64,000 nt of DNA from an uncultured Eubacteriales bacterium (GTDB lineage Bacteria > Bacillota > Clostridia > TANB77 > CAG-508): contig CASEIZ010000050.1 in NCBI GenBank assembly GCA_949288185.1, positions 35,020 through 99,019 on the forward strand, in the 5' to 3' direction. A model generated the notes under the pieces. That model was not told the origin of the DNA. It worked only from the letters and a program-made list of their open reading frames with translations, and made no database searches. The position numbers were made by a program, and so were the translations under genes. Of this stretch, positions 1 to 64,000 are shown one piece after another (positions within the stretch are counted from its first letter, which is position 1; every line of letters begins with the position of its first letter).

Positions 1-1
1 A

Positions 2-367
2 GATATATTAGCATACCAATATGATTTAGTATGTAATGGATATGAAATGGCATCAGGAGCTGTTAGAAATCATGATCCAGAAATCATGGTAAAAGCATTT
101 GAAATTGCAGGATATAGTGAAGAAGATGTCAAAAATAGATTTGGTGCATTGTATAATGCTTTCCAATATGGAACTCCACCGCATGCAGGAGCTGCACCTG
201 GAATTGATAGAATGATTATGCTAATTGCAGATTCGCAAAATATTAGAGAAGTTATTGCATTTCCAAAGAATAAAAAAGCAAGAGATTTATTAATGAGAGC
301 GCCATCTGTTGTTACAGAACAACAATTAAAAGATGTACATATTACATTAGATTTAGATGAAAAATAA
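2..367 (+). CDS. aspS: aspartate--tRNA ligase, C-terminal fragment (5' end outside window)
   Basis: Frame is open from the window edge. Class II motif-3 region [19 protein letters not shown] and the [16 protein letters not shown] tail are typical of bacterial AspRS. TAA stop at 365-367. Confidence 0.85.
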
Positions 368-427
368 AATGTAAAATTTTACTATGTTCGCTTGTTTTTT
401 AGAAAAATATATAGTATAGTATCAACC

Positions 428-561
428 ATAGGAAATAAAAAGAAGCAGATGTAGGTGTAAATAAGGAACAATAAAAATACACCACATTTTGCTCCGCCAA
501 GCAATGTGGTGTATATCTATCATATAGGTAGCACACATTTTCTGTGGCTTTTATTTCCTAT
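428..561. repeat. imperfect 134-bp palindromic intergenic element with central hairpin (478-513)
   Basis: ATAGGAAATAAAA (428-440) pairs with TTTTATTTCCTAT (549-561). Inner stem TACACCACATT/AATGTGGTGTA surrounds the G/C-rich loop TTGCTCCGCCAAGC. Confidence 0.7.
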
Positions 562-657
562 ATTTATTATACACAGATGGTTTAGATTTGTCAAATATTT
601 TAAGAAACTTCAAAATGCTAATATAATTGATATAATTTGTGAAATGGAGGAATGATT

Positions 658-918
658 ATGGAATACCGATATAGTCCAAGTGGAGTTTGTTCAAGAGAAA
701 TGATTATTGAATTAGATGGAAATATTATTAAAAAATTAACGATTGTTGGAGGATGTGCTGGAAATACAGTAGGTGTTTCTAAATTGATAGAAGGAATGAA
801 TATTAATGAAGCAATTAGAAGACTAAAAGGAATTCCTTGTGGTACAAAAGGAACATCTTGTCCAGATCAATTATCCAAAGCATTGGAAGAAGTGAAAGAA
901 AAATACAAAATAGACTAA
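658..918 (+). CDS. TSCPD-domain small protein (TIGR03905 4-Cys family)
   Basis: Motifs GGCAGNTVGVSKLIEG and GTSCPDQLSKAL. GGAGG at 646-650 favours the ATG at 658 over the ORF-track ATG at 652. Confidence 0.75.
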   Translation: MEYRYSPSGVCSREMIIELDGNIIKKLTIVGGCAGNTVGVSKLIEGMNINEAIRRLKGIPCGTKGTSCPDQLSKALEEVKEKYKID

Positions 919-1005
919 TTCAAAATCATTCAAAATATATTCTAATGAACTTGGAATGTCTGAATTTTTGAAAAAATAAATATGAAAATAGAATGAGGAA
1001 TTTTA

Positions 1006-2055
1006 ATGAAAGAAAAAGTATTGTTAGGAATGAGTGGCGGCGTAGATAGTTCTGTGTCAGCCATTCTTTTAAAAAAAGCAGGGTATGAAGTCATTGGTTG
1101 TACAATGAATTTGCTTGATGAACCAAATGAGGAAGCCATACAAGATGCTAAAAAAGTATGTGAGAAATTAGGTATTGAGCATCATGTTTTGGATTGTAGA
1201 AAAGAATTTAGATGTCATGTGATGGATACCTTTATTTCTGAGTATGAAAATGCAAGGACACCAAATCCTTGTGTAGAATGTAACCAATATTTGAAATTTG
1301 GTACTTTTTATGACAAGGCAAAAGAGCTAGGATGTCAATATATCGCAACAGGTCATTATGCAAAAAAAGAATATTCAGAAAAATATAAACAATATGTTTT
1401 GAGAAAATCAAATGAAGAGAAAAAAGACCAGACATATTTTTTATACACCATTCCAAGAGAAAAAGTAGAGCATATTTTATTTCCATTGCAAGATAATGTA
1501 AGTAAAGACGATACAAGATTATTGGCAGAAGAATACGGATTAGAAATTGCGAGTAAAAAAGACAGCCAAGAAATTTGCTTTATCAAAGATGATGATTATC
1601 AAAGATTTTTAAAAGAGAACATGCAAAAACAACCAAAAAAAGGAAAGATTGTTTTAACCACAGGGGAAGTTTTAGGAAATCATAATGGATTGATTAATTA
1701 TACAATAGGGCAAAGAAAAGGATTAGGAATTTCTTATAAAGAACCATTGTATGTTGTAAGATTAGATATGAAGAATAATCAAGTGATTGTTGGTACAGAA
1801 ACAGAATTATATAGTAGTCAATTAGAAGCAATGAATGTCAATTGGATTGTAAATATTGAAAATAAATTAGTAGATGGATTAGAATGTTTTGCAAAAATCC
1901 GATATAGAGCAAAAGAGGCAAAGGCAAAAGTAGTAAAAGAAAATGAAATTATAAAAGTGGTATTTCAAGAACCACAAAGAGCCATTACCCAAGGACAGTC
2001 TGTTGTATTTTACGATGAAGATGGTATTGTTTTGGGTGGGGGGAAAATTAGATGA
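1006..2055 (+). CDS. mnmA: tRNA 2-thiouridine(34) synthase MnmA
   Basis: PP-loop LLGMSGGVDSSVSA, conserved Cys motifs (PNPCVECN), and a length of 349 aa. Confidence 0.9.
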   Translation: MKEKVLLGMSGGVDSSVSAILLKKAGYEVIGCTMNLLDEPNEEAIQDAKKVCEKLGIEHHVLDCRKEFRCHVMDTFISEYENARTPNPCVECNQYLKFGTFYDKAKELGCQYIATGHYAKKEYSEKYKQYVLRKSNEEKKDQTYFLYTIPREKVEHILFPLQDNVSKDDTRLLAEEYGLEIASKKDSQEICFIKDDDYQRFLKENMQKQPKKGKIVLTTGEVLGNHNGLINYTIGQRKGLGISYKEPLYVVRLDMKNNQVIVGTETELYSSQLEAMNVNWIVNIENKLVDGLECFAKIRYRAKEAKAKVVKENEIIKVVFQEPQRAITQGQSVVFYDEDGIVLGGGKIR

Positions 2056-2084
2056 TAGATTATAAAGAAATGAATATATAAAAA

Positions 2085-2118
2085 GAAAGACTATGCTTGG
2101 CTTAAGTAATAGTCTTTC
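2085..2118. terminator. bidirectional hairpin between convergent mnmA and the small minus-strand gene
   Basis: GAAAGACTAT (2085-2094) pairs with ATAGTCTTTC (2109-2118). Confidence 0.6.
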
Positions 2119-2124
2119 ACAACA

Positions 2125-2298
2125 TTAAGTTTCTTTTTTTATCATTGCTTGCATGAGAATCAATGCACCAAGGTGTGTACTTACAGATATTCCTCCTATA
2201 GGTACATAACCATCGGAAATAGCTTTGTTTACCTTTTCAGAAAATTCTTTTGTAGATAGATATTCCATAAAAGTTTCTGAAACTATCGTATATTCCAT
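2125..2298 (-). CDS. small conserved protein, DUF1737-like
   Basis: MEYTIVSETFMEYLSTKEFSEKVNKAISDGYVPIGGISV. GGAGG lies 8 nt upstream of the internal ATG at 2298, so the ORF-track start at 2328 is probably too long. Confidence 0.5.
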   Translation of the reverse strand: MEYTIVSETFMEYLSTKEFSEKVNKAISDGYVPIGGISVSTHLGALILMQAMIKKET

Positions 2299-2432
2299 AC
2301 TGTAAATCCTCCTATGAGTAGGTGCCAAGCTAACCTTTAATATTCTTAATTATAGTAAAATTATAGATAAAAGTCAAATTGTGTAAATGAAAAATGGATA
2401 ACTTTATATTTTATTTTAATAGATAGTTTCAA

Positions 2433-3134
2433 TTATTTACTATTAATAATTTCATCAGCCTGTGTTTGTGTAATATACTCATTTTCAACCATGGTATTTA
2501 AAACATGAGCTTGTCTTTGATTTGCTAAATCTGGATTAACCGTTGGAGCATATACAGAAGGAGCATTCGGAACACCAGCAAGCATAGAAGCTTCATCTAA
2601 ATTCAAATCTTTTGGTTCTTTATTGTAATATCCCATACTAGCATCATAAATACCATAATAGCCATCTCCAAAATAGGCACTATTCACATATAAAGCAAAG
2701 ATTTCATCTTTTGAAAATTTTTGTTCTAAATCATAAGCAGCAAATAATTCTCCTAATTTTCTAGTGGCAGTTTCTTCTTGTGTAAACACTAAATTTTTTG
2801 CCACCTGTTGTGTAATGGTACTACCACCTTCTTGTAATTCGCCAGTTCTAAGGTTTGTCCAAAGAGCTCTAGCAATTCCAATAAAATCAACAGGACCATG
2901 GTCATAATATCTTCTATCTTCAACAGAGATAACTGCATTAATATAGTCTTGAGACATTTCACTAAACGGGGTATAGTGTTCATCACCTGTTACTTCTCCC
3001 GTTCTTGTTAATAGCGGTTTTTCATCTAAGGCTTTAGAATAAGCAACAAAACCAATAATGCCACATACAATGCCAGCAATTAAAATCAATATAAAAATAA
3101 TCAATAATAATTTTCTAAAAAGTTTCATAGACAC
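2433..3134 (-). CDS. monofunctional peptidoglycan glycosyltransferase (GT51), membrane anchored
   Basis: N-terminal TM helix, GT51 motifs EDRRYYDHGPVD and GGSTITQQVAKN, and no transpeptidase domain. Confidence 0.85.
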   Translation of the reverse strand: MSMKLFRKLLLIIFILILIAGIVCGIIGFVAYSKALDEKPLLTRTGEVTGDEHYTPFSEMSQDYINAVISVEDRRYYDHGPVDFIGIARALWTNLRTGELQEGGSTITQQVAKNLVFTQEETATRKLGELFAAYDLEQKFSKDEIFALYVNSAYFGDGYYGIYDASMGYYNKEPKDLNLDEASMLAGVPNAPSVYAPTVNPDLANQRQAHVLNTMVENEYITQTQADEIINSK

Positions 3135-3321
3135 CTCTATATAATCTTTTTCTTTATTATATAGTAATATTTATGTTTTTACAATAATGTAAAAGTTAAG
3201 ATTTTATGAATTTTTTATAAATGCCTTCTATTTACAAAAATAGAATACTATGATAAAATCCAAAATAGTATAATATAATTATATTATGCCATATATTAAT
3301 ACCTAAAAGAGGTGAAAGAAA

Positions 3322-4158
3322 ATGATAAAATTTACAAAAATGCATGGGCTGGGGAATGATTATGTCTATATGGATGCCATTCATCAAAATATAGAAAAAG
3401 AATCATCTCTAGCTCAATTTGTTAGCAATCGAAACTTTGGAATTGGATCAGATGGATTAATTCTAATCTGTAAAAGTGAAATTGCAGACTTTAAAATGAG
3501 GATGTTTAATGCAGATGGTAGTGAAGCTGAAATGTGTGGAAATGGAATACGATGTGTAGGAAAATTTGTATATGACAAAGGTCTTACAAATAAAACAGAA
3601 GTTACCATAGAAACATTAGCAGGTGTCAAAACATTACAATTAAATGTGGAGGAAGGAAAGGTAAAAACAGTAAAGGTGGATATGGGAGAACCAATCCTTA
3701 CACCAAAAGAAATCCCTGTTATTTCAGAAGAAGAACCAGTAAAAAATTTAAAGTTAAAAGCAAAAGATAAAGAATTTACATTTACTTGTGTATCAATGGG
3801 AAATCCACATGCGATTACTTTTGTAGAAAATACAAAAGATTTTGATGTAGAAACTTATGGAAAGATTCTAGAAGTAGACAAAGCATTTCCAAATAAAACA
3901 AATGTGGAATTTATCGAAATTGTAGATAAAAACCATATAAAAATGAGAGTTTGGGAAAGAGGCGCTGGAGAAACACTAGCTTGTGGTACAGGTGCTTGTG
4001 CATCTGTTGTAGCATGTAGCTTAAATGGTTTGACAGAAAATACAGTAAAAGTAGAATTACTAGGTGGAACATTAGAAATCGAGTGGAACAAAGAAGATAA
4101 TCATGTATATATGACAGGACCTGCAGTGACTGTTTTTGAAGGTGAGTTGTTAGTATAA
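3322..4158 (+). CDS. dapF: diaminopimelate epimerase
   Basis: [11 protein letters not shown], with catalytic Cys motifs MCGNGIRC and ACGTGACA. Confidence 0.9.
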
Positions 4159-4252
4159 TATTATTTTAAAGATATATGTTTTTATAAGATTAGCACGAAG
4201 ACCGTTGTAAAAAACATTATAAAGGCAAGAGAAATGAGGAGGAATGAAAAAT

Positions 4253-5488
4253 ATGAGTTATATAAATGAAAATTTTTTAAATTTACAAGAAAGCTATTTA
4301 TTTTCTACAGTAGCAAAAAAGGTAGCAGAATATAGTAAAAAGAACCCAGATAAAGAAATAATCAAATTAGGAATAGGAGATGTGACAAAACCAATTGTAC
4401 CAGCATGTTTAGAAGCTATGCATAAAGCAGTTGATGAAATCGGAACAGCTGAAGGATTTAAAGGATATGGACCAGAACAAGGATATGAATTTTTAAGAAA
4501 TGCTATTGTAGAACATGACTATAAAACAAGAGGAGTTGATATAGAACCAGATGAAGTATTTGTATCAGATGGAGCAAAATGTGATTGTGGTAATATTGTA
4601 GATATATTTGAAAAAGATAATAAAGTGGCAATTACAGACCCAGTATATCCAGTATATTTAGATACCAATGTTATGTCAGGTAGAAGTGGAAAATATAATG
4701 ATAAAACAGGAACATATGAAAATATTGTCTATTTACCAGTAACAGCTGAAAATGATTTCAAACCAGCATTGCCAAAGGAAAAAGTAGATATGATTTATCT
4801 ATGTTTCCCAAACAATCCAACAGGAACCGTACTAAATAAAGAAGATTTAAAAGTTTGGGTGGATTATGCAAAAGAAAACAATAGTATTATATTATATGAT
4901 GCAGCATATGAAGCCTTTATAGAAGAAGAAAATGTACCACATAGCATTTATGAAGTAGAAGGAGCAAAAGATGTAGCCATTGAATTTAAGAGTTATTCAA
5001 AAACAGCAGGTTTTACAGGTGTTAGATGTGCCTATGTAGTGATTCCTAAAACCGTAAAAGGATATACAAAAAATGGGGAAACAGTGGAATTAAATAAACT
5101 TTGGAATAGAAGAACTTGTACAAAATTTAATGGAGTATCCTATATTGTACAAAGAGCAGCAGAAGCTACTTATACTGAAGAAGGAAGAAAACAAATAGAA
5201 GAAAATATTCGATATTATAAAGAAAATGCAAAAATCATCAAAAACGGATTAGAACAAGCAGGATTTACAGTATATGGGGCTATTAATTCACCATATGTTT
5301 GGTTAAAAGTACCAGAAGGAATGACTTCATGGGAATTCTTTGACAAGTTATTAGAAGAGGTAAATATTGTCGGAACTCCAGGAAGTGGATTTGGACCTCA
5401 CGGAGAAGGATATTTTAGATTAACTGCTTTTGGAACAAAAGAAAATACAGTAAAAGCAGTTGGAAGAATAAAAAATTGGAATATATAA
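4253..5488 (+). CDS. dapL: LL-diaminopimelate aminotransferase (DapL type)
   Basis: N-terminus [30 protein letters not shown] and a PLP-lysine region [15 protein letters not shown] at 4238-4242 favours the ATG at 4253 over 4244. Confidence 0.8.
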
Positions 5489-5495
5489 TAAAGAA

Positions 5496-5538
5496 GAAAA
5501 CAATTAGAGATTTTATTTCTAATTGTTTTCATTTTTTA
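5496..5538 (+). terminator. rho-independent terminator after dapL
   Basis: GAAAACAATTAG pairs with CTAATTGTTTTC, followed by a T-run. Confidence 0.7.
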
Positions 5539-5557
5539 AATTAAAAGTTTGTAAATT

Positions 5558-5703
5558 AGACGAGTCTCTATTTTTATTATTTTTCACACCTTGTGTGTCG
5601 CAACCAACAAATAAAATGAATCGTAGGTTGCTCCAATCGCACTCACTGCGTTCGTTTGGTCGCTTACGCGGTGTCTCAAAATAATAAGAATAGAGACTTG
5701 TCT
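5558..5703. repeat. palindromic intergenic element carrying an A-type G/C-rich core (5621-5672)
   Basis: The 26-nt arms AGACGAGTCTCTATTTTTATTATTTT and AAAATAATAAGAATAGAGACTTGTCT match at 24 of 26 positions. The core is homologous, in inverse orientation, to 56924-56976. Confidence 0.75.
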
Positions 5704-5796
5704 GATTGATAATAATATTGAATTATTTGTATATAAAATAGAACAATACAATTGAAAAAAACGCATATAAAAGGTATAATAGAATGGGTGAAATAA

Positions 5797-6588
5797 ATGG
5801 AAAAAAGTAAAAAAGAGAATGTATTAAATAAGATTATAAAAAGAATCAAAGAAGAAGAAAAAAACATTTATAAAGCAAATCAAATAGACAGAAACCATTA
5901 TAAAATGAAAATCAATATAAATAGATTTATACAAATTACTGAAAATTTAAAAGATAAAGATATAGGAGAGTTTACAGATGAAAATGTCATGGTAACACAT
6001 AATGGAAATCCATATATGACATATATTTTAGCTATAAAAGCGATTTGCAGTAATACGAATTTAGAGATATGTGTAAATGAAACCATGTTAGGGACAAACA
6101 GTGTGATTGCAAAAATCATAGAAGAGGTATTAAAAGAATTAAAAATAAAGACACATATTGCTATCATCAGAACGCTAGATATACAAACATTAAAAAATCA
6201 AAAAAACATAAGCATTATTGTTTTGCAAGATAAAGCACAATATTCACAATTATTAAGAGCAAAAGTTCCCAATGTAGTATATAAACCAATATATAATGTA
6301 GCTTTATATATAGATGATGAAGAATTTGAAGAAATCCAACAAGACATTATACAATATTGTGATGAGAATTTTATAGAAATAGAAATATATGATGCAGAGG
6401 ATGTAGAAGATGCAATAGAACAATTAGAAGCAGACAATGAAGGAGAATATGCATTAATTTTGACAAAGCAAAAAGTGGATATGGATAAAATAAAAGAATT
6501 AAAAGAGAAAGAAAATATAGATATTTATATTAATAAAAATATTTTAATAGATTTAGAAGAAAGAGTAATAAATAAAAAAATTGGATAA
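5797..6588 (+). CDS. hypothetical protein, possibly a degenerate ProA/aldehyde-dehydrogenase-like fold
   Basis: RBS GGGTGA. Segments resemble gamma-glutamyl phosphate reductase by eye (HNGNPYMTYILAIKAICSNTNLEI; ALILTKQKVD...IYINKN). The protein is only 263 aa and no catalytic Cys motif was seen. Confidence 0.3.
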   Translation: MEKSKKENVLNKIIKRIKEEEKNIYKANQIDRNHYKMKININRFIQITENLKDKDIGEFTDENVMVTHNGNPYMTYILAIKAICSNTNLEICVNETMLGTNSVIAKIIEEVLKELKIKTHIAIIRTLDIQTLKNQKNISIIVLQDKAQYSQLLRAKVPNVVYKPIYNVALYIDDEEFEEIQQDIIQYCDENFIEIEIYDAEDVEDAIEQLEADNEGEYALILTKQKVDMDKIKELKEKENIDIYINKNILIDLEERVINKKIG

Positions 6589-6602
6589 GTAGGTGAGAGA
6601 AA

Positions 6603-7430
6603 ATGGCAACTATAAGTGAAATACAAAATTTATTGAATAAAGTAGAAATAACAATAGATGAAGATGATATAAAAGATGCGATTGAACTTTTCTATGACGG
6701 AGAATCTTTTGAAAAGGGAGAAAACATTGAAGAAACGCTTATAAAAAATGCACAATATATTAACTTTAAAAAGTTATTAATAATTATTGTTAAAAGAAGA
6801 CAGGAACTTTTAAACGAGTATAAAGCGCAAAAGATATCACCGTTAATAGAAAAACAGAATGAAGAACAATTAAAGAAAGCAATAAAATTTGCAAGATCAT
6901 ATATAAAACCTGAAGAATTTGTCAAAGTATCAACATTGGATTATGCACTAGGTAGAGAAGAGATAATAGATTCAAAAACAGTTGTATATGGGGAGAAAAT
7001 AGAAAAGAAAAATAAACTTTATGAAAAAATAAAAGAGCTATTACCAGATATCGAAGTTTCTAATTTTTTCGGATTATTGAAAAATGTATTAGAAGATGAA
7101 AAAATGGGAGAACTACAATTTAGAAAAGAAATAAATCATTTTATGGAAGAAAAAGGGATGCAACAAAAAGAAATAGCTTCTTTTTGGCAAAAGTTCTATG
7201 AATCTGAAAGTGAAGAACAAACAGAAGAAGTACTTCAAGTGATTGACAAAGAAAAGTTTAATAAAAGGATTAAATCACTATTTGAAAGTTTGGGACCATA
7301 TGTCAATGCAGAAAAATGTTTTTTATTTTATGGATGTTGTTTAGGTTGCGATTTAGAAAAACGGAAAAGAATTAGACGAAAAAGGACTTATATTTTTAGA
7401 AAATTTAGAAAAATTAATAAAAGATGTTAA
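6603..7430 (+). CDS. hypothetical E/K-rich protein; probably the 5' part of one gene continuing at 7447
   Basis: RBS AGGTGAGAG. The last ~25 codons (RKRIRRKRTYIFRKFRKINKRC) differ in composition from the rest. Removing one A from the A5 run at 7357-7361 fuses it in frame to the next ORF. Confidence 0.6.
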   Translation: MATISEIQNLLNKVEITIDEDDIKDAIELFYDGESFEKGENIEETLIKNAQYINFKKLLIIIVKRRQELLNEYKAQKISPLIEKQNEEQLKKAIKFARSYIKPEEFVKVSTLDYALGREEIIDSKTVVYGEKIEKKNKLYEKIKELLPDIEVSNFFGLLKNVLEDEKMGELQFRKEINHFMEEKGMQQKEIASFWQKFYESESEEQTEEVLQVIDKEKFNKRIKSLFESLGPYVNAEKCFLFYGCCLGCDLEKRKRIRRKRTYIFRKFRKINKRC

Positions 7431-7446
7431 TAAAAATACGAAAATT

Positions 7447-9483
7447 TTGGATAGTAATGGAAATTACTTTAAAATAGAACAACTTTATGGACTTCTTACA
7501 AAATGGAATCAAGATACAAAAGAATACTGTAGAGATATAGAATTGATTTCAGGAAGGAAAACATTAAGTGATACCAATGGTTATGAAGAATATTGTACCA
7601 AAGAGGATTTAAAAATATTAGCACAGGCAGAAGGAAATTTACTATATCTAGCACAAAGAAAAAAATTAAATAATGCAACTATATATAATATTGCTATGGA
7701 GCATCCTGTATCAGAAGAAACGTTAGTAGGATTATATCAATGTGGAGCATTTAATCTAAAAAAAGTAGAGGCATATGCAAAAGAAAAAGAGATGGATTTT
7801 AGTAGCATAAAAGAGAAAATAAAACAACAAAACTTAAAAACAGGTGAAAAAATCGATTTGACTAATGAAGAAATTTGGAAGTTGCTAACACCAGAAGAAA
7901 GATTACAAATGGTTGTAGAAAGTATAGATGCAGGTGAAACAAGAAATATAAGAGGAAGAATAGAAGAAGTTTATGATATAGAAGAAATGGCAAATCTATA
8001 TAAAGAAATTTATTGTACAGAACAACAAACAGAGAAACAAAGTCAAGAACTTGAAGAAAAAAGGAAAAAATATGAAAATCTAATAAAATTACACAATGCT
8101 TTAAGAATGCAAGATAGAGACGATATTGTACTTCTATTAGAAGAGGAATTAAGTGATGAAATGTTAACCAATTTGTATTGTGATCATGCGATTAGTATGA
8201 ATGTTCTTGAAAGTTATGGAGAAAAAGAATTGGTAATAGAGACATTTAACCAAGGAAAACTTCATGAAAAAGATATAAAAGAAGCTATCGTAAGATATCC
8301 AATACCATTGGACGAACAACAAATTTATCAATATTATCAACAAGGTATTTTGACACCAAGAGATATATTAGACTTATATATAAATGATAGAATAAATTTA
8401 GATACAATCAAACAAATTAATGAAAAATTACCAGAAGAGCAAAAAATAAATTTAGAACTAACAGAAGAAGAACTAGCACATCTATATCAGGTGTCTAAAA
8501 GGGAAAAAAATCGTAAAAAAACAAATTTAGATAAAGTATTAAAATATAAAAGATACAGTTTATTGTATCAAACACTAAAAAGATCAAATTTAGAAGAAAA
8601 TGAAAAGTTTGAATCAGACAAAAAAATATTAGAACATATCCATAATGTTGAATCAGAAGATATCATGGAATTATATATAGATAATTTGTTAACATTAGAA
8701 ACTGTGTTGCAATATGGAGGAAATGACTTAGTAAAAAAATTAATTCTTCAAGGAGATTTGAGGACAAATGATGCGAGAACATATTTTGAAACTGAAAAAG
8801 AAAATGTGAGTATAGAAGAAATATTAGAAAATCCAGATATGGACGAAACAGAAAAATTAATATTGATATATACAACATATGGTGATAATGTTCCCAAAAG
8901 AGAAAAATTAGTAAAAAATCATCTTTCTGCATATGCATCAGATATAAAAGGAGAAAAAACGACAACTAAAAATAAAAAAGAAGAAGAGACAAAAACAGGT
9001 AAAAGAAATACAACAACAGATCCATATGAAAGATGGAAACTATTAGCATTGTTAGATAAAAACTATAGTAGAAAATATGTAGGCGGGTATTTAATTGTCA
9101 AATTACACAACACACAAAAAGCCATTATAGAAAAGTTGTATGGAAAAAAGTATGGAGAAGTAGAACCAGGACATGATGCATCAACAATTGGTTTAGCAAT
9201 AGAAGAATATGAAAAATTAGAATCAGAACTCATTAAAGGTAAAAGATTTGATATTGTCAAATTAAGAGATGTAGCAAGAAATCATCCAGAAATCATTACA
9301 AAGGTTACACATCATTCGGCTAGCTATGATAGAAAAGGAAATGAAAAGAACAGTTGGGTAAAAAGAATATTAAAATATGTGTGTGATGAACAACCAGAAA
9401 AAGTATATTCTGATGAAGAAATTGCTCAAATAAATGAATGTTCGAAAGCAATTGAAAAATCAAGAAAAGAAATAGAAAGATAA
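7447..9483 (+). CDS. hypothetical large E/K-rich protein with internal helical repeats
   Basis: 678-aa ORF. The TTG start has no SD, and coding-like sequence (KNGKELDEKGLIFLENLEKLIKDVNKNTKI) lies upstream in the same frame. A motif recurs: [ED]x[ILM]xxLY (LVGLYQCG, MANLYKEI, LTNLYCDH, ILDLYIND, LAHLYQVS, IMELYIDN). Confidence 0.65.
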   Translation: MDSNGNYFKIEQLYGLLTKWNQDTKEYCRDIELISGRKTLSDTNGYEEYCTKEDLKILAQAEGNLLYLAQRKKLNNATIYNIAMEHPVSEETLVGLYQCGAFNLKKVEAYAKEKEMDFSSIKEKIKQQNLKTGEKIDLTNEEIWKLLTPEERLQMVVESIDAGETRNIRGRIEEVYDIEEMANLYKEIYCTEQQTEKQSQELEEKRKKYENLIKLHNALRMQDRDDIVLLLEEELSDEMLTNLYCDHAISMNVLESYGEKELVIETFNQGKLHEKDIKEAIVRYPIPLDEQQIYQYYQQGILTPRDILDLYINDRINLDTIKQINEKLPEEQKINLELTEEELAHLYQVSKREKNRKKTNLDKVLKYKRYSLLYQTLKRSNLEENEKFESDKKILEHIHNVESEDIMELYIDNLLTLETVLQYGGNDLVKKLILQGDLRTNDARTYFETEKENVSIEEILENPDMDETEKLILIYTTYGDNVPKREKLVKNHLSAYASDIKGEKTTTKNKKEEETKTGKRNTTTDPYERWKLLALLDKNYSRKYVGGYLIVKLHNTQKAIIEKLYGKKYGEVEPGHDASTIGLAIEEYEKLESELIKGKRFDIVKLRDVARNHPEIITKVTHHSASYDRKGNEKNSWVKRILKYVCDEQPEKVYSDEEIAQINECSKAIEKSRKEIER

Positions 9484-9489
9484 TATTAC

Positions 9490-9528
9490 AAAGAGAGACC
9501 TTATATATAAAGTTGAAGGTTTCTCTTT
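9490..9528 (+). terminator. hairpin after the 7447-9483 gene
   Basis: AAAGAGAGACC pairs with GGTTTCTCTTT. The trailing T-run is weak. Confidence 0.45.
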
Positions 9529-9625
9529 AATAAATTTAAGTTTAAAGAAAATAATTTTTACAATTTAGAATATAAAAATACAAAGCTTTAAGAAAAAAAC
9601 AACTAAACAAAAGTTCGAAAATGTA

Positions 9626-9654
9626 TTGACTTTTTTAGACAGAATTTATATAAT
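9626..9654 (+). promoter_or_regulatory. sigma-A-type promoter upstream of the HD hydrolase gene
   Basis: TTGACT (9626-9631), a 17-nt spacer, then TATAAT (9649-9654). Confidence 0.5.
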
Positions 9655-9769
9655 GTGAAAGAATAAGAAAAGCTAAATTTTGTTGAATAGAAAAAATGAA
9701 CAGAAATTAAAAAGAATCATGTTTCGAGCTGAATAAAATTTCAACACTAGATACTGATTAAAGGAAGGA

Positions 9770-10336
9770 ATGAAACAAAAAATGAAAGAAGAATTTTTAA
9801 ATTTATTAAGAACAGTAAATCGAGAAGGAATAGAAGACATTATCAATTTTTTAGAAAAATCAGACTTTTTTAAAGCACCTGCAAGTACAAGATTTCATGG
9901 AAACCATGAAGGCGGATTAGTAGAACATAGTTTAAAAGTATATGAAATTTTAAAACATAAAGTAGAACACAATGTAAAAGGTGTAACCGTGCCAGAAGAA
10001 TCAATTATCATCATTGGATTATTACATGATATTTGTAAAACCAATTTTTATAAAGTAGATTATAGAAATGCAAAAAATGCATTAGGCGTATGGGAAAAAG
10101 TACCATATTATACGATTGAAGATACCATTCCATATGGACATGGAGAAAAATCGGTTATGATGATTACAGAATATATGAAATTAACACCAGAAGAAAAATA
10201 TGCAATTCGTTGGCATATGGGATATACAGAACCAAAGGAATTATATAATGCTATAGGAGCTTCTTATACAAAATATCCAATAGCATTATTAACACATGAA
10301 GCAGACTTAGAAGCGACTTATTTCTACGATACATAA
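9770..10336 (+). CDS. HD-domain phosphohydrolase
   Basis: RFHGNHEGGLVEHSL and GLLHDICK motifs; 188 aa. Confidence 0.75.
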   Translation: MKQKMKEEFLNLLRTVNREGIEDIINFLEKSDFFKAPASTRFHGNHEGGLVEHSLKVYEILKHKVEHNVKGVTVPEESIIIIGLLHDICKTNFYKVDYRNAKNALGVWEKVPYYTIEDTIPYGHGEKSVMMITEYMKLTPEEKYAIRWHMGYTEPKELYNAIGASYTKYPIALLTHEADLEATYFYDT

Positions 10337-10337
10337 A

Positions 10338-10373
10338 AGTTGCCAAAGGGGACGGGTTAAAATGGCAACTTTT
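10338..10373 (+). terminator. terminator hairpin with a GGGGACG-containing loop
   Basis: AGTTGCCA pairs with TGGCAACT around the loop AAGGGGACGGGTTAAAA, followed by TTT. This module also occurs at 50827-50875. Confidence 0.65.
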
Positions 10374-10422
10374 GATTAAAAGATAAATGTTTTTATAAAA
10401 ATAAAAAAGGAAGGAAAAAGAT

Positions 10423-11061
10423 ATGTTAGCATATATAAAAGGAACATTAGAAATGAAAATGACAGAATATGTGGTCATTGATGTAGGAGGATTAGGATAT
10501 AAAGTATTCATGTCAAGTATTGGAATGGAGAAATTAGGAAATATAGGAGATCAAGTAAAAGTATATACCTATTATAGAGTAAGAGAAGATGACATTAGTA
10601 TATATGGATTTAATTCTAATGAAGAATTGAGAATGTTTGAATTATTATTATCAGTTAGTGGAGTCGGAGCAAAAACAGCATTAGCAATGCTTGCTGTATG
10701 TACACCTTCTGAATTTGTGTTAGCGATTGTATCAGAAGATATTAATGTATTAACATCCATTCCAGGAATTGGACCTAAATCTGCTAAGAGAATTATTTTG
10801 GAATTGAAAGATAAAATCAAAAAAGAACAACAAATTCAAGAATTAGAAAATGCTTCAAGAAATAATAAAGAAATGAGCGAAACAAGTATAAAAGTAAAAC
10901 AAATGATTGAAGATGATAACAAAGTACAAGAGGCAATAGCAGCCCTACAAGTTTTAGGATATAACAAAAAAGAGATTGAAAAAGCATTTATGAAAATAGA
11001 TAAAACGAATTTAACAACAGAAGACTTGATTAAGAAAGGATTAATGATTTTAGCAAATTAA
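10423..11061 (+). CDS. ruvA: Holliday junction DNA helicase subunit RuvA
   Basis: N-terminus MLAYIKGTLE...VIDVGGLGYKV and helix-hairpin-helix motifs LLSVSGVGAKTALAML and IPGIGPKSAKRI. Confidence 0.9.
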   Translation: MLAYIKGTLEMKMTEYVVIDVGGLGYKVFMSSIGMEKLGNIGDQVKVYTYYRVREDDISIYGFNSNEELRMFELLLSVSGVGAKTALAMLAVCTPSEFVLAIVSEDINVLTSIPGIGPKSAKRIILELKDKIKKEQQIQELENASRNNKEMSETSIKVKQMIEDDNKVQEAIAALQVLGYNKKEIEKAFMKIDKTNLTTEDLIKKGLMILAN

Positions 11062-11074
11062 ATCCTATTTTAGA

Positions 11075-11102
11075 ATATAGAAAAAAGCAATTTTTTCTAT
11101 AT
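11075..11102 (+). terminator. AT-rich hairpin after ruvA
   Basis: ATATAGAAAAAA, loop GCAA, TTTTTTCTATAT. Confidence 0.45.
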
Positions 11103-11148
11103 ATCATATGGAATTGTTTCAATGATAGGGAAGGAAAGGAAAATAAAG

Positions 11149-12393
11149 ATGAATAGTAATGAACCATTAGCATTTAGAATGAGACCAAGAACCCTAGAAG
11201 AATATGTTGGACAAGAACATGTTTTAGGAAAAGGCAAAATTTTATATAGAACCATCAAAGCAGATAGACTATCTAGTATTATCTTATTTGGACCACCTGG
11301 GTGTGGAAAAACATCATTAGCAAGAGTGATTAGTGAAACCACAAAATATAAATTTTATAAAATCAATGCGGTTACTTCAGGAGTAGCAGATATTAAAAGA
11401 GTGGTAGAAGAAACAAAGAACTTTATGATTAATCCTGCTGGAAAAAGTATTTTATTTATTGATGAGATTCATAGATTCAATAAATTACAACAAGATGCCT
11501 TACTTCCTTTTGTAGAAAATGGAACAGTTATTTTGATTGGAGCAACAACAGAAAATCCATATTTTGAAGTTAATAAAGCTTTGATTTCTAGGTCAATGGT
11601 TATCAAATTAGAGCCATTAACAACAGAAAATATTTTTACGATTTTAAAAAATGCAATTACGAGAAAAGATGGATTAGGGGAATATAATTTAAAAATAGAG
11701 GACGAGACTTTAAAAAAATTAGCGATAATTGCTAATGGTGATGTTAGAACAGCTTTAAATGGATTAGAAGTTGCAGTATTAACAACCAATATGGATACAG
11801 ATGGATATATCCATATTACAGATGAAATTATTAAAAATAGTGTACAAGATAGAAAAGCCATATTTGATAAAAATGGGGAATCTCATTATGATAATATTAG
11901 TGCATTTATTAAATCCATGAGAGGGTCTGACCCTGATGCAGTTGTATTTTACTTAGCGAGAGCATTAAATGGAGGAGAAGATCCTATGTTTTTAGCAAGG
12001 AGAATTGTGATTTGTGCATCAGAAGATGTAGGATTAGCAAATCCACAAGCTTTAATAGTTGCAAATTCTGCTATGCAAGCGGTTCATATGGTAGGAATGC
12101 CAGAAGCAAGAATTATTTTATCAGAAGCAGCTATATATGTTGCCTTATCGAAAAAATCAAATGCAAGTTACTTGGCAATTAATAAAGCCTTAGAAGATGT
12201 AAAAAATAAGGAAACAGGAGAAGTACCAATGCATTTAAGAAATGCACCAATTGAAGATATGAAAAATTTAGGATATAGTAATGGATATTTATATCCTCAT
12301 GATTTCCCTGGCCACTATGTAGAACAGCAATATTTACCAGATGAAATGGTAGGAACCAAATATTATATAAACGATGAGAATATTGATTTATAA
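11149..12393 (+). CDS. rarA: replication-associated recombination protein A (AAA+ ATPase)
   Basis: PLAFRMRPRTLEEYVGQEH, Walker A GPPGCGKTS and Walker B LFIDEIHRFNK. The RBS favours the ATG at 11149 over the ORF-track start at 11122. Confidence 0.9.
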   Translation: MNSNEPLAFRMRPRTLEEYVGQEHVLGKGKILYRTIKADRLSSIILFGPPGCGKTSLARVISETTKYKFYKINAVTSGVADIKRVVEETKNFMINPAGKSILFIDEIHRFNKLQQDALLPFVENGTVILIGATTENPYFEVNKALISRSMVIKLEPLTTENIFTILKNAITRKDGLGEYNLKIEDETLKKLAIIANGDVRTALNGLEVAVLTTNMDTDGYIHITDEIIKNSVQDRKAIFDKNGESHYDNISAFIKSMRGSDPDAVVFYLARALNGGEDPMFLARRIVICASEDVGLANPQALIVANSAMQAVHMVGMPEARIILSEAAIYVALSKKSNASYLAINKALEDVKNKETGEVPMHLRNAPIEDMKNLGYSNGYLYPHDFPGHYVEQQYLPDEMVGTKYYINDENIDL

Positions 12394-12417
12394 GAATAGG
12401 ATAGAGAGTTATATAAT

Positions 12418-12462
12418 AAAGATGACATTTTATAAAAAAAACTGTCATCTTTATGATTTTTT
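12418..12462 (+). terminator. terminator after rarA
   Basis: AAAGATGACA pairs with TGTCATCTTT, then ATGATTTTTT. Confidence 0.55.
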
Positions 12463-12520
12463 AGTATATGATATCAAAATGTGGAAATCATAGATAGAAA
12501 TATAACAATAGGAGGATAAA

Positions 12521-12736
12521 ATGCCAAGAGATGGAAATGATGGACAAAATGCAAAAGAAAGTGAATGGAAAAATAAAGATGAGATATACTTATTTGAATT
12601 ACAAAAATTTTTGGATATAGTGGAAAATGTGGAAGATGAAGAGTTGCGAAAAGAAATTATTGCACAAATGCTAAAATGTGATAAAAGAATTACACAATTA
12701 GCAGAGACTATTTTCGAAGAATTAGAAAAACAATAA
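12521..12736 (+). CDS. small acidic hypothetical protein (71 aa)
   Basis: Strong RBS AGGAGG 7 nt upstream. The overlapping minus-strand ORF 12451..12822 looks like a shadow ORF. Confidence 0.55.
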   Translation: MPRDGNDGQNAKESEWKNKDEIYLFELQKFLDIVENVEDEELRKEIIAQMLKCDKRITQLAETIFEELEKQ

Positions 12737-12892
12737 TGAAAAATAAAAATTTTTAGGTTATAAGAAAAATGATTTTCTATACAATAAAACATATGAAACA
12801 ATGTTAAGTTAAGTAAGTTCAAAGCAGAAATAAATATTTAATCAGTTATTTCAAAAGAAAAAAGCAAAAGTAAATGCATAAAAAATAAAAAA

Positions 12893-13267
12893 ATGCAAAA
12901 AATAGAAAATATGAAAAATATAGCAAGAAAAATCATAATAGGAATATTGGCTGGAATTGTTAGTGGACTTTTTTCAACAGGAGGGGGAATGATTGTGGTT
13001 CCAGCATTGATATATTTATTAGACATGGAAGATAAAAAAGCAAGAGGCACCTCTATTTTTTGTATATTACCAATGGTTATTACAAGCGGATTTTTCTATT
13101 ATAAAAGTAATTATATAGATTGGAACATTTCTATCCTTTGCGCCATTGGTGGAATGATAGGAGGATATATAGGTGCAAAAGTGCTTAAAAAGATATCCGT
13201 TCAATATTTAAAAATGGCATTTACTATTTTTTTAATATATGCTTCCTATAAAATGATTTTTCATTAA
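12893..13267 (+). CDS. TauE/SafE-family anion exporter, N-terminal-half-like protein
   Basis: About 4 TM helices with the signature GILAGIVSGLFSTGGGMIVVP. The true start may be the ATG at 12911. Confidence 0.65.
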   Translation: MQKIENMKNIARKIIIGILAGIVSGLFSTGGGMIVVPALIYLLDMEDKKARGTSIFCILPMVITSGFFYYKSNYIDWNISILCAIGGMIGGYIGAKVLKKISVQYLKMAFTIFLIYASYKMIFH

Positions 13268-13278
13268 GAAGGAAAAAT

Positions 13279-13674
13279 ATGATAGAAATTTTAATAGGCA
13301 TATTATCGGGAATTATCAGTGGAACTGGAATGGGAGGAGGAACCATCTTAATCTTTCTCCTTGTATATGTATTGGGAATTGAACAACATATTGCCCAAGC
13401 GACGAATTTGATTTTTTTTATTCCCACATCCATAATAGCAATTCTTATCAATATAAAAAACAAAAATATTGCCTTACAAAGCGCTGTATTCATTTCTATA
13501 TTTGGAATATTAGGTGCCATCATTGGTGCCAATATATCGATTAATATTGATGTCAATCTGTTAAGAAAATGTTTTGGTATATTTTTGCTAATCATTGCCA
13601 TTCATGAAATTTATACCATCATAAAATGGTATAAAAAACAAAAAACACGAGATACTAAAAGAAATGAAAGTTAA
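13279..13674 (+). CDS. TauE/SafE-family anion exporter, C-terminal-half-like protein
   Basis: About 4 TM helices with the signature GILSGIISGTGMGGGTILIF. It has its own RBS GAAGGA, 11 nt after the upstream stop. Confidence 0.65.
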   Translation: MIEILIGILSGIISGTGMGGGTILIFLLVYVLGIEQHIAQATNLIFFIPTSIIAILINIKNKNIALQSAVFISIFGILGAIIGANISINIDVNLLRKCFGIFLLIIAIHEIYTIIKWYKKQKTRDTKRNES

Positions 13675-13702
13675 AAATAAGATTTTAGAGAGGATGATGA
13701 AT

Positions 13703-13843
13703 ATGAAATTTGTAAAAGGTGTTGTTATAGGAGGATTATTAGTAACAGGAGCAGCTATGATGTATACAGAAATGGGAAAAAGTACAAAAAGAAAGATGAT
13801 GAAAAAAGGAAGACAAATGATAAAAAAGATGGGCATTGCATAA
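13703..13843 (+). CDS. small membrane protein (46 aa), not in the ORF track
   Basis: ATG at 13703 preceded by GAGAGGA. Sequence MKFVKGVVIGGLLVTGAAMMYTEMGKSTKRKMMKKGRQMIKKMGIA has one TM helix and a basic tail. TAA at 13841-13843. Confidence 0.5.
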   Translation: MKFVKGVVIGGLLVTGAAMMYTEMGKSTKRKMMKKGRQMIKKMGIA

Positions 13844-13903
13844 GAATTTAAAATATGTGAATAAAAAAATATAAAGAAATATACTTAGGCATAATCAAAA
13901 GTC

Positions 13904-13937
13904 AAAAAATCCAACTTAAATAAAAGTTGGATTTTTT
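13904..13937. terminator. bidirectional terminator between convergent genes
   Basis: AAAAAATCCAACTT pairs with AAGTTGGATTTTTT. Confidence 0.7.
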
Positions 13938-13960
13938 GCTTGTATTGACAGTTTTAGATA

Positions 13961-14551
13961 TTAGTATTTATTACAACAACATGGTCTGTCATAGTAACCG
14001 GGCTTTTTATCATCATGCTTTTCATCACATTTTTTATTGCATTTATCCTCATGTTTGTCATCACATTTATCACAGCATTTATCATTGTGTTTTTCATCAC
14101 ATTTATCCTTGCATTTATCGTCGTATTTTTCATCTTTTTTGTCTTTACATTTATCAGATTCTAAAAAGCAATCACATTTTTCATGTTTTTCGCCTTTTAA
14201 ACATCTTCCTTCATGATGACATTTTGCACAAATTTTAATTTTCTTGGTATCATTTACCCAGATTTGAATAGCATATTGTTTTCCTGGACATAAAGGACCA
14301 AATACGAACTCGCCCTCGCAATCGGTAAACGTATGCCCAATTGGTCTACGTTCTTCTTTACCACAATCATAAACAATTTCTACTAATTTTACAACTGCAT
14401 CTGTTACTGGCTCTTTGAAACAATCTTTTACAACTCCATAGATGACATCGCGATTATCTTCTGGTAAAGTAATGTCTAGATCAAATTGTTTTCCTCCAGA
14501 TATAACTCCATCAACATCTAAAATTTGACATGGTTTTTTATTATATTCCAT
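13961..14551 (-). CDS. hypothetical protein: beta-rich N-domain plus Cys/His/Asp/Lys repeat tail
   Basis: RBS AAAGGGTGA. The N-terminal ~110 aa may be a carboxypeptidase-regulatory-like fold. The tail is CKDKKDEKYDDKCKDKCDEKHNDKCCDKCDDKHEDKCNKKCDEKHDDKK...PCCCNKY. Confidence 0.7.
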   Translation of the reverse strand: MEYNKKPCQILDVDGVISGGKQFDLDITLPEDNRDVIYGVVKDCFKEPVTDAVVKLVEIVYDCGKEERRPIGHTFTDCEGEFVFGPLCPGKQYAIQIWVNDTKKIKICAKCHHEGRCLKGEKHEKCDCFLESDKCKDKKDEKYDDKCKDKCDEKHNDKCCDKCDDKHEDKCNKKCDEKHDDKKPGYYDRPCCCNKY

Positions 14552-14783
14552 TTTAAAATCACCCTTTCTAAAGCAACTTAAGTTGCTTTATATATCATAT
14601 GAAGAATTTTGTCGAAAGTGAAAGAAATAAGGATAGAAATAAAAAAATAAAAAAAAAGTTTACAATATATTTTTTTATGATATAATATAAAAGAGTTAAT
14701 ATGGTTATATACGGAAAATTTATTTGAAGTTAAGATAAAATTCAATTTTTTATATAATAACAAGGAACTAAGGAGGAAGAAAG

Positions 14784-15647
14784 ATGGGAAAGAAACTAAA
14801 AAGAGAGAAAAAGCGAGAAGAGAGAGTAACAGAATATGCAAATAAAATCATAGGAAAAAGAGAAAGAAAATTAGGAAGAAAATTAACAGAAGAAGAAATA
14901 GTTGAAGCTTTTCAAAGGTCAGAGAGAAGAGAAGAAAAAAGAATAAAAAGGAACAGAAAAATTGTTGCAATTTTAACAGCATTAGGAATTGGTGGTATAG
15001 CATTATTAAATTCAGGAGAAAAACCAGAACCAGAACCAGAACCAGAGCCTCCTAGCGGACAAGAAACAGATATTGATGATGAAAAAGATAATGAGAAACC
15101 AAAAACAGATAGAGAAAAGTGGTTAGAGGGACTTCAAGTAACGGATACCATAGATTCTATTTTACAAGAATATAATGATAATTTACCAGAAGAAGAAAAA
15201 ATCAATAAAAATGATTTAGGAATTATTTTACGAGAAAATATAGGAGAAGGACACGTTATTCAAGTGACTTCAGGAAATGGAGAAATATCATATGTAGAAA
15301 ATCCTTTGCTATCAGGAATTTTACCTGAAGGACAAGAATGGGTAGAGGGACAAGATATAAATGATGAATATATTTTAGTAGATACAGAAAATAATAGTAC
15401 AGTAGCAGGAATGGGAACAATTGATAATATGAAAACAGAAATTGATGTACAATATGCAAATTTCGGTGGGCAAGAATATGTAAAAAATGATGAAACATAT
15501 GTAGGATTACCAGAAGGTGTTGATTTAGAAGAAGCCTATGAAGATTTTTCTAATTACTATCAATTTAGACTTCAACAACAAGAAAAACAACAAGAAGAAC
15601 AACAAAAAGATACACAGCAAATAGATGATTATGAAATAGAACCTTAA
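14784..15647 (+). CDS. hypothetical single-pass membrane protein with (PE)n linker
   Basis: RBS AAGGAGG. It has a basic N-terminus, TM helix IVAILTALGIGGIALL, linker EKPEPEPEPEPP and an acidic, Q-rich C-terminus. Confidence 0.7.
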   Translation: MGKKLKREKKREERVTEYANKIIGKRERKLGRKLTEEEIVEAFQRSERREEKRIKRNRKIVAILTALGIGGIALLNSGEKPEPEPEPEPPSGQETDIDDEKDNEKPKTDREKWLEGLQVTDTIDSILQEYNDNLPEEEKINKNDLGIILRENIGEGHVIQVTSGNGEISYVENPLLSGILPEGQEWVEGQDINDEYILVDTENNSTVAGMGTIDNMKTEIDVQYANFGGQEYVKNDETYVGLPEGVDLEEAYEDFSNYYQFRLQQQEKQQEEQQKDTQQIDDYEIEP

Positions 15648-15755
15648 ACATAACAGAAGAAAAGAAAACTTACGATATGCAAACTGCAAACAAATCAACC
15701 ATGTAGATGCAAGATAAAAAACCAAAATTTAGATAATAAAAAATAACAGAAGAGT

Positions 15756-15817
15756 ATAAAAAATCCACTCTTTGCAAACAATATGTGTAAAACATATTTG
15801 CAAGGAGTGGAATTTTT
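15756..15817 (+). promoter_or_regulatory. terminator-like hairpin that sequesters the SD of the glucan synthase gene
   Basis: A-run + CCACTCTTTGCAAA..ATATGT pairs with ACATAT..TTTGCAAGGAGTGG + T7 run. The SD AAGGAG (15802-15807) lies in the 3' arm, and the TTG start at 15818 directly follows the T-run. Confidence 0.55.
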
Positions 15818-18800
15818 TTGAAAACAAATAAAATATTAAAAATTGATGGAACAATATTAGACAAAAAGCAATTAGAAAACCATTTACAAAAAATAGCATC
15901 AAACCATAACTTAATCAATAAACCATCAAAAGAAACATATCCAATTCCGCAATTAATGGAAAACTATGAAACCATAAAAATTGTATATAATTTATTAAAT
16001 GAACATGTCAAATTAGGAATGACAACACATCCAGCAGGTGAATGGTTGTTAGACAATTTTTATATCATAGAAGAAACGGTAAAACAAATACAAAAAGAAT
16101 TAACACTAAAAAAGTACATGAATTTTTTAGGAATTGCGAATGGAAAATACAAAGGATTTGCTAGAATATATGTATTAGCAGCAGAAATTGTAGCATATAC
16201 AGATAACAAAATCCAGAAAGAAGACTTAGAAGATTATCTGGCAAGTTATCAAGAAAAAAAGACATTAAGTATGGAAGAAATCTGGAATATTGGTTTGTTT
16301 CTTCAAATAGCCATTATTGAAAATATTAGAGAAATTTGTGAAAAAATATATAGTAGTCAAATACAAAAGATGAAAGCAGAAAATATTGTACAAAAATTGA
16401 TAGAAACACCACAAGAGAATAAAGAAAATCATATATATCATTTGAAAAATATCAAAAAAGATATGTTAAATGATGTGAAATATCCATTTATTGAATATAT
16501 GTCATATATCTTAAAACGATATGGAAAAAAAGGATATCGTTATTTAAAAATATTAGATGAAATTGTAGAAATGACAGGAACAACCGTACAAGAAGTTATC
16601 AAAAAAGAGCATTTTGATATTGCTGTTAAAAAAGTATCTATTGGAAATAGTATTACCAGTATAAAGACCATTCAAAGAATCAATTTTTTAGAAATTTTTG
16701 AGAAAATAAATGGAGTAGAAGAAATTTTAAAACAGGATCCAGCAGATGTTTATTCTAAAATGGATAATGAGACAAAAGAGAGTTATAGAAACATCATTAA
16801 AGAAATATCGAAAAAAACGAAAATATCAGAAATCTATATAGCTAAAAAGATTTTACAATTAGCAAAAGAAAACGAAAATATTGGAAAGAAAGCACATATA
16901 GGATATTATATCATTGATAAAGGAATTGAAAAAATTTATCAAGAATTACAATGTAAAGTACCAAAGCATTTACATGAAAAAACAAAACAAAAAGTATATA
17001 TTGCAACAAATATTATTTTATCAATTATAGTATCTCTTGTATTTAGTAGCATTTTAAATGTATATATTCAAAATGTAGGGGTATATATATTGAGCTTTCT
17101 AATTTTATTAATTCCATCATCAGAAATTGTAACACAAATTATACAATATATGTTAAGTAAAATCGTAAAACCAAAACCAATTCCGAAAATAGATTTTTCA
17201 AAAGGAATTGATGAAGAAAATGCATGTATGGTAGTCATTCCAAGCATATTGAAAAATAAAGAAAAAGTAAAAGAGCTAATGCACAAATTAGAGGTGTATT
17301 ATATTGCCAATGAATCAAAAAATTTGTATTTCACTTTATTAGGTGATTGTTCAGAAAGTAGCATAAAAGAAGAAAAATTCGATAATGAAGTGATTGGAAC
17401 AGGAACTCGATTAGCAGAAAATTTAAATAAAAAATATGCAACAGAAAATGATTTCCCAATTTTTCATTTTATTTATAGAAAAAGAGAATGGAACGAAAAA
17501 GAAAATTGCTATTTAGGTTGGGAACGAAAAAGAGGAATGCTCACACAATTTAATGAATATCTACTAGAAAATGAAGAAAATGTATTTCGTGCCAATACCA
17601 TAGAAGCATATAAGGATTGTATCCCTAAAATACAATATGTCATTACCTTAGATGCAGATACAGAGCTGATTTTAAATTCTGCTTTTGAATTGGTAGGGGC
17701 AATGGCACATATCTTGAATAAACCAGTAATCGATGAAGAAAGAAATATTGTCATAGAAGGACATGGGATGATTCAACCTAGAATTGGAATTAACTTAGAT
17801 ATTTCCTATAAAACCATATTTACACAAATATTTGCAGGAGCAGGTGGAATTGACTCTTATACAAATGCGATTTCTGATTTATATCAAGACAATTTTGGAG
17901 AAGGTATCTTCACAGGAAAAGGAATCTATGATGTAAAGGTATTTTCAAGAGTACTAAAAAATGCGATACCAGAAAATACAGTATTAAGTCATGACTTATT
18001 AGAAGGCTGTTATTTACGTTGTGGTTTGGCAACTGATATTATGCTAATGGATGGATATCCTACGAAATACAATAGTTTTATGAACCGATTATCCAGATGG
18101 ATAAGAGGGGATTGGCAAATTATTAGTTGGTTGAAAGATAAGATAAAAAGTAAAGTAGGAAACATACAAAATCCATTAAATAGTCTTTCAAAATATAAGA
18201 TTTTTGATAATTTAAGAAGAAGTTTGATTGAAATTATGGTTATCATTTCTTTAATTTTGTTTGTTATTCTAGGAAAAGTGTATCATTTTGAAACATATCC
18301 ATTGATTATCATAAGTATCATAGCAGTTGTTATGCCTTATATATTAGAAATTTTTAATACGATGTTAGTAAAAAAGGAAGGGGAGCATAAACAAAAGAAG
18401 TTTTCTCCTAGGATATCAGGGTATAAAGGAATTTGTTTAAGAATATGGATAACCATAGGTGTATTACCTTATAAAGCATATGTTTCTTGTATAGCCATCA
18501 TTAAAACATTGTATCGAAAATGGGTCAGTCATAAAAAATTATTAGAATGGATGACATCAGAAGAAGCAGAAAAACAAGCAAAAAATGATGTGATATCCTA
18601 TATAAAACAAATGTGGTTTAATATCGCTTTGGGAATTTTAACCATGGGAATTTCTTTCACTAACAAAGGATTTGGAAATTTTGTCATTCAAATGATATTA
18701 GGTATTTTGTGGACTGTTACACCTTTTATCATGTGGTATATTAGCAAAGAGAAAAAAGAAATAAAAGCAGTTGAAACATTAGATAAAGCAGAAATAGAAT

Positions 18801-21800
18801 ATGTTTTAGAAATCGGAAAAAGAACATGGAAATTCTTTAAACAATATATCAATCAAGAAAATCATTATCTTGTGCCAGATAACTATCAAGAAGATAGAAA
18901 ACAAAAAATTGTGACAAGGACATCTTCAACAAATATAGGATTATCTATTTTGGCGATTGTTTCAAGCTATGACTTACAATATGAAGATTTACCAGACACC
19001 ATTGATTTATTGTATAAAGTGTTAACTTCAGTCGATAGTCTGCAAAAATGGAATGGACATTTATATAATTGGTATGATACCAAAACGAAAGAACCATTAA
19101 AACCAAGATATATATCAACAGTGGATAGTGGGAATTTTGTTGGATATTTGTATGTTACAAAAGCTTTTTTGGAAGAAATACAAGAAATGTTGCAAAATCA
19201 TGATAACTGGCATTTTGAACAAAGTATAGGACATGAGAAAAATAGAGAAGAATATGAGACAGCATCAAAAGGAAACACAGTATCAAAAGAAAACACAATA
19301 TCAAATGAACAAAGAAATGAACCAATAGAAACAAAAAGAAAAATAGATATAGAAAATGAAGAAGAAATGATAAGGTTACAAAATCAAATAAAAGAAATGC
19401 TAGAAATTATTGAAAGAATTATTGAGCAAACAGACTTTACCTATTTATATAGTCAAGAACATCAAATTTTTTCCATTGGATACAATATCGAAGAAAACAA
19501 ACTAACAGATTCCTATTATGACTTGTTAGCAACAGAAGCAAGACAAGCAAGTTTGGTTGCCATTGCGAAAAAAGATATTCCATCAAAACATTGGAACCAT
19601 TTAAGTAGAACATTAACGATTTTAGGAAAATATAAAGGATTGATTTCTTGGTCAGGAACAGCATTTGAATATTTAATGCCAAATATCAATATTCCCAAAT
19701 ACAAAGGTAGCCTATTAGATGAATCTTGTAAATTTATGATGATGAGTCAAATGAAATATGCAGAAGAAATGCATTTACCATTTGGTGTATCAGAAGCAGC
19801 ATTTAATTTAAAAGATTTACAATCTAATTATCAATATAAAGCATTTGGAATTCCATGGTTGGGATTAAAAAGAGGACTAGCAGATGAAATGGTCGTGTCA
19901 TCTTATGGTAGTATATTAGCCATTACAGATATTCCAAAAGAAGTTGTTAAAAACCTAAAAGTATTAGAACAATATGGGATGTATAACCAATATGGATTTT
20001 ACGAATCAATCGATTTTACACCAGAAAGAGTTAGAAAAGGAAAACAGGCAGAGGTTGTGAAGACCTATATGGCACATCATCAAGGATTAATTTTATTATC
20101 TATCAATAATTTAATCAATCAACTTATTTTGCAAAAACGATTTACAAAAAATCCAGAAATACAAGCAGTTACCATTTTGCTTCAAGAAACCATGCCAGAA
20201 AAAGCAATTATCACAAAAGAAGATAAAGAAAAGGTAGAAAAATTAAAATATAAAGATTATGAAGATTATATTGTAAGAACATATACCAAAATAGATGAAA
20301 GACTAATTTCAGGAAACGTCATTTCTAATGAAAATTATATGATAGCAATGAATCAAAAAGGAGAAGGTGTTAGTAAATATAAAAATATTTATATCAATCA
20401 TTTTAAACGTACAGATGATTATACACAAGGAATGATATTTTATATCAAAAGTATCAAAAACAAACAAATTATGAGTTCTAGTTATTCACAAAATATAAAA
20501 AATGAAAATCAATATCAAATTCGATTTATGCCAGATAAAAATGAACAAGAAATAGTGAGTGGAAACATAAAAACAACGATAAAAACAACAGTTGCCTCAA
20601 ATGAGCCAGTAGAATTAAGAAGAATCCTATTAGAAAATTTAGGAAATGAAGAAGAAATTGTAGAATTGACAGGATATTTTGAACCTATCTTGACACCAAA
20701 AGAACAATATTATGCACACCCAGCCTTTAATAATCTATTTTTGGTGTATGGATATGATGAAAAAAATGAAGCATTACTTGTCAAAAGAAAGAAAAGAGAA
20801 ATAGGGGAAAAAGAAGTTTATCTTGCAACAACATTACATGCAAGTAGAGAAGATAAAATTGGTGATTTGGAATATGAAATCGAAGAAGAGAAATTTAATG
20901 GAAGAGGAAATTTAAAAATACCAAAAATGGTAAAAGATTCCTTACCATTTTCTAAAAAAATAGGACTTGTGACAGAGCCAGTAATCGCCATGAAAAGAAC
21001 TATCAAAATAAAGAAACAGGAAAAAGTTATCATTGATTTTATATTATCTGTAGAAGAAGAAAAAGAACAAGTGATTCAAAACCTAGAAAAATATACATCA
21101 TTTGAAAATGTAAAAAATGAATTTGAATTGTCAAAAGCAAGAGTAGAAGCAGAAACGCGATATTTAAATATGAAGGGAAAAGACATTGAAATGTATCAAA
21201 AGATGTTATCTTATATTGTATTTGATAATTCTATGAAAAGTGTAGAAAAAGAGAAAATCCATCAAACACAAACTTATAAACAAAGTGATTTATGGAAATA
21301 TGGAATATCAGGAGACTTACCAATTGTGTTGGTAAAAATGAAAAATGCAAATGATGTGCAAGGGCTAAAAGAAGTATTAAAAGCTTATGAATATTTTAGA
21401 ACCAAAAATGTAGAAACAGAAATTGTCATTATGGATGAAGAAAAATATAGTTATGAAAATTATGTAAGAGAAGAAATTGATTCTACCATATTAAACCAGC
21501 ATATGGGATATTTAAAAAATATAAAGGGTGGTATTTTTATCTTAAATGAAGAGGAAATGGACAAAAAAGATAATACTTTTCTAGAATTTATATCTGTTAT
21601 CACAATTGATTGTGCAAAAGGAAATTTAGAAAACAATTTAAAAGAAATAGAAGAAACCTATTTAGAAAATTATAAAGAAATTAGTGAAGAAGAAAATGTA
21701 AATCAATTTGTTGAAGAAAATACAGAAGATGTGGATATTTTAAAAGATACAAAAGCTTTAAAATACTATAATGAATATGGGGCTTTTTCAGAAGATGGAA

Positions 21801-24334
21801 AAGAATATTGGATACGTGCCAATAAAGAAAATCGATTGCCAACAGTATGGTCACATATGATGGCCAATGAAAAATTTGGAACCATTGTCACAGAAAATAT
21901 GGGAGGATATAGTTGGTATAAAAATAGTCGATTAAATCGATTAACTAGTTGGAATAATAATCCAAGTTTTGATATTCCGTCAGAGGTTATCTATATAAAA
22001 GATATGGATACAAAGAAAAGCTGGTCTTTAGGATTAAACCCAATGCCAGATAATCGAAATTATAATGTTATCTATGGTTTTGGCTATTGCAAATATATCC
22101 ACAGCAATTTAGGAATTGTGCAAGAATTAGAAATGTTTGTTCCAAGAGAAGATAGTTGTAAAATTGGTATTTTAAATTTAAGTAATAAAACACCAAATCG
22201 AAAACATCTAAAATTATATTATTATATCAAACCAGTAATTGGAGAGGATGAATTCAAAACATCTGGTAATATTAGCATCAAATTTGATAGAAATAGTAAT
22301 ACGTTAACAGCATGTAATGTATATGCTAGTGAAATAGACAATACCAAATTATATGTGTCATCTAGTGAAAAAATAAAAAGCTATACAGGAGATAAAAAAT
22401 TTTTCTTAGGAAAAAATGGATTATCTAATCCAGATGGTATCAAGAAACTTAGATTAAATAATAGTAATGCAATTGGTAGAGATGCTTGTATCGTATTGGA
22501 AGTTGAAGTAGAAATTGAAAGTTTTTCAAATAAAGAAATTTCTTTTGTACTAGGGGCAGAAGAAACCAATATTGATTGTAAAAATATGTCATATAAATAT
22601 AGTAAATTACAGAATTGCAGGCAAGAGTTAGAACGTGTAAAAAATTATTGGAAAGACTTATTAGGAAAACTGCAAGTATATACCCCATTAGAATCAACCA
22701 ATATTTTATTAAATGGTTGGTGTATTTATCAAACATTAGAAAGTAGACTTTTAGGAAGAAGTGGATATTATCAATCAGGAGGTGCTTTTGGTTTTAGAGA
22801 CCAATTACAAGATACCATTGCTTTAAAATATACTTCACCAGAATTTTTGAAACAGCAAATTATCAAACATAGTAAACATCAATTTGAAGAAGGAGATGTA
22901 GAACATTGGTGGCATGAAGAAACGGGTAGAGGAATTCGAACAAGATTTTCAGATGATTTATTATGGTTACCATATCTTGTACTACAATATATCCATTTTA
23001 CAGGAAATACTAGTATTTTAGAAATGGAAACACCATATTTAAAAGGAGCAATCTTAGAAGAAGGTGTAGATGAAAGATATGACCAATATCCACAAAGTGA
23101 AAAACAAGAAAGTATTTATTTACATTGTATTAGAGCAATAGAAAAGAGTTTCAATTTTGGAGAAAATGGATTACCGAAAATTGGTAGTGGAGATTGGAAT
23201 GATGGATTTAGTACAGTAGGAAATAAAGGAAGAGGAGAAAGTGTTTGGCTAGGATTTTTCTTGTATACTATTTTAGATGATTTTATTCCGATATGTGAAA
23301 TGATGGAATCCAAAAAAGAACAATGTTTAGAAGAAAACTTTAGTTTAGAGGAAAATCAGCAAGAATTCAATCTTGTAAATAAACAAATCAATTTGGAGGA
23401 AAAAGAGACAGAAGGAAAAGAGCAAATTAACAGTATACACAAAGAAGAAATAGAAAATGAAAATAAATATGACGAAAAAGATGATGACAAAGAAGAGAAA
23501 AGCCGATTGGCAAAATGGAAAGAAATTAAAATTCAACTAAAAAAAGCATTAAATACAAATGGTTGGGATGGCAGATGGTATAAAAGAGCTTTTATGGATG
23601 ATGGAAATGTATTAGGTAGCATGGAAAATGATGAGTGTAGGATTGATAGTATTGCACAAAGTTGGAGTATTATATCAAAAGCAGGGGATAATGACAAAAA
23701 ATATATCTCGATGGAGAGCTTAGAAAATCATTTAGTGGATAAGGAAAATGGAATTATAAAATTATTAGACCCACCATTTGAAAAAGGACATTTAGAGCCA
23801 GGATATATCAAAGCTTATTTACCAGGTGTTAGAGAAAATGGAGGACAATATACACATAGCAGTTGCTGGGCAATTATTGCAGAAGCTTTGTTAGGATTTG
23901 GCGATAAAGCTTTAGAATTCTATCGAATGATTAATCCAATCGAGCATGCAAGGACAAAAGATGCTAGTAGTAAATATAAGGTAGAACCATATGCCATTGC
24001 AGCAGATATTTATGGAGCTGGCAATTTAGCAGGAAGAGGTGGTTGGACTTGGTATACTGGCTCAAGTAGTTGGTATTATATTGCAGGAATAGAATATATA
24101 TTAGGACTAAAAATAAAAGAAGGATATCTAACGATAGATCCATGTATTCCAAAAGATTGGAAGGAATATCTAATGAGATATAAATGGAAAGATAGTATTT
24201 ATAATATAAAAGTTATCAATACGAATCAAAAAAATACAGGAGTAGAAAAGGTATTATTGAATGGAGAAGAGGTTGAGAATAAGATTAAATTAGATGGAAG
24301 TAATAAAGTGTATAACATAGAAGTTTATATGTAA
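15818..24334 (+). CDS. cyclic beta-1,2-glucan synthase-like protein (GT84 glycosyltransferase + GH94 phosphorylase-like C-terminus)
   Basis: 2838 aa with several TM clusters. GT core motifs are VITLDADTEL and GMIQPRIG. GH94-type motifs are GSGDWNDGFS and GGWTWYTGSSSWYY. Size and architecture match Cgs/NdvB. Confidence 0.8.
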   Translation: MKTNKILKIDGTILDKKQLENHLQKIASNHNLINKPSKETYPIPQLMENYETIKIVYNLLNEHVKLGMTTHPAGEWLLDNFYIIEETVKQIQKELTLKKYMNFLGIANGKYKGFARIYVLAAEIVAYTDNKIQKEDLEDYLASYQEKKTLSMEEIWNIGLFLQIAIIENIREICEKIYSSQIQKMKAENIVQKLIETPQENKENHIYHLKNIKKDMLNDVKYPFIEYMSYILKRYGKKGYRYLKILDEIVEMTGTTVQEVIKKEHFDIAVKKVSIGNSITSIKTIQRINFLEIFEKINGVEEILKQDPADVYSKMDNETKESYRNIIKEISKKTKISEIYIAKKILQLAKENENIGKKAHIGYYIIDKGIEKIYQELQCKVPKHLHEKTKQKVYIATNIILSIIVSLVFSSILNVYIQNVGVYILSFLILLIPSSEIVTQIIQYMLSKIVKPKPIPKIDFSKGIDEENACMVVIPSILKNKEKVKELMHKLEVYYIANESKNLYFTLLGDCSESSIKEEKFDNEVIGTGTRLAENLNKKYATENDFPIFHFIYRKREWNEKENCYLGWERKRGMLTQFNEYLLENEENVFRANTIEAYKDCIPKIQYVITLDADTELILNSAFELVGAMAHILNKPVIDEERNIVIEGHGMIQPRIGINLDISYKTIFTQIFAGAGGIDSYTNAISDLYQDNFGEGIFTGKGIYDVKVFSRVLKNAIPENTVLSHDLLEGCYLRCGLATDIMLMDGYPTKYNSFMNRLSRWIRGDWQIISWLKDKIKSKVGNIQNPLNSLSKYKIFDNLRRSLIEIMVIISLILFVILGKVYHFETYPLIIISIIAVVMPYILEIFNTMLVKKEGEHKQKKFSPRISGYKGICLRIWITIGVLPYKAYVSCIAIIKTLYRKWVSHKKLLEWMTSEEAEKQAKNDVISYIKQMWFNIALGILTMGISFTNKGFGNFVIQMILGILWTVTPFIMWYISKEKKEIKAVETLDKAEIEYVLEIGKRTWKFFKQYINQENHYLVPDNYQEDRKQKIVTRTSSTNIGLSILAIVSSYDLQYEDLPDTIDLLYKVLTSVDSLQKWNGHLYNWYDTKTKEPLKPRYISTVDSGNFVGYLYVTKAFLEEIQEMLQNHDNWHFEQSIGHEKNREEYETASKGNTVSKENTISNEQRNEPIETKRKIDIENEEEMIRLQNQIKEMLEIIERIIEQTDFTYLYSQEHQIFSIGYNIEENKLTDSYYDLLATEARQASLVAIAKKDIPSKHWNHLSRTLTILGKYKGLISWSGTAFEYLMPNINIPKYKGSLLDESCKFMMMSQMKYAEEMHLPFGVSEAAFNLKDLQSNYQYKAFGIPWLGLKRGLADEMVVSSYGSILAITDIPKEVVKNLKVLEQYGMYNQYGFYESIDFTPERVRKGKQAEVVKTYMAHHQGLILLSINNLINQLILQKRFTKNPEIQAVTILLQETMPEKAIITKEDKEKVEKLKYKDYEDYIVRTYTKIDERLISGNVISNENYMIAMNQKGEGVSKYKNIYINHFKRTDDYTQGMIFYIKSIKNKQIMSSSYSQNIKNENQYQIRFMPDKNEQEIVSGNIKTTIKTTVASNEPVELRRILLENLGNEEEIVELTGYFEPILTPKEQYYAHPAFNNLFLVYGYDEKNEALLVKRKKREIGEKEVYLATTLHASREDKIGDLEYEIEEEKFNGRGNLKIPKMVKDSLPFSKKIGLVTEPVIAMKRTIKIKKQEKVIIDFILSVEEEKEQVIQNLEKYTSFENVKNEFELSKARVEAETRYLNMKGKDIEMYQKMLSYIVFDNSMKSVEKEKIHQTQTYKQSDLWKYGISGDLPIVLVKMKNANDVQGLKEVLKAYEYFRTKNVETEIVIMDEEKYSYENYVREEIDSTILNQHMGYLKNIKGGIFILNEEEMDKKDNTFLEFISVITIDCAKGNLENNLKEIEETYLENYKEISEEENVNQFVEENTEDVDILKDTKALKYYNEYGAFSEDGKEYWIRANKENRLPTVWSHMMANEKFGTIVTENMGGYSWYKNSRLNRLTSWNNNPSFDIPSEVIYIKDMDTKKSWSLGLNPMPDNRNYNVIYGFGYCKYIHSNLGIVQELEMFVPREDSCKIGILNLSNKTPNRKHLKLYYYIKPVIGEDEFKTSGNISIKFDRNSNTLTACNVYASEIDNTKLYVSSSEKIKSYTGDKKFFLGKNGLSNPDGIKKLRLNNSNAIGRDACIVLEVEVEIESFSNKEISFVLGAEETNIDCKNMSYKYSKLQNCRQELERVKNYWKDLLGKLQVYTPLESTNILLNGWCIYQTLESRLLGRSGYYQSGGAFGFRDQLQDTIALKYTSPEFLKQQIIKHSKHQFEEGDVEHWWHEETGRGIRTRFSDDLLWLPYLVLQYIHFTGNTSILEMETPYLKGAILEEGVDERYDQYPQSEKQESIYLHCIRAIEKSFNFGENGLPKIGSGDWNDGFSTVGNKGRGESVWLGFFLYTILDDFIPICEMMESKKEQCLEENFSLEENQQEFNLVNKQINLEEKETEGKEQINSIHKEEIENENKYDEKDDDKEEKSRLAKWKEIKIQLKKALNTNGWDGRWYKRAFMDDGNVLGSMENDECRIDSIAQSWSIISKAGDNDKKYISMESLENHLVDKENGIIKLLDPPFEKGHLEPGYIKAYLPGVRENGGQYTHSSCWAIIAEALLGFGDKALEFYRMINPIEHARTKDASSKYKVEPYAIAADIYGAGNLAGRGGWTWYTGSSSWYYIAGIEYILGLKIKEGYLTIDPCIPKDWKEYLMRYKWKDSIYNIKVINTNQKNTGVEKVLLNGEEVENKIKLDGSNKVYNIEVYM

Positions 24335-24445
24335 AATGTAACAGAATTTTAAAATAAAAAATGAATAAATAAGTATTCAAAAGTCACAAAAAAATAGTTC
24401 TCTCATATATATAATAATAAAAGCTATAAAGGGAGGATTATTTTT

Positions 24446-25126
24446 ATGGCAAAAATATTAGTGTTTAACAATGATACAGATAGAATGGAAACCTATTACA
24501 GGAATGAAGCTGACCCAATGCCATATAATACAAATGGAACATTAAGAGTAAGGGAATTTAGAGGTTCAAGCAAAAGTAATATACTATGGACAACAAAAAG
24601 AACTATGCAAAGCTGGAATAGTCAGAGATATATTTTTGGAGGACCAATACCGGTAGGATTTGCTTTTAAAAGACCATATGAAGGTGGACATGGAAATCAA
24701 AGTCAACATTATGCAGGAGTAGCCTTTGATGTTGGGCAAACTTTGTCAGCAGAGAGAAGAAGAGTTCTTTGGAATAGTGCCAATAATTCAGGGGTATGGA
24801 CATATGTAGAGCCAATTTCATTAACACCAACATGGGTACATTTTGATAAAAGATTCGGATCTCCTGCCTGCAGTACAGGTGGATTTCCACAACTAAAGAG
24901 GGGAAGTTTAAGCAATTATGTACTGATTGCACAAGATGATTTAAATACTTTGGGATATCGTACAAACGGATTAGATGGTATATTTGGACCAGCAACACAA
25001 AATGCGGTAAGAGAATATCAACGAACAAGAGGATTGGCTGTTGATGGAATTGTTGGTTGTAATACATGGCGTTCACTTCAAGAAGAAGTGGTAGGAGCAG
25101 GAGCAACAAGTACAACGATTAATTAA
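24446..25126 (+). CDS. cell-wall hydrolase: M15 (VanY-like) zinc peptidase domain + C-terminal PG_binding_1 domain
   Basis: SQHYAGVAFDV fits SxHxxGxAxD, and TWVHFD provides the second zinc ligand region. The C-terminus GLDGIFGPATQNAVREYQRTRGLAVDGIVG is a PG-binding repeat. No signal peptide was seen. Confidence 0.7.
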   Translation: MAKILVFNNDTDRMETYYRNEADPMPYNTNGTLRVREFRGSSKSNILWTTKRTMQSWNSQRYIFGGPIPVGFAFKRPYEGGHGNQSQHYAGVAFDVGQTLSAERRRVLWNSANNSGVWTYVEPISLTPTWVHFDKRFGSPACSTGGFPQLKRGSLSNYVLIAQDDLNTLGYRTNGLDGIFGPATQNAVREYQRTRGLAVDGIVGCNTWRSLQEEVVGAGATSTTIN

Positions 25127-25131
25127 TCATA

Positions 25132-25164
25132 AAAAGACTATTTCTAACAAAGAAATAGTCTTTT
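25132..25164 (+). terminator. terminator after the M15 hydrolase
   Basis: AAAAGACTATTTCT pairs with AGAAATAGTCTTTT. Confidence 0.7.
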
Positions 25165-25261
25165 ATCATATATGGAGAATTTTGTGATAATAGTCGTAAA
25201 TCAATTGACAAAAGAACAAAAGTTTGATAGTATGTAGCAAATAAATAGAGGTGAATTAAAA

Positions 25262-26074
25262 ATGAGCAAAAAAGATTTATATATAAGAAGTAGTAGTGCA
25301 GAATTTTTAATTTTTGAACAACAGAAAAAAGAGCAAGGAATTGAAGTGCGATTTGAAGATGGAGATTTATGGTTAACTCAAAAGGCGTTAGGAGAATTGT
25401 ATAATACATCAAAACAAGATATAAGTTATCATTTGAGTAATATCTTTAAGGAAATAGAATTGGAACAAAATTCAGTTGTCAAAAATTATTTGACAACTGC
25501 TTCAGATGGAAAAAAATATAAAACAAATTACTATAATTTAGATGCAGTAATTTCTGTTGGATATAGAGTAAATACAGATAGAGCAATTCAATTTAGAAGA
25601 TGGGCAACAAACGTATTAAAAGAGTTTTCAAAAAAAGGATATATTATTGATAAAAATCATGAGATAAAAGAAAATGGAGCTAGAGGATTAGAAGAATTAT
25701 TTAACGAACTAGAAACTGATGAAAGAACAAATGGTGCAACTGCTCCAAATTTTGCACATAGATTAGATAGAATTACAGATAGAAATTTACATTTTGCAAG
25801 ACGAAACCATTCTTTAACAGATTATTATATAAGTATGCAAAATATAATTCCATCTAGAGACAAAGCGATGTTATTATTAATGGGAATAGAGGCATATTAT
25901 AATTGTGTAGGACAACAAAATAAAGAATTTGCTAGTAAACTAGAAGAGAAAATCAGTCAAATTCTTGACGATTATGAAATAAAAAAGATTTCTTCAAGAA
26001 ATGATGTTGCACACCAATCTATAACAAGTGAAAGTACGGAACTTAATATTAGTGATGATACCGATTCGAGATAA
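25262..26074 (+). CDS. RhuM-family protein (N-terminal RhuM core, divergent C-terminus)
   Basis: The motif series FEDGDLWLTQKALGELY, YYNLDAVISVGYRVNTDRAIQFRRWATNVLKEF is typical of RhuM. Confidence 0.7.
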   Translation: MSKKDLYIRSSSAEFLIFEQQKKEQGIEVRFEDGDLWLTQKALGELYNTSKQDISYHLSNIFKEIELEQNSVVKNYLTTASDGKKYKTNYYNLDAVISVGYRVNTDRAIQFRRWATNVLKEFSKKGYIIDKNHEIKENGARGLEELFNELETDERTNGATAPNFAHRLDRITDRNLHFARRNHSLTDYYISMQNIIPSRDKAMLLLMGIEAYYNCVGQQNKEFASKLEEKISQILDDYEIKKISSRNDVAHQSITSESTELNISDDTDSR

Positions 26075-26117
26075 CCTTTTATTACATAGTACAACAATTA
26101 ATTAATAATAAAAATAT

Positions 26118-26158
26118 GAAAAGAAAGTGTTCACCATTAAAGTGAACACTTTCTTTTC
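26118..26158. terminator. bidirectional terminator between convergent RhuM and XRE genes
   Basis: GAAAAGAAAGTGTTCAC pairs with GTGAACACTTTCTTTTC, a 17-bp perfect stem. Confidence 0.8.
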
Positions 26159-26161
26159 ATG

Positions 26162-26542
26162 TTATGCATCCTTATAATTACCACTTTTTTCTTCTTGCAT
26201 TTTCACAAGTTGAGTTGTTAATAAATAAACAACTTCTTTATTATAATTATTCAATTTTAAATAAGCTTCTAAAAACTTATCATCGACTAAATCATTGAAA
26301 GAGGAAGCATCATTATCTATTAAATCATCAAAAAGAAAATTAGAACTAATATTAAGTGCTTTACAAAGATTAATAATAGTTGTAGCACTTCCAAAAGCAA
26401 TACCTCTTTCTAACTGGCTAATATATCTTGTTGACAAAGAAAGTTTTTCTGCTAATTTTTCTTGTGTATAGTTTGTTCTAGATCTAGCTAGTTTGATTTT
26501 TTTACCAATATTTTTTCTTAAATATTTTTCATTATTATCCAT
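26162..26542 (-). CDS. XRE-family helix-turn-helix transcriptional regulator
   Basis: HTH region YTQEKLAEKLSLSTRYISQLERG; 126 aa. Confidence 0.8.
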   Translation of the reverse strand: MDNNEKYLRKNIGKKIKLARSRTNYTQEKLAEKLSLSTRYISQLERGIAFGSATTIINLCKALNISSNFLFDDLIDNDASSFNDLVDDKFLEAYLKLNNYNKEVVYLLTTQLVKMQEEKSGNYKDA

Positions 26543-26707
26543 AAGCTTTCCTCCATACTAATTTATACAAAAGTATATCAATTAGGAAAATAAAATAGAA
26601 CGAACTCATAATTAGAGAAAGACAACAACTAAGAACTATCTATTCATTAAAAATTTAAAAAAATAAATAAAAAAATGAAAAAAATATAAAAAAATTTGAA
26701 AAAACTA

Positions 26708-26736
26708 TTGCAAAATCAAAAAAGTTATATTAGAAT
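26708..26736 (+). promoter_or_regulatory. putative P_mra promoter
   Basis: TTGCAA (26708-26713), a 17-nt spacer, then TAGAAT (26731-26736). Phased A-tracts lie upstream (26649-26723). Confidence 0.5.
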
Positions 26737-26742
26737 TTAGGT

Positions 26743-26769
26743 GAAGTGGAGAGAAGTGGTACAAAGTGG
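26743..26769 (+). promoter_or_regulatory. MraZ operator: three direct heptamer boxes at 10-bp spacing
   Basis: GAAGTGG at 26743, GAAGTGG at 26753 and AAAGTGG at 26763. They lie just downstream of the -10 element and 29 nt upstream of the mraZ start. Confidence 0.7.
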
Positions 26770-26797
26770 TGGAAAAAGGAAATGAGGTGGAAGACCA

Positions 26798-27223
26798 TTG
26801 CTAATTGGTGAATATGAGCATTCTCTAGACGCTAAAGGCAGATTGATTATGCCAGTAAAATTAAGACAAGATATGGGAGAAAAGTTCATCGTAACAAAAG
26901 GGTTAGATGGATGTCTATTTGCTTTTTCACAAGAAGAATGGTTAAACTTTGAAACAAAACTAAAAGCATTACCTCTTTCAGATAGAAATGCCAGAAACTT
27001 TGTAAGATTTTTCTTATCAGGAGCAACAGAATGCGAGATAGACAAACAAGGAAGATTTTTAATACCAAATAACTTAAGAAATGCAGCAAATCTAGAAAAA
27101 GAAGTGGTTATTATTGGTGTTGGAACAAGACTAGAAATATGGGATAAAAGCATTTGGGAAAAATGCGATGAAGATATATCAGCAGATGAAATTGCCGAAA
27201 ATATGGCAAATCTAGGTATATAA
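26798..27223 (+). CDS. mraZ: division/cell wall cluster transcriptional regulator MraZ
   Basis: TTG start. [18 protein letters not shown] and [12 protein letters not shown] are the two SpoVT-AbrB (DxxxR-type) repeats. Confidence 0.9.
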
Positions 27224-27244
27224 CTTGCAAAAGTTTATATAGAT

Positions 27245-27439
27245 ACAAAAGACAAATATACAAAAGAAAAACACAAAATTCACAAAAGATAAAAATTAAA
27301 AAGAAAACAAAAGATAAGTATACAAAAGACAAACACACAAAAGCTTTAAAAAATACAAAAGATAAATTTTTTAAAGTACAAAAGATTCTAGGATACGAAT
27401 CAAAAAATCGTAAGATACAAAAGCAAATATGAACAAAAG
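27245..27439 (+). repeat. array of ten same-strand ACAAAAG heptamers in the mraZ-rsmH spacer
   Basis: Exact ACAAAAG starts at 27245, 27260, 27282, 27307, 27322, 27337, 27355, 27378, 27417 and 27433. Variants start at 27227, 27273 and 27463. The extended consensus is aTACAAAAGA. Confidence 0.85.
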
Positions 27440-27495
27440 AATTCGTGAAAACAATTTGAAACCCAAAAGAAAAAAGACAATATACAACGATAAAG

Positions 27496-27526
27496 ACAAC
27501 TGGTAGTTTTCTAAATTACCAGTTGT
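27496..27526 (+). promoter_or_regulatory. hairpin just upstream of rsmH
   Basis: ACAACTGGTA pairs with TACCAGTTGT around an 11-nt loop. Only TT follows, so it is not a classical terminator. Confidence 0.4.
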
Positions 27527-27557
27527 TTAAGCATAATAAAAAGTAAGAGGTGTAAAA

Positions 27558-28487
27558 TTGAAATTTGAGCATAAACCAGTCATGCTCCAAGAATGTATAG
27601 AAGGATTACAAATAAAATCAAATGGGATTTATATAGATGGCACTATGGGAGGAGCAGGACATAGCATAGAAATTGTAAAAAGATTGTCAAGTGATGGAAG
27701 ATTAATTGGTATTGACAGAGATGAAGAAGCTTTAAAAGCTTCAAAAGAAAGACTAGCAGAATATAAAAATGTAACATATATCCATGATAATCATGACAAT
27801 ATAAAAGAAATATTACAAAAGCTTGGAATCAATCAAGTGGATGGAATTTTATTAGATTTAGGTGTTTCTTCATATCAATTAGATGAAAGAAATAGAGGAT
27901 TTAGCTATTTAGGAGAAAATGAACTAGATATGAGAATGGATAAAAGCCAAGACTTAACAGCCAAAAGAGTTGTCAATTATTATTCTGAAAAAGAGTTAGC
28001 AAATATCATTTATGAATATGGAGAAGAACGATTTTCAAGACAAATTGCTAAAAATATTTGTAATTACAGAAAAGAAAAGACAATTAACACAACAAAGGAA
28101 TTGGTAGATATTATTGAAAAATCCATTCCAAAGTCAAAACAAAATGATGGGCATCCGGCCAAAAGAACATTTCAAGCAATTAGAATAGAAGTGAATAATG
28201 AAATTAAACCATTATATACTACAGTAAAAGATTGCATTGATTGTTTAAAACCACAAGGAAGACTATGTATTATTACATTTCATTCATTAGAAGATAGAGC
28301 AGTCAAAAATGCTTACATAGAAGCAAAAGGAAAATGTACTTGCCCGAGTGATTTACCATATTGTGTATGTGGAGCAAAAACATTAGGAAAAATCATTACC
28401 AAAAAACCAATCATTGCAACAAAAGAAGAGCAAGAAGAAAATTCTAGAAGTAAAAGTGCAAAATTAAGAATTTTCGAGAAGATATAA
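27558..28487 (+). CDS. rsmH: 16S rRNA (cytosine1402-N4)-methyltransferase RsmH
   Basis: TTG start after AAGAGGTG. Motifs [16 protein letters not shown] and [12 protein letters not shown]. Confidence 0.9.
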
Positions 28488-28519
28488 TAAACAAAAGTAA
28501 AGAGGAGGTGAGATAACCT

Positions 28520-29017
28520 ATGGCAACGAGATATCAATATGAGACAAGTCCAAGAAAATTAGAACCAGATATTAAAAAAGAAAAGAAAAAACAAAATATT
28601 AAAGTTGTAAAAGACTTGCCAAAACAAGATGTCAAGCTATCAAAAGAACAAAAGAAAAAACATAGAAAAGCAACTTTGTTAGTTATGGCTATATTTGCTG
28701 TACTATTTACCATAAGTTATCGAAATACTCAAATCAATGAAAAGTTTAGTGAAATACAGAGTTTAAGAACAGAGCTATCTTCGTTACAAAAAGAAAATGA
28801 ACAATTACAAGTAACGATAGAAAATAGTTTAAATTTAAGTAATATAGAAAAACAAGCAAAAGAAAAATTAGGTATGCAAAAATTAACGAATAAACAAACT
28901 GTATATGTTAGTTTACCAAAGAAAGATTATATAGAATCTGCAACAGAAAAAGTAGAGATTAGTGATACGAATGAAAATTGGTTTCAAAAATTGGTAGATA
29001 AGATTTTTAATAGATAA
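28520..29017 (+). CDS. ftsL: cell division protein FtsL-like (bitopic, coiled coil)
   Basis: Position after rsmH, a basic N-terminus, one TM helix (ATLLVMAIFAVLFTISY) and a coiled-coil ectodomain. Confidence 0.7.
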   Translation: MATRYQYETSPRKLEPDIKKEKKKQNIKVVKDLPKQDVKLSKEQKKKHRKATLLVMAIFAVLFTISYRNTQINEKFSEIQSLRTELSSLQKENEQLQVTIENSLNLSNIEKQAKEKLGMQKLTNKQTVYVSLPKKDYIESATEKVEISDTNENWFQKLVDKIFNR

Positions 29018-29226
29018 TTGTGAAAATCAGTTGTCTATTTTTTTACTGTATAGGAAAAATCAACCTTCATCTTGGCCTGATGTAGATTTTTTCGCATACA
29101 ACAAGATTAGACTTCTTATAGAATAGGACATTATATACAATTTTTAAGTTCGCCAGGTTCAAAATAAAAATGGAAAAATGTTGCAATTATCCGAAAGAAA
29201 TGTTAACATAAATAAGGGGGATAAAA

Positions 29227-30897
29227 ATGCCAAAAAGAAAATTAAAATTAGAAGAAGCAAAAGAAGAATTAGGTTTTGATAAAATGTTTTACAATGGATA
29301 TAATAAGTTTAATATTGTACATTCGGGTAAATATCGTTCTGGTATTACACTTGAAATACCACAGGAATGGTATTTAAATAAGGATAAAAAACCAATAAAT
29401 CCTATTAATTACAGAGAAGTTAGAGAATTAACAGATGGAATGAATATAGATTTTGATGGGGAAGCAAGTGTACTCTTAGGTAAGTATCGTTTGAGTAAAA
29501 ACGGAAGGCCTGTATTTGAGATAACAGAACCCAAAGAAGCTAAAGATACAATGATTTTGGTTTCGTGGGGTGGAGCATTTAATAAAACACGTGGACAAAC
29601 GAGTTCTTATGCAAAAGAAACTGGTGCGAAATTTTTTACGAAAAGCTCTAGTAATGGTGGAGGCATGGGAGCTGATTATTGGATACTTCCAGTTGGATTT
29701 GTAAAAGATAGAGAAGAAAGAGATGTGACTGATATTTTAGAAAGGCTTCAAAAAGAAGATGACGAAAAAAATTCTGAAATAGATCAATACCTTGAAATAC
29801 AAGAAAAAGAGAGACAAGAATCAATAAAAAATAAAGATAGAATTGTAGAAATGGTAAAACCAATAGTTGAAGATATAAAAAAATATAATCTAGATTTTGA
29901 ATTTTTTGTAGGGGATGAAGAGTGCCAATATCATATAACAGGATATACTTATAAAAAAAGAAGATATAAGGATTCTTTAGTAGAAGAATTAACACAAATT
30001 TTACAAGAAGAGAAAGACAAGAAAGAAAAAAAGGATGAATTTATACCACAATATAGAGAACTAGAAGAACTTATAAAAGATACAGAACTATCTATAATTT
30101 ATATAGATAACGGAATACAGATAAAAGCCCCAAATAGTATATATAATTATAGAACATATCCATATAGTCAAGAAGGATTTAATACATGTGTAAAATATAT
30201 AAAGGATTATAAAGAAAAAATACGACAAGAACAAGAAAAAGCAAGACTTGAAATGGAAAAACTAAAACAAGAAAAAGAGTTAAAAGAAAAAAAGGCGGAT
30301 GCCAAAGAGAAGGGATATCCTACAATTTTTAAGTTCAAAAACAGAATTGGAGGAAAAACGGGCTTATCACATGCTTTTGTAATAGAGAAAGATGGAATGA
30401 TAAGAGAGCCTGATCATAATGAGTTAAGAAATTCAAATCATAGATATCATTATAATTGGAAAAATAATGCTGATGGAATACAAGAATATCAACAAATACT
30501 TCCAGGAGAAATTATAGTTTCATATACTAAAGAAGTAACAGCAACACCATATGTATTAAATGTAGAATGGGCTGATGGAAAAGCAAGTAAAGAACAATTA
30601 GAAAATATATGTGAAGCACTGGAAAGAACAGAATCATTTGCAGTAGATAGTGATGGAAATTATATAACTTCAATAAAAGAATGGGCACAAAAAGCTATAG
30701 AATTAAAATCAAGGGAATGTAGACAAAAATTGAATATAGAAGAAATAGAAGAAAATGATGAATTTTTAGATAATATTGTAGAAAGCGCAAGAAAAAAATT
30801 AGAGTTAAAAGGAAAATCTGCTGAAGCTACAGAATTAGCACAGAAATATGAAGAACAAACGCAACAAACAGAAGGTCCTAATATGGATGGTGATTAA
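29227..30897 (+). CDS. hypothetical protein (556 aa): two globular ends joined by an E/K coiled coil
   Basis: RBS AAGGGGG. No recognisable motifs. Confidence 0.7.
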   Translation: MPKRKLKLEEAKEELGFDKMFYNGYNKFNIVHSGKYRSGITLEIPQEWYLNKDKKPINPINYREVRELTDGMNIDFDGEASVLLGKYRLSKNGRPVFEITEPKEAKDTMILVSWGGAFNKTRGQTSSYAKETGAKFFTKSSSNGGGMGADYWILPVGFVKDREERDVTDILERLQKEDDEKNSEIDQYLEIQEKERQESIKNKDRIVEMVKPIVEDIKKYNLDFEFFVGDEECQYHITGYTYKKRRYKDSLVEELTQILQEEKDKKEKKDEFIPQYRELEELIKDTELSIIYIDNGIQIKAPNSIYNYRTYPYSQEGFNTCVKYIKDYKEKIRQEQEKARLEMEKLKQEKELKEKKADAKEKGYPTIFKFKNRIGGKTGLSHAFVIEKDGMIREPDHNELRNSNHRYHYNWKNNADGIQEYQQILPGEIIVSYTKEVTATPYVLNVEWADGKASKEQLENICEALERTESFAVDSDGNYITSIKEWAQKAIELKSRECRQKLNIEEIEENDEFLDNIVESARKKLELKGKSAEATELAQKYEEQTQQTEGPNMDGD

Positions 30898-30899
30898 AT

Positions 30900-31196
30900 A
30901 TGGAGATTAGCATGGTAGAGATAGAAAATAATCAAAAAGAGAAACATGATAATTTTTTAAAAATGCTTAAAGTTGAAGAAGATCAAGAACTGAAACAATT
31001 GATTAAAATTCAAGAAGAATTAGAAAGAATAGGAATTAATAAAAAAAATGTCCAAGAATTGACGAAAAGTTTATCTGAAGAGCAAAAACAAAGACTTGAA
31101 AAGTTATATAAAGAGCAAATAAAAAAACTTGAAGAAGATATAACAAACAAAAAAAATAAAATAATTGAAATAAGAAAAAAAATAGTAAAAAATTAA
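30900..31196 (+). CDS. hypothetical small coiled-coil protein (98 aa)
   Basis: The start lies 2 nt after the upstream stop, with RBS GGATGGTGA. The sequence is heptad-like and E/K/L-rich. Confidence 0.6.
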   Translation: MEISMVEIENNQKEKHDNFLKMLKVEEDQELKQLIKIQEELERIGINKKNVQELTKSLSEEQKQRLEKLYKEQIKKLEEDITNKKNKIIEIRKKIVKN

Positions 31197-31277
31197 GTGG
31201 AAAGAGAATGAAATTATATAAAAAATCTTAAAATAAAGTTACTAAATAAGCAAATCATAAAAAGGAGAGGATTAAAT

Positions 31278-32711
31278 ATGGAAAGTAAAAAATTAAAAGG
31301 ATACCAAGGATTGTTTTTAGATGAAAAAACACAGGAAAAATTAGTTGAATTGCAAAAAAATGGACTTAGTGATATAACAAAAGATATGCATATCACTTTT
31401 AAATTTGGAGAAACAGAACAATATCCAGAAGAATTAATTGGAAAAGAATTTAATGTTAAAATTATTGGATATGCTTCTGATGGAAAAAATAGTGGATTTC
31501 AAGTGGAACTACCAGAAGAATTAAAACCATATTATAAAAATCAAAATGGACCACATATAACAGTTTCATTAGGTGAAGTGGATGGAATAAAAGGTAAAGC
31601 AGTGGATACAGGCACTTTAAATTTTGAACCAATTGAAGAACCATTTGAAATATCAAGTAAGCTAGGATATTTTGTATATGGTAAAGGAAAGGTTATGGAC
31701 AATAGTATTTTTGATAAGATGAAAGAAGAACAGTCAAAAGCAAAAGCTGAAGAATATATAAAAATCGTAAAAGAAAAATTAGAAGAAACCAAAACAGTAG
31801 TAACACATTTTGGAGATGACTTAGATAATAAATCAGCAATATATGCAATAGAAAAATGGGCTAAAGAACAAGGAATATTAAAGGAAGATGAAAGCTTGCA
31901 AGTAGATAGAGTGCCAGCAGGAAAGATAAAAGAAGGAATGTTAAATGTGGATACAGGAGGACACAAAGGAAGTAGACAAGAAGATGGAACAATCGTAATA
32001 GATGGAGATCCAGCAAATGGAGTAAAATCAGCATCAGAAGAATTAAATAACTTAGGATTTTATGTACCAGAACAAATCGTAGAATTAGCAGATACAGTAC
32101 CAAATAAAGTAAGTGCATTAGATAGTAGAAGTGGACTAGCTCTAATTAGATACTTATCAGGAGAGCAAGCATTTAAATTGGCAGAAGCAAGATTGTTAGA
32201 TAAATCTCTAACAGATGAACAAATAAGAGAATTTGGATTAGAAGAAGCACATGAAAAACAACAAGGCATTATTGATAATGCAGTAGAAAAAATCGAAAAA
32301 TACACAAAAGAGTTACCAAACGGAAAAAAAATTGTATTAGCACCAGAACAAATCATTGCAGGATCTATGATAGCATATGAAAAAGGAATACCATATTATG
32401 CATCAGCATCTAATCATTTAGATAAAGACAAAAATGTAGATGGCGTAACATTTGCCATCACAAGCAAGCCAGGAACAAAACTACCAGAAGAAATATTAGA
32501 ATATGGAAAAGAGTTAGTAGAACAATATAGAATAGATGAAAATACATCAGGTGTATTTGTCAATCCAAATGGACAAATGGTGGTAGCAGGAGGATTTAAG
32601 AACCCAACATTTAAAATACCAAATGAAACCATAGAAGGTATGTTAAATAAAATTGAAGCGAAATTTATGGGAAAAGATTTAGAAAAAGAAGAAAATCAAG
32701 AAGAGTATTAA
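31278..32711 (+). CDS. fusion protein: 2H-phosphoesterase-like N-domain + degenerate DHH/DHHA1-like domain
   Basis: RBS AAAAGGAGAGG. There are two HxT motifs (MHITFKFG, PHITVSLG). These are followed by THFGDDLDNKSAIYAI (DHH motif I-like), LNVDTGGH (motif II-like), IVIDGDP in place of DHH, and VAGGFKNP in place of GGGH. Confidence 0.55.
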   Translation: MESKKLKGYQGLFLDEKTQEKLVELQKNGLSDITKDMHITFKFGETEQYPEELIGKEFNVKIIGYASDGKNSGFQVELPEELKPYYKNQNGPHITVSLGEVDGIKGKAVDTGTLNFEPIEEPFEISSKLGYFVYGKGKVMDNSIFDKMKEEQSKAKAEEYIKIVKEKLEETKTVVTHFGDDLDNKSAIYAIEKWAKEQGILKEDESLQVDRVPAGKIKEGMLNVDTGGHKGSRQEDGTIVIDGDPANGVKSASEELNNLGFYVPEQIVELADTVPNKVSALDSRSGLALIRYLSGEQAFKLAEARLLDKSLTDEQIREFGLEEAHEKQQGIIDNAVEKIEKYTKELPNGKKIVLAPEQIIAGSMIAYEKGIPYYASASNHLDKDKNVDGVTFAITSKPGTKLPEEILEYGKELVEQYRIDENTSGVFVNPNGQMVVAGGFKNPTFKIPNETIEGMLNKIEAKFMGKDLEKEENQEEY

Positions 32712-32804
32712 AAGAAATAAGAGAAAATTTTGTCTATTCTGTTAATATAGAATAGTAGGAAAAATTCTATAGATTGAAGAATTGAGAAGGGAAAGAGATT
32801 ACTT

Positions 32805-33599
32805 ATGAGAACAATTCAAACAAATGATATTTTAAAAAATAAATATAGTATAGTAAATAACGAAGTGGTAGAAACAGAAAACGGAGAATATTATAATCAG
32901 CAGATAGCAAAACAAATCATGATAAGTGAACAACAAAACAAGATAGATTCTGCAAAACAATTAAAAGAAATGGATAAAAAACAAAAACAAAATGCTGTAA
33001 AAAAAATTTGTATAGATAAATATAGTGAAGCAAAATCAGAAAATACAGATATTAATATTTGGGAAAAAGAACCCCAAAAAGAGTATGAAATATATAGATT
33101 AAAGCTTGATACAGAAGAATTAATGTTAATCAATACAAAATATCTTCCAGATAGCAAAGAAAAAGAAGTGTATTATGACAAAAATATTGCTATGAAAATT
33201 TATGATAATATGTTTCAGTTAGATCAAAATATAGAAAATAGTTTTCCGGAATTAATGGAAATGTGTCAAGGAGAAATTGCTGAAATACAAGAAACAATTC
33301 ATAAATTAAAAAAAGAAGATGAAGAGAAGTACAAGGAAGCAGTAAATACTTATCGTACTATATATGATTCAGGAATTTTAGAAACGATGAAAAATAATTT
33401 TAAGCAAATAAAAACAGAAAAGGATAATTTGAAACAGCAATTAGAAAAATCAAATCACATTATTCAAGACCTATCTAAAAAATTGCAAGTGGCATTGAAT
33501 AAAGTTGAAGAATTGCAAAATCAAAAATTTGGATTTTGGAGTCGTATTTTTAGTAGATTAAAAACCAAAAGGTTGAATGAGAAAAATAATAATTATTAG
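32805..33599 (+). CDS. hypothetical coiled-coil protein with C-terminal amphipathic helix
   Basis: Long E/K/Q coiled-coil stretches with the terminal segment KFGFWSRIFSRLKTKRL. Confidence 0.6.
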   Translation: MRTIQTNDILKNKYSIVNNEVVETENGEYYNQQIAKQIMISEQQNKIDSAKQLKEMDKKQKQNAVKKICIDKYSEAKSENTDINIWEKEPQKEYEIYRLKLDTEELMLINTKYLPDSKEKEVYYDKNIAMKIYDNMFQLDQNIENSFPELMEMCQGEIAEIQETIHKLKKEDEEKYKEAVNTYRTIYDSGILETMKNNFKQIKTEKDNLKQQLEKSNHIIQDLSKKLQVALNKVEELQNQKFGFWSRIFSRLKTKRLNEKNNNY

Positions 33600-33687
33600 A
33601 ATTTGTGGTAAAGATAGTATTCTCATTCAGTAATAGAAAATATAATTCAGATAATTTAATAAAACATATGAACAAAGGCATAAAAAC

Positions 33688-33722
33688 AAACACCTCTAAT
33701 ACATATTATTAGAGGTGTTTTT
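33688..33722 (+). terminator. terminator-like hairpin whose 3' arm contains the SD of the downstream PBP gene
   Basis: CACCTCTAAT (33691-33700) pairs with ATTAGAGGTG (33708-33717). T5 (33718-33722) directly abuts the ATG at 33723. Confidence 0.65.
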
Positions 33723-35714
33723 ATGAATGAAATCAAATTATCAGGCAAGAAAAAAATGAAAAATATTTTATTTATATCTTTTTTAATCATCATATGTTTA
33801 ATTGTAAGACTAGGATATATACAATTAATACAAGGAAAGGAATTAGCAAAATTAGCCTATGAACAACAAACATTAGACAGAAAGATTAATCCCAAAAGAG
33901 GAACCATTTATGATGCTACAGGAAAAAATATATTAGCCGTTAGTAGTACAGTAGAAACAGTTACAGTTAATCCGAGCAATATTTCAGCTGAAAACAAAGA
34001 AAAAGTTGCCAAAGCTTTGTCAGATATATTTGAACTGGATTATGAAACCGTATTAAAAAAAGTAAAGAAAAGAAGTTCTATTGAAACCATTGTGAAAAAA
34101 GTCGAAAAGGAAAAAACAGATGAATTAAGAAAATGGATAGAAGAAAATAATATGACAAGTGGAATTAATATTGATGAAGATACAAAAAGATATTATCCAT
34201 ATAACAATTTTGCATCACAAATTATAGGATTTTGTGGAAGTGATAATCAAGGATTAGATGGAATAGAAGCAAAATATGAAGAAGAACTAAAAGGAGAGCA
34301 AGGAGCAATTCAAAAACATACAGATGCCAAAGGAGGAGAGATTGGAGAAGAAGGAGAAAATTACGTGCCTGCTATAGATGGAAATGATTTAGTATTAACA
34401 ATTGATTTAACCATTCAATCCATAGTGGAAAAATATTTAGAAGAAGCTTGTATTGACAATGTTTGTACAGATGGTGGAAGTGTTATTGTCATGAATCCAC
34501 AAAATGGAGATATTTTAGCTATGGCCAATTATCCAAGCTATAACTTAAATGAGCCATATGAACCATATACAGAAGAATTAAAAACAACATGGGATTCTCT
34601 AGAACAAGCAGAAAAAACGACGTATTTACAAGCGGTTTGGAGAAATAAAGCCATTGCAGACACCTATGAACCAGGTTCTGTATTTAAGTTAATTACAGCT
34701 TCTGCTGCATTGGAAGAAGGCATCACAGACACAGATAATGAAGGAGAATTTTCTTGTACAGGTGGAATTGAAGTAGCAGGTGTTAGAATAAAATGTTGGA
34801 GATATTATAGACCACATGGTTCAGAGAGTTTAAGGCAAGGATTAATGAATTCATGTAATCCAGTTTTTATTGGATTAGGACAAAAAATAGGAGTAACAAA
34901 ATATTATGAATATTTGGAAAAATTTAAGTTATTACAAACAACAGGAATTGATTTACCAGGAGAAGCTGGAAGTATATTTTTAGCTAAAGAAAAAGCAGGA
35001 CCAGTCGAATTAGCAACTATCAGTTTTGGTCAAAGATTTGAAATTACGCCAATTCAATTAGCAACAGCAGTATCTAGCATTGCTAATGGAGGAACCAGTA
35101 TAAAACCAAGAGTGGTAAAACAAATCATTGATAGTGAAACAAAAGAAGTAACAGACATTCCAGTAGAAAAGGGAGATATGGTTATTTCAAAAGAAACCTC
35201 TGAAAAAGTATTAAGTATGATGGAAAGTGTTGTATCAGAAGGTACTGGCAAAAATGCAAAAGTGGCAGGATATAGAATTGGAGGAAAAACAGGAACCTCA
35301 GAAGATGGTGTTAATACAAATAAATATGTAACATCTTTTTGTGGAGTCGCACCAATTGATAATCCACAAGTAGTGGTATTGGTTACTTTATATAATCCAA
35401 CAGGTGAAGGGGGACACCAAGGAGGAGGGGTGGCAGCACCAGTGGGCGGACAGATATTTAGTGAAATATTACCATATTTGGAAGTAAATAAAGAAATATT
35501 AGAAGAAGATGAGGAAGAAATCATTAATCAAATACAGGTACCAGATATTATGGGGAAAACATTAGAAGAAGCAAAGCAGATTTTAAAAGAGAATAATTTA
35601 GAAATGTATTTAGAAAATGAAGAAGTTGATATGGAAAATACTTATGTAAAAAATCAAATTCCAAGTAGTGGGATAACCGTTAATGAACAAAGTAAAGTGG
35701 TGATAGAATATTAA
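33723..35714 (+). CDS. class B penicillin-binding protein (FtsI/PBP2B/SpoVD family), one PASTA domain
   Basis: N-terminal TM helix, the SVFK, SCN and KTGTS motifs, and C-terminal PASTA (IQVPDIMGKTLEEAKQIL...). Confidence 0.9.
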   Translation: MNEIKLSGKKKMKNILFISFLIIICLIVRLGYIQLIQGKELAKLAYEQQTLDRKINPKRGTIYDATGKNILAVSSTVETVTVNPSNISAENKEKVAKALSDIFELDYETVLKKVKKRSSIETIVKKVEKEKTDELRKWIEENNMTSGINIDEDTKRYYPYNNFASQIIGFCGSDNQGLDGIEAKYEEELKGEQGAIQKHTDAKGGEIGEEGENYVPAIDGNDLVLTIDLTIQSIVEKYLEEACIDNVCTDGGSVIVMNPQNGDILAMANYPSYNLNEPYEPYTEELKTTWDSLEQAEKTTYLQAVWRNKAIADTYEPGSVFKLITASAALEEGITDTDNEGEFSCTGGIEVAGVRIKCWRYYRPHGSESLRQGLMNSCNPVFIGLGQKIGVTKYYEYLEKFKLLQTTGIDLPGEAGSIFLAKEKAGPVELATISFGQRFEITPIQLATAVSSIANGGTSIKPRVVKQIIDSETKEVTDIPVEKGDMVISKETSEKVLSMMESVVSEGTGKNAKVAGYRIGGKTGTSEDGVNTNKYVTSFCGVAPIDNPQVVVLVTLYNPTGEGGHQGGGVAAPVGGQIFSEILPYLEVNKEILEEDEEEIINQIQVPDIMGKTLEEAKQILKENNLEMYLENEEVDMENTYVKNQIPSSGITVNEQSKVVIEY

Positions 35715-35824
35715 AAAAGTCATAAAAACTCTATACAAAAAATAATTTTCGTTATATAATATGAGAGATTAAATGGAATAATTTGCATATAATTAAGTAT
35801 TCATAATCGAAAGGATTGAAAAAA

Positions 35825-37321
35825 ATGGAATTAAAACAAATATTAGTAGGTTTAGAGAATTTAAAAGTAAAAGGAAATTTAGATATTGAGATATCTGGAA
35901 TTGAAAGCAATTCAAAAAATGTAAAACAAGGATATTTATTTGTAGCAATACAAGGTTTTTCAACAGATGGTCATCAATATGTGGAAAATGCCATAGAAAA
36001 TGGTGCAGTAGCTATCATGATACAAGAAGGATGTAATCTAAAAGGAGTAAACATACCAGATAATGTAACAGTTGTCATGGCAAAAGATACAAGAGAAGGA
36101 TTAGCCATTGTATCAGATAATTTTTATGATCACCCATCAAGAAGATTTAAATTAATCGGTGTTACAGGAACAAAAGGAAAAACAACAACAACCTTTATGA
36201 TAAAAGAAATATTTGAAAAAGCCGGAAAAAAAGTAGGATTAATTGGAACCATTGCAACATATATCAATGGGAAGAAATTAAAAGATAGTGATAGAACAAC
36301 ACCAGAAAGTTTAGAATTGCAACAAACTTTTGATGAAATGGTAAAACAAGGTGTTGAAGTTGTGGTTATGGAAGTTTCATCACAAAGTTTAAAATTAAAC
36401 AGAGTAGAAGGGTGTGATTTTGATATTGTTGTATTCACAAACTTCTCAGAAGACCATATCAGTCCAAAAGAGCACCCAGATATGGAGGACTATTTTAACT
36501 CAAAATTAAAATTATTTAAAATGTGTAAAACAGGAATTACAAATGCTGATGATTTACACGGAGCAAAAATACCAAGATTATTCCCAGATAGTAATATTAC
36601 AACATATGGTATTGATAATTATGCAAATCTTTTGGCAAAAGATATCACGATTACAAATTCTTATGTAGATTTTAAAGTAAAATTAAAAGATAGAAATGAA
36701 AGAGTAAAAACAGGAATACCTGGAAGGTTTAGTGTATATAATTCATTAGCGGCTATTTGTGTTGCACAAAAATTTGGAATTGCTCCTGAAAAGATAAAAG
36801 AGGCTTTAGAAGAGGTGAGAGTACCAGGAAGATCTGAATTAGTAGATAATAAAAGAGAAATACCAATTATGATAGATTATGCACATTCACCAGAAAGCCT
36901 AGAAAACATATTACAAGCAACCAAAAGTTATACAAGAGGAAAAGTCATATCTGTATTTGGTTGTGGTGGAGATAGAGATGCTGGTAAAAGACCAATTATG
37001 GGAGAAATATCAGGAAGAATTGCAGATTTTACAATTATTACATCTGATAATCCAAGAACAGAAGACCCTGAGAAGATAGTAGAACAAATAGAAGAAGGTA
37101 TGAAAAAAACAAATGGAAAATATGAAGTGATTGTGGATAGAACAGAAGCTATCAAAGAAGCAATCAAAATGGCAACAAAGCGAGACATTGTTATTTTAGC
37201 AGGAAAAGGACATGAACCATATCAAGAAATTAACGGAAAAAAATATCCATTTGATGAGAGAGTGATTGTTAGAGACATTATAGATGAATTAGAAAATGAA
37301 ACAAAGAATAAGAAAAAATAA
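35825..37321 (+). CDS. murE: UDP-N-acetylmuramoyl-L-alanyl-D-glutamate--2,6-diaminopimelate ligase
   Basis: GVTGTKGKTTT P-loop and DNPR motif (TSDNPRTEDP) consistent with the meso-DAP type. The ATG at 35825 is preferred over the TTG at 35816. Confidence 0.85.
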   Translation: MELKQILVGLENLKVKGNLDIEISGIESNSKNVKQGYLFVAIQGFSTDGHQYVENAIENGAVAIMIQEGCNLKGVNIPDNVTVVMAKDTREGLAIVSDNFYDHPSRRFKLIGVTGTKGKTTTTFMIKEIFEKAGKKVGLIGTIATYINGKKLKDSDRTTPESLELQQTFDEMVKQGVEVVVMEVSSQSLKLNRVEGCDFDIVVFTNFSEDHISPKEHPDMEDYFNSKLKLFKMCKTGITNADDLHGAKIPRLFPDSNITTYGIDNYANLLAKDITITNSYVDFKVKLKDRNERVKTGIPGRFSVYNSLAAICVAQKFGIAPEKIKEALEEVRVPGRSELVDNKREIPIMIDYAHSPESLENILQATKSYTRGKVISVFGCGGDRDAGKRPIMGEISGRIADFTIITSDNPRTEDPEKIVEQIEEGMKKTNGKYEVIVDRTEAIKEAIKMATKRDIVILAGKGHEPYQEINGKKYPFDERVIVRDIIDELENETKNKKK

Positions 37322-37344
37322 AACAAAAGAAAGGTTGGATTAAA

Positions 37345-38325
37345 TTGATATTCGAGGCAAAAGTATTGATAATCGCATTTATTATATCGATTATCATGGG
37401 ATTTATCATTATACCAATATTGAAAAAAAGAAAAGTAGGTCAAATAGAAAGAGATGATGGACCACAATCTCATTTAAAAAAACAAGGAACCCCAACAATG
37501 GGTGGAATTATTATTATTATTACCATGACTTTGGTGGTAATAGGAACATATATATATTTATCAATGAATGGAGAAACAGATTTAGCGCATAAATTGTTAC
37601 CAATATTGTTATTAACGATTGGATTCGGATTAATTGGATTTATAGATGATTTTAAAAAATTAGTATTAAAAAATACAGAAGGTTTAAAACCAAGTTATAA
37701 AATGATAGGATTACTGATTATTTCAGTAGCATATGTCGTTTATTTAGTATATGGATTGAATATTGAAACACAAACATATATACCAATTATAAAAACATAT
37801 ATAGATATGCCAACTTTTATTTATATACCATTTGCGATTCTTGTTATATTAGGAGCAACCAATGCAGTCAATTTGACAGATGGAATTGATGGCTTATCAT
37901 CTAGTGTATGCGCGATTATTATTACTTGTTTAGCGATTATTGGAATTAGATTACAAGTATATGAAGTATCTATATTTGCAAGTATTGTAATAGGTGCAGT
38001 ACTAGGATTTTTAATGTTTAATATTCATCCAGCTAAGGTATTTATGGGAGACACAGGGTCTCTTATGCTAGGAGGCGTTATATCAGGATTAGCATTATAC
38101 CTAGAAATGCCATTATCATTACTAGTTATTGCATTAATACCAGTAATAGAAACGATATCTGTTATGATACAAGTGGTATATTTTAAAAAGACAGGAAAAC
38201 GATTTTTCAAAATGGCACCATTACATCACCATTTTGAACTATCAGGTTGGAAGGAAAACAAAGTAGTTGTTGTATTTAGTGTAGCAACATTATTATTATG
38301 TATTATTGGACTAAAGATAATATAA
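37345..38325 (+). CDS. mraY: phospho-N-acetylmuramoyl-pentapeptide transferase
   Basis: TTG start, 10 TM helices, and motifs KKQGTPTMGG, NAVNLTDGIDGL, MGDTGSL and APLHHHFE. Confidence 0.9.
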   Translation: MIFEAKVLIIAFIISIIMGFIIIPILKKRKVGQIERDDGPQSHLKKQGTPTMGGIIIIITMTLVVIGTYIYLSMNGETDLAHKLLPILLLTIGFGLIGFIDDFKKLVLKNTEGLKPSYKMIGLLIISVAYVVYLVYGLNIETQTYIPIIKTYIDMPTFIYIPFAILVILGATNAVNLTDGIDGLSSSVCAIIITCLAIIGIRLQVYEVSIFASIVIGAVLGFLMFNIHPAKVFMGDTGSLMLGGVISGLALYLEMPLSLLVIALIPVIETISVMIQVVYFKKTGKRFFKMAPLHHHFELSGWKENKVVVVFSVATLLLCIIGLKII

Positions 38326-38327
38326 GA

Positions 38328-38356
38328 AAAGCATGCATCACGAAATCGAAGATTTC
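38328..38356 (+). repeat. short intergenic repeat module AAAGCATGCATCACGAAATCGAAGATTTC
   Basis: 28 of 29 nt are identical to the reverse complement of 48909-48937. Confidence 0.8.
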
Positions 38357-38386
38357 TAATCATGTGGCTTTTTTCTTGAGAAAGGA

Positions 38387-39532
38387 ATGATAAAAAGAAT
38401 GGCAAAAAAGAAAGGTAAGAGTTTTTCAAGCTTTCTAAAAAACCCGATTGATTTTACATTATTGATAACTATATTATTGTTGCTATCAATAGGATTAATT
38501 ATGCTACTTTCAGCAAGTTCGCCATCAGCACTTTCTGAAAGTGGAAATAGTTATTCATATTTTTTTAGACAGGCAATTTTTGCAATTGCTGGATTATTTA
38601 TGATGTGGGTAATTTCTAACATAGACTATCGATTTTATCAAAAATATTATAAATTGGCATATATTATTGCGTTTCTATTATTACTAGCAGTTCCATTTAT
38701 AGGAAGGGAAGTAAATGGTGCTAAAAGATGGATATATGTAACGGAGACACTTTCTATTCAACCATCTGAAATGGTAAAATTATTAATGATTATTTTTTAT
38801 GCAGGTGTATTAGTAAAAAATAGAGATGAATTAAACAAATATGGAAAAGGATTTGTTAAACATATAATATTGGTAGTGCCAATAATTGCATTATTATTAA
38901 TAGAGCCACATTTTAGTGCTTCAATGATTATTATTGGAATTGTAGCGATTATGATGATTATTGCAGGCTGTAAATTTTGGCATTTCCTTGTATCAGGTTT
39001 AGTAGTTGGAGTACCTGGAATTATAGGATTAATTTTTTTAGAACCATATAGATTACAAAGAGTTACAACTTTCTTAAACCCATGGAGTGATCCAACAGGA
39101 GATGGGTGGCAAGTCATTCAAAGTTTATATGCCATTGGTTCAGGAGGATTATTTGGAGCTGGATTAGGAGAAAGTAAACAAAAATATTTGTATATTCCAG
39201 AACCACATAATGACTTTATTTTCTCAATATTAGCAGAGGAATTAGGATTTATAGGATGTGCAGTCGTGATTATATTATTTGCCATATTTATATGGAGAGG
39301 TATATTAATTGCGATGAAATCACCAGATATGTTTGGAAGTTTAATCGCCATAGGAATTACGGCACAAGTTGCTATACAGGTTATTATTAACATAGCAGTT
39401 GTTACATCGTCAATGCCAGCAACAGGAATGCCATTACCATTCTTTAGTTATGGAGGAACATCATTATTTATATTACTCTGTGAGATGGGGGTACTCTTAA
39501 ATATTTCAAAAGCAGGTGCAAAAAAAGAGTGA
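38387..39532 (+). CDS. ftsW: SEDS-family peptidoglycan glycosyltransferase FtsW/SpoVE
   Basis: Polytopic membrane protein with motifs GAKRWI, QPSE, PEPHNDFIF and PFFSYGGTS. Confidence 0.85.
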   Translation: MIKRMAKKKGKSFSSFLKNPIDFTLLITILLLLSIGLIMLLSASSPSALSESGNSYSYFFRQAIFAIAGLFMMWVISNIDYRFYQKYYKLAYIIAFLLLLAVPFIGREVNGAKRWIYVTETLSIQPSEMVKLLMIIFYAGVLVKNRDELNKYGKGFVKHIILVVPIIALLLIEPHFSASMIIIGIVAIMMIIAGCKFWHFLVSGLVVGVPGIIGLIFLEPYRLQRVTTFLNPWSDPTGDGWQVIQSLYAIGSGGLFGAGLGESKQKYLYIPEPHNDFIFSILAEELGFIGCAVVIILFAIFIWRGILIAMKSPDMFGSLIAIGITAQVAIQVIINIAVVTSSMPATGMPLPFFSYGGTSLFILLCEMGVLLNISKAGAKKE

Positions 39533-39535
39533 AAT

Positions 39536-39738
39536 ATGTCCAATTGGGGACGTTTCTGTTTGGGGCATTTTTATGTAAAGTTATGTTCCTATATGAACTT
39601 TAAATTTTAGAAACAGTATTCCAAATTCAAAATTACAATTATACAAATTTTTGAAGATATAAAACTTACACAAAATGTTTCCAATAAGTATAAATTTACA
39701 TAAAAATGTCCCAAACAGAAACGTCCCCAATTGGACAT
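39536..39738. repeat. 203-bp palindromic element with 44-nt near-perfect arms between ftsW and murG
   Basis: ATGTCCAATTGGGGACGTTTCTGTTTGGGGCATTTTTATGTAAA pairs with TTTACATAAAAATGTCCCAAACAGAAACGTCCCCAATTGGACAT, with one indel. The interior is AT-rich. Confidence 0.85.
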
Positions 39739-39756
39739 CAGAAAGGAAAGAAGAAA

Positions 39757-40879
39757 ATGAAGGTAGTTATTGCAGCAGCAGGAACAGCAGGTCACATCAA
39801 TCCAGGATTAGCGATAGCAAAAAAAATACAAGAAGAACAAAAAGACTCTAAAATTATTTTTATAGGAACAACAAGAGGATTGGAAAATGATTTGGTTCCA
39901 AGAGCTGGATATGAATTAAAAACAATTGATGCATATGGATTAAGTAAAAAAATATCTATTGAAAATATGAAAAAAATGATAAAAACATTAAAAGGATTCG
40001 GAGAAGCAAAAAAAATATTAAAAGAAATCAATCCAGATGTTGTTATAGGTACTGGAGGATATATTTGTGGTGCAACCATTTCAGCAGCACATCGATTGAA
40101 AATTCCAACAGTATTACATGAAAGTAATGCTTTCCCAGGAAAAGCAGTAAAAATGCTAGCCAAAAAAACAGATACCATTTTAGTATCTTTTGAAGATGCG
40201 ATTGGAAGAATAAAACATGCAAAAAAAATTGTATATACAGGAACACCTGTAAAAATAAAAAAACAAAATTATTCAGAAGAACAAAAAGACGAGATTATCA
40301 AAAAAATCCGGATTAAAAAAAGATATGCCAATTGCGTTAGTATTTGGAGGAAGTCAAGGAGCAAGAAGAATTAATCAAGCGATAATGGAAATGATAAAAT
40401 CAGAGTCAAATAAAAATTATCAAATGATTTGGGCAACAGGACCAAAACAGTATGATATTGTAAAAGAAGAATTAGAAAATGAGCATAAAAATATTAACCA
40501 TATAAAAAATATGAAAATTTTTCCATATATATATAATATGGAGGAAATTATGAATATTGTAGATGTCATTGTAGCAAGAAGTGGAGCAATGACCATTACA
40601 GAAATTGCAAAGGTAGGAAAACCATCGATATTGGTGCCATTACCAAATGTCAGTCATGATCATCAATTATATAATGCAAAAGTATTACAAAATATAGATG
40701 CAGCAGATATTATATTAGATAATGAATTAGATGGAAAAAAATTAAATGCAAATATAGAAAAAATTGTATTAGACAAAAATAGGTGCCAAAAAATGGGCGA
40801 AAAAGCATTAACAGTTGCGACTGATGATGTAGAAAATAAAATATATGAGCAAGTTGTAGAAACTATAAGAAAACAATAG
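39757..40879 (+). CDS. murG: UDP-N-acetylglucosamine--N-acetylmuramyl-(pentapeptide) pyrophosphoryl-undecaprenol GlcNAc transferase, interrupted by a +1 frameshift in an A7 run (40300-40306)
   Basis: N-terminal part is MKVVIAAAGTAGHINPGLAIA. Removing one A restores IKKSGLKKDMPIALVFGGSQGARRINQ, which continues into the second ORF (40325..40879). Confidence 0.85.
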
Positions 40880-40945
40880 ATGCATGATTAAAATATCTGA
40901 GAAATTTTCTATAATAGCATAGAAATGGATGAGAGGGAAAAAATG

Positions 40946-42409
40946 TTTAGGAGTATTCAATTAAAAATAATTGTTGTATTTTTTTTGATAGGTATCATTG
41001 TCATTACAGGATTAGGACTTGTATATATACAATCAATTAATGATTTAGAAATCAATCTAACTAATAAAGAAATTGGAAATGTAGGAGAACTGGCTGAATA
41101 TATAGAACAAATGCGAAATACCAATATTACAGCATTAATTGTAGCAGGAGTCGTATTTTTAATAGCTGGTATTTTAATAGCCATCGTTTTATCTAGGTTT
41201 GTGATTTATCCGATTAATAAATTAATCAAAAGTGCAGAAAAAATAACAGAAGACGAAAAGAAAAAAGATAAAATGAATTCACCTAAAGAAGAAGTAAAAA
41301 AAGCTAAAAACAAAAAAGATATGGTGAGCATAGAAAATGTATTAGGTGTCATGACAACAGAGTTAAAAGAAAAATTAAGTGAAGTTTCTACACAAAAAAA
41401 TCAAATAGAGACCATTCTTCTACATATGACAGATGGAATTATTGCATTTAATATGGAAGGAGAAATTATCTTAATTAATCCAGCAGCCAAAAAATTCTTA
41501 AGTATTAGACCAGAAGATATCACGTTTGATGATATTTTTGCAAAATTTAAATTAGGAATTAATATGGAAAAAATTATTTATCTAGAAAACTGGACATCAA
41601 CAGAACAGAGAATTCAAGTAGAAGATAAATATATGAATGTATTTTTTGCGCCTTTTAAAAATGAATCAGATAGACCAAATGGTGTGATAGCCGTTATCCA
41701 AGATATAACAGAACATGTAAAATTGGACAACATGCAAAAAGAATTTGTGGCAGATGTATCACATGAATTAAAAACACCAATTACCTCTATTATGGGATAT
41801 GCAGATACTTTGCTAGAGGGAGAATATGATAAAGAAACACAGGACAAGTTTTTAAATGTGATTGCATCAGAAGCACGAAGAATGGCAAGACTTGTTACAG
41901 ACTTATTAACTTTATCAAGATATGATAATAATAAAAATAGGGTTAAAAAAGTATCTTTTGACTTAGGTGAATTAGTAAAAAAATGTCAAGATAAATTAGC
42001 CATAGAAATCAAAAAGAAAAATCATACAGTAAATTCTTTTGTAACAGCAGATGTTCCACCAGTTTATGCGGATAAAGATGATATTGAAAGAGTTATTTTA
42101 AATATTTTAACAAATAGTATTAAATATACACCAGAAGGTGGAGAAATCAAAATATATGTAGGATTTGTGTATAATGATGCTTACATAAAAATCTTTGACA
42201 ATGGGATTGGAATACCAGAAGAAGACTTATCTAGGATATTTGAAAGATTTTATAGAGTAGACAAAGCACGTACAAGAGAAATGGGAGGAACTGGTCTAGG
42301 ACTTTCTATTGCGAAAGAAATACTTGATAAAAATGGAGGAAGCATCGATATTAAAAGTACGGTTGGACAAGGTACAGAAGTTGTCATTCGAATTCCAACA
42401 AAAGATTAA
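40946..42409 (+). CDS. WalK/VicK-like sensor histidine kinase (TM, PAS, HisKA, HATPase)
   Basis: H-box FVADVSHELKTPITSIMGY, and N and G boxes NGIGIPEEDL and GGTGLGLSIAKEI. RBS GAGAGGGA favours the ATG at 40946. Confidence 0.8.
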   Translation, partial: FRSIQLKIIVVFFLIGIIVITGLGLVYIQSINDLEINLTNKEIGNVGELAEYIEQMRNTNITALIVAGVVFLIAGILIAIVLSRFVIYPINKLIKSAEKITEDEKKKDKMNSPKEEVKKAKNKKDMVSIENVLGVMTTELKEKLSEVSTQKNQIETILLHMTDGIIAFNMEGEIILINPAAKKFLSIRPEDITFDDIFAKFKLGINMEKIIYLENWTSTEQRIQVEDKYMNVFFAPFKNESDRPNGVIAVIQDITEHVKLDNMQKEFVADVSHELKTPITSIMGYADTLLEGEYDKETQDKFLNVIASEARRMARLVTDLLTLSRYDNNKNRVKKVSFDLGELVKKCQDKLAIEIKKKNHTVNSFVTADVPPVYADKDDIERVILNILTNSIKYTPEGGEIKIYVGFVYNDAYIKIFDNGIGIPEEDLSRIFERFYRVDKARTREMGGTGLGLSIAKEILDKNGGSIDIKSTVGQGTEVVIRIPTKD

Positions 42410-42506
42410 AGACATAGAATTATAAAAAAATACTAATTAGAATTGAAAAATAAAAAGATTTAATGTATAATAAATTAGATTTTTAAAAGTAAAAGGAGAG
42501 AGAAAG

Positions 42507-43145
42507 TTGAATCCAAAGATAAAAGAAATATTAGAATGGGTATATTGTATTATTATAGCAATTGTGTTAGCTTTATTATTCAGATATTTTATAGGAACAC
42601 CAACCATTGTTCAGCAAGTATCAATGAAACCAACATTAGAAGAGGGCCAGAGATTATGGTTAAATAGATGGTCAAGAACGACGAAAACATTACCAGAAAG
42701 AGGAGAAATTATTACATTTGAAGCACCAACGAAAAAGTTCTATACAAGTTCAGAAATTGACACAGATAATCCAGTGGCACAATATGAGAATGAACCAACC
42801 AATATATTTGGCAAATTTGTAAAATATGTATTAGAAATTGGAAAAGAAAGTTATATAAAAAGAGTTATAGCACTTCCAGGAGAACATGTAGAAATTAAAG
42901 AAGGAAAAGTATATATAAATGGAGAAGAATTAAATGAACCATATTTGCAAGATGGAGTTGTAACAGATGTGGAAGGTGCAGGCTTTTCAGATTTTGTTGT
43001 TCCAGAAAATGCAGTGTTTGCAATGGGAGATAATAGAACCCATAGTACAGACTGTAGAGCATTTGGTTGTATACCTTTAGAAAAAATAGAAAGTACAGTA
43101 GCGATAAGAATATGGCCATTAGATAAATGGGGACATGTAGATTAA
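42507..43145 (+). CDS. lepB: signal peptidase I
   Basis: TTG start after AAAGGAGAG. Motifs VSMKPTL (Ser), YIKRVIALPGE (Lys) and GDNRTHSTDCR. Confidence 0.85.
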   Translation: MNPKIKEILEWVYCIIIAIVLALLFRYFIGTPTIVQQVSMKPTLEEGQRLWLNRWSRTTKTLPERGEIITFEAPTKKFYTSSEIDTDNPVAQYENEPTNIFGKFVKYVLEIGKESYIKRVIALPGEHVEIKEGKVYINGEELNEPYLQDGVVTDVEGAGFSDFVVPENAVFAMGDNRTHSTDCRAFGCIPLEKIESTVAIRIWPLDKWGHVD

Positions 43146-43148
43146 AAG

Positions 43149-43175
43149 ATAGAGATTTTAGATCTCTATTTTTTG
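43149..43175 (+). terminator. rho-independent terminator after lepB
   Basis: ATAGAGAT pairs with ATCTCTAT, followed by T6. Confidence 0.7.
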
Positions 43176-43195
43176 CTTTTAAATCCATATTATTC

Positions 43196-43421
43196 AAGTT
43201 TCGGTTTTTTTAAGTTGAGGGCGGGGATGTTTATATTTTTTATGATTTCCTCGGTTTGCTCCATAGATGATAACTTCTAAATTTTCAATAAACGAGCCTC
43301 TCGCTGTTCGCGCTTCCTCATTTATTGAAAATTAAGAATTTATACATCTATTCCACGGCACATTCGTCAATGCATAAAAAATATAAACATCCCCGCCCTC
43401 AACTTGAAAAAACCGAAACTT
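43196..43421. repeat. 226-bp palindromic element (B/D family) with a conserved asymmetric G/C-rich core at 43290-43323
   Basis: Outer arms AAGTTTCGGTTTTTTTAAGTTGAGGGCGGGGATGTTTATATTTTTT and its complement. The core AAACGAGCCTCTCGCTGTTCGCGCTTCCTCATTT is the reverse complement of the 56738-56771 core, with about 3 substitutions. Confidence 0.85.
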
Positions 43422-43495
43422 AAGATATTTTCTGTTGAAAAATCAATTGTTTTAGTATATAATAATAAAGGTAAAGAAAAGGAGCGAACGCATTG

Positions 43496-44389
43496 ATGTT
43501 TGATGAAATAATTGGAAACGAGCCAATAAAGAATGAATTGAAAAGAGCAGTTGATGAAAATAAGGTATCACATAGCTATATGTTTGTGGGAATAGAAGGC
43601 ATAGGAAAACAAATGATGGCAAAAAGTTTTGCACAAATCATACTATGTACAAACGAAGAGGAAAAAGGGTGTCACAAATGTAAATCTTGTATTGAATTTA
43701 TGTCTCACAATCACCCTGATTTTTTATACTTAGAGCCAGATGGAAATAGTATAAAAATTGAACAAATTCGATATTTACAAAGAAAGATACAAGAAAAGCC
43801 AATTATTTCTAATAAAAAAGTATATATTATCAATGATGCTGACAAAATGACAACTGAGGCACAGAACTGTTTATTAAAAACATTAGAAGAACCACCAGAA
43901 TATAGTACAATGATACTGGTAGGTAGTAATGAAAATGCTTTTTTAAACACCATAAAATCAAGATGTATGAAGATTGCATTTCAACCGATTGAAGCCAAAT
44001 ATATAAAACAATATATGGAAGAAACATATGGTATGACAAATATTAGTTCAAACATGTTAGAAGCATTTCAAGGTAGTATTGGAAAAGCGATTCTATTAAA
44101 AGATAAAAAAGAGCAATATGAAAGCATAGAAAATATGATAGAAAAGCTAGATAAAACAGATATGACAGAATTAATAAAATTAGGGGAACCACTATATCAA
44201 TCTAAAGATGAAATTATAAATATATTAGATTATATAAATATAGTCTTATTACGATTAGCAAAAGAAAACACACAATATGCAAATTGTATTGATATCATAG
44301 AAAATACAAAAAAAAGATTGAATCAAAATGCAAATTATGATATGTGTATAGATAACATGATATTTAATATGTGGGAGGAAGTAAATTGA
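43496..44389 (+). CDS. holB: DNA polymerase III subunit delta'
   Basis: HSYMFVGIEGIGK, the Zn-module CHKCKSC, and LLKTLEEPP. Synteny holB-ricT. Confidence 0.85.
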   Translation: MFDEIIGNEPIKNELKRAVDENKVSHSYMFVGIEGIGKQMMAKSFAQIILCTNEEEKGCHKCKSCIEFMSHNHPDFLYLEPDGNSIKIEQIRYLQRKIQEKPIISNKKVYIINDADKMTTEAQNCLLKTLEEPPEYSTMILVGSNENAFLNTIKSRCMKIAFQPIEAKYIKQYMEETYGMTNISSNMLEAFQGSIGKAILLKDKKEQYESIENMIEKLDKTDMTELIKLGEPLYQSKDEIINILDYINIVLLRLAKENTQYANCIDIIENTKKRLNQNANYDMCIDNMIFNMWEEVN

Positions 44390-45297
44390 AAGATATTGTA
44401 GGAGTTAGGTTTAAAAAATTAGGAAAAATCTATTTCTTTAACCCAAAAAAATGGAGATTGAAAAAAGGTGATAAAGTTATTGTAGAAACAGCACAAGGAG
44501 AAGAATTTGGAGAAGTCATGATTCCGAATAGAGCTGTTCCAGAAGATAAGATTGTAGAACCTTTAAAGGTAGTTATTAGAATTGCCAATGGAAAAGATTA
44601 CAAACGTTATGATGAATGTAAAGCGCTAGAGAAGAAGGCATTTGAAGTATGTAAAAAGAAAATAAAAGAACATGGGTTGGAAATGACATTAACAGATGTA
44701 GAAGTAAAATTTGATAATAGTAAAATCTTATTCTATTTTACAGCAGATGGAAGAATTGACTTTAGAGAATTAGTAAAAGACTTAGCAGCTATATATAAAA
44801 CAAGAATTGAACTAAGACAAATTGGTGTAAGAGATGAAGTTAGAAAAATTGGTGGAAATGGTGTATGTGGAAGAGAATTATGTTGTTGTACATTTTTAAA
44901 TGATTTTGAAGCTGTATCTATCAAAATGGCAAAAGAACAAAATATTTCTTTAAACCCTTCAAAAATATCAGGTAATTGTGGAAGACTAATGTGTTGTTTA
45001 AAATATGAAAGCGAAGTTTATGAAGAAAAATTGAAAAAATTACCACATATAGGAGCCATCGTAAAAACAGAAGAAGGAGAGGGAGAAGTAGATTCTATTG
45101 AAACTCTTAAAGAAAGAGTAAGAGTAAAAATTAAAGATGGAGATACATATATTTATAGAAGATATGATGTAAAAGATATTCAAGTCATTAAAGATGCAGA
45201 AAAAGAAAGATTAGACCAAGAAGAAATTGAACATCAAAAAGAATTAGAAGAATTAGAAAAATTAGAAAAAGAAGATGAAGGAATGAGAGAAGAATAG
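44386..45297 (+). CDS. ricT: PSP1-domain protein RicT/YaaT
   Basis: VGVRFKKLGKIYFF and Cys clusters (GVCGRELCCC, GNCGRLMCC). The TTG at 44386 follows GGGAGGAAG and overlaps the holB stop. Confidence 0.85.
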   Translation: MKDIVGVRFKKLGKIYFFNPKKWRLKKGDKVIVETAQGEEFGEVMIPNRAVPEDKIVEPLKVVIRIANGKDYKRYDECKALEKKAFEVCKKKIKEHGLEMTLTDVEVKFDNSKILFYFTADGRIDFRELVKDLAAIYKTRIELRQIGVRDEVRKIGGNGVCGRELCCCTFLNDFEAVSIKMAKEQNISLNPSKISGNCGRLMCCLKYESEVYEEKLKKLPHIGAIVKTEEGEGEVDSIETLKERVRVKIKDGDTYIYRRYDVKDIQVIKDAEKERLDQEEIEHQKELEELEKLEKEDEGMREE

Positions 45298-45411
45298 AAA
45301 GAAAAAAGCACCAAAAACCAACACTAAACACCAATCATAAAAACAAAGAATAAATAAAGAATCAAAACGTAGAAACAATAGAGAAACAAGAAATTAAAGG
45401 AGGTGAATATA

Positions 45412-45582
45412 ATGGCATATAAAATAACAGATAAATGTATATCATGTGGTGCTTGTGCAGCTGAATGTCCAGTTGGATGTATATCACAAGGAGATGATAA
45501 ATTTGTAATTGACCAATCAGCTTGTATAAGCTGTGGAACTTGTGCAGGTGTTTGCCCAGTAGAAGCTCCAGAAGAAGAATAA
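45412..45582 (+). CDS. fdx: 2x[4Fe-4S] clostridial-type ferredoxin (56 aa), not in the ORF track
   Basis: MAYKITDKCISCGACAAECPVGCISQGDDKFVIDQSACISCGTCAGVCPVEAPEEE, preceded by AAAGGAGGTG. Confidence 0.9.
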   Translation: MAYKITDKCISCGACAAECPVGCISQGDDKFVIDQSACISCGTCAGVCPVEAPEEE

Positions 45583-45702
45583 GATTACATTTACATAGAC
45601 ATGATAAGAAAATATAAAACCATGATGCATTTCTATATAGAATTTATCATGGCTTTTTCTATATAAATACAGGTAAATTTGTTATAAAAAGGAGAAATAG
45701 AA

Positions 45703-46351
45703 ATGGAAACATTAATCGTATCAGGTGGAGAAATAAATATAGAACAATTAAAAACATATTGTGAAAAGCATATACGGTCAGAATATTATTGTATGTGATA
45801 GAGGATTAGAAGCATTATATCAACTAAAAATTATACCAAACCATGTAGTAGGAGATTTTGATTCCGTTTCTTCTGAAGTTCTAGAATTTTATAAAAAGCA
45901 AACTCAAATTATTTTTCATACATATAATGCTGAAAAAGATAATACAGATACAGATATTGCTTTAAAGTTAGCAACTAGGTTAAAAAGCTCTAAGATTACA
46001 ATTCTAGGAGCATTAGGAAAAAGGATGGATCATGCAATTGCCAATATTCATATTTTAAAAGATGCTTTAGAAGCAGAAATACCTTGTCAAATTCTGGATG
46101 AATATAATCGAATTTATCTAATAAATAAAGAAACGACTTTAGAGAAGGAAAAAGTTTATGGAAAATATGTATCTTTAATTCCTTTGACTAGCACAGTGGA
46201 AGGATTAACTTTAACAGGTTTTAAATATCCTTTAAATCATTATACTTTACCGATAGGAACCAGTTTAGGTATTAGTAATGAAATCATAACAGATACAGCA
46301 CATATTGAGATGAAAAAAGGCATTTTGATTGTGATAGAAAGCAGAGATTAA
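45703..46351 (+). CDS. thiN: thiamine pyrophosphokinase, interrupted by a frameshift near 45764-45775
   Basis: The conserved N-terminus METLIVSGGEI (RBS AAAAGGAG) is in frame 1 and stops at 45796-45798. The remainder (QNIIVCDRGLE...VGDFDS) is in frame 2. Confidence 0.75.
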
Positions 46352-46391
46352 AAAAAGGGAATTTTGAGTCCGTCCCCAAAATCCCTTTTTT
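46351..46391. terminator. bidirectional terminator with a GGGGACG-type loop between thiN and the oxidoreductase operon
   Basis: AAAAAAGGGAATTTTG pairs with CCAAAATCCCTTTTTT. The loop region contains CGTCCCC. Confidence 0.7.
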
Positions 46392-46392
46392 A

Positions 46393-47349
46393 TTATTTAT
46401 TTTTATTTGTGACTTCTTCTAAGTCTAATAATTCTTGCCATCTTTCATCAACAATTCTTTGGAAATCTTCTATCATCCACTCATTACCAGGTTTAAACAT
46501 ATGTCTAAATCTTTTTTGTGGTTTTAAGAATTCTTCAATTGGTAATTTTTTAGCTGGTTTATATGAAATATGATATACACCATTAACAACTTCATATAAT
46601 GGCCAATAGCATGTTTCAACAGCAAGTTTATTGATTTTCATTAAATCTTCTGTTGGATATCCCCATCCTCTAGGACATGGTGATAATACATTTAAAAATG
46701 CTGGTCCTTCTGTATAAATGGCTTTTTCAGCTTTTTCATATAAATCTTTGAAATTCATATAGGCAATGGTTTGCGCAACATAAGGAATATGATGTCCAAC
46801 CATGATTTTACTTAAATCTTTTCTACATTGTGTTTTTCCAGGAATAACGGTTCCAGCAGGTGAGGTAGTGGTATCTGCATATTTAGGAGTTGCAGAAGAA
46901 CGTTGAATACCTGTATTCATGTATGCACCATTATCATAACATACATATACCATATCATGTCCTCTTTCCATAGCACCTGATAAAGATTGTAAACCGATAT
47001 CATATGTTCCACCATCTCCACCAAAGGCGATGAATTTTGTATCTCCATCAGCTGGTAATTTTCCTTGTTTTTTCATAGAAACATAAGCTGCTTCTGCTCC
47101 GGCAAGTGTAGCACCTGCACATTCAAAAGCTGTATGTATAAATGAATCTGTCCAAGCAGTATATGGATAGATAAAAGTAGAAACTTCCATACATCCAGTG
47201 GCATTGGCAACAACTGCATGGTCTTCTGGTTTTAAAGCTCTCATAATATGTCTTGCAACAGGAGGAGCTCCACAACCAGCACACATTCTGTGTCCAGCAG
47301 TAAATCTTGAAGGTTTATTCGCAACGATTTCTTTTACATTATAAGGCAT
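46393..47349 (-). CDS. 2-oxoacid:ferredoxin oxidoreductase beta subunit (TPP-binding; Por/Vor type)
   Basis: CAGCG and GGDGGTYDIG TPP motifs. The start overlaps the upstream stop (TAATG). Confidence 0.85.
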   Translation of the reverse strand: MPYNVKEIVANKPSRFTAGHRMCAGCGAPPVARHIMRALKPEDHAVVANATGCMEVSTFIYPYTAWTDSFIHTAFECAGATLAGAEAAYVSMKKQGKLPADGDTKFIAFGGDGGTYDIGLQSLSGAMERGHDMVYVCYDNGAYMNTGIQRSSATPKYADTTTSPAGTVIPGKTQCRKDLSKIMVGHHIPYVAQTIAYMNFKDLYEKAEKAIYTEGPAFLNVLSPCPRGWGYPTEDLMKINKLAVETCYWPLYEVVNGVYHISYKPAKKLPIEEFLKPQKRFRHMFKPGNEWMIEDFQRIVDERWQELLDLEEVTNKNK

Positions 47350-48542
47350 TATTTGTCACCTTCCTTTCTTAATCCTAAATAACGATAAGGATTATCTATT
47401 TTTCCAGTTTTTACGATTTCTGATAAATCTGTATATACACTTTCGATGTCATCAGCTTTTGTATCTCTACCACCAATACCATATACATAGTTAACGGCAG
47501 GTACGTGAATATTGTTTACATACATAGCAGATGTAACATCTTCAAACAAAGCACCACCAGCAGCATTTAAAGAATCTGCTTTATCTAATACAGCAATGGC
47601 TTTTAGATGTGATAATGCTTTTGCGATTTCTTCAACAGGGAATGGTCTAAATACACGAAGTTTTAATAAACCTGCTTTTACACCTTGTTCTCTTAATTTG
47701 TCAACAACAAATTTGGTTGTACCAGCTGTTGAGTTCATACAAACAATAGCAATTTCAGCATCATCTAATTTATATTCTTCAAAAAGACTATATTTTCTAC
47801 CAGTCATTTTTTCAAAATCTTTTGCTACATCTAAAATCACTTGTTTTGCATTTTTCATAGCTTCTGCTTGCCCAGCTTTATGTTCAAATAGATAAGCTTG
47901 TAAATCTAATGGACCAACAGCAATTGGCTCATTTTTATTTAATAAATAATGTTCTGGTTTATATGTTCCAACAAATTCTTTGACTTTATCATCTTCAACT
48001 AGTTCTATATTTTCAATAGAATGAGAAGTAATAAATCCATCTTGACATACCATTAATGGAAGCATAACATTTTTATTTTCTGCAATTTTATGTGCCATTA
48101 AAAGGTTATCATATGCTTCTTGATTATTTTCTGAAAATAACATAATCCAACCAGCATCTCTAACACCCATAGCATCTGAATGGTCATTATGAATGTTTAA
48201 AGGTCCTGATACAGCTCTGTTTACTAAAGACATAACAATAGGTAAACGTAAACTAGAAGCAATATAGATCATTTCCCACATTAAAGATAAACCATTAGCA
48301 GATGTAGCTGTCATAGCTCTAGCACCTGCTGCTTCTGCACCAATACAAGCACTCATAGCACTGTGTTCACTTTCAACAGCAACAAATTCTGTATCGACAA
48401 GACCATTATCAACAAAAGTTGAAAAATATTGTGGGATTTCTGTTGAAGGTGTAATAGGGAAGGCTGCGACAACATCTGGATTAATTTGTTTCATAGCAGT
48501 TGCTGCTGCTTCATTACCACTTAATCTTTCTCTAATACTCAT
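47349..48542 (-). CDS. 2-oxoacid:ferredoxin oxidoreductase alpha subunit
   Basis: GNEAAATAMKQINPDVVAAFPITPST. The start could also be the GTG at 48554. Confidence 0.85.
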   Translation of the reverse strand: MSIRERLSGNEAAATAMKQINPDVVAAFPITPSTEIPQYFSTFVDNGLVDTEFVAVESEHSAMSACIGAEAAGARAMTATSANGLSLMWEMIYIASSLRLPIVMSLVNRAVSGPLNIHNDHSDAMGVRDAGWIMLFSENNQEAYDNLLMAHKIAENKNVMLPLMVCQDGFITSHSIENIELVEDDKVKEFVGTYKPEHYLLNKNEPIAVGPLDLQAYLFEHKAGQAEAMKNAKQVILDVAKDFEKMTGRKYSLFEEYKLDDAEIAIVCMNSTAGTTKFVVDKLREQGVKAGLLKLRVFRPFPVEEIAKALSHLKAIAVLDKADSLNAAGGALFEDVTSAMYVNNIHVPAVNYVYGIGGRDTKADDIESVYTDLSEIVKTGKIDNPYRYLGLRKEGDK

Positions 48543-48543
48543 A

Positions 48544-48846
48544 TTATTCAACACCTTCCTCTCTCATTTCAATAGCACCGAAAGGGCATACTTTGGCACA
48601 TACACCACAACCTTTACAGTAATCATAATTGAAATCTTTTCTTTTTAAATCTTCTTTTCCTACTGGAATGGCATCTTCTGGACAAACAGGGAAGCATAAA
48701 CCACATTGTTTGCATTTATCAGATAGAAATACAGGGTAAGAACTTCTCCAGTCACCTGTTTTAAATTCTCTTGCATTTCCAGCAGTATAAATATCTCCAC
48801 CAGGAGTTAATTTCTCCATAGGTGTGTTTGCATTTATATCTGTCAT
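48544..48846 (-). CDS. 2-oxoacid:ferredoxin oxidoreductase delta subunit (2x[4Fe-4S])
   Basis: CKQCGLCFPVCP and CKGCGVCAKVCP. SD spacing favours the ATG at 48846 over 48858. Confidence 0.8.
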   Translation of the reverse strand: MTDINANTPMEKLTPGGDIYTAGNAREFKTGDWRSSYPVFLSDKCKQCGLCFPVCPEDAIPVGKEDLKRKDFNYDYCKGCGVCAKVCPFGAIEMREEGVE

Positions 48847-48882
48847 ATTTAACCTCATTCCTTTCTTAAAATTCCTTATTGT

Positions 48883-48937
48883 ATAGAAAAAATCATCTTT
48901 TATGCATCGAAATCTTTGATTTCGTGATGCATGCTTT
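48883..48937. repeat. composite of two short repeat modules between the gamma and delta subunit genes
   Basis: ATAGAAAAAATCATCTTTT (48883-48901) is identical to the reverse complement of 52075-52093. 48909-48937 is the inverse copy of 38328-38356. Confidence 0.8.
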
Positions 48938-48939
48938 CC

Positions 48940-49521
48940 TTATTGAATTTTCTTAACTTCTTTTAAAGCCATTTCCAATGCTTTCATATTTCCTTCTATA
49001 ACCTCAGGTTTTTTAGCAAATTTATGTTTAAAAGAACCTTTCATATCTTCTAATAATTCATCATCAGTCATAATTTTACTTACTTTTACAATTGCTGCTA
49101 GCATAGGTGTATTTGGGAAGTATTTTCCTAAAGCCTCCTCTGAAATTTTTCTAGCGTCAATTGTATAAACTTCTCCAGAATATCCTTTTAACGCTTTTTT
49201 TAGATATTCAGCAGATTTTGTTGTGTTAATAACAATAGCTCCTGTGTCTTTTAAACCAGAAGTTACATCAACTGATTCTAAAAGCGTGTCATCGACAACT
49301 ACCACATAATCAGGTTCATAAATATTACTATGAATTGTGATAGGTGTCTCACTAATTCTGTTGTATGCAGTGATAGGGGCACCCATTCTTTCAGGACCAT
49401 ATTCAGGAAATCCTTGAATATACTTACCAGTATTAAAAGCTGCATCAGCTAATAATAAAGAAGCTGTTTTGGCACCTTGTCCACCTCTACCATGCCATCT
49501 AATTTCTATCATGTTATCCAT
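48940..49521 (-). CDS. 2-oxoacid:ferredoxin oxidoreductase gamma subunit
   Basis: IRWHGRGGQGAKTAS, with RBS AAGGAGG 9 nt upstream. Confidence 0.85.
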   Translation of the reverse strand: MDNMIEIRWHGRGGQGAKTASLLLADAAFNTGKYIQGFPEYGPERMGAPITAYNRISETPITIHSNIYEPDYVVVVDDTLLESVDVTSGLKDTGAIVINTTKSAEYLKKALKGYSGEVYTIDARKISEEALGKYFPNTPMLAAIVKVSKIMTDDELLEDMKGSFKHKFAKKPEVIEGNMKALEMALKEVKKIQ

Positions 49522-49610
49522 TCGTAATTGCCTCCTTTTTATTAAAATTTTACGACTTTAGTATATGCCTAAATACTTTTAATGTCAATACATTTGCTGA
49601 AAATTGAAAC

Positions 49611-50000
49611 GTTGGGGACGTGCCAAATCGTTCAAAAATTGAACAAAAGGGACAGACCATAACCTGACTGAGGTAGATCATCTATTATATAAAGTCACTC
49701 ACGATTTTGTATAAGCTAAATTTTCATAGAAATAAGAACCTGACCCGACATAGCAATCAAAGATTGCAGTCGGGTACCCCAGAACCTTGTTGTCTAAGAC
49801 AATAACACAATAAAAATGTGAGCCGCTTTCATTAAAAATGAACATCCCTCACATTTTTATTGGTTCTTTCTAAATTCAAATTTAGATACGCAAAATCGAT
49901 TCTTTCCTTTATATAATAGATGCTCCACCTCAGTCAGGTTATGTCGGGTTATGGTCTGTCCCTTTTGTTCAATTTTTGAACGATTTGGCACGTCCCCAAC
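49611..50000. repeat. 390-bp nested palindromic element filling most of a divergent intergenic region
   Basis: ~85-nt arms run from GTTGGGGACGTGCCAAATCGTTCAAAAATTGAACAAAAGGGACAGACCATAACC... to ...GGTTATGGTCTGTCCCTTTTGTTCAATTTTTGAACGATTTGGCACGTCCCCAAC. They differ by one 10-nt indel. Several inner hairpins are present. Confidence 0.9.
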
Positions 50001-50093
50001 AAAGATTTTTTAACAAATTACTTGTATAATGAAAATAATTGTGATATAAATATAAGTATAAAAATAAAGCTAAGGAAGAAAGGCGGAGTTTTT

Positions 50094-50828
50094 GTGGAAG
50101 AAGAAATGGATAGAGATCAAAAAACAATTTTAATTGTTGATGATGAACAACCTATAAGAGAAATATTAGTATATAATTTAAAAAAAGAAGGGTATAATGT
50201 TATTGAAGCAAGTGATGGAGTAACAGCACTAAATATTGCTTTAGAGCAATATCCAGACTTAATCTTGCTAGATATTATGCTTCCAAAAATGGACGGATTA
50301 TCAGTATGTAAAAGAATCAAAAATTCGTATAATGTACCAATTTTAATGCTAACAGCAAAAGATAGTGAAATAGACAAAATATTAGGACTAGAATTAGGTG
50401 CAGATGACTATATCACAAAACCATTTAGTGTTAGAGAATTAATTGCAAGAGTAAAAGCAAATTTAAGAAAAGTAGAAAATCTTGCAGTAGCTAGAATGGA
50501 TAATGATAATTCGAAAAAGAAAGAAAATAAGATTATTGTTAATGACTTAGAACTAGACTTAGATAAATTTGAAGTAAAAATTAGAGGAGAAATAATAGAT
50601 TTAACAGTAAGAGAATTTGAGGTTATTAAATTTTTAGCATCACAACCAGGACAAGTGGTTACAAGAGAAACATTGCTAGAAAAAGTTTGGGGATATGAAT
50701 ATTATGGAGATATTAGAACAGTAGATGTAACTGTAAGAAGAATAAGAGAAAAAATTGAAAAAGATACATCATCACCAAAAATATTAATAACAAAAAGAGG
50801 AGTCGGATATTATATAGCTTCTAAATAG
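50094..50828 (+). CDS. WalR/YycF-like OmpR-family response regulator
   Basis: ILIVDDE, LILLDIMLPKMDG, LMLTAKDSEIDKILGLELGADDYITKPFS, and a winged-helix C-terminus. The GTG at 50094 or the ATG at 50106 is more plausible than the ORF-track start at 50022. Confidence 0.85.
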   Translation: MEEEMDRDQKTILIVDDEQPIREILVYNLKKEGYNVIEASDGVTALNIALEQYPDLILLDIMLPKMDGLSVCKRIKNSYNVPILMLTAKDSEIDKILGLELGADDYITKPFSVRELIARVKANLRKVENLAVARMDNDNSKKKENKIIVNDLELDLDKFEVKIRGEIIDLTVREFEVIKFLASQPGQVVTRETLLEKVWGYEYYGDIRTVDVTVRRIREKIEKDTSSPKILITKRGVGYYIASK

Positions 50829-50875
50829 TTGCCAAAGGGTGCCAAAGGGGACGGGTTGTTTTGGCAACTTTTTTT
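50827..50875 (+). terminator. terminator hairpin with a GGGGACG loop (second copy of the 10338 module)
   Basis: AGTTGCCAAA pairs with TTTGGCAACT, followed by T6. It shares AGTTGCCAAAGGGGACGGGTT with 10338-10358. Confidence 0.7.
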
Positions 50876-50886
50876 GCATTGTAAAG

Positions 50887-50960
50887 AAAATGTCGCATAG
50901 ACAAACGATCCCAATGCGACAAAAAATGTCGCATAGACAAACGAACCTAATGCGACAAAA
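50887..50960 (+). repeat. two tandem 36-bp units, each a stem-loop, immediately upstream of ispG
   Basis: TGTCGCATAGACAAACGATCCCAATGCGAC (50891-50920) and TGTCGCATAGACAAACGAACCTAATGCGAC (50927-50956). Each has the stem GTCGCAT/ATGCGAC. Confidence 0.85.
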
Positions 50961-50974
50961 GAAAGGAATAAAAA

Positions 50975-52030
50975 ATGGATAGAACAAAAACAAGAAAAGT
51001 TATGGTAGGAAATGTACAAATAGGTGGACAGAATAAAGTGGTTATTCAATCTATGTGCAATACAAAAACAAAAGATGTAGAAGCAACTGTAAAGCAAATA
51101 TTAGATTTGGAAAAAGCCGGTTGCGAAATTATTAGAGTAGCTGCATTAGATATGGAAGATGCGAAAGCGATAAAAGAGATTAAAAAACAAATTCATATTC
51201 CAATTGTTGCAGACATACATTTTGATTATAAGATTGCACTAGAGGCGATAAAAGCAGGTGTTGACAAAGTTAGAATTAATCCAGGAAATATTGGAAGTGA
51301 AGATAAAGTAAAAGCGGTTGTAGATCAATGTAAGGAACATCATATTCCTATTAGAATTGGTGTTAATGCAGGTTCTTTAGAAAAGGATTTATTAGAGCAA
51401 TATGGAAAACCAACAGCAAAGGCAATGGTTGAAAGTGCCAGAAGACATATAGAGATATTAGAAAAATTAGACTTTAAAGATTATTTAATTTCTTTAAAAG
51501 CATCTAATTTAGATTTATGTATAGAAAGTTATGAGGAAGCGGCAAAAGCTTTTGATTGTCCTTTACATTTAGGAATTACAGAAAGTGGAACAGAATTTAG
51601 TGGAACTGTAAAATCTAGTATTGGGTTAGGGTATATGTTAAGAAATGGAATAGGAGATACGATGAGAGTTTCTCTTTCAGATGATCCAGTAAAAGAAATT
51701 AAAGTAGCTAAAGAAATATTAAAAGATTGTAATTTATATCATAAAGTACCAACATTAGTGGCTTGTCCTACTTGTGGAAGAACACAGATTGACTTAATTC
51801 CTATAGCAAAAGAGGTAGAAGAATTTTTAAGTACTATAGAATCAGATATTACAGTGGCTGTCATGGGATGTGCAGTAAATGGACCAGGAGAAGCAAGAGA
51901 AGCAGATATTGGAATAGCAGGTGGTGTGAAAGAAGGATTGCTATTTAAAAAAGGTGAAATTATTAAAAAAGTGCCACAAGAAAAAATAGTAGAAGTGTTA
52001 AAACAAGAAATTTTAGAGATGATAAAATAA
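50975..52030 (+). CDS. ispG: 4-hydroxy-3-methylbut-2-en-1-yl diphosphate synthase (flavodoxin)
   Basis: [21 protein letters not shown] and the C-terminal cluster CPTCGRT...[10 protein letters not shown]. Confidence 0.9.
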
Positions 52031-52134
52031 GCTTAACCTTGTTGTATACGAAAAAATCTTATATAAGGTCAAGAGAAAAGATGATTTTTTCTATGCAATA
52101 AACTAGATATTGTAGAATGGGAAGGAGTAAGAAA

Positions 52135-52995
52135 ATGGAACTAATAGTGGGAAAAACAGCTGGTTTTTGTTATGGTGTAAAAAGGGCAGTAGATGGCGCA
52201 AAGGAAGAATTAAAACAAAATAAAACACTGTATGGGTTAGGAGAAATTGTGCATAATCAAGAAGTGATTAAAGAATTAGAAAATTTGGGAATGCAATTTA
52301 TTGAAAATATAGAAGAAGCTAAAGGAAAGACCATTATTCGTGCACATGGAATACCAAAACAAATATATGAAGAAACAAAAGAAAGACAAATAGAATTGAT
52401 GGATTATACTTGTCCAAAGGTATTAAACATTCATCAGATTGCAGAAGAATATGCCAATAAAGGATACTATATCTTCCTTTTAGGAAATGAAAAACATCCA
52501 GAAATTATAGGAACACTAAGTTATTGTGGAGAAAACAAATTTGTCATAGAAAAAGAAGATGATACAATAAAAGCTTTAGAAGCACTTGAGAAGTCAGAAA
52601 TAAAAAAATTATTAGTCATTTCACAAACGACATATAGTTTAGAAAAATTTTATATCATAGAAGAAATTATAAAAAATGAAATACCAAGAGATATAGAATT
52701 GGTTATAAAAAATACCATATGCCAAGCAACAGAAATCAGACAAAAAGAAACAGAGGAGATGGCCAAAAAAGTAGATTCTATGATTGTTATCGGAGGAAAA
52801 AATAGTTCTAATACTAAAAAATTATATGAAATAGCAAAACAATATTGTAAAACAGTTTTATTAATACAAAATGAAACAGAATTAGTGCTTGACAAAATTC
52901 AATCAAACGATAAAGTTGGAATTATGGCAGGAGCTTCAACACCAAGAGAAAGTATAGAAAAAGTGATAAAAAAGCTAGAAGAAGTTTCCTCTTAA
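52135..52995 (+). CDS. ispH: 4-hydroxy-3-methylbut-2-enyl diphosphate reductase
   Basis: AGFCYGVKRAV, GEIVHNQ, TCPKV and ICQAT motifs. RBS GGAAGGAG favours the ATG at 52135. Confidence 0.9.
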   Translation: MELIVGKTAGFCYGVKRAVDGAKEELKQNKTLYGLGEIVHNQEVIKELENLGMQFIENIEEAKGKTIIRAHGIPKQIYEETKERQIELMDYTCPKVLNIHQIAEEYANKGYYIFLLGNEKHPEIIGTLSYCGENKFVIEKEDDTIKALEALEKSEIKKLLVISQTTYSLEKFYIIEEIIKNEIPRDIELVIKNTICQATEIRQKETEEMAKKVDSMIVIGGKNSSNTKKLYEIAKQYCKTVLLIQNETELVLDKIQSNDKVGIMAGASTPRESIEKVIKKLEEVSS

Positions 52996-53058
52996 ATTTA
53001 GGTTAACGAGGAAATACGATATTTGTCGAACTTTGCGATGAAAAGTAAAAAAATATAG

Positions 53059-53087
53059 AAAGAACTTGTTGACAAGTTCTTTTTTTG
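53059..53087 (+). terminator. terminator after ispH
   Basis: GAACTTGT pairs with ACAAGTTC, followed by T7. Confidence 0.7.
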
Positions 53088-53299
53088 TCAGTATACTGAA
53101 AGAAATTATATAATTTTTATTCAATAGAAATTTCTATTTATCAGTTAATTTATGAATTATCAGTTATTAATTTTACCTATATTTTATTAGTTTGAATTTT
53201 TATCCAATAAAAATCCATCATTGCTCAAAAAATATTAATCAAAAATCCCGAATTTCGAAAGAGATATGAAAAGGAGGTTAATTTTAGTGCGCTAAAATT

Positions 53300-53935
53300 A
53301 TGTATATGAATCGAAAATTTGTATCAAAAAGTAATTTTGTACTAAGGAGAGTTTTAAACACAGAAGAAAATGTAGATATATTGAAAGAATTTATAGAAGT
53401 GATGCTAAATTTAGAAATAAAAGAAGCAAAAATTAATCCATACTTAGAAAAAATGAAAGAACATTTACCAGCTGAAGAAAATTTTGGTATTGCAGATTTA
53501 AGAATCAAAACAACTGAGAATGAAGAACGAAATGTAGGTATACAAATTATTGATGGAGAACATGTTTTGATAAAGATGTTATTATATTATGTACAAGTTC
53601 ATGCAAATCAATTAGAATATGATGAATATAGAGAATGTGTAAAAACAAATACCATTAATATATTAGATTTTGTATTAAATAAAGGATTAGATTATCATAG
53701 TAGAATGGTGGTAAAAGAAGAAAACATGACAGACATTATTAATGATTATCCAGAAATTCATATTTTGCAATTACCCAAATTTAGGATTGAAAAAAATAAA
53801 GACATGACATTAAAACAAGCATGGATGAGCTATTTAAAAGGAGAAAATACAGAAGAAGCAATTAAAAAAAGTAAAAAGATTAAAAAATTAGATACATTAC
53901 TTGAAAAGTATTGGAGAGAGGAGGTAATGGAATGA
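53300..53935 (+). CDS. Rpn-family (PD-(D/E)XK) recombination-promoting nuclease / putative transposase
   Basis: The pattern DILKEFIEVMLNLEI...GIADLRIKT...NVGIQIIDGEH...LLYY is typical of YhgA/Rpn. The start is uncertain (53300 or 53306). Confidence 0.6.
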   Translation: MYMNRKFVSKSNFVLRRVLNTEENVDILKEFIEVMLNLEIKEAKINPYLEKMKEHLPAEENFGIADLRIKTTENEERNVGIQIIDGEHVLIKMLLYYVQVHANQLEYDEYRECVKTNTINILDFVLNKGLDYHSRMVVKEENMTDIINDYPEIHILQLPKFRIEKNKDMTLKQAWMSYLKGENTEEAIKKSKKIKKLDTLLEKYWREEVME

Positions 53936-53936
53936 G

Positions 53937-53980
53937 AAAAACGTGCGTTAACGAAATCAAAGGATTTCGACGCACGTTTT
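53937..53980. terminator. two-tier bidirectional hairpin between Rpn and the minus-strand PBP
   Basis: AAAACGTGCGT pairs with ACGCACGTTTT. The inner hairpin CGAAATC-AAAG-GATTTCG resembles the 38328 and 48909 module. Confidence 0.75.
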
Positions 53981-53995
53981 TAGTATACATATATA

Positions 53996-56530
53996 TTAAT
54001 GAGCATCAGTCAAAGTTGGTTTTAGTGTTACATTGATAATGGTTCCTTCTTGTACAAGTTCACCTGCTGTGTAGTCTTGGATTGTAACGATTCCTGAACC
54101 AGTCACACTAATGTTTAAGTTTTTCGCTTTTAAAGCATTAGTTGCCTGTGATAAATTCATATTAGATAAATCAGGAACTTCAACAGAGGTAGCAACTGTA
54201 TCACCTTCGCCATATAACATGATAATAGAATTAGCAGCTAACTTAGCACCTGGTTTTGGATTTTGGTCTGCAACTAATGTTGAATTTGCATCACCAGAAG
54301 AAACAATTTCACAATCAAATCCAGCATCGGTAAGCACTTTTTTTGCTTCAGTAAGTGTTTTATTTCTAACATCAGGAACAGTAATCAAGTTTTCAGAACT
54401 ATTATCTTCTTCTGTTGTATCAGAAGGAACACCTAAATATGGTAATATTTCAGATAACATTTGTGAGACAACAGGAGCGGCAACAGAACCACCTTGATAT
54501 CCATATTGTTTGTTTTGAGGATCATATAAAGTAAGTAAGATGACAACTTGTGTATCTTCAATAGGAGAGATAGCAACAAATGATGAAACATATCCGTCAT
54601 CTACATTTGCTTCTGTAGGTTCAGATGTTCCAGATTTTCCTCCAATAGAATACCCAGAAACTTGAACATTTTGACCGGTACCATGTAACACAACAGATTC
54701 CATCATAGATTTTACTTCTGAAGCTGTTTTTTGAGATAAGACTTGTCTTACTTCAGTAGGCTGTGTTTCGGTAACAGCACCAGTATCTGTGTTAGTGATG
54801 GATTTGATAATATTTGGTTTCATCAAGACACCATCATTTGCAACACAAGAAATAGCGGTTATCATTTGAAGTGGTGTTACTTGGAATCGTTGACCAAATG
54901 CATATGTTGCAAGTTCAACAGGTCCAACTTCATCTAAATCATGGAAAATACTAGTTTGTTCTCCATATAATCCAGAATTTGTTGATTCAAATAATCCAAA
55001 AGCTTGGTAATATTTATATAAAGTAGAAGCCCCAATTCTTTGTGCTAATTGGATAAAAGCAGGGTTGCATGAATTTTCTAAAGCATTTGTCAAGGTTTGA
55101 GAGCCATGAGGATTATAATGTCTCCAACATTTGATTTCTCTGTCTTCAACAATTTGAGAGCCTGAACAGTAGAAATCTCCTGCCTTATTTGGTGTTGTAA
55201 TACCTTCTTCTAAAGCAACACTAGCAGTGATGATTTTAAAGGTAGAACCAGGTTCGTAACTCTCTGAAACAGATTTATTAGACCACATTTTGTATAAAGC
55301 TTCATTCTTTTCTTCAGTAGATAAAGAATCGTAGGTTTGTGCTAGGGTAGAATTTGGTGTATATGGTGAATTTAGATCATAATCTGGATAACAAGCCATT
55401 CCTAAAATATCACCTGTTTGAGGATTCATAACAATGACATTTCCACCATCTTCACATTCATATTTTTCAACAGCTTGTTCTAAGTATTTTTCAATAGTAG
55501 ATTGTACCTTTAAATCAATCGTTAATGTGATATCACTACCATTTTCAGCAGATATATAATTTTCTTCTGCATTTGGAATTTCTTTTTGACTACTATCTTT
55601 TGCACTAACAATTTTACCTGGTGTACCAGTCAAAACTGAATCCCATTTAGATTCAATTCCACTTAATCCTTGATTATCACTTCCACAAAAACCAATGACA
55701 CTAGAAGCAAGTTCACCATAAGGATAATATCTCTTTGTATCTTCATCTATGTTGATACCAACAGATATATCATTTTCATCCATCCAAGCTTCCAATTCAT
55801 CTACTTTATCTTGTTCTACTTTTTTGATAATGGTTTCTACTTGTGATTCACTGTTTACTTTTTCTAATGTTTCATTGTAATCTAGTTCGAATATATCAGA
55901 AAGGCCTTTGGCAACAGTTTCTTTTAAAGTTTTTGTTTCTTCGTCAGTGTCTCCAACAATTCTAGTAGGATTAATGGTTATGGTATCTACCTGTGCACTA
56001 ATGGCTAAAGGATTTCCAGTAGCATCATAGATATTTCCTCTTTTAGGACTAAGAATTTGGTTAATAGCTTGTTGTTGATAGGCCATTTCTGTTAGATAGG
56101 CACCATCAACAAATTGTAAATAGCCAATTCTTACTAAAAGCAAAATAAAAATGATCATAATCACAATAAATGTATTACGTAATTTGGGTGTGTAAATTAG
56201 ATTTTTAGAATCAAATTTACGATTTAAACTAATGACATTTGAATCTTTTTCTTTTTTTATTTTTGCAATGCTTTTGTTTTTTTCATTTTTAATCATTGCC
56301 ATATTCGTATTTTTGGGGTTTGTATTTTTTACTATATTTTTATCTTTTTCCTTGTTAGTTTTTTTAGAATTTTTTTCTTTATTTTTTTTCATATTTATAG
56401 GTGTTTTATCATTTTTTATATCATCTTTTGTTGATACACCGATATAAATATTTTTGTATTGCATGTCGTTTTTATTTTTCTTATTTTTCTTATTTTTCTT
56501 ATTTTTCTTATTTTTTTTATTTGTATCCAT
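53996..56530 (-). CDS. class B penicillin-binding protein (SpoVD/PBP2B family) with two PASTA domains and a K/N-rich N-terminal extension
   Basis: STFK, SCN and KSGTS motifs plus two C-terminal PASTA units. RBS AAGAGG favours the ATG at 56530 (MDTNKKNKKN...). Confidence 0.9.
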   Translation of the reverse strand: MDTNKKNKKNKKNKKNKKNKNDMQYKNIYIGVSTKDDIKNDKTPINMKKNKEKNSKKTNKEKDKNIVKNTNPKNTNMAMIKNEKNKSIAKIKKEKDSNVISLNRKFDSKNLIYTPKLRNTFIVIMIIFILLLVRIGYLQFVDGAYLTEMAYQQQAINQILSPKRGNIYDATGNPLAISAQVDTITINPTRIVGDTDEETKTLKETVAKGLSDIFELDYNETLEKVNSESQVETIIKKVEQDKVDELEAWMDENDISVGINIDEDTKRYYPYGELASSVIGFCGSDNQGLSGIESKWDSVLTGTPGKIVSAKDSSQKEIPNAEENYISAENGSDITLTIDLKVQSTIEKYLEQAVEKYECEDGGNVIVMNPQTGDILGMACYPDYDLNSPYTPNSTLAQTYDSLSTEEKNEALYKMWSNKSVSESYEPGSTFKIITASVALEEGITTPNKAGDFYCSGSQIVEDREIKCWRHYNPHGSQTLTNALENSCNPAFIQLAQRIGASTLYKYYQAFGLFESTNSGLYGEQTSIFHDLDEVGPVELATYAFGQRFQVTPLQMITAISCVANDGVLMKPNIIKSITNTDTGAVTETQPTEVRQVLSQKTASEVKSMMESVVLHGTGQNVQVSGYSIGGKSGTSEPTEANVDDGYVSSFVAISPIEDTQVVILLTLYDPQNKQYGYQGGSVAAPVVSQMLSEILPYLGVPSDTTEEDNSSENLITVPDVRNKTLTEAKKVLTDAGFDCEIVSSGDANSTLVADQNPKPGAKLAANSIIMLYGEGDTVATSVEVPDLSNMNLSQATNALKAKNLNISVTGSGIVTIQDYTAGELVQEGTIINVTLKPTLTDAH

Positions 56531-56635
56531 AGCTTCGCCTCTTTTGTTAAAAATTTGCAATTCTATTCTATCTTAAAAACATATAAAAAGCAATAAAGAC
56601 ACAGAAATTTCATAATAAAATACATAGTTATCGTT

Positions 56636-56871
56636 ACAGTTCACAGCTCAATAAAGGCCAGGGAAAGGTTATGTTATTCTAGATTGAATGGATTTCGAAT
56701 GTGATTGAAGTACTTGTAGCCTTTCTTAATTTAAAACAAATGAGGAAGCGGGAATAGCGAGAGGCTCGTTTGTTTTAGATTTAGAAAGGCTAAAGTACGC
56801 ATTGAGCCGAGAAATTCATGAAATATAGAATAACATAACCTTTCCCTGGCCTTTATTGAGCTGTGAATTGT
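56636..56871. repeat. 236-bp palindromic element (B/D family) with core at 56738-56771
   Basis: Arms ACAGTTCACAGCTCAATAAAGGCCAGGGAAAGGTTATGTTATTCTA and its complement. The core is AAATGAGGAAGCGGGAATAGCGAGAGGCTCGTTT. Confidence 0.85.
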
Positions 56872-56923
56872 AGCTAGTTATTATTACGTTTGATCCTTTA
56901 AGTATATCTTTATTATGTTGAAA

Positions 56924-56976
56924 CATCGCGTAAGCGACCAGATAAGCTGAAAGCGAGTGCGATTGGGGTAACCTAC
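56924..56976. repeat. second copy of the A-type G/C-rich core
   Basis: CATCGCGTAAGCGACCAGATAAGCTGAAAGCGAGTGCGATTGGGGTAACCTAC compared with the reverse complement of 5621-5672, CACCGCGTAAGCGACCAAACGAACGCAGTGAGTGCGATTGGAGCAACCTACG. Confidence 0.8.
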
Positions 56977-57071
56977 AAAAGAAATATAATTGTAAAAATT
57001 ATGTTAAATGTTGAAAAACAGATGGATTTACAATATAATAGATACTGTAAAAAATGAAAGGAAATAAAAAG

Positions 57072-57956
57072 ATGAGTGATATTTTAGAAGATACCCAATT
57101 TATTATGAAAAAATATAAGATTAGAGCCAATAAAGCATTAGGACAAAATTTTTTAATTAATCAAAATGTAGTTGATAAAATTGTAGAATGTAGCGATATC
57201 ACAAAGGAAGACTTAGTCATTGAAATTGGACCAGGATTAGGAACGCTAACAAAGGAATTATTAGAAAAAGCAGGAAAAGTCATTTGTATTGAGCTTGACA
57301 AAAAAATGATAAAAATATTAACAGATAGATTTTCCCTATATGAAAATTTTGAAGTCATTCATGGAGATGTATTACAAATCAGATTAAATAAAATGATAAA
57401 AGAAGAAAAAGAAAAAAATGGTTTCAAATCTGCTAAAATCGTAGCAAACTTACCATATTATATAACGACACCGATTATTATGAAATTATTAGAAGATAGA
57501 TTAGATTTAGAAAGCATCACAGTTATGATACAAAAAGAAGTAGCAGATAGATTAATTGCGATTCCAGGAGAAAAAGAAACAGGTGCGATTACCTATTCTA
57601 TATGTTATTATGCGACATCTGAGGGGATTATGGAAGTACCAAAAGATTCATTTATACCAGAGCCAGAAGTCACTTCAAAAGTTATCAAATTAACATTAAG
57701 AAAAGAACCACCGGTAGCAGTAAAAAGTAGAGGTGTTATGTTTAGAATTATAAAAAGTGCTTTTATGCAAAGAAGAAAAACTTTGTTAAATGCATTAACC
57801 AATACAAAAGTATTTATGTCTAAAGAAGAAGGACTAAGAATTTTAAAAGAATTGGATTTAGATGAAAATGTAAGAGCAGAAAAATTAACATTAAACGATT
57901 TTGCTGAGATAACCAATAAAATATTGGTAGATGAATCAGATGAGAAGAATAACTAA
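57072..57956 (+). CDS. rsmA: 16S rRNA (adenine1518/1519-N6)-dimethyltransferase RsmA/KsgA
   Basis: KALGQNFL, EIGPGLGTLT and NLPYYITTPI. The ATG at 57072 is favoured by GAAAGGAAA. Confidence 0.9.
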   Translation: MSDILEDTQFIMKKYKIRANKALGQNFLINQNVVDKIVECSDITKEDLVIEIGPGLGTLTKELLEKAGKVICIELDKKMIKILTDRFSLYENFEVIHGDVLQIRLNKMIKEEKEKNGFKSAKIVANLPYYITTPIIMKLLEDRLDLESITVMIQKEVADRLIAIPGEKETGAITYSICYYATSEGIMEVPKDSFIPEPEVTSKVIKLTLRKEPPVAVKSRGVMFRIIKSAFMQRRKTLLNALTNTKVFMSKEEGLRILKELDLDENVRAEKLTLNDFAEITNKILVDESDEKNN

Positions 57957-58071
57957 AAAATAAAAGAATTAAAAGAAGAAAAGTGTAAACAGGCTATAGA
58001 AAAAATAGCTTTAAGATAAAGGATAAAATTTTGAATATAAAATAAAGAAAAACATAAGAACTGGAGGAAAT

Positions 58072-58587
58072 ATGGAGAAAAGAGATTTGGTAGACAAAAA
58101 TAGAAGAACCATTGGAGAAACAACAACAGAGGAAAGTAATATAGCAGAAGGAAAATATGTCCAAATTGTTATAATGTGTATTGAAAATCATAAAAAAGAA
58201 TTTTTAATACAAAAAAGAGCACAAAAGAAAAATGGAAAATGGGCATTAACAGGTGGTCATGTAATATCAGGAGAAAATAGTGTACAAGCTATTTTAAGAG
58301 AAGTTCAAGAAGAATTAGGATTAACATTACAAGAAAAAGAAATAGAATTGGTATTTTCCAAACGAGCATATGACTGTTTTGTAGATTTATATTATACAAA
58401 AAAAGAAGTAGAATTAGAAAACTTACAATTAGAAAAAAAAGAAGTAGAAAGTGTAAAATGGATGAATTTAGAAGAAATTAAACATTTGAAAGAAAATGAC
58501 GCATTTTTAGAATGTCATTATGATGGTTTGCAGGAATGTATATATTTTTTAGAAAAAATAAAAGAAGAGGAGAAGAAAAATGTATAA
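58072..58587 (+). CDS. NUDIX hydrolase
   Basis: Nudix box GGHVISGENSVQAILREVQEELGL. Confidence 0.8.
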   Translation: MEKRDLVDKNRRTIGETTTEESNIAEGKYVQIVIMCIENHKKEFLIQKRAQKKNGKWALTGGHVISGENSVQAILREVQEELGLTLQEKEIELVFSKRAYDCFVDLYYTKKEVELENLQLEKKEVESVKWMNLEEIKHLKENDAFLECHYDGLQECIYFLEKIKEEEKKNV

Positions 58588-59401
58588 ATTAGTCGCAATC
58601 GATTTAGATGGAACACTGGTAACAGATGAGAAAGAATTAACACCAAAAACAATTGAAACAATTAAAGAAGCATCAAAAAAAGGTGTAAAAATTATGATAT
58701 CAAGTGGAAGGGCATTTTATCGTTTGGAAAAATATATCGATGCATTAGATTTAAAAAAAGAAAATCAATGTACCATTTGCTTCAATGGAGGAATGATTGT
58801 AGAAAATACTACTAAAGAAATTATATATTCACAAAATTTAGATGCACAAGAAGTAAATGAATTAATACAATTGGGAAAATCATTAGATTTACCAATTATG
58901 ATATATACAAGAGATGCACATTGTGTAGAAGCGGTGCCAGAAGTTGTACAAAAAAACGCTAAAAATTTAAAAGGAATGAACTTGAAAATGGTCGATTTCG
59001 ATAAAATGAATTTTAGTGAAGAACAGAATTATATTTATAAAATTTGTTTTATTGATAAACCAGAGATTATCCTAGAAAAAAGAAACGAAATTCCAAAAGA
59101 AATTGTGGAAAAATATGAAATAACCAGTAGTGTTCCAGAATATTTAGAAATTGTCAAAAAAGGAATCAAAAAATCAGAAGCAATCAAAGTGGTTATGGAA
59201 AAATATCATATAAAACAAGAAGAAGTGATGGCAATAGGAGATGGAGAAAATGATGTAGAAATGCTAGAGTTTGCAGGACTAGGAATTGCGATGGAAAATG
59301 CGAAAGATGATGTAAAAAGATTTGCAAATGACATTACAACTTCTAATAACCATGATGGTGTTGCTAATGCCATTGAAAAATATATTTTAAGAGGAGAATA
59401 A
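58580..59401 (+). CDS. Cof-type HAD-IIB phosphatase
   Basis: LVAIDLDGTL, SGRAF and GDGENDVEM. It overlaps the upstream gene by 8 nt. Confidence 0.85.
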   Translation: MYKLVAIDLDGTLVTDEKELTPKTIETIKEASKKGVKIMISSGRAFYRLEKYIDALDLKKENQCTICFNGGMIVENTTKEIIYSQNLDAQEVNELIQLGKSLDLPIMIYTRDAHCVEAVPEVVQKNAKNLKGMNLKMVDFDKMNFSEEQNYIYKICFIDKPEIILEKRNEIPKEIVEKYEITSSVPEYLEIVKKGIKKSEAIKVVMEKYHIKQEEVMAIGDGENDVEMLEFAGLGIAMENAKDDVKRFANDITTSNNHDGVANAIEKYILRGE

Positions 59402-59402
59402 C

Positions 59403-59795
59403 ATGGATAAAGATTTTCAGATATTAATAGAAGAAGCAAAAAAGATAGCTAAAAAGAAGATTTTAAGTAATTATGCATCTTGTGGTCATGTGGGTTGTGC
59501 ATTAATGACAGCAAAAGGAAATATCTATACAGGAATTTGCTTAGATTTAAATTGTGGATTGGGAAAATGTGCAGAGTATGCAGCCATTGCAGAAATGTTA
59601 AAACATAATGAAAGTGAAATTAAAAAAATCGTTTCTTTTTCAGCAAAAGGTGTTATTTATCCACCTTGTGGAAGTTGTAGAGAATTGATTCGTATGGTGG
59701 ATAATAAAAATCTTGAGACTGAGGTTATGGTTAGAGAAGATAAAGTTTGCAAGTTAAAAGAATTGTTGCCAGAGATGTATATAACCAAAAAATAA
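59403..59795 (+). CDS. cytidine-deaminase-fold zinc deaminase, blasticidin-S-deaminase-like (130 aa)
   Basis: The CAE and PCGSCRE zinc motifs are present. The NxEN ribose-contact motif of true Cdd is replaced by ICLDLN. The LLPEMY tail is present. Confidence 0.6.
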   Translation: MDKDFQILIEEAKKIAKKKILSNYASCGHVGCALMTAKGNIYTGICLDLNCGLGKCAEYAAIAEMLKHNESEIKKIVSFSAKGVIYPPCGSCRELIRMVDNKNLETEVMVREDKVCKLKELLPEMYITKK

Positions 59796-59824
59796 AAGAA
59801 AAAATATGCAAATCGGAGGAATAT

Positions 59825-60742
59825 ATGTTAGCAGATAGATTAAAAATAGGAGATACTATAGGAATTGTATCACCTTCTACACCAATTATGGGAGATAGAG
59901 AACAAGCATTAGATACAGGAAGAAAATTATTAGAAGAAATAGGAATTAATAGTGTAAAAGGAAACTATGTCAATAAAAACACATTAGGATATTCAGCAAC
60001 AAAAGAAGAAAAAGCGGAAGATATAAATAATATGTTTTCTGATAAAAACATAAAAGGTGTTTTTTCTTCAAAAGGAGGAGAAAATAGTTTTACTTGCTTA
60101 GGATTAATTGATTATGAAAATATAAAGAAAAATCCTAAAATTGTATATGGAATTAGTGATGCAACCAATTATTTAAATGCCATATATGCTAAAACAGGCT
60201 TAGTTACATTTCATCAATCAGATGTAAAAAGTTTTTCTTTTATAGATAAAAAAAGTTTTGAATTTCAAGATTTTAAGCGAAGATTAGTCGATGGAGAAAT
60301 AGGAAAGATACATAAAAATTCTGAATGGAAGTGCTTAAGAGAAGGGATAGTAGAAGGAATTGCTGTTGGAGGAAACTTAGAATCTCTAATGAATTTATTA
60401 AATACAGAATATATGCCAGATATAATAAATAAAATTTTGTTCTTAGAAGCATATGCTAGTTCTACACCATTAGAATTGGTAGATTGTTATTTATCTGTTT
60501 TAAAATATCATAAAGTATTTGATAAAATAAAAGGATTATGGATAGGACATTATCATGGAGACACAGAAACTATAAAATTTGAAGATGTTGTTATGAACAA
60601 TTTAAAAGAATACAAATTTCCAATATTAAAATGTGATGATTTTGGACATGATTGTGAAGATATAGTGATTCCAATTGGTGGAAAGATTAGATTAGATGCA
60701 ACGAATTGTGAAGTAGAAATATTAGAAAAGATTGTAAATTAG
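59825..60742 (+). CDS. S66-family LD-carboxypeptidase (LdcA/MccF-like)
   Basis: IGIVSPS, nucleophile motif GISDATN, and FGH near the C-terminus. GGAGG favours the ATG at 59825. Confidence 0.8.
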   Translation: MLADRLKIGDTIGIVSPSTPIMGDREQALDTGRKLLEEIGINSVKGNYVNKNTLGYSATKEEKAEDINNMFSDKNIKGVFSSKGGENSFTCLGLIDYENIKKNPKIVYGISDATNYLNAIYAKTGLVTFHQSDVKSFSFIDKKSFEFQDFKRRLVDGEIGKIHKNSEWKCLREGIVEGIAVGGNLESLMNLLNTEYMPDIINKILFLEAYASSTPLELVDCYLSVLKYHKVFDKIKGLWIGHYHGDTETIKFEDVVMNNLKEYKFPILKCDDFGHDCEDIVIPIGGKIRLDATNCEVEILEKIVN

Positions 60743-60766
60743 ATAAAGAATAGGAAGATGATAGTT

Positions 60767-61075
60767 ATGAATAAAAAGAATAAAGTAGTTGTTCTAGTTG
60801 GTTCATTAAAGTTTTGGAACAAAATACAAGAAATGCATGAAAAATTAGAATTACAAGGATATGCCGTTATTGGAATAACACCACATGTGATGGAAAGAAA
60901 TTATACAAAAGAAGAAGAGGATTTATTAGATGAATTGCAGATGTCAAAAATAAAATTGGCTGATGCTATTTTTGTAGTGAATGTGAATCAATATATTGGA
61001 TTTAGTACCAGTAGAGAAATTGAATTTGCAAAATCACTAAACAAAGAAATTATGTACTTAGAAGACAAAAAATAG
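60767..61075 (+). CDS. small Rossmann-like protein, nucleoside 2-deoxyribosyltransferase-like (tentative)
   Basis: Pattern VVVLVGSLKFW...KIKLADAIFVVNVNQYIGFSTSREIEFA. Confidence 0.35.
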   Translation: MNKKNKVVVLVGSLKFWNKIQEMHEKLELQGYAVIGITPHVMERNYTKEEEDLLDELQMSKIKLADAIFVVNVNQYIGFSTSREIEFAKSLNKEIMYLEDKK

Positions 61076-61374
61076 ATAATAATATAAGAAGAAAGTGTAT
61101 TAGAAAAATAATAAAAAATCTTAGAAAGACAAAAAAGAAGATAAAATAAAAAAATTCATAATGAAATTAAGAATGATAAGCTTTAAAAGTAAGATTTTAA
61201 GGCTTATTTTTATACCTAAAGACTTTATTTAAGAATTAAGAAAATAAAAGCAATGTGAATTTGTTAAAATCTACGAATAGTAGACAGTAAAATATAGAAT
61301 TCTACTTATAATTAGTTTAATATTTTTAGTCTTTTAGTTATATTGTATATAATTATAATTAAAGGAGGAAAATT

Positions 61375-62139
61375 ATGAATCAAGAAAAAATAGGAAAATT
61401 TATTGCTCAATGTAGAAAAGAAAAAAATCTTACACAATCACAATTAGCAGAAAAGCTAAATATGTCTAATAAGTCTATTTCTAAATGGGAGACTGGAAAA
61501 GGAATGCCAGATTCTTCTATTATGCTAGAATTGTGTACGTATTTGGGGATTAATGTAAATGAATTACTAAGTGGAGAACATTTAGAAAAGGAAGAATATC
61601 AAGAAAAAGCGAGTGAAAATATAATAAATATTGCAAAAGAATCAGATAAAAACAAAAAAATAAAGAATAAAATAATAGTAGCAATTGCAATTGTTGCGAT
61701 TTGTCTATTAATAGTATTAATTATGAGTGCTATTTATAAACATATAGAGATAAGCCTAGAATATGATAATAGGTTAATAAAAGCTAAAATAGAAGAGGAT
61801 AGTATCATATGTTCTTTTAATGGTTCAAGCTTAGTTACATTATATTATCAAACGTTTAATACGAATAGCGAAACATTAATATTTGTAAACGGGAAAATGC
61901 TATTACAGAATAAAATTCATAGTCATTTTGAAACTTGGGATTCTATGGCTCAACTAAATAATGAAAAAAATTTAAATTTTAATTCAGAATTGATAATAAA
62001 TAAAAGTAAAGATATTCCAAACTGTAAAGAAAAAATTAAAGTTTATTATACAAATATATCTTTTAATAAAATAGAAGAAGCTAATCAAGATGAATTACAA
62101 TCTATAATAGAAAATTCGGATTTGATGGTGGAAAGCTAA
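61375..62139 (+). CDS. XRE-family HTH protein with a TM helix and extracytoplasmic domain
   Basis: HTH LTQSQLAEKLNMSNKSISKWETG, and TM helix IIVAIAIVAICLLIVLIMSAI. Confidence 0.75.
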   Translation: MNQEKIGKFIAQCRKEKNLTQSQLAEKLNMSNKSISKWETGKGMPDSSIMLELCTYLGINVNELLSGEHLEKEEYQEKASENIINIAKESDKNKKIKNKIIVAIAIVAICLLIVLIMSAIYKHIEISLEYDNRLIKAKIEEDSIICSFNGSSLVTLYYQTFNTNSETLIFVNGKMLLQNKIHSHFETWDSMAQLNNEKNLNFNSELIINKSKDIPNCKEKIKVYYTNISFNKIEEANQDELQSIIENSDLMVES

Positions 62140-62299
62140 TTATAATAAAGATTAGTACGTTTCCATGTATATGATTTATAATATTTTTGATAGAATACAA
62201 AAAAATAAATAGAGGAAAAAACAAGAACAAATTTTCACAAATGTATTAAAAAATTGTTTAAATTATGATATAAATAGAAGAAATAAAAGAGATTTTAAG

Positions 62300-62680
62300 T
62301 TGTACGGAATTTCCGAACAACTTAATATTGAAGGGATGTTTCGTATAATAGAATCAATTCCTTCAAAAAATGCTGAACCAATAAAACAATGGTTAGCACA
62401 TCTAGGAAAAGAAAGAGGGAGGTGTAAAGAAGATAGGAGTTATGCAATTATAAGCGAAGCAATTTCTTCGAAGAATCCTCACAGCTTTTTACAGAAGTAA
62501 TTCAAGGAGCTATTTCACGTAATAAGAAATGAAAAGATGACTAGAGCAAAAGCAGAAGGAAGTTATGTACATAATTAGAGATTTTGAAAAAGAAACTAAA
62601 ATTAGTTTAGATGCAGAAAAACAAATTAAACATGAAGAAAGAGAAAAGGGATGGGAGCTAAAAAGATAAAGAAATATAAA
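62300..62680 (+). pseudogene. degraded remnant of a Bro-N/DinD-like (phage antirepressor-type) gene
   Basis: RIIESIPSKNAEPIKQWLAHLGKERG resembles the conserved DinD/Bro motif. The remainder is fragmented across frames with stops. Confidence 0.45.
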
Positions 62681-62795
62681 AAAATATGACAAAAAGCTAC
62701 AAAAACATTATTTTTTTGTAACATTTAACAAATTTTGTAATAAATATGTTATAATTGAAAAGAGGATTTATATTGAATAAAAGGAGAAATTGTAA

Positions 62796-63971
62796 ATGTC
62801 TATAAGGTTAAAAAAGCCACATAATGTGGAAACAGATCAAAAAGTTACGTTAAAAAGACGTAAAGTAAAATTGGAACAGAAAATAGAAATATTTGAAGAA
62901 TTTATGAAAACAGGAGAAAAATTAGTTGGAAATACAATTTTTAAGGGATATCCGATAGGACAATGGGCTATACAAATAAGAAATAGTTTAAATAGAATGA
63001 ATAATGGAAAAGATGACAAAGTAAAAATTAGCCTAACAAAAGAAAAATTGGAAAAATTGGAAAGTATGGGCATTTTAGAAAGGCAAATTGATTCAACAAT
63101 AGATGAAAAAATTGATAGTTTAGTTGAGTGGAGAAGAAAATATCCAAAAATAAAAATAACACCTATCGCAACAGATGAAGAATTAAGAGAATATGCTAGA
63201 ACAGATGAAGAATTTGTGCAAATTCAAGAAGAATATGAAAAAATGCAAAGATATTATGATTATGTAAGAATTAGAAAACATCAAGGAAAATTAAATGAAG
63301 AACAAATGAAAAGACTCAAAGAAGGAAAGATTGGAGGCGTTTTTGGATATCCAACAAGAATAGAAGAATTAGCAAAAAGATATGGAATATTAGAAAAAGA
63401 CATAGATTACTTATTAACAAAATTTGGTACACTAGATAATTTTTATGAAATGCATAATACAGGGAAAATTGAAGATAAAAAGGATAGAACGTTAGAAGAG
63501 AAAATAATAAGAAATGTAGTTGATATGGATGATAATTCTAATATGGGATATGATAATTTATATAGAGATATATTGGCAATGAAAAAAACAACACCCGACG
63601 TGGATTTCTATTCATCTAAAGGATTGCAAGAAGAACTTGAAACACTAAGCAAAAGAGAAAAATATGTGATAGAAAGTATATATGGATTAACGGAAGGAAC
63701 AACACCTACAACATTAGAGAATGTAGGCAGAGAATTAGGGATGACAGGAGGAGGAGTCTCTCCGATAAAGAATAAAGCATTTAGAAAATTAAGACATCCG
63801 GCCAGAGTTAGAAAATATAGAATTACTTTTGAAAGTGAATGCTTAACAGATGAAGAAAGACAGTCAATCGAGAAATTAAAAAAAGATATTCAATTACAAA
63901 ATGGTAATCTATATGAAAACTTGGGAAAGTTAAAGGAAATTAAAGAAAGATTAGATAAAGAGAAAGATTAG
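62796..63971 (+). CDS. hypothetical protein: helicase-associated (HA)-like N-region + sigma-70 region-4-like C-terminus
   Basis: FKGYPIGQWAIQIRNSL...EKLEKLESMGI is HA-domain-like. TLENVGRELGMTGGGVSPIKNKAFRKLRHPARVRKY resembles RpoD region 4.2 with an altered recognition helix. Confidence 0.55.
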   Translation: MSIRLKKPHNVETDQKVTLKRRKVKLEQKIEIFEEFMKTGEKLVGNTIFKGYPIGQWAIQIRNSLNRMNNGKDDKVKISLTKEKLEKLESMGILERQIDSTIDEKIDSLVEWRRKYPKIKITPIATDEELREYARTDEEFVQIQEEYEKMQRYYDYVRIRKHQGKLNEEQMKRLKEGKIGGVFGYPTRIEELAKRYGILEKDIDYLLTKFGTLDNFYEMHNTGKIEDKKDRTLEEKIIRNVVDMDDNSNMGYDNLYRDILAMKKTTPDVDFYSSKGLQEELETLSKREKYVIESIYGLTEGTTPTTLENVGRELGMTGGGVSPIKNKAFRKLRHPARVRKYRITFESECLTDEERQSIEKLKKDIQLQNGNLYENLGKLKEIKERLDKEKD

Positions 63972-64000
63972 CTAAAGAGAAAGAAAGATTAGCTAAAGAA

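Follow-up and report, generated by a model that had tools for sequence, protein, structure and literature searches.

An accessory gene cassette, probably horizontally acquired, between ftsL and pbp in the dcw cluster of an uncultured gut Clostridia species

Introduction

Do genes of unfamiliar type inside a dcw cluster belong functionally to that cluster, or are they cargo that happens to be carried there? The question is raised by the window (the whole stretch of DNA analysed here, 64,000 nucleotides from an uncultured gut Clostridia species), in which four same-strand open reading frames lie between a gene of the DivIC/FtsL family, ending at 29017, and pbp, which starts at 33723 and encodes a SpoVD-like class B PBP. 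An initial annotation had offered two readings, an undescribed division-coupled system or domesticated mobile cargo. The overall coordinates and the sizes that it gave for the four genes, referred to here as g1 to g4, were borne out:

29227..30897, + strand: g1, 556 aa
30900..31196, + strand: g2, 98 aa (94 aa if the start is the ATG at 30912)
31278..32711, + strand: g3, 477 aa
32805..33599, + strand: g4, 264 aa

Results and Discussion

The four reading frames are real, but they do not belong to the conserved gene set of the dcw cluster. In the window all four are intact, and dN/dS values of 0.35 (g1), 0.52 (g2), 0.14 (g3, whole gene) and 0.08 (g4) indicate purifying selection. The reported gap of 2 nt between g1 and g2 holds with the start of g2 at the ATG at 30900, whereas the assembly's gene call places it at the ATG at 30912. 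Shine-Dalgarno sequences are clear for g1, g3 and g4, and to that extent the description of all four as having strong ones stands. None of the proteins matched a family in Pfam, NCBIfam, PHROGs or PADLOC, and divisome and envelope families gave no matches, in agreement with the earlier view that no known division or envelope protein is encoded here. Base composition is indistinguishable from that of the neighbours, again as described (GC 0.22-0.30; GC3 0.13-0.18, compared with 0.15-0.19 in the dcw genes). However, composition is uninformative on import, because all of the carriers examined are metagenome-assembled genomes of uncultured gut Clostridia, and the window's relatives come from sources of this kind too.

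An insertion missing from the closest relatives

In approximately 60 of 70 related species, the closest ones (PBP 94-97% identical) among them, ftsL and pbp are separated by 40-250 nt. Relative to its sister species, the window carries an insertion of 4.63 kb in place of a spacer of 12-22 nt, and the conclusion that the module is not an obvious recent import is therefore wrong. The insertion and the hairpins around its ends are as follows:

~29044..33675, + strand: insertion, 4.63 kb
29009..29046, + strand: terminator-like hairpin of ftsL with U7; ancestral left flank, outside the insertion
29048..29100, + strand: weak hairpin at the insertion's left end
33679..33725, + strand: pbp leader hairpin containing the pbp Shine-Dalgarno sequence and AUG; ancestral right flank, outside the insertion

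The junctions are clean. In blastn comparisons with four empty-site species, to which the flanks are 90-93% identical, the left block of homology stops at 29042-29044 and the right block restarts at 33676-33677. No direct or inverted repeats of note flank the insertion. Since the window holds no recombinase, att site or target duplication, the mechanism of insertion can only be inferred; the most likely routes of acquisition would be recombination via the flanks conserved in dcw or the decay of what was once a larger element.

The module had been described as bracketed by a hairpin at 29053-29093 and a terminator at 33688-33722, but the two strong flanking hairpins are ancestral and foreign to the module. 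On the left, the bracketing hairpin is weak (-12.4 kcal/mol, z = -2.2), with 10 of 200 shuffles folding equally well; the stronger element is the ftsL terminator (-10.8 kcal/mol, z = -4.0), which is kept in the empty-site species L027, L028, L030, L033 and L036. On the right, the supposed terminator is actually the pbp leader hairpin (-19.4 kcal/mol, z = -6.8), which is found in all empty sites. Across 33 species, 91% of its cells are paired and compensatory changes occur at 7 of its 14 pairs, a level of pairing and covariation reached by none of 500 shuffles (slid controls, 45-61%). There is no strong terminator ahead of pbp.

Within the window's own species the module appears to be fixed across the assemblies sampled. 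All ten places shown with an identical ftsL protein, from nine metagenome assemblies, carry it to the extent of each contig, a distribution that is also compatible with a function beneficial to the host. A strain variant has one further gene of 111 aa at the right junction, oriented opposite to the operon.

Two separately mobile gene pairs

Comparison with homologous loci showed that the cassette is made up of two gene pairs that are mobile independently of each other, g1-g2 and g3-g4, and it is solely as these pairs that the four genes co-occur. The seam between them is short:

31197..31206, + strand: joint between the g1-g2 and g3-g4 blocks

Homology to L005 stops at 31196 and restarts at 31207; both blocks are present in L005, at 81% and 88% nucleotide identity to the window, with approximately 7.8 kb of other genes between them. 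A homolog of g2 follows g1 in L005, L011-13, L014, L015 and L126, and in L008 one is placed after a DHH-like gene. The g3-g4 pair lies between dnaB/LysR and rpoB in L002-4, DHH-only versions occur elsewhere, and g4 follows g3 in L002-L005 at 90% amino acid identity. Other copies of g1-g2 adjoin parAB near Mob_Pre and a recombinase, and a further homologous locus adjoins uvrD. The g1-g2 pair of L011-13 sits in a segment of approximately 13.8 kb that also holds two large serine recombinase genes and is flanked by two fragments of a Peptidase_S11 gene. Some integrative elements that use large serine recombinases interrupt genes, as skin-type intervening elements do, and this segment resembles them; the window copy differs in that it has no recombinase and interrupts no gene.

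The islands that hold these pairs in relatives also contain genes for AAA-Csx3, Csx3, HD, PHP and LysR proteins. AAA-Csx3 scores 165 bits in L002 and L011, a 382-aa protein of L015 is a fusion of the 2H-like domain seen in g3 with Csx3 (PADLOC Csx3, 61 bits; Pfam, 40.7 bits), and L005 encodes a Csx3-like+DHH protein of 597 aa. Overall, g1-g2 co-occur with this network of 2H, DHH and Csx3 domains in the window, L005, L011, L015 and the distant L127. Csx3/Crn3 and AAA-Csx3 are accessories of type III CRISPR systems, and true members of these families share islands with both pairs in relatives. The window cassette differs from such systems in lacking a Csx3 domain, and around none of the copies were cas, CBASS or other genes for signal production seen.

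A recurrent insertion slot

The spacer between ftsL and pbp is a recurrent insertion slot within the clade, as it is occupied by unrelated cargo in seven other species. This cargo includes sortase/pilin genes, a 2906-aa surface protein, an ART-like+HD fusion, an amidoligase and an AAA_14 ATPase. In each of the eight occupied versions examined, the main cargo genes point the same way as the operon, the one gene in opposite orientation being the additional 111-aa gene of the strain variant; co-orientation may be kept so that transcription of pbp-murE can continue. Horizontal transfer is known to concentrate at hotspots that lie between core genes (Oliveira, Touchon and Rocha 2017, PMC5635113), and the slot is similar to these in that one core-gene interval holds different accessory genes in different lineages, with fast turnover and often no identifiable integrase. 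It differs from them in its location within dcw, a highly conserved operon, where a terminator bounds it on one side and a leader hairpin that sequesters the Shine-Dalgarno sequence on the other, and in that the main cargo runs in the direction of the operon. Together with the pairs found in or beside serine recombinase elements, the unrelated cargo of this slot supports the earlier suggestion of domesticated mobile cargo.

Domains of the encoded proteins

The description of the module as containing a nucleotide-phosphoesterase-like fusion is supported for g3 by a Foldseek match to the DHH/DHHA1 fold and by two invariant HxT motifs. Its two domains are:

31278..31742, + strand: N-terminal domain, 2H-phosphoesterase-like (aa 1-155; HxT motifs H38-I-T40 and H93-I-T95)
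31755..32672, + strand: C-terminal domain, DHH/DHHA1 fold with divergent motifs (aa ~160-465; pLDDT above 90)

The N-terminal domain looks 2H-like, an assignment made from the two HxT motifs only; these lie on predicted beta strands and are invariant in all 34 aligned members of its family. Most of the 114 members of this family are stand-alone proteins of approximately 156 aa, which are common on long, apparently chromosomal contigs. The small size (about 150 aa) and the HxT motifs are shared with 2H phosphoesterases such as the phage protein Acb1, whose compact 2H fold cleaves cyclic oligonucleotide signals (PMC10419184). However, HMM comparison with the 2H families of Pfam and PDB gave no match for the domain, its AF2 model is of low confidence and yielded no confident structural match, and it differs from known 2H phosphoesterases in being fused to DHH or Csx3 domains.

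The C-terminal domain has the two-lobed fold of the DHH/DHHA1 phosphodiesterases (NrnA, GdpP, PggH, the CRISPR-associated NrN and the MAD nuclease), of which known members degrade short oligonucleotides, cA4 or SAM-AMP (PMC8284326, PMC10600005). Its top Foldseek matches were NrnA (5izo; E 1e-3, prob 0.99), RecJ and Cdc45, nanoRNase A being the closest. It has 176 homologs, which vary in their N-termini. Residues H177, D181, D183, D225, H229, D242 and G243 are invariant, and motif I-like H-x-x-D-D-x-D and motif II-like D-T-G-G-H sequences are conserved as in the known enzymes. In contrast, the canonical DHH motif reads D-G-D in g3 and GGGH reads G-G-F-K-N. Because neither is conserved and DHH HMMs gave no match, catalysis by g3 is putative and unproven. 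Fusion to a 2H-like or Csx3-like domain also sets g3-type DHH domains apart from the known enzymes.

g1 belongs to a large family without annotation, comprising 446 clusters at 50% identity (E<=1e-3) with modular architecture, whose fusion partners carry no Pfam domain. Full-length homologs number 61 (43-74% identity), plus a few that are shorter or more distant. The AF2 model (pLDDT 87), which had no match in PDB or BFVD, predicts an N-terminal domain rich in beta structure (aa 1-165), followed by long helices that carry small beta inserts (aa 168-361) and by a beta domain at the C-terminal side that is conserved (aa 362-470). The portrayal of the other three proteins as coiled-coil-rich is thus only partly right, since g1 combines two folded beta-rich domains with its helices. 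g2 is a small charged protein; g4, also charged and paired with g3, ends in a basic-hydrophobic tail and had no family or viral matches.

Proposed function and alternatives

We consider it likely that the module reached one uncultured gut Clostridia species by horizontal transfer, as an accessory cassette of approximately 4.63 kb at a hotspot, and that it is mobile cargo that probably degrades nucleotide signals and has no dedicated role in division. g3 would be a putative two-headed phosphodiesterase, in which opening of a cyclic or 2',3'-cyclic phosphodiester by the 2H-like head would be followed by breakdown of the linear product by the DHH/DHHA1-like head. Its substrates may be nucleotide or oligonucleotide signals like those degraded by Csx3 ring nucleases, and g1-g2, unannotated partners of the enzyme set, could be a sensor, effector or adaptor. 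Each component has precedent: Csx3/Crn3 is a cA4 ring nuclease and cA4 is also degraded by a DHH-DHHA1 nuclease (PMC8284326), SAM-AMP is degraded by the DHH enzyme NrN (PMC10600005), and Acb1 is an anti-CBASS nuclease with a 2H fold (PMC10419184). The role we favor would be one in genetic conflict, with second-messenger nucleotides quenched on behalf of a mobile element. However, tblastn searches of GenBank found nothing for g1 among phages or for g3 among phages and plasmids, and no relatives of the 2H-like domain, the DHH-like domain or g4 came up when IMG/VR was scanned by pattern; these empty searches weaken the reading as phage counter-defence.

The same viral scans would fit a cassette that defends the host, with g1-g2 as sensor and effector and the 2H, DHH and Csx3 proteins as off-switches comparable to type III CRISPR ring nucleases, at a defence-type hotspot. 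We regard this as rather unlikely, although g1-g2 repeatedly accompany LysR and genes of the Csx3, 2H and DHH types, down to an identity of 28%, PADLOC classes AAA-Csx3 and Csx3 as CRISPR-associated accessory families, the species shows fixation of the module, and other cargo at or near the slot is defence-like (AAA_14/DUF4143, ART-like+HD and a RhuM protein matching the candidate PDC-S05). Against it, g1-g4 matched no PADLOC model, no cyclase or CD-NTase was seen beside any copy, the pairs lie in or near elements with recombinase genes, and the g1 N-terminal domain is 36% identical to reading frames on viral-collection contigs of approximately 230 kb. A unit for RNA end-healing or nucleotide housekeeping, with no part in genetic conflict, is improbable. 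Here the 2H domain would resolve 2',3'-cyclic phosphate RNA ends, in which 2H enzymes specialize (PMC7824862), while the DHH domain would serve as nanoRNase, in line with its closest structural match and with the stand-alone 2H-like proteins on apparently chromosomal contigs; but neither an RNA ligase nor a kinase was seen as a partner, the genes are patchily distributed, mobile and missing from sister species, the domain partners are Csx3, and the catalytic motifs of the DHH domain depart from the canonical ones.

A system specific to this lineage that is tied to division or the envelope, and functionally part of dcw, is largely refuted by synteny and now seems extremely improbable. Its position inside dcw on the same strand with no intervening strong terminator, its fixation, and the tail of g4, which by eye could bind membrane, are what would speak for it. 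However, the closest relatives lack the module, homologs are scattered at loci unrelated to dcw (a pattern the initial annotation had named as evidence against such a system), the genes co-occur only as two pairs, other species fill the slot with unrelated cargo, the flanking hairpins are ancestral, and divisome and envelope families are unmatched. Finally, the module could be an inert, decaying remnant of a larger island, which we judge very improbable. It does resemble a condensed L005 arrangement without a recombinase, and in some samples a +1 frameshift in a poly-A run cuts short the 2H domain of g3. Nevertheless, the four reading frames of the window are intact and under purifying selection (dN/dS 0.08-0.52), and the module is retained, over the length that each contig covers, on every contig shown with the identical ftsL protein.

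Four genes within the dcw cluster

The ORF list and the family matches agree with the initial annotation that four same-strand ORFs separate ftsL from the class B PBP gene (pbp). On this metagenome scaffold their 5' neighbor encodes a 165-aa protein matching DivIC and FtsL, and their 3' neighbor a 663-aa class B PBP (best match SpoVD, 599 bits), followed by murE, mraY and ftsW.

Genes between ftsL and pbp (window coordinates)
g1: 29227-30897, plus strand, 556 aa
g2: 30900-31196, plus strand, 98 aa; start ambiguous, ATG at 30900 or 30912
g3: 31278-32711, plus strand, 477 aa
g4: 32805-33599, plus strand, 264 aa

Strong SDs had been claimed for all four genes; they are clear before g1, g3 and g4, while the start of g2 is ambiguous. 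GC and GC3 are the same as those of the dcw genes, bearing out the host-like base composition noted earlier. Searches of Pfam, NCBIfam, PHROGs and PADLOC gave no usable match for any of the four; as the initial annotation had it, no divisome or envelope family (Pfam, NCBIfam) matches them, nor does any defense-system model of PADLOC. Promoter and terminator scans found no more sites than in shuffled sequence. The dN/dS values against two homologous loci, L005 and L002, were 0.35 for g1, 0.52 for g2, 0.14 for g3 and 0.08 for g4, indicating that these are functional genes.

An insertion hotspot between ftsL and pbp

An identical FtsL was listed in 10 places (9 metagenome assemblies), and all 10 carry g1-g4 as far as the contigs reach, some with a slightly shorter g4 and an extra reverse-strand 111-aa gene. 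In one such strain variant (L016, 12203-12538, reverse strand), the 111-aa gene has no family match and an apparently higher GC; it separates g4 from the pbp leader, at the right junction of the main insertion.

When each GTDB species was represented by a single genome and scanned with the PBP, 80 related loci came up, every one from a MAG of uncultured gut Clostridia, and about 70 of these contain ftsL as well as pbp. The two genes are separated by only 40-250 nt in about 60 of the roughly 70 species having both, including the four closest species (L027, L028, L030 and L033), whose PBPs are 94-97% identical to that of the window. Blastn against four species with an empty site placed the junctions at 29042-29044 and 33676-33677, with flanks 90-93% identical and 4.63 kb (29044-33675) standing in place of 12-22 nt of spacer. 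Among the related species scanned, g3 or g4 upstream of pbp was found only in the window lineage and in L031. The synteny comparison proposed in the initial annotation thus shows the insertion to be absent from the closest species, and g1-g4 are not conserved in presence or position as components of the dcw cluster.

Seven further species carry other inserts in the same spacer, and in all seven the main cargo is co-directional with dcw.

Other inserts in the ftsL-pbp spacer
L026 and L029: fusion of ART-like and HD domains, 543-549 aa
L049: sortase gene and large genes without family match, pilin-like by eye
L067: 2906-aa surface protein
L074: Amidoligase_2 fusion between two small genes
L075: 524-aa protein without family match
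L083: AAA_14/DUF4143 ATPase

The dcw spacer of about 15-20 nt acts as a reusable cargo slot, and g1-g4, as an accessory cassette at an insertion hotspot, are of a known kind. Hotspots of HGT located between core genes have been described (PMC5635113), and the ftsL-pbp spacer shows the same pattern, with differing cargo per species. No recombinase or transposase gene, att site or terminal repeat was found within or beside 29044-33675, and no flanking direct or inverted repeats were convincing as att sites; with neither recombinase nor repeat in the window, the mechanism of insertion is a matter of inference. A loose likeness between 'AGGAAAAAT.AAC' and 'AGGCATAAAAACAAAC' at the two junctions was considered and set aside as within chance for AT-rich DNA.

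For annotators, it follows that same-strand genes of host-like composition in a highly conserved operon can still be recent foreign cargo, and that sister-species synteny decides foreign origin where composition cannot. For genome evolution, the point of interest is that the main cargo of the dcw slot follows the direction of the operon. As separate observations on this spacer, long near-perfect palindromes replace the ftsL terminator in two sister species, L032 (about 9885-9960) and L034 (about 9810-9965), and may be MITE-like elements or alternative terminators.

Hairpins around the cassette

The initial annotation took the four genes to be bracketed by two hairpins, a view that did not survive comparison with the empty sites. 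The hairpin at 29053-29093 is weak (z = -2.2). The two strong ones are the ftsL terminator, a hairpin at 29009-29039 followed by U7 (z = -4.0) that is kept in empty sites, and a pbp leader hairpin at 33679-33725 (-19.4 kcal/mol, z = -6.8) that encloses the SD and AUG of pbp and is present with or without an insert, occupying the corresponding position in L026-L105. As the two strong hairpins are both ancestral, hairpins as module boundaries were ruled out.

The hairpin at 33679-33725 is instead a conserved pbp leader structure. Over 33 species 91% of its positions are paired and 7 of 14 pairs have changed on both sides; none of 500 shuffles reached the observed value, and slid controls gave 45-61%. 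It may regulate the class B PBP, by translational control or by attenuation. We also observed that it is trailed by a U run and conserved, with compensatory base changes, across about 60 species.

Two mobile gene pairs at unrelated loci

Homologs of the cassette genes occur elsewhere as two pairs. The g3-g4 pair, at 90% amino acid identity, lies between dnaB/LysR and rpoB in L002-L004, where it is preceded by genes for an HD protein, an AAA-Csx3 protein (Csx3 being a ring nuclease family) and three proteins without family match. Versions consisting only of the DHH-like C-terminal domain of g3 sit beside Peptidase_S11 genes in L006 and between thyX and uvrD in L008. The g1-g2 pair was found in L005, L011-L013, L014, L015 and L126. 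In L011-L013 it belongs to a stretch of about 13.8 kb that also encodes two large serine recombinases and is bounded by two Peptidase_S11 fragments, and in L014 it adjoins parB-parA-gidB, near Mob_Pre and a recombinase. The fragments on either side of this L011-L013 segment (335-14117) are of a gene for Peptidase_S11 (D-Ala-D-Ala carboxypeptidase), and the arrangement resembles the intervening elements that interrupt sporulation genes.

Both pairs are present in L005, about 7.8 kb apart and at 81% and 88% nucleotide identity to the window, where they are joined at 31197-31206. On this comparison the window cassette is a condensed form of the L005 layout.

Of the two possibilities raised by the initial annotation, a division-coupled system does not hold up: the insertion is absent from the closest species and its homologs lie at unrelated loci, both of which had been named beforehand as grounds for refuting it. 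Mobile cargo is well supported, by the insertion hotspot and by the two pairs at unrelated loci, g1-g2 among recombinase genes. A prophage or phage structural module was rejected for want of matches to phage families: no PHROG match was obtained for g1-g4 below E 8e-4.

In another related lineage (L116-L119, 5092-9869), LysR and a stand-alone gene for the 2H-like domain (the N-terminal domain of g3) lie about 1.4 kb upstream of mraZ, adjoined by an HD_4 gene and the gene of a 2030-aa DEAD/ResIII protein. A reverse-strand aminotransferase gene separates this group from mraZ, and the cluster has no pbp following its ftsL-like gene.

Predicted domains of g3

The C-terminal domain of g3 has 176 homologs, which share only their C-terminal two thirds and have variable N-termini. 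In the AF2 model residues 160-465 are confident (pLDDT >90) and the N-terminal domain is poor. Foldseek matched the C-terminal domain best to nanoRNase A NrnA (5izo, E 1e-3, prob 0.99), PF0399 DHH, RecJ and Cdc45, and the model thus predicts a two-lobed DHH plus DHHA1 fold. Residues H177, D181, D183, D225, H229, D242 and G243 are invariant. With motif positions assigned by eye, H177-F-G-D-D181-L-D183 comes after strand 1 and N-V-D225-T-G-G-H229 after a later one; both stretches are unchanged across 57 sequences and fit the predicted metal ligands of DHH motifs I (DxD) and II (D). Although g3 has the predicted fold and motifs I and II of the DHH/DHHA1 superfamily, it differs from it at the triad, at GGGH and in sequence profiles: D242-G243-D244 stands in place of motif III D-H-H and G438-G439-F-K-N442 in place of the DHHA1 GGGH, Pfam DHH and DHHA1 gave no match to the domain at E<=0.1, and a g3 profile found no DHH protein among PDB sequences at E<=10.

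The N-terminal domain defines a family with 114 members, most of them stand-alone proteins of about 156 aa. Two motifs that never vary among 34 of these members, H38-I-T40 and H93-I-T95, constitute a 2H signature; both lie on predicted strands, in a domain with pLDDT 30-74. The likeness to the 2H superfamily consists of these two HxT motifs but does not extend to known 2H profiles, as none of the 34 members matched a 2H family in Pfam and the PDB profile search returned no 2H structure. When PDB sequences were searched with profiles from the g1, g3 and 2H-like alignments, nothing useful came up. Searched by tblastn, neither the phages of GenBank nor the plasmids of PLSDB gave a match to g3.

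In some samples an extra A in a poly-A run at about 31483-31490 (compare L023, 2801-4235) shifts the g3 frame, with loss of most of the 2H-like domain. The frameshifted products are 410 aa (P0008-P0010), and P0011 is a similar form of 419 aa. This indel could be real variation, phase variation or a homopolymer error.

The unannotated g1 family

The g1 model (pLDDT 87) has two beta-rich domains linked by long helices, and Foldseek against PDB and BFVD returned nothing better than E 0.06, that is, no fold match. An exhaustive profile search gave 446 clusters (292 at E<=1e-10), in which the N-terminal domain can be found apart from the middle-plus-C region, and both also joined to other sequences; ten such fusion partners contain no Pfam domain. 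Alone among the four proteins, g1 has relatives in IMG/VR, where ORFs from contigs of about 230 kb share 36% identity with its N-terminal domain. These homologs and their neighbors matched only PHROGs of unknown function, and g1 had no tblastn match in GenBank phages. A scan of JGI metagenomes with the g1 profile yielded three loci, too few for co-occurrence statistics. For g2 and g4, both small and charged, no relatives were detected beyond these islands.

A possible link to nucleotide signaling

Csx3 and AAA-Csx3 are PADLOC matches among the neighbors of homologs in other genomes: AAA-Csx3 (165 bits) in L002 (495 aa) and L011 (501 aa), and a 244-aa Csx3 in L011. In L015 a 382-aa protein joins an N-terminus 71% identical to the g3 2H-like domain to a C-terminal Csx3, and in L005 a 597-aa protein combines a second DHH-like domain with a region homologous to the L011 Csx3 by pairwise BLASTP only (E 2e-16), the Csx3 HMMs of PADLOC giving no direct match. 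By these fusions, the 2H-like, DHH-like and Csx3 domains are interchangeable partners. Co-occurrence of g1-g2 with this enzyme set in the window, L005, L011, L015 and the distant L127 leads us to infer that the two are functionally linked.

Both Csx3/Crn3, a cA4 ring nuclease, and a nuclease of the DHH-DHHA1 type degrade cA4 (PMC8284326). NrN, a DHH enzyme, degrades SAM-AMP (PMC10600005), and Acb1, a 2H-fold protein, destroys CBASS signals (PMC10419184); in jumbo phages, a proposed role of DHH and 2H enzymes is that of counter-nucleotide devices (PMC7824862). By analogy with this published signal turnover, and given the domain swaps, g3 probably acts in two steps to degrade a signal made of a nucleotide or an oligonucleotide. 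The cassette would then consist of unannotated families with a coherent predicted link to signaling-nucleotide turnover.

Such enzymes might act for a mobile element as counter-defense; the IMG/VR scans found no relatives of the DHH-like domain, the 2H-like domain or g4, which speaks against a phage origin. Alternatively, they might serve the host as the built-in off-switch of a defense, but no signal synthase was seen near any copy, which argues against a complete defense system. We would propose only tentatively, and with more doubt than confidence, that g1-g2 and the interchangeable 2H-like, DHH-like and Csx3 enzymes (with LysR and p159) form a previously undescribed nucleotide-signal conflict system, for defense or counter-defense, built on an unannotated g1 superfamily common to gut Clostridia islands and large viral contigs, and without nearby cas or CBASS genes. 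For the phage-defense field, the swaps outside CRISPR loci (2H-like with DHH, 2H-like with Csx3, Csx3-like with DHH, and AAA-Csx3) point to unstudied candidate signal-degrading enzymes. The swaps tie these candidates to the unannotated g1 family with its large-viral-contig relatives and make them concrete targets for biochemistry.

Other observations in the window

The region just upstream of mraZ (24446-26542; compare L016, 1-5021) differs between strains of the same species, as though dcw were flanked by another variable slot. Encoded there in the window are a PG_binding_1 protein, a protein of the RhuM family matching the PADLOC defense candidate PDC-S05 (182 bits) and, on the reverse strand, an HTH protein. 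Downstream, murG appears split into overlapping ORFs at 39706-40374 and 40325-40879 (Glyco_transf_28 and Glyco_tran_28_C), because of a frameshift or else an error of assembly. On the reverse strand, 53996-56560 encodes another class B PBP, an 854-aa paralog that shares 49% identity with the dcw PBP. Finally, 15818-24334 encodes a 2838-aa protein with GH94 and glycoamylase domains, by eye like a cyclic beta-1,2-glucan synthase or phosphorylase, and in L008 the gene of this protein adjoins a DHH-like gene.

Follow-up and report, generated by a model that had tools for sequence, protein, structure and literature searches.

The 477-aa product of a gene from an uncultured Clostridia bacterium of the bird gut, a protein without annotation, is tentatively identified as a two-headed phosphoesterase (probability about 0.4), in which a 2H head and a rewired, metal-dependent DHH/DHHA1 body would act on nucleotide-derived molecules. 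Its most likely function would be the degradation of 2',3'-cyclic-phosphate or short or cyclic oligonucleotides. This reading draws on the folds, the conservation of motifs, the covariation of active-site residues, the modular architecture and the gene neighbourhoods observed in the family, from which we infer a catalytically competent C-domain as well as the substrates and a biological role.

The gene and its product

The window, i.e. the whole stretch of 64,000 nt of DNA that was analysed, carries the gene and its signals as follows.

31264..31270, forward strand: ribosome-binding site GGAGAGG, 7 nt 5' of the ATG (direct sequence reading)
31278..32711, forward strand: ORF of 477 aa (ORF list), made of a 2H domain, a linker, a DHH-like domain, a helical linker and a DHHA1-like domain
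31278..31715, forward strand: N-terminal 2H phosphoesterase domain, aa 1-146 (AF2 pLDDT 93.7; Foldseek matches CNPase, RICH and LigT)
31716..31787, forward strand: charged helical linker, aa 147-170, poorly conserved (dN/dS 0.46)
31788..32132, forward strand: predicted DHH-like catalytic subdomain, aa 171-285 (AF2 pLDDT 93.8; Foldseek matches NrnA, RecJ and GAN)
32133..32303, forward strand: helical linker between the subdomains, aa 286-342 (model helices at 141-196 of the 331-residue C-terminal construct, whose first residue is protein residue 147)
32304..32669, forward strand: DHHA1-like subdomain, aa 343-464 (model; Foldseek matches cover both NrnA/RecJ subdomains)

The Shine-Dalgarno sequence is strong. 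In comparison with the closest orthologue, in locus L008 (about 88-90% identical), dN/dS is 0.14 overall, 0.09 in the N domain and 0.10 in the C domain, against 0.46 in the linker; by this measure, both domains are under purifying selection. Orthologues with 90-100% identity occur on many gut-metagenome contigs. The few metatranscriptome contigs over the gene have low depth and possibly reflect DNA carry-over or cross-mapping from paralogues.

All the strings read by eye in the original prediction are found in the translation: MHITFKFG (aa 37-44), PHITVSLG (aa 92-99), THFGDDLDNKSAIYAI (aa 176-191), NVDTGGH (aa 223-229), IDGDP (aa 241-245) and AGGFKNP (aa 437-443). Sequence profiles and searches (Pfam, NCBIfam, PHROG, PADLOC and, with phmmer/hmmsearch, PDB) return no match for the protein, and its neighbours and relatives are likewise unmatched by them. 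The original prediction was to fall if neither profiles nor structure pointed to 2H or DHH folds: the Pfam 2H, DHH and DHHA1 profiles find nothing, whereas structure comparison matches both folds. The assignment of both folds thus comes solely from predicted structures.

The 2H head

The two signature motifs of the 2H superfamily, H-x-[TS]-x, are present as H38-I-T40-F and H93-I-T95-V and lie on strands of the model.

31389..31397, forward strand: first HxT motif, H38-I-T40, at the start of model strand E38-45
31554..31562, forward strand: second HxT motif, H93-I-T95, inside model strand E93-98

Across 62 N-domain homologues, the second motif never varies, and H38 and T40 of the first are conserved to at least 90%. 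The AF2 model of the domain matches the CNPase catalytic domain, RICH and LigT (best Foldseek E 3e-4, prob 1.00, TMq 0.62; over the three, E 3e-4 to 2e-2 and prob 0.99-1.00). Viral 2H proteins are also matched, with Acb1 at rank 24 (E 0.07, TMq 0.49). No Pfam or NCBIfam 2H model (LigT_PEase, 2_5_RNA_ligase2, CPDase, CNPase) matches the domain or its 62 homologues at E <= 1. The assignment to the 2H superfamily, proposed earlier from the two HxT motifs, is borne out by motif conservation and by the agreement between AF2 and Foldseek. The same domain is also found as a stand-alone protein of 145-156 aa.

A putatively rewired DHH/DHHA1 body

The C-domain (about aa 171-464) follows a homology breakpoint at about aa 160-170, as seen in relatives whose N-termini differ. 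The 30 best Foldseek matches of its model consist almost entirely of DHH-superfamily proteins (best E 1.9e-4, prob 0.99), including NrnA, RecJ, GAN/Cdc45, the PF0399 DHH protein and family II PPase. The TM-scores of 0.3-0.4 are low, as expected for a hinged two-domain protein. The DHH/DHHA1 fold, first recognised by eye, is thus recovered by AF2 (pLDDT 93.8) and Foldseek together, while the Pfam DHH/DHHA1 models and PDB DHH sequences match neither the 477-aa protein, nor 51 distant relatives, nor the relatives bearing a true D-H-H. The candidate active-site elements are the following.

31806..31829, forward strand: motif I equivalent, H177-F-G-D-D181-L-D183-N184 (family conservation; aligned to NrnA H18...D24-P-D26)
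31944..31970, forward strand: motif II equivalent, D225 with the family-specific T-G-G-H229 loop (invariant in close homologues)
32001..32012, forward strand: motif III position, D242-G243-D244-P245 in place of D-H-H-P (aligned to NrnA D102-H-H-P)
32088..32096, forward strand: probable motif IV, A271-D272-T273 at a helix end (placed from model topology)
32442..32471, forward strand: strand G-V-T-F-A-I-T-S-K-P, the putative equivalent of NrnA R-x-R-x-R-S-K-G, with the arginines lost (low-stringency hhalign, family conservation)
32586..32606, forward strand: A-G438-G439-F-K441-N442-P443 in place of DHHA1 G-G-G-H (aligned to NrnA GGGH)

Across 60 close C-domain homologues, no change is seen at D183, N184, N223, D225, G227, H229, G231, D242, G243, P245, G438, N442 and P443, and conservation is at least 90% at H177, D181, D272, G439 and K441. 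Conservation extends further in the aligned members, with G438 in 73/73, G439 in 69/73 and K441 in 72/74 of them. Canonical DHH enzymes cannot do without the motif III histidines, the GGGH histidine or the RxRxR arginines; the motif III D-H-H, the DHHA1 G-G-G-H and the RxRxR are all absent from the 477-aa protein.

The mapping of motifs made by eye was reproduced by a low-stringency profile alignment with NrnA/TmPDE (D181/D183 of the DxD, D225, D242-G-D and GGF). In hhalign, which pairs D181/D183 with NrnA D24/D26 and D225 with NrnA D80 at a level that is not statistically significant, the whole family against a four-sequence NrnA/TmPDE alignment gives P = 0.2. A profile of six D-H-H-bearing relatives aligns to NrnA at motif III with a suggestive pairwise P of 0.0045, and the mapping of motif III is anchored because distant family members carry true D-H-H at this position. 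Motif IV is placed less firmly: 73 of 80 diverse members (91%) have D272, its equivalence to NrnA D156 is a matter of topology only, and hhalign paired the NrnA GDTGRF with LDSRSG (aa 281-286) rather than with the D272 segment.

The loop histidine H229 and motif III covary. Among 182 aligned members, D-G-x occurs together with the loop histidine in 132, and the 17 with D-H-H, all distant representative clusters, lack this histidine; no member combines D-H-H with it, and two show neither. This covariation suggests, at the level of sequence, a rewired active site instead of a dead one, and may stem from one ancestral event. A third subgroup of 17 clusters has clearly degenerate motifs (Q/N/D, N-A-N), indicating that the DHH fold can outlast catalysis.

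It is possible, although doubtful, that only the 2H head is enzymatic. The DHH/DHHA1-like body would then be non-catalytic, like Cdc45 or the DHHA1-type C-terminal domain of AlaRS, and would bind nucleotide, RNA or a common protein partner as a constant adaptor bringing many N-terminal heads to one place. The loss of the motif III histidines, of the GGGH histidine and of the RxRxR arginines agrees with such a role, as do the fully degenerate 17-cluster subgroup, the presence of Cdc45 and GAN among the fold matches and the at least 27 unrelated N-terminal domains found on the same C-domain. However, close homologues show little or no variation at all the acidic metal-ligand positions and at two histidines, the C-domain also exists alone, and the loss of the motif III histidine is exactly matched by the gain of a histidine after motif II, a pattern expected of a working metal site and not of a relic. 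The original prediction had left the domain as altered or binding-only; with conserved acidic metal ligands and a covarying histidine, an altered domain is the likelier of the two and a binding-only one the less likely.

Modular architecture and distribution

The C-domain is a constant module under at least 27 different N-terminal heads, among them the 2H domain, DUF4116 repeats, a GNAT domain and a HipA-like kinase; in its stand-alone form it is a protein of 320-360 aa. The family is tiny: its clusters number 109 in a set of 1.84 billion representatives. With few exceptions it is limited to gut Clostridia that are uncultured, and 17 of the 185,579 species genomes have it. Loci contain several paralogues whose heads differ.

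In the window, the gene lies in an insert between ftsL and a PBP gene, inside the dcw cluster.

29227..30897, forward strand: upstream ORF of 556 aa (ORF list), with no recognisable domain, apparently the first gene of a four-gene insert
30900..31196, forward strand: small coiled-coil ORF of 98 aa (neighbour clustering, sequences), of a family found beside C-domain genes in 5/21 loci
32805..33599, forward strand: conserved downstream partner ORF of 264 aa, with a coiled coil and a C-terminal amphipathic helix, of a family found in 5/21 loci
33688..33720, no strand assigned: 14-bp hairpin with T runs (terminator scan), at the end of the insert just 5' of the PBP gene

The 556-aa ORF has no family match, and designed TPR proteins match it only through biased or low-complexity composition. 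Apart from the hairpin, the promoter and terminator scan was uninformative. The block 31207-33592 is 88% identical at the DNA level to loci L008, L011 and L013, where it occupies another genomic site. No Csx3, LysR, HD, cas or CBASS genes are found near the 477-aa ORF in the window.

Of 21 loci, 5 contain relatives of AAA-Csx3 and 8 contain LysR regulators. In L008, the gene is three genes 3' of an AAA-Csx3 protein (PADLOC Csx3 3e-49, AAA-Csx3 5e-46), with a gene for an HD-domain protein just 5' of the AAA-Csx3 gene. The stand-alone 2H protein adjoins the same LysR and 143-aa neighbour families, plus an HD_4 protein, and an archaeal homologue is encoded directly 3' of a Cas6 gene. A 24-mer repeat scan of the fetched loci and the window detected no CRISPR array, and cas10 is absent from the 25 of 191 PADLOC families listed. 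A 2838-aa neighbour, considered as a conflict protein, was rejected as an unrelated GH94-type glycan enzyme. As to the D-H-H relatives, one adjoins genes for a T4SS coupling protein, RecU and HNH, a second, WP_266036927.1 in Thermoanaerobacter sp. RKWS2, is near ParB and Rpn genes, and another is located among RRXRR, ThaI and DUF5983 genes.

These last settings resemble mobile elements and raise the question of a counter-defence enzyme which, like Acb1 or viral ring nucleases, would destroy the cyclic-nucleotide immune signals of a recipient or host. The 2H fold shared with Acb1 fits this idea, and so does the occurrence of the two-gene unit at different chromosomal sites in related genomes. 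Yet tblastn finds no relative of either domain in 50,697 phage records or 72,556 plasmids, nor is there one in IMG/VR, and a phage or plasmid origin was rejected on these grounds; the analogy with Acb1 and phages drawn in the original prediction is unsupported for the same reason, the more so with Acb1 only at rank 24. Moreover, the window gene, between ftsL and the PBP gene, adjoins no integrase, transfer or phage gene, and the G+C content shows no difference from that of the flanks. Counter-defence is thus very unlikely. Least probable of all is a housekeeping role, as a nanoRNase or in the healing of RNA ends, in a lineage without standard NrnA/Orn, with the 2H domain clearing 2',3'-cyclic ends, since the best fold matches (NrnA and CNPase/LigT), the chromosomal site within the dcw cluster and the purifying selection are offset by the restriction to so few species genomes, the several differently headed paralogues per locus, the varying genomic position and the loss of the NrnA substrate-binding residues.

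Putative function and implications

The two-headed phosphoesterase can be outlined as follows. By analogy with superfamily chemistry, the 2H head with both HxT motifs would open 2',3'-cyclic phosphates or cut 2'-5' phosphodiesters. The C-terminal body appears to retain H177 and the acidic residues assigned to motifs I-IV (D181, D183, D225, D242 and D272); with the canonical histidines and arginines gone, it would instead have acquired the invariant H229, located in the loop that follows motif II, and, behind the GG, a K-N-P triplet. We read such a site as rewired and still metal-dependent, with a changed substrate pocket. Jointly, both heads might convert nucleotide-derived molecules into mononucleotides. 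The candidate substrates include short RNA fragments with a 2',3'-cyclic phosphate terminus, as well as messengers of the oligoadenylate type in linear or cyclic form, e.g. the ring nuclease products A2>P and A2-P. The gene is assigned to a small network of accessory genes that diversifies fast in uncultured gut Clostridia and in which one C-domain is combined with many alternative N-terminal heads, often beside LysR regulators, AAA-Csx3 and HD proteins.

It is tempting to go further, although this extension is unlikely in its entirety, and to view the C-domain both as a new DHH catalytic variant and as the common core of an undescribed network of nucleotide messengers. In the variant, the histidine that binds metal and phosphate would have moved from motif III to the D-T-G-G-H loop and the DHHA1 pocket would have been rebuilt for a different substrate, with K-N-P in place of H and RxRxR lost. 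The network, independent of CRISPR arrays, regulated by LysR proteins and including AAA-Csx3, would operate in uncultured gut Clostridia with swappable heads (2H, GNAT, kinase-like, DUF4116 and about 20 unknown domains) that set input or substrate specificity.

Enzymes of the DHH/DHHA1 type control c-di-AMP, pGpG/pApA, nanoRNA, pAp and the messengers of type III CRISPR systems, and to our knowledge the name-giving D-H-H motif is considered indispensable in every one. With D-H-H replaced, the acidic ligands kept and D-H-H relatives still living, a conserved branch of this kind would amount to a natural experiment on how an active site is rewired, and it would enlarge the sequence space to be searched for these phosphodiesterases. 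The whole C-domain family and the associated 2H family are overlooked by Pfam, NCBIfam and PADLOC models. The host organisms are abundant in bird and human guts, and we know of no cultured representative and of no study of nucleotide signalling in them. Together, the 2H fusion and the link with AAA-Csx3 lead to a testable hypothesis, the full breakdown of 2',3'-cyclic-phosphate-terminated or cyclic oligoadenylates.

Comparison with known systems

With the 2H phosphoesterases (CNPase catalytic domain, RICH, LigT, viral NS2/VP3 and Acb1), the N-domain shares the two H-hydrophobic-T-hydrophobic motifs on strands and the pseudo-symmetric alpha+beta fold, CNPase being matched with a Foldseek probability of 1.00 and a TMq of about 0.62. 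It differs by its length (~145 aa versus 170-215 aa in the matches), by its 11-16% identity to the PDB matches and by the lack of any Pfam 2H family match. Unlike the viral 2H proteins, the present protein is bacterial and chromosomal.

CRISPR-associated DHH nucleases (MAD from Sulfolobus, and NrN encoded next to or fused with CorA) are DHH-family enzymes that likewise occur in a nucleotide-second-messenger context, which here consists of AAA-Csx3 in 5/21 loci and Cas6 beside the archaeal homologue. Csx3 cuts cA4 into A2-P and A2>P (PMC7371418), DHH-family enzymes degrade cA4 and have a link to type III CRISPR CorA (PMC8284326), and they are required partners in SAM-AMP signalling (PMC10600005). 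However, these nucleases have a canonical DHH motif (D85/H86/H87 in NrN) and reside in cas10 loci, whereas here no CorA, no cas10 among the 25 of 191 PADLOC families listed and no CRISPR array in the loci scanned was seen, and the present protein is devoid of a transmembrane segment.

The NrnA/TmPDE/GdpP-type DHH-DHHA1 phosphodiesterases (PDB 5J21, 5IZO and 5O1U) have in common with the C-domain the two-subdomain DHH + DHHA1 fold, a size of about 300 aa and the collinear order of motif I (H...DxD), motif II (D then T), the motif III aspartate and the GG of GGGH, to which the model topology would add the D-T of motif IV at a helix end. In the C-domain, by contrast, D-H-H is changed to D-G-D, GGGH to GGF-K-N-P and RxRxR to T-x-A-x-T, and an extra invariant histidine is present in the T-G-G-H loop after motif II; moreover, the domain is missed by the Pfam DHH/DHHA1 models and is fused to a 2H domain. 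Finally, Cdc45 and archaeal GAN, which are RecJ-like and in some cases inactive, are fold matches in which the DHH fold is kept and the catalytic motifs are lost. The present family, which is without a replication context, differs from them by retaining all the acidic ligands and by having gained a histidine.

Genomic setting of the fusion gene

The 477-aa fusion protein joins an N-terminal 2H domain to a C-terminal DHH/DHHA1-like domain (C-domain). Its gene sits within a cell-division (dcw) cluster, among four unannotated ORFs between an ftsL/divIC-like gene and a class B PBP gene.

Gene order around the fusion gene
26798-27223, mraZ
27558-28487, rsmH
28520-29017, ftsL/divIC-like gene
29227-30897, unannotated ORF
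30900-31196, unannotated ORF
31278..32711, + strand, unannotated ORF of 477 aa (ORF list)
32805-33599, unannotated ORF
33723-35714, class B PBP gene, followed by murE, mraY and ftsW

A ribosome-binding site (GGAGAGG) ends 7 nt 5' of the ATG, and the peptide strings quoted in the original prediction all lie where it had placed them. The G+C content of the window is 26-34% (∼28% near this ORF), with a steadily positive GC skew. Chicken, bird and other gut metagenomes contain near-identical DNA; a few metatranscriptome contigs of low depth, with zero mismatches to the gene, are weak evidence of its transcription.

A perfect 14-bp hairpin with flanking T runs (33688-33720) lies directly 5' of the PBP start codon. 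A frameshift apparently splits the murG gene (39706-40879), with the GT28 N-terminal domain in ORF 39706-40374 and the '..LVFGGSQGA' segment at the start of a second, overlapping ORF (40325-40879); the gene is a pseudogene, or else the assembly is wrong here. Just upstream of mraZ are a PG_binding_1 protein and a RhuM-family protein (24446-26074). The 2838-aa ORF at 15818-24334, with GH94 catalytic, supersandwich and glucoamylase-like domains, is a giant glycan phosphorylase or cyclic-glucan-synthase-like protein.

Two modules with solid fold assignments

The protein consists of two independent modules, since residues 1-146 and ∼160-470 recur separately. The former also exist on their own, in proteins of 145-156 aa that include one present on 326 contigs, and the latter share 50-88% identity with many proteins whose N-termini are very different or absent (5.8 billion proteins searched). 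Both modules are under purifying selection, with dN/dS values against the orthologue at locus L008 of 0.09 (N-terminal) and 0.10 (C-terminal), and 0.46 for the linker. Pfam, NCBIfam, PHROGs, PADLOC and PDB sequences hold no credible match to the protein. Profile searches and structure prediction had been proposed as checks on both domains; sequence models give no match, whereas fold searches match 2H and DHH, and both fold assignments are solid.

Solved structures matching the AlphaFold2 model of the N-terminal module (pLDDT 93.7) are headed by 49 CNPase-family 2H proteins: all but one, goldfish RICH, are CNPase catalytic-domain chains (48; E from 3e-4, prob 1.00, TMq ∼0.62). E. coli LigT follows at rank 50. 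Matches among viral models comprise the CPDase part of a giant-virus RNA ligase, torovirus and coronavirus 2H domains and rotavirus VP3, with Acb1 at rank 24. All 62 homologues share H93-I-T95, and conservation of H38 and T40 among them is ≥90%. By these structural matches and both conserved catalytic motifs the module is a predicted 2H phosphoesterase, as first read from its HxT motifs, and one that no existing 2H sequence model detects.

For the C-domain model (pLDDT 93.8), nearly all of the top 30 structural matches are DHH-superfamily proteins; matches include Bacillus NrnA (E 1.9e-4, prob 0.99), RecJ, archaeal GAN/RecJ-Cdc45, PF0399, Cdc45 and family II pyrophosphatase, in line with the original DHH/DHHA1 assignment. 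Their TM-scores, at 0.3-0.4, are low, which is what superposing two hinged subdomains as a single body should give. The order of strands and helices fits DHH topology, with every motif at the C-terminal end of a strand or helix.

Active-site states of the C-domain family

The family was aligned to NrnA (sequence checked against PDB 5J21), two staphylococcal homologues and TmPDE. The profile score is not significant (P = 0.2), yet the relaxed alignment is collinear and reproduces the motif mapping made by eye. It pairs H177...D181-x-D183 with NrnA H18...D24-x-D26, D225-T with D80-T, I-D242-G-D-P with I-D102-H-H-P, A-G-G-F-K with G-G-G-H-P and T-F-A-I-T-S-K-P-G with R-V-R-F-R-S-K-G-P.

Only 109 clusters belong to this family in a full HMMER scan of 1.84 billion representative proteins, and all of them were aligned. 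In a first state (132 sequences, including the 477-aa protein), motif III reads D-G-[DNEGK] and a histidine occupies the D-T-G-G-H loop after motif II. A second (17 clusters) has a true D-H-H at motif III and no histidine at the loop position. A third (17 clusters, mostly 700-880 aa) is degenerate, with Q/N/D in motif I and N-A-[DN] in motif III. The two histidine arrangements never occur together in one sequence, and just two sequences lack both. The best alignment of the D-H-H group to NrnA falls exactly on motif III (pairwise P = 0.0045), and these relatives anchor the motif equivalence, even though Pfam DHH models and PDB sequence searches still leave the group undetected. The D-H-H relatives show that the ancestor carried this signature, and suggest that in the branch of the 477-aa protein the histidine function moved and did not vanish. 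The covariation is suggestive and not proof, because it may reflect a single historical event.

Conservation among 80 diverse aligned members
D183, 76/79
D225, 74/79
D272, 73/80
G438, 73/73
K441, 72/74

Heads, distribution and neighbourhoods

The C-domain is coupled to at least 27 unrelated N-terminal regions, including DUF4116 repeats, one GNAT, one HipA-like region and many small uncharacterised domains; the 2H head occurs in 11 of the 128 head-bearing members. Sampling GTDB at one genome per species puts the family in 17 genomes: 16 gut MAGs of uncultured Clostridia, Eubacteriales or Clostridium, plus a Methanolobus MAG. Searches of phage records, plasmids and IMG/VR found no relative of either domain.

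The fusion ORF and the following 264-aa ORF form one unit (31207-33592), 88% identical in DNA to loci L008, L011 and L013. There, dnaB/LysR genes flank it on one side and rpoB on the other; related genomes thus carry it at different chromosomal sites. Across 21 loci, LysR-type regulators recur in eight and a 426-502 aa protein in five, the latter clearly an AAA-Csx3 family member by sequence (PADLOC Csx3 3e-49, AAA-Csx3 5e-46; Pfam Cas_csx3 2.4e-5). Additional C-domain paralogues, an HD-domain protein (one locus family) and small coiled-coil proteins also recur. Genes for Csx3, LysR or fam2 (a family of small proteins, 143-184 aa) are absent from the window, and no fetched locus has a CRISPR array. 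The stand-alone 2H gene directly follows a LysR gene, near a recurrent small-protein family and an HD_4 protein.

The coiled-coil proteins have in common an amphipathic G-F-W-x-K-I-x-x-x-F-K-K-I-F helix, found at one protein end in three unrelated families, which may be a membrane-targeting or docking peptide.

Small proteins with the amphipathic helix
Window, 30900-31196 and 32805-33599
Locus L003, 4939-5370
Locus L008, 7512-7979
Locus L015, 9922-10320

Regions around D-H-H relatives look like mobile elements: one adjoins T4SS coupling protein, RecU and HNH genes, another (Thermoanaerobacter sp. RKWS2) has ParB and Rpn genes nearby, and a third lies amid RRXRR, ThaI and DUF5983 genes. In the Methanolobus MAG (L028, 5752-9415), a Cas6 gene (PADLOC 1e-69) is directly upstream of a 295-aa C-domain homologue; the 10-kb contig has no CRISPR array. 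This homologue overlaps a 680-aa uncharacterised ORF, with an AAA ATPase and a group II intron-type reverse transcriptase nearby.

At L001 (4893-10324; L019 alike), an island with a stand-alone C-domain gene has a 156-aa Peptidase_S11 fragment on one side and a full-length 408-aa Peptidase_S11 gene on the other, as if an insertion had duplicated the target gene's 5' end. An 844-aa degenerate-motif member (L033, 1898-14502) lies amid GNAT genes, a GNAT-APH/kinase fusion, an NADase_transloc-domain protein, a LysR regulator and two uncharacterised proteins (701 and 971 aa), in what looks like a conflict-system island. Near a stand-alone 2H gene (L003, 160-4938), a giant DEAD/ResIII helicase (∼1400-2030 aa by assembly) may account for the single 'RTasHel' match in the pooled PADLOC scan, which does not name the matched protein.

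Proposed function

Established 2H-superfamily chemistry is the opening of 2',3'-cyclic phosphates or the cleavage of 2'-5' bonds. The leading reading, with a probability of about 0.4, is that both the 2H and the rewired DHH/DHHA1 domains are active. The 2H domain would perform this chemistry and the C-domain would then hydrolyse the resulting short or cyclic oligonucleotides, at a putative two-metal site of H177, D181, D183, D225, D242, D272 and H229, with K441-N442 as a rebuilt phosphate pocket. Such rewiring is an attractive and testable idea. The Csx3 neighbour provides a concrete substrate idea, the cA4 products A2-P and A2>P: Csx3 converts cA4 to A2-P and some A2>P (PMC7371418), and DHH enzymes degrade cA4 and partner type III effectors (PMC8284326, PMC10600005).

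A doubtful but serious alternative, ranked second, takes the C-domain as a non-catalytic adaptor or ligand-binding module, a picture that the many interchangeable heads and the degenerate-motif subgroup fit. Less well supported, and both improbable, are mobile-element counter-defence and, slightly behind it, housekeeping nanoRNA turnover.

Comparison with known systems

A two-domain architecture of this kind is not known to have been characterised, and a full-text literature search found no description of a 2H-DHH fusion; the single paper found to mention a 2H phosphoesterase, DHH and fusion together deals with each domain on its own, in jumbo phages. Its folds place the protein in the 2H and DHH/DHHA1 superfamilies, and its sequence places it in no described family of either. 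Its N-terminal module is unusually small compared with known 2H proteins, and its C-domain departs from the DHH/DHHA1 superfamily at both defining signatures, D-H-H and G-G-G-H.

What the first reader, a model, noticed from the sequence alone, without database searches (positions are those of the whole stretch)
43196..43421. B/D family of long palindromes: conserved asymmetric core, divergent but self-complementary arms
The elements at 43196-43421 and 56636-56871 lie in opposite orientation and share a ~34-nt G/C-rich core: AAATGAGGAAGCG(C/G)GAA(C/T)AGCGAGAGGCTCGTTT. They also share flanking blocks (CGAATGTG, TTCTTAATTT, ATTTAGAA).

The long arms differ in sequence between the copies, yet each copy keeps its own two arms complementary. 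Compare ATAGATG.ATAA.TTCT.AATTTTCAATAAA in one with GTACTT.TAGCCTTTCT.AAT.TAAAACAAA in the other.

That pattern points to one of two things:
- Selection on an RNA or DNA secondary structure (covariation).
- Arm homogenisation by hairpin-templated repair.

The non-palindromic core gives the element a polarity.
Basis: seen in the sequence. Interest (0 to 1): 0.66.

Follow-up and report, generated by a model that had tools for sequence, protein, structure and literature searches.

The report
Flipping MITEs with a conserved hairpin core
The two palindromes are copies of a small non-autonomous transposon of chicken-gut Clostridia whose arms are kept complementary by DNA recombination, while its roughly 117-base centre is a strongly conserved, strand-specific hairpin module that is also found in other gut bacteria and matches no catalogued RNA family.

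Summary
B (about 43193-43424, core on the - strand) and D (56633-56874, core on the + strand) are related hairpin-forming elements of about 230-242 bp.

**What they are.** They are MITEs. D has 14-bp terminal inverted repeats (GTTACAGTTCACAG) and an 8-bp target duplication (TAGTTATC/TAGTTATT). These ends resemble those of an IS66-family (ISBst12-group) insertion sequence. I found 64 further copies in about 15 uncultured Clostridia genomes, plus an empty site.

**Arms.** The outer arms evolve as fast as the flanks yet stay complementary. The cause is DNA recombination between the arms, not RNA selection:
- Orthologues show concerted transversions and indels.
- Arm mismatches show no G·T bias.
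- The central segment is inverted relative to the flanks in 7 of about 21 orthologous groups.

**Centre.** The central module (CGAATGTG…CCGAG, about 117 nt) behaves differently:
- It is 97% identical between orthologues, against 86-88% for arms and flanks.
- Its stems covary.
- G·T pairs far outnumber A·C on one strand.
- Its apical domain never flips relative to its internal loop (0 of 149).
- It sits in at least three MITE backbones across chicken, human and other JGI/ENA metagenome assemblies.
- It has no Rfam match.

**Function.** Its three unpaired blocks resemble the RSB, CS-6 and partner motifs of plasmid ssoA single-strand origins, but in a different order. Its function remains inferred.

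The parts
56633..56874 (+). Element D: complete 242-bp MITE, with the core strand on +
   Evidence: Terminal repeats and length match 17 other copies of 242-247 bp. Folds as one hairpin, -137.6 kcal/mol, z -20.8.
56625..56632 (.). Left target-site duplication of D (TAGTTATC)
   Evidence: Matches 56875-56882 at 7 of 8 positions. 15 of 18 copies with GTTAC/GTAAC ends have at least 6 of 8, and 8 are perfect.
56875..56882 (.). Right target-site duplication of D (TAGTTATT)
   Evidence: sequence read
56633..56646 (+). Left terminal inverted repeat of D, GTTACAGTTCACAG
   Evidence: Conserved at the ends of D-type copies in several genomes. Resembles the ISDge4 (IS66 family, ISBst12 group) ends GTAACTGCTCAGCA, which come with an 8-bp repeat (PMC12898284).
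56861..56874 (-). Right terminal inverted repeat of D (CTGTGAATTGTAGC on +)
56696..56811 (+). Conserved central module of D, CGAATGTG...CCGAG (116 nt): internal loop, inner stem and apical loop
   Evidence: Alignment of 59 copies. Covariation. Orthologue identity 97.8%. Same limits in every arm type and in metagenome copies.
56742..56768 (+). Apical core of D, GAGGAAGCGGGAATAGCGAGAGGCTCG; contains TAGCGA
   Evidence: 64 exact matches to the 21-nt pattern within this core in low-GC Clostridia genomes
43193..43424 (-). Element B: MITE of the B-type subfamily, with the core strand on -. Ends TTCAAGTTTCGG / CCGAAACTTAAG. Target duplication decayed (candidate ATATTATT / ATATTTTC, 6 of 8).
   Evidence: Orthologue L035 at the same lepB-holB site. 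B-type copy L071 has the duplication AAAGTCTA/AATGTCTA.
43250..43366 (-). Conserved central module of B (117 nt, read on the - strand)
   Evidence: 120 of 121 positions identical to the orthologue L035, against 92% in arms and 93% in flanks.
43293..43319 (-). Apical core of B, GAGGAAGCGCGAACAGCGAGAGGCTCG
5589..5610 (.). Empty target site: CCTTGTGT is present once here. Relatives L003, L009, L058 and L074 carry a family member at this spot, flanked by a duplicated 7-8 bp.
   Evidence: Synteny; sequences.

Best explanation

SHOWN
- The elements insert with an 8-bp target duplication.
- Their terminal repeats (GTTACAATTCACAG, GTAACTATTCAGTGG) resemble those of an IS66-family, ISBst12-group insertion sequence.
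- The long outer arms drift about as fast as neutral flanking DNA but stay complementary because the two arms recombine with each other. This recombination also inverts whatever lies between the arms, so the asymmetric centre is found in either orientation at orthologous loci.
- The central module of about 117 nt (CGAATGTG...CCGAG) is a separate, conserved unit. It has a fixed internal loop, a covarying inner stem and an apical domain. It shows a marked excess of G.T over A.C pairs on one strand, and the orientation of its apical domain relative to its internal loop never varies.
- The same module occupies the centre of at least three unrelated MITE backbones, in chicken-gut and human-gut metagenomes and in many further JGI and ENA metagenome contigs of unchecked origin.

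INFERRED
- The module acts as a folded single strand.
- My leading guess (about 0.35) is a hairpin read in single-stranded DNA by RNA polymerase, as in the ssoA single-strand origins of rolling-circle plasmids. Its three unpaired blocks resemble the ssoA RSB, CS-6 and 3'-partner motifs.
- A structured RNA is nearly as likely (about 0.3).
For: MITE
- 18 copies of 242-247 bp have conserved ends and 8-bp direct repeats.
- There is an empty site in the window.
- There are 3-10 exact-core copies per genome in about 15 genomes, all intergenic.
- ISDge4 has the ends GTAACTGCTCAGCA and an 8-bp repeat. IS66 repeats start GTAA and make 8-bp repeats.

Arm recombination
- 7 of about 21 orthologous groups have the centre flipped relative to the flanks.
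- In L017/L047, flanks 97-98% identical over 600 bp and outer arms that align almost without mismatch enclose an inverted segment of about 118 bp.
- L003, L058 and L074 show nested flips.
- Orthologous arms differ by 60 concerted substitutions (32 transversions, 28 transitions) and 7 concerted indels.
- Arm mismatches are unbiased: G.T 32, A.C 27.

Conserved module
- Orthologue identity is 97.8% for the inner part, 88.3% for arms and 86.3% for flanks.
- 97% of cells are paired, 27 of 44 pairs change on both sides, and the covariation score is 0.446 against 0.152 in shuffles (0 of 500 reach it) and 0.03-0.10 when slid.
- G.T 151 against A.C 13.
- The apical domain is never flipped relative to the internal loop, 149 to 0.
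- The module appears in other backbones and with other apical domains.
- The non-palindromic apical hairpins also covary (pair 67-75 G-C 22 / A-U 12; pair 63-80 U-A 31 / C-G 4).

ssoA likeness
- RSB is TTATGCCGAGAAAATTT and CS-6 is TAGCGT. Their roles are given.
- pT181, pE194 and pC194 read TTTATGCCGAGAAAA...TAGCG(A/T)...GGAAATTGGAATAAAG.
- The module reads, on one strand, ..GTGATTGGAGT / GTGGAATAGA ... ATAGCGAGAGG ... TTGAGCCGAGAAATT.
Against: - No autonomous partner insertion sequence was found in the 64 loci.
- B-type ends do not start with GTAA, and their target duplications are decayed.
- Conservation of the module could partly reflect exchange between copies rather than selection in place.
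- ssoA reading: the RSB-like and partner-like blocks sit on the opposite arms from ssoA, so the RSB-like block reads away from the loop. Inversions cannot produce this arrangement from ssoA.
- The elements are chromosomal, not on a rolling-circle replicon.
- There is no BLAST similarity to any plasmid.
- No conserved -10 follows the TTGAGC block.
- Core orientation is not tied to the direction of replication: B and D sit on opposite strands of one replichore.
- Any RNA reading: no Rfam match.
- The core strand is antisense to neighbouring tandem genes in 19 of 28 groups.
- In metatranscriptome contigs the module is no more enriched over flanks than in DNA runs.
Confidence: 0.7

Rival explanations
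1. The central module is a structured non-coding RNA (a new class) carried as cargo by MITEs. It is made from its own promoter or by read-through. The conserved loops, rich in tandem G.A, would bind a protein or make tertiary contacts.
For: Covariation in the inner stem and in non-palindromic apical hairpins. G.U pairs far outnumber A.C on one strand. A near-fixed U.G pair lies under the apical loop. Hairpin insertions of variable length occur in the apical loop. Module sequence is present in metatranscriptome contigs.
Against: No promoter is conserved across subfamilies. The module flips relative to neighbouring genes. The favoured strand is antisense to tandem neighbours in 19 of 28 groups. 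Depth over the module relative to flanks is similar in RNA and DNA runs; only contigs were available, with no strand information. No Rfam family matches.
Confidence: 0.3
2. The whole ~230-nt hairpin is an RNA gene, and arm complementarity is maintained by selection on RNA pairing.
For: Very stable folds. In D the core strand is 22 kcal/mol more stable than its complement.
Against: Outer arms are 92-100% Watson-Crick over 49-62 nt, far more than an RNA needs. Arm mismatches have no G.U bias. Compensated changes are as often transversions as transitions, and they include indels. The arms carry transposon ends and target duplications. The arms stay fixed while the centre inverts.
Confidence: 0.05
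3. Each element is a programmed invertible switch (an inverton). A recombinase flips the centre to turn a promoter or terminator toward or away from a neighbouring gene.
For: Flips occur between loci whose flanks are 97-98% identical. Elements favour regions upstream of genes: 13 divergent against 1 convergent group. A small hairpin followed by a T-run exists only on the core strand. D carries TTGAGC-18-TAGAAT facing ksgA.
Against: The repeats at which flipping occurs differ in sequence between subfamilies, so a single site-specific recombinase is unlikely. No -10 is conserved after TTGAGC, where scores match shuffled sequence. Ordinary recombination between 30-60-bp perfect inverted repeats is sufficient. 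Coexistence of both orientations within one population could not be tested because only contigs were available.
Confidence: 0.1
4. A plain selfish MITE with no functional core. The centre looks conserved because copies exchange sequence with each other, or were recently replaced by active copies. The ssoA-like motifs are coincidence.
For: MITE hallmarks. Many other MITE families are in the same genomes. The ssoA motif order does not match.
Against: Module variants follow the locus or subfamily, not the genome, so exchange within a genome is weak. Module identity between species is 97%, against 86-88% around it. Strand-biased G.T pairs and the never-flipped apical domain are not expected without constraint. 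The module is retained across different backbones and hosts.
Confidence: 0.2

Closest known systems
Bacterial MITEs that fold as long hairpins (Correia/NEMIS, ERIC, RUP, QMITE2 of Coxiella)
   Same: Non-autonomous and 100-250 bp long. They have terminal inverted repeats and short target duplications, sit in AT-rich intergenic sites and form very stable stem-loops (general features in PMC10969869). D meets all of these.
   Different: Here the centre, not the ends, is the best-conserved part. It is shared by backbones with unrelated ends, shows strand-specific pairing, and inverts relative to the flanks. None of this is a described hallmark of those families (my knowledge; not found in the review).
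IS66 family, ISBst12 group (for example ISDge4)
   Same: Ends begin GTAAC/GTTAC. ISDge4 GTAACTGCTCAGCA compares with GTAACTATTCAGTG (T3-type copies) and GTTACAATTCACAG (D-type). Both make an 8-bp direct repeat.
   Different: No transposase gene and no full-length partner were seen. B-type copies have different ends (TTYAAGTTTCRG).
ssoA-type single-strand origins of rolling-circle plasmids (pT181 palA, pE194, pC194)
   Same: An imperfect hairpin of about 120-160 nt with poorly conserved stems. Conserved unpaired blocks sit in a loop-distal internal loop (GCCGAGAAA), in the terminal loop (TAGCGA) and opposite the internal loop (ATTGGA / TGGAATA). All are on one strand and the function is strand-specific (searches compared).
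   Different: The RSB-like and partner-like blocks are on swapped arms. The context is a chromosomal MITE, not a rolling-circle replicon. There is no alignable similarity outside the motifs. Function was not tested.
Invertible DNA switches and flip-flop inversion between inverted repeats
   Same: The segment between inverted repeats is found in both orientations at the same locus.
   Different: The repeats are the element's own long arms and differ between subfamilies. No recombinase gene is nearby and no orientation-dependent promoter is conserved.

Membership tests
MITE (non-autonomous DDE-transposon derivative) | Terminal inverted repeats conserved among copies | tested here: met
   GTTACAATTCACAG / GTAACTATTCAGTGG are at both ends of 18 copies. 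B-type copies have TTYAAGTTTCRG.
MITE (non-autonomous DDE-transposon derivative) | Target-site duplication of fixed length | tested here: met
   8 bp; at least 6 of 8 in 15 of 18 copies and perfect in 8. D has TAGTTATC/TAGTTATT.
MITE (non-autonomous DDE-transposon derivative) | Presence/absence polymorphism at orthologous sites | tested here: met
   Window 5589-5610 is unoccupied where L003, L009, L058 and L074 carry a copy.
MITE (non-autonomous DDE-transposon derivative) | Small, multicopy, with no coding capacity | tested here: met
   About 230-247 bp for the window copies and the 18 measured copies. 3-10 exact-core copies per genome, all intergenic.
MITE (non-autonomous DDE-transposon derivative) | A cognate autonomous IS with the same ends in the same genomes | tested here: not met
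   No such ends were found away from the elements in 64 loci plus the window. Whole genomes could not be searched.
IS66 family / ISBst12 group derivative | Ends starting GTAA and an 8-bp direct repeat | tested here: inconclusive
   T3-type copies start GTAAC and D-type copies start GTTAC. T3 matches the ISDge4 end at 10 of 14 positions, and the repeat is 8 bp. B-type ends do not fit.
IS66 family / ISBst12 group derivative | Mobilised by a TnpC-type transposase | not testable with these tools
ssoA-type single-strand origin | Long imperfect hairpin formed by one strand | tested here: met
   DNA fold of the D module, z -7.2. pT181 ssoA, z -9.2. G.T excess on one strand.
ssoA-type single-strand origin | RSB (TTATGCCGAGAAAATTT) in the loop-distal part, on the 5' arm, reading toward the loop | tested here: not met
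   The RSB-like TTGAGCCGAGAAATT is in the loop-distal internal loop, but on the 3' arm and reading away from the loop.
ssoA-type single-strand origin | CS-6 (TAGCGT/A) in the terminal loop | tested here: met
   D and most copies have ATAGCGAGAGG in the apical loop. B has CAGCGA.
ssoA-type single-strand origin | Sits on a replicon that passes through single-stranded DNA and supports RNA-polymerase-primed lagging-strand synthesis | not testable with these tools
   The context here is chromosomal. Function needs a plasmid assay.
Any Rfam 15 RNA family | Score at or above the family's gathering threshold | tested here: not met
   No match in the window. Only sub-threshold plant miRNA-precursor hits at the elements. 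Nothing but tRNAs in 14 metagenome loci carrying other module types.
Programmed inverton | Both orientations coexist in one population; a conserved recombinase site; an orientation-dependent promoter | tested here: inconclusive
   Orientation differs between genomes. Coexistence could not be tested because only contigs were available. There is no common repeat sequence and no conserved -10.

The most novel reading that the evidence does not exclude
The ~117-nt module is a new class of strand-specific nucleic-acid element: either a relative of plasmid single-strand origins (an RNA-polymerase-recognised DNA hairpin) or a new structured RNA. It has spread through gut Firmicutes by riding in the centre of several unrelated MITE backbones. 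It is kept under selection at fixed chromosomal sites, and arm recombination flips its orientation.
Probability: 0.35. Interest if true: 0.75.

Novelty: new variant of a known kind. Interest (0 to 1): 0.55.

Why it matters
Read as MITEs, the elements are ordinary, and the arm "covariation" is a DNA-recombination effect. That is a useful caution: covariation tests applied to palindromic repeats give very strong scores even where no RNA selection is involved.

What is not ordinary is the conserved, strand-specific central module:
- It is widespread in chicken-gut and human-gut metagenomes and in many further metagenome contigs whose origin I did not check.
- It is absent from Rfam.
- It is shared by unrelated transposon backbones.
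- It carries the signature motifs of plasmid single-strand origins.

If it is a priming or RNA-polymerase-binding hairpin, single-stranded DNA would have a part in the life of these MITEs or of their hosts. If it is an RNA, it is a new abundant gut RNA class.

The frequent flip-flop inversion also makes these elements natural markers of recombination between short inverted repeats.

Tried and rejected
- **Rfam.** Searched at gathering and permissive thresholds. Only sub-threshold plant miRNA-precursor hits appeared, which are long hairpins.
- **Viral contigs.** The apical core gave no hit. Hits to the two internal-loop patterns were all chance, since nhmmer found no module in them.
- **BLAST against plasmids and phages.** Tried with D and with a beta-type module; nothing found.
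- **Small peptide in the core** (ATG AGG AAG CGG GAA TAG). Rejected because the start codon and the stop are not conserved among copies.
- **Outward sigma-A promoter with TTGAGC as the -35.** Rejected because -10 scores equal those of shuffled sequence.
- **Insertion of the module into pre-existing unrelated palindromes as the source of arm diversity.** Mostly rejected. Arms next to the module are homologous across types (TTGAATAAATGA-like), and whole units carry target duplications. One clear nested case exists: L008, inside a TTGGGGACG-type MITE.
- **Autonomous IS.** A search by terminal repeats in the loci found none.
- **Both orientations, or a discrete RNA, in public runs.** Only assembled contigs were available. 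They break inside the palindrome and carry no strand information.
- **Deriving the module's motif order from ssoA by inversions.** Not possible (reasoning).

Full report
**1. Observation**

The window is about 28% G+C, with positive GC skew nearly throughout.

- B: arms 43196-43244 and 43373-43421, 49 nt, 98% complementary.
- D: arms 56635-56696 and 56811-56872, 62 nt, 92% complementary.
- Each has a second, inner pair of arms.

The core GAGGAAGCG(C/G)GAA(C/T)AGCGAGAGGCTCG occurs exactly twice, on opposite strands, and never in shuffled sequence. All four strands fold into one long hairpin, with z-scores of -17 to -21. For D, the strand carrying GAGGAAGCG is 22 kcal/mol more stable than its complement.

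Neighbouring genes are housekeeping genes:
- B lies between lepB (signal peptidase) and holB.
- D lies between a divergently transcribed penicillin-binding protein gene and ksgA/rsmA.

**2. The family**

A scan of one genome per species with GGAAGCGNGAANAGCGAGAGG gave 76 loci. Of these, 64 are true copies in about 15 uncultured Clostridia, Eubacteriales or Bacillota genomes of 26-31% G+C, with 3-10 copies per genome. The other 12 are chance hits in high-GC genomes. Public runs holding the window are mostly chicken-gut metagenomes. All copies are intergenic.

**3. They are MITEs**

Eighteen copies of 242-247 bp end in GTTACAATTCACAG (D-type) or GTAACTATTCAGTGG (here called T3-type). They are flanked by 8-bp direct repeats, perfect in 8 copies and at least 6 of 8 in 15.

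D is 56633-56874, with the duplication TAGTTATC/TAGTTATT. At window 5589-5610 the target CCTTGTGT is single, whereas the syntenic loci L003, L009, L058 and L074 carry a copy there, flanked by a duplicated 7-8 bp. That makes the window an empty site.

The ends resemble those reported for ISDge4 (IS66 family, ISBst12 group): GTGACTACTCAGCA / GTAACTGCTCAGCA with an 8-bp repeat (PMC12898284). IS66 repeats starting GTAA with 8-bp repeats are also on record (PMC11946415).

B-type copies have different ends (TTYAAGTTTCRG) and mostly decayed duplications; L071 has AAAGTCTA/AATGTCTA. No autonomous partner was seen.

**4. Why the arms differ between copies yet stay complementary**

Flank BLAST defines about 21 orthologous groups. 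In 7 of them the core is inverted relative to the flanks. In L017/L047 the flanks (97-98% identical over 600 bp) and the outer arms align almost without mismatch, and only about 118 bp between the perfect arm segments ...TTTTTCATAAAT / ATTTATGAAAAA... is inverted. L025/L072 show the same. L003, L058 and L074 show nested flips of two different asymmetric bubbles. So the arms recombine with each other.

Other evidence agrees:
- Orthologous arms differ by 60 concerted substitutions (32 transversions, 28 transitions) and 7 concerted indels. L006/L026 alone have 17 and 4.
- The window's B differs from its orthologue L035 by an extra G in one arm, matched by an extra C in the other.
- Arm mismatches are G.T 32, A.C 27 and transversion type 102, so there is no RNA-like bias.
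- Arms are 88.3% identical between orthologues and flanks 86.3%.

The arm pattern is therefore concerted evolution of a DNA palindrome.

**5. The centre is different**

The module runs from CGAATGTG to CCGAG: D 56696-56811, and B 43250-43366 on the - strand.

- It is 97.8% identical between orthologues, or 97.3% after removing the 22 positions fixed by the search.
- On 59 distinct copies, 97% of cells pair and 27 of 44 pairs change on both sides. The covariation score is 0.446, against 0.152 in shuffles (0 of 500 reach it) and 0.03-0.10 for slid partners.
- On the core strand, G.T cells number 151 and A.C cells 13. Without the two near-fixed U.G pairs the counts are 62 and 13.
- Module variants follow locus and subfamily, not genome. 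Exchange between copies is therefore not the main cause of conservation.

**6. A wider superfamily**

nhmmer found diverged copies with altered apical loops. One of them sits in the central loop of a TTGGGGACG-type MITE.

These include contigs named as human-gut metagenome assemblies and many JGI and ENA contigs whose source I did not check. The loci carry the same internal loop with several apical domains:
- the alpha type seen here, including versions with an inserted hairpin;
- a commoner beta type (…GTTCACGTCGAGCGAAGCGAGGACTAAGTGG…);
- some other, less common apical types.

They sit in arms ending in GTTAC-type repeats, TTGGGGACGG-type repeats or other sequences.

The beta apical hairpins are not part of the palindrome, yet they covary: pair 67-75 is G-C 22 / A-U 12 and pair 63-80 is U-A 31 / C-G 4. 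The apical domain is never inverted relative to the internal loop, 149 to 0, although the whole module flips freely. None of these types matches Rfam. None occurs in viral contigs or in plasmid and phage records.

**7. What the module might do**

*The ssoA lead.* I recalled this resemblance from memory and then checked it. ssoA single-strand origins are hairpins of about 160 nt. RSB (TTATGCCGAGAAAATTT) lies in the loop-distal stem and binds RNA polymerase. CS-6 (TAGCGT/A) lies in the terminal loop and ends the primer RNA.

pT181, pE194 and pC194 all read 5'-TTTATGCCGAGAAAA…TAGCG(A/T)…GGAAATTGGAATAAAG-3'. On the G.T-rich strand the module reads 5'-…GTGATTGGAGT (B: GTGGAATAGA)…ATAGCGAGAGG…TTGAGCCGAGAAATT-3'. 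All three ssoA motifs therefore recur in the module's three conserved unpaired blocks.

However, the RSB-like and partner-like blocks are on swapped arms, and no series of inversions yields that order. I therefore do not file the module as an ssoA. I hold "works like an RNA-polymerase-read single-strand hairpin" at about 0.35.

*The RNA reading.* I hold a structured RNA at about 0.3. Points against it:
- No promoter is conserved.
- The favoured strand is antisense to tandem neighbours in 19 of 28 groups.
- RNA-run contigs show no enrichment beyond that seen in DNA runs.

*A programmed switch.* This is not supported, because the flipping repeats differ between subfamilies and no orientation-dependent signal is conserved. 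Coexistence of both orientations within one population could not be tested.

*Insertion preference.* Elements strongly favour divergent over convergent intergenic regions, 13 groups to 1.

**8. Verdict**

The elements are MITEs. The striking arm pattern is DNA-level concerted evolution with flip-flop inversion. The conserved core belongs to a widespread, uncatalogued, strand-specific hairpin module whose function is still open.

Noticed in passing
window 39536-39738 and 49611-50000: A second MITE-like palindrome family with ends (A/G)TTGGGGACGT; many more copies are in the related loci. In other genomes this backbone carries the same central module at its centre: L008 3131-3592, and many metagenome loci with TTTTTGGGGACGGACTCAAAAAACA ends. 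The two window copies lack the module.
   Followed up: partly
window 5585-5690 (- strand) and 56885-56990 (+ strand, just right of D): A further repeated block of about 75 nt, TTATTATKTTGARACAYCGCGTAAGCGACCA…GAGTGCGATTGGRGYAACCTAC, about 80% identical between the two copies. The first lies inside a 35-nt-armed palindrome (5549-5712). There is no Rfam hit over the second copy. It contains GCGATTGGAG, reminiscent of the module's GTGATTGGAG block. Nature unknown.
   Followed up: partly
window 56470-56520: A 9-nt tandem repeat (TTTTCTTAT, about 5 units) at the 5' end of the penicillin-binding protein gene on the - strand, encoding a K/N-rich repeat. Metagenome contigs show variants lacking 9 or 18 nt here, so the repeat number varies between strains.
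   Followed up: partly
L025 3279-7064 compared with window 35712-35747: Relatives L025 and L072 carry about 3.8 kb absent from the window at this intergenic site, bounded on one side by a T3-type copy of the family. L004 has a D-like copy at the same gene end. This looks like a hot spot for insertions.
   Followed up: no
L068 about 4720 onward; L002, L007, L032, L055 left arms: Damaged family members. In L068 the right arm is interrupted after TTTTAGAT by another palindromic element (GACAAATCT…AGATTTGTC). In four loci the left arm is replaced by a short perfect palindrome (ATATATTAGAAAGTCA GTA TGACTTTTCTAATATAT) followed by unrelated sequence.
   Followed up: no
window 56610-57049: One chicken-gut metagenome contig (run X4) joins 56610 to 57049. 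It skips D and the whole region up to ksgA, so a related strain has a different or much shorter intergenic region. It is not a precise excision of D.
   Followed up: no
window 46000-50000 and 54000-56000: The only stretches with negative GC skew and higher G+C (33-34%) are the - strand genes: a four-gene 2-oxoacid:ferredoxin oxidoreductase cluster and the penicillin-binding protein gene. These are ordinary genes on the lagging strand, not foreign DNA.
   Followed up: partly
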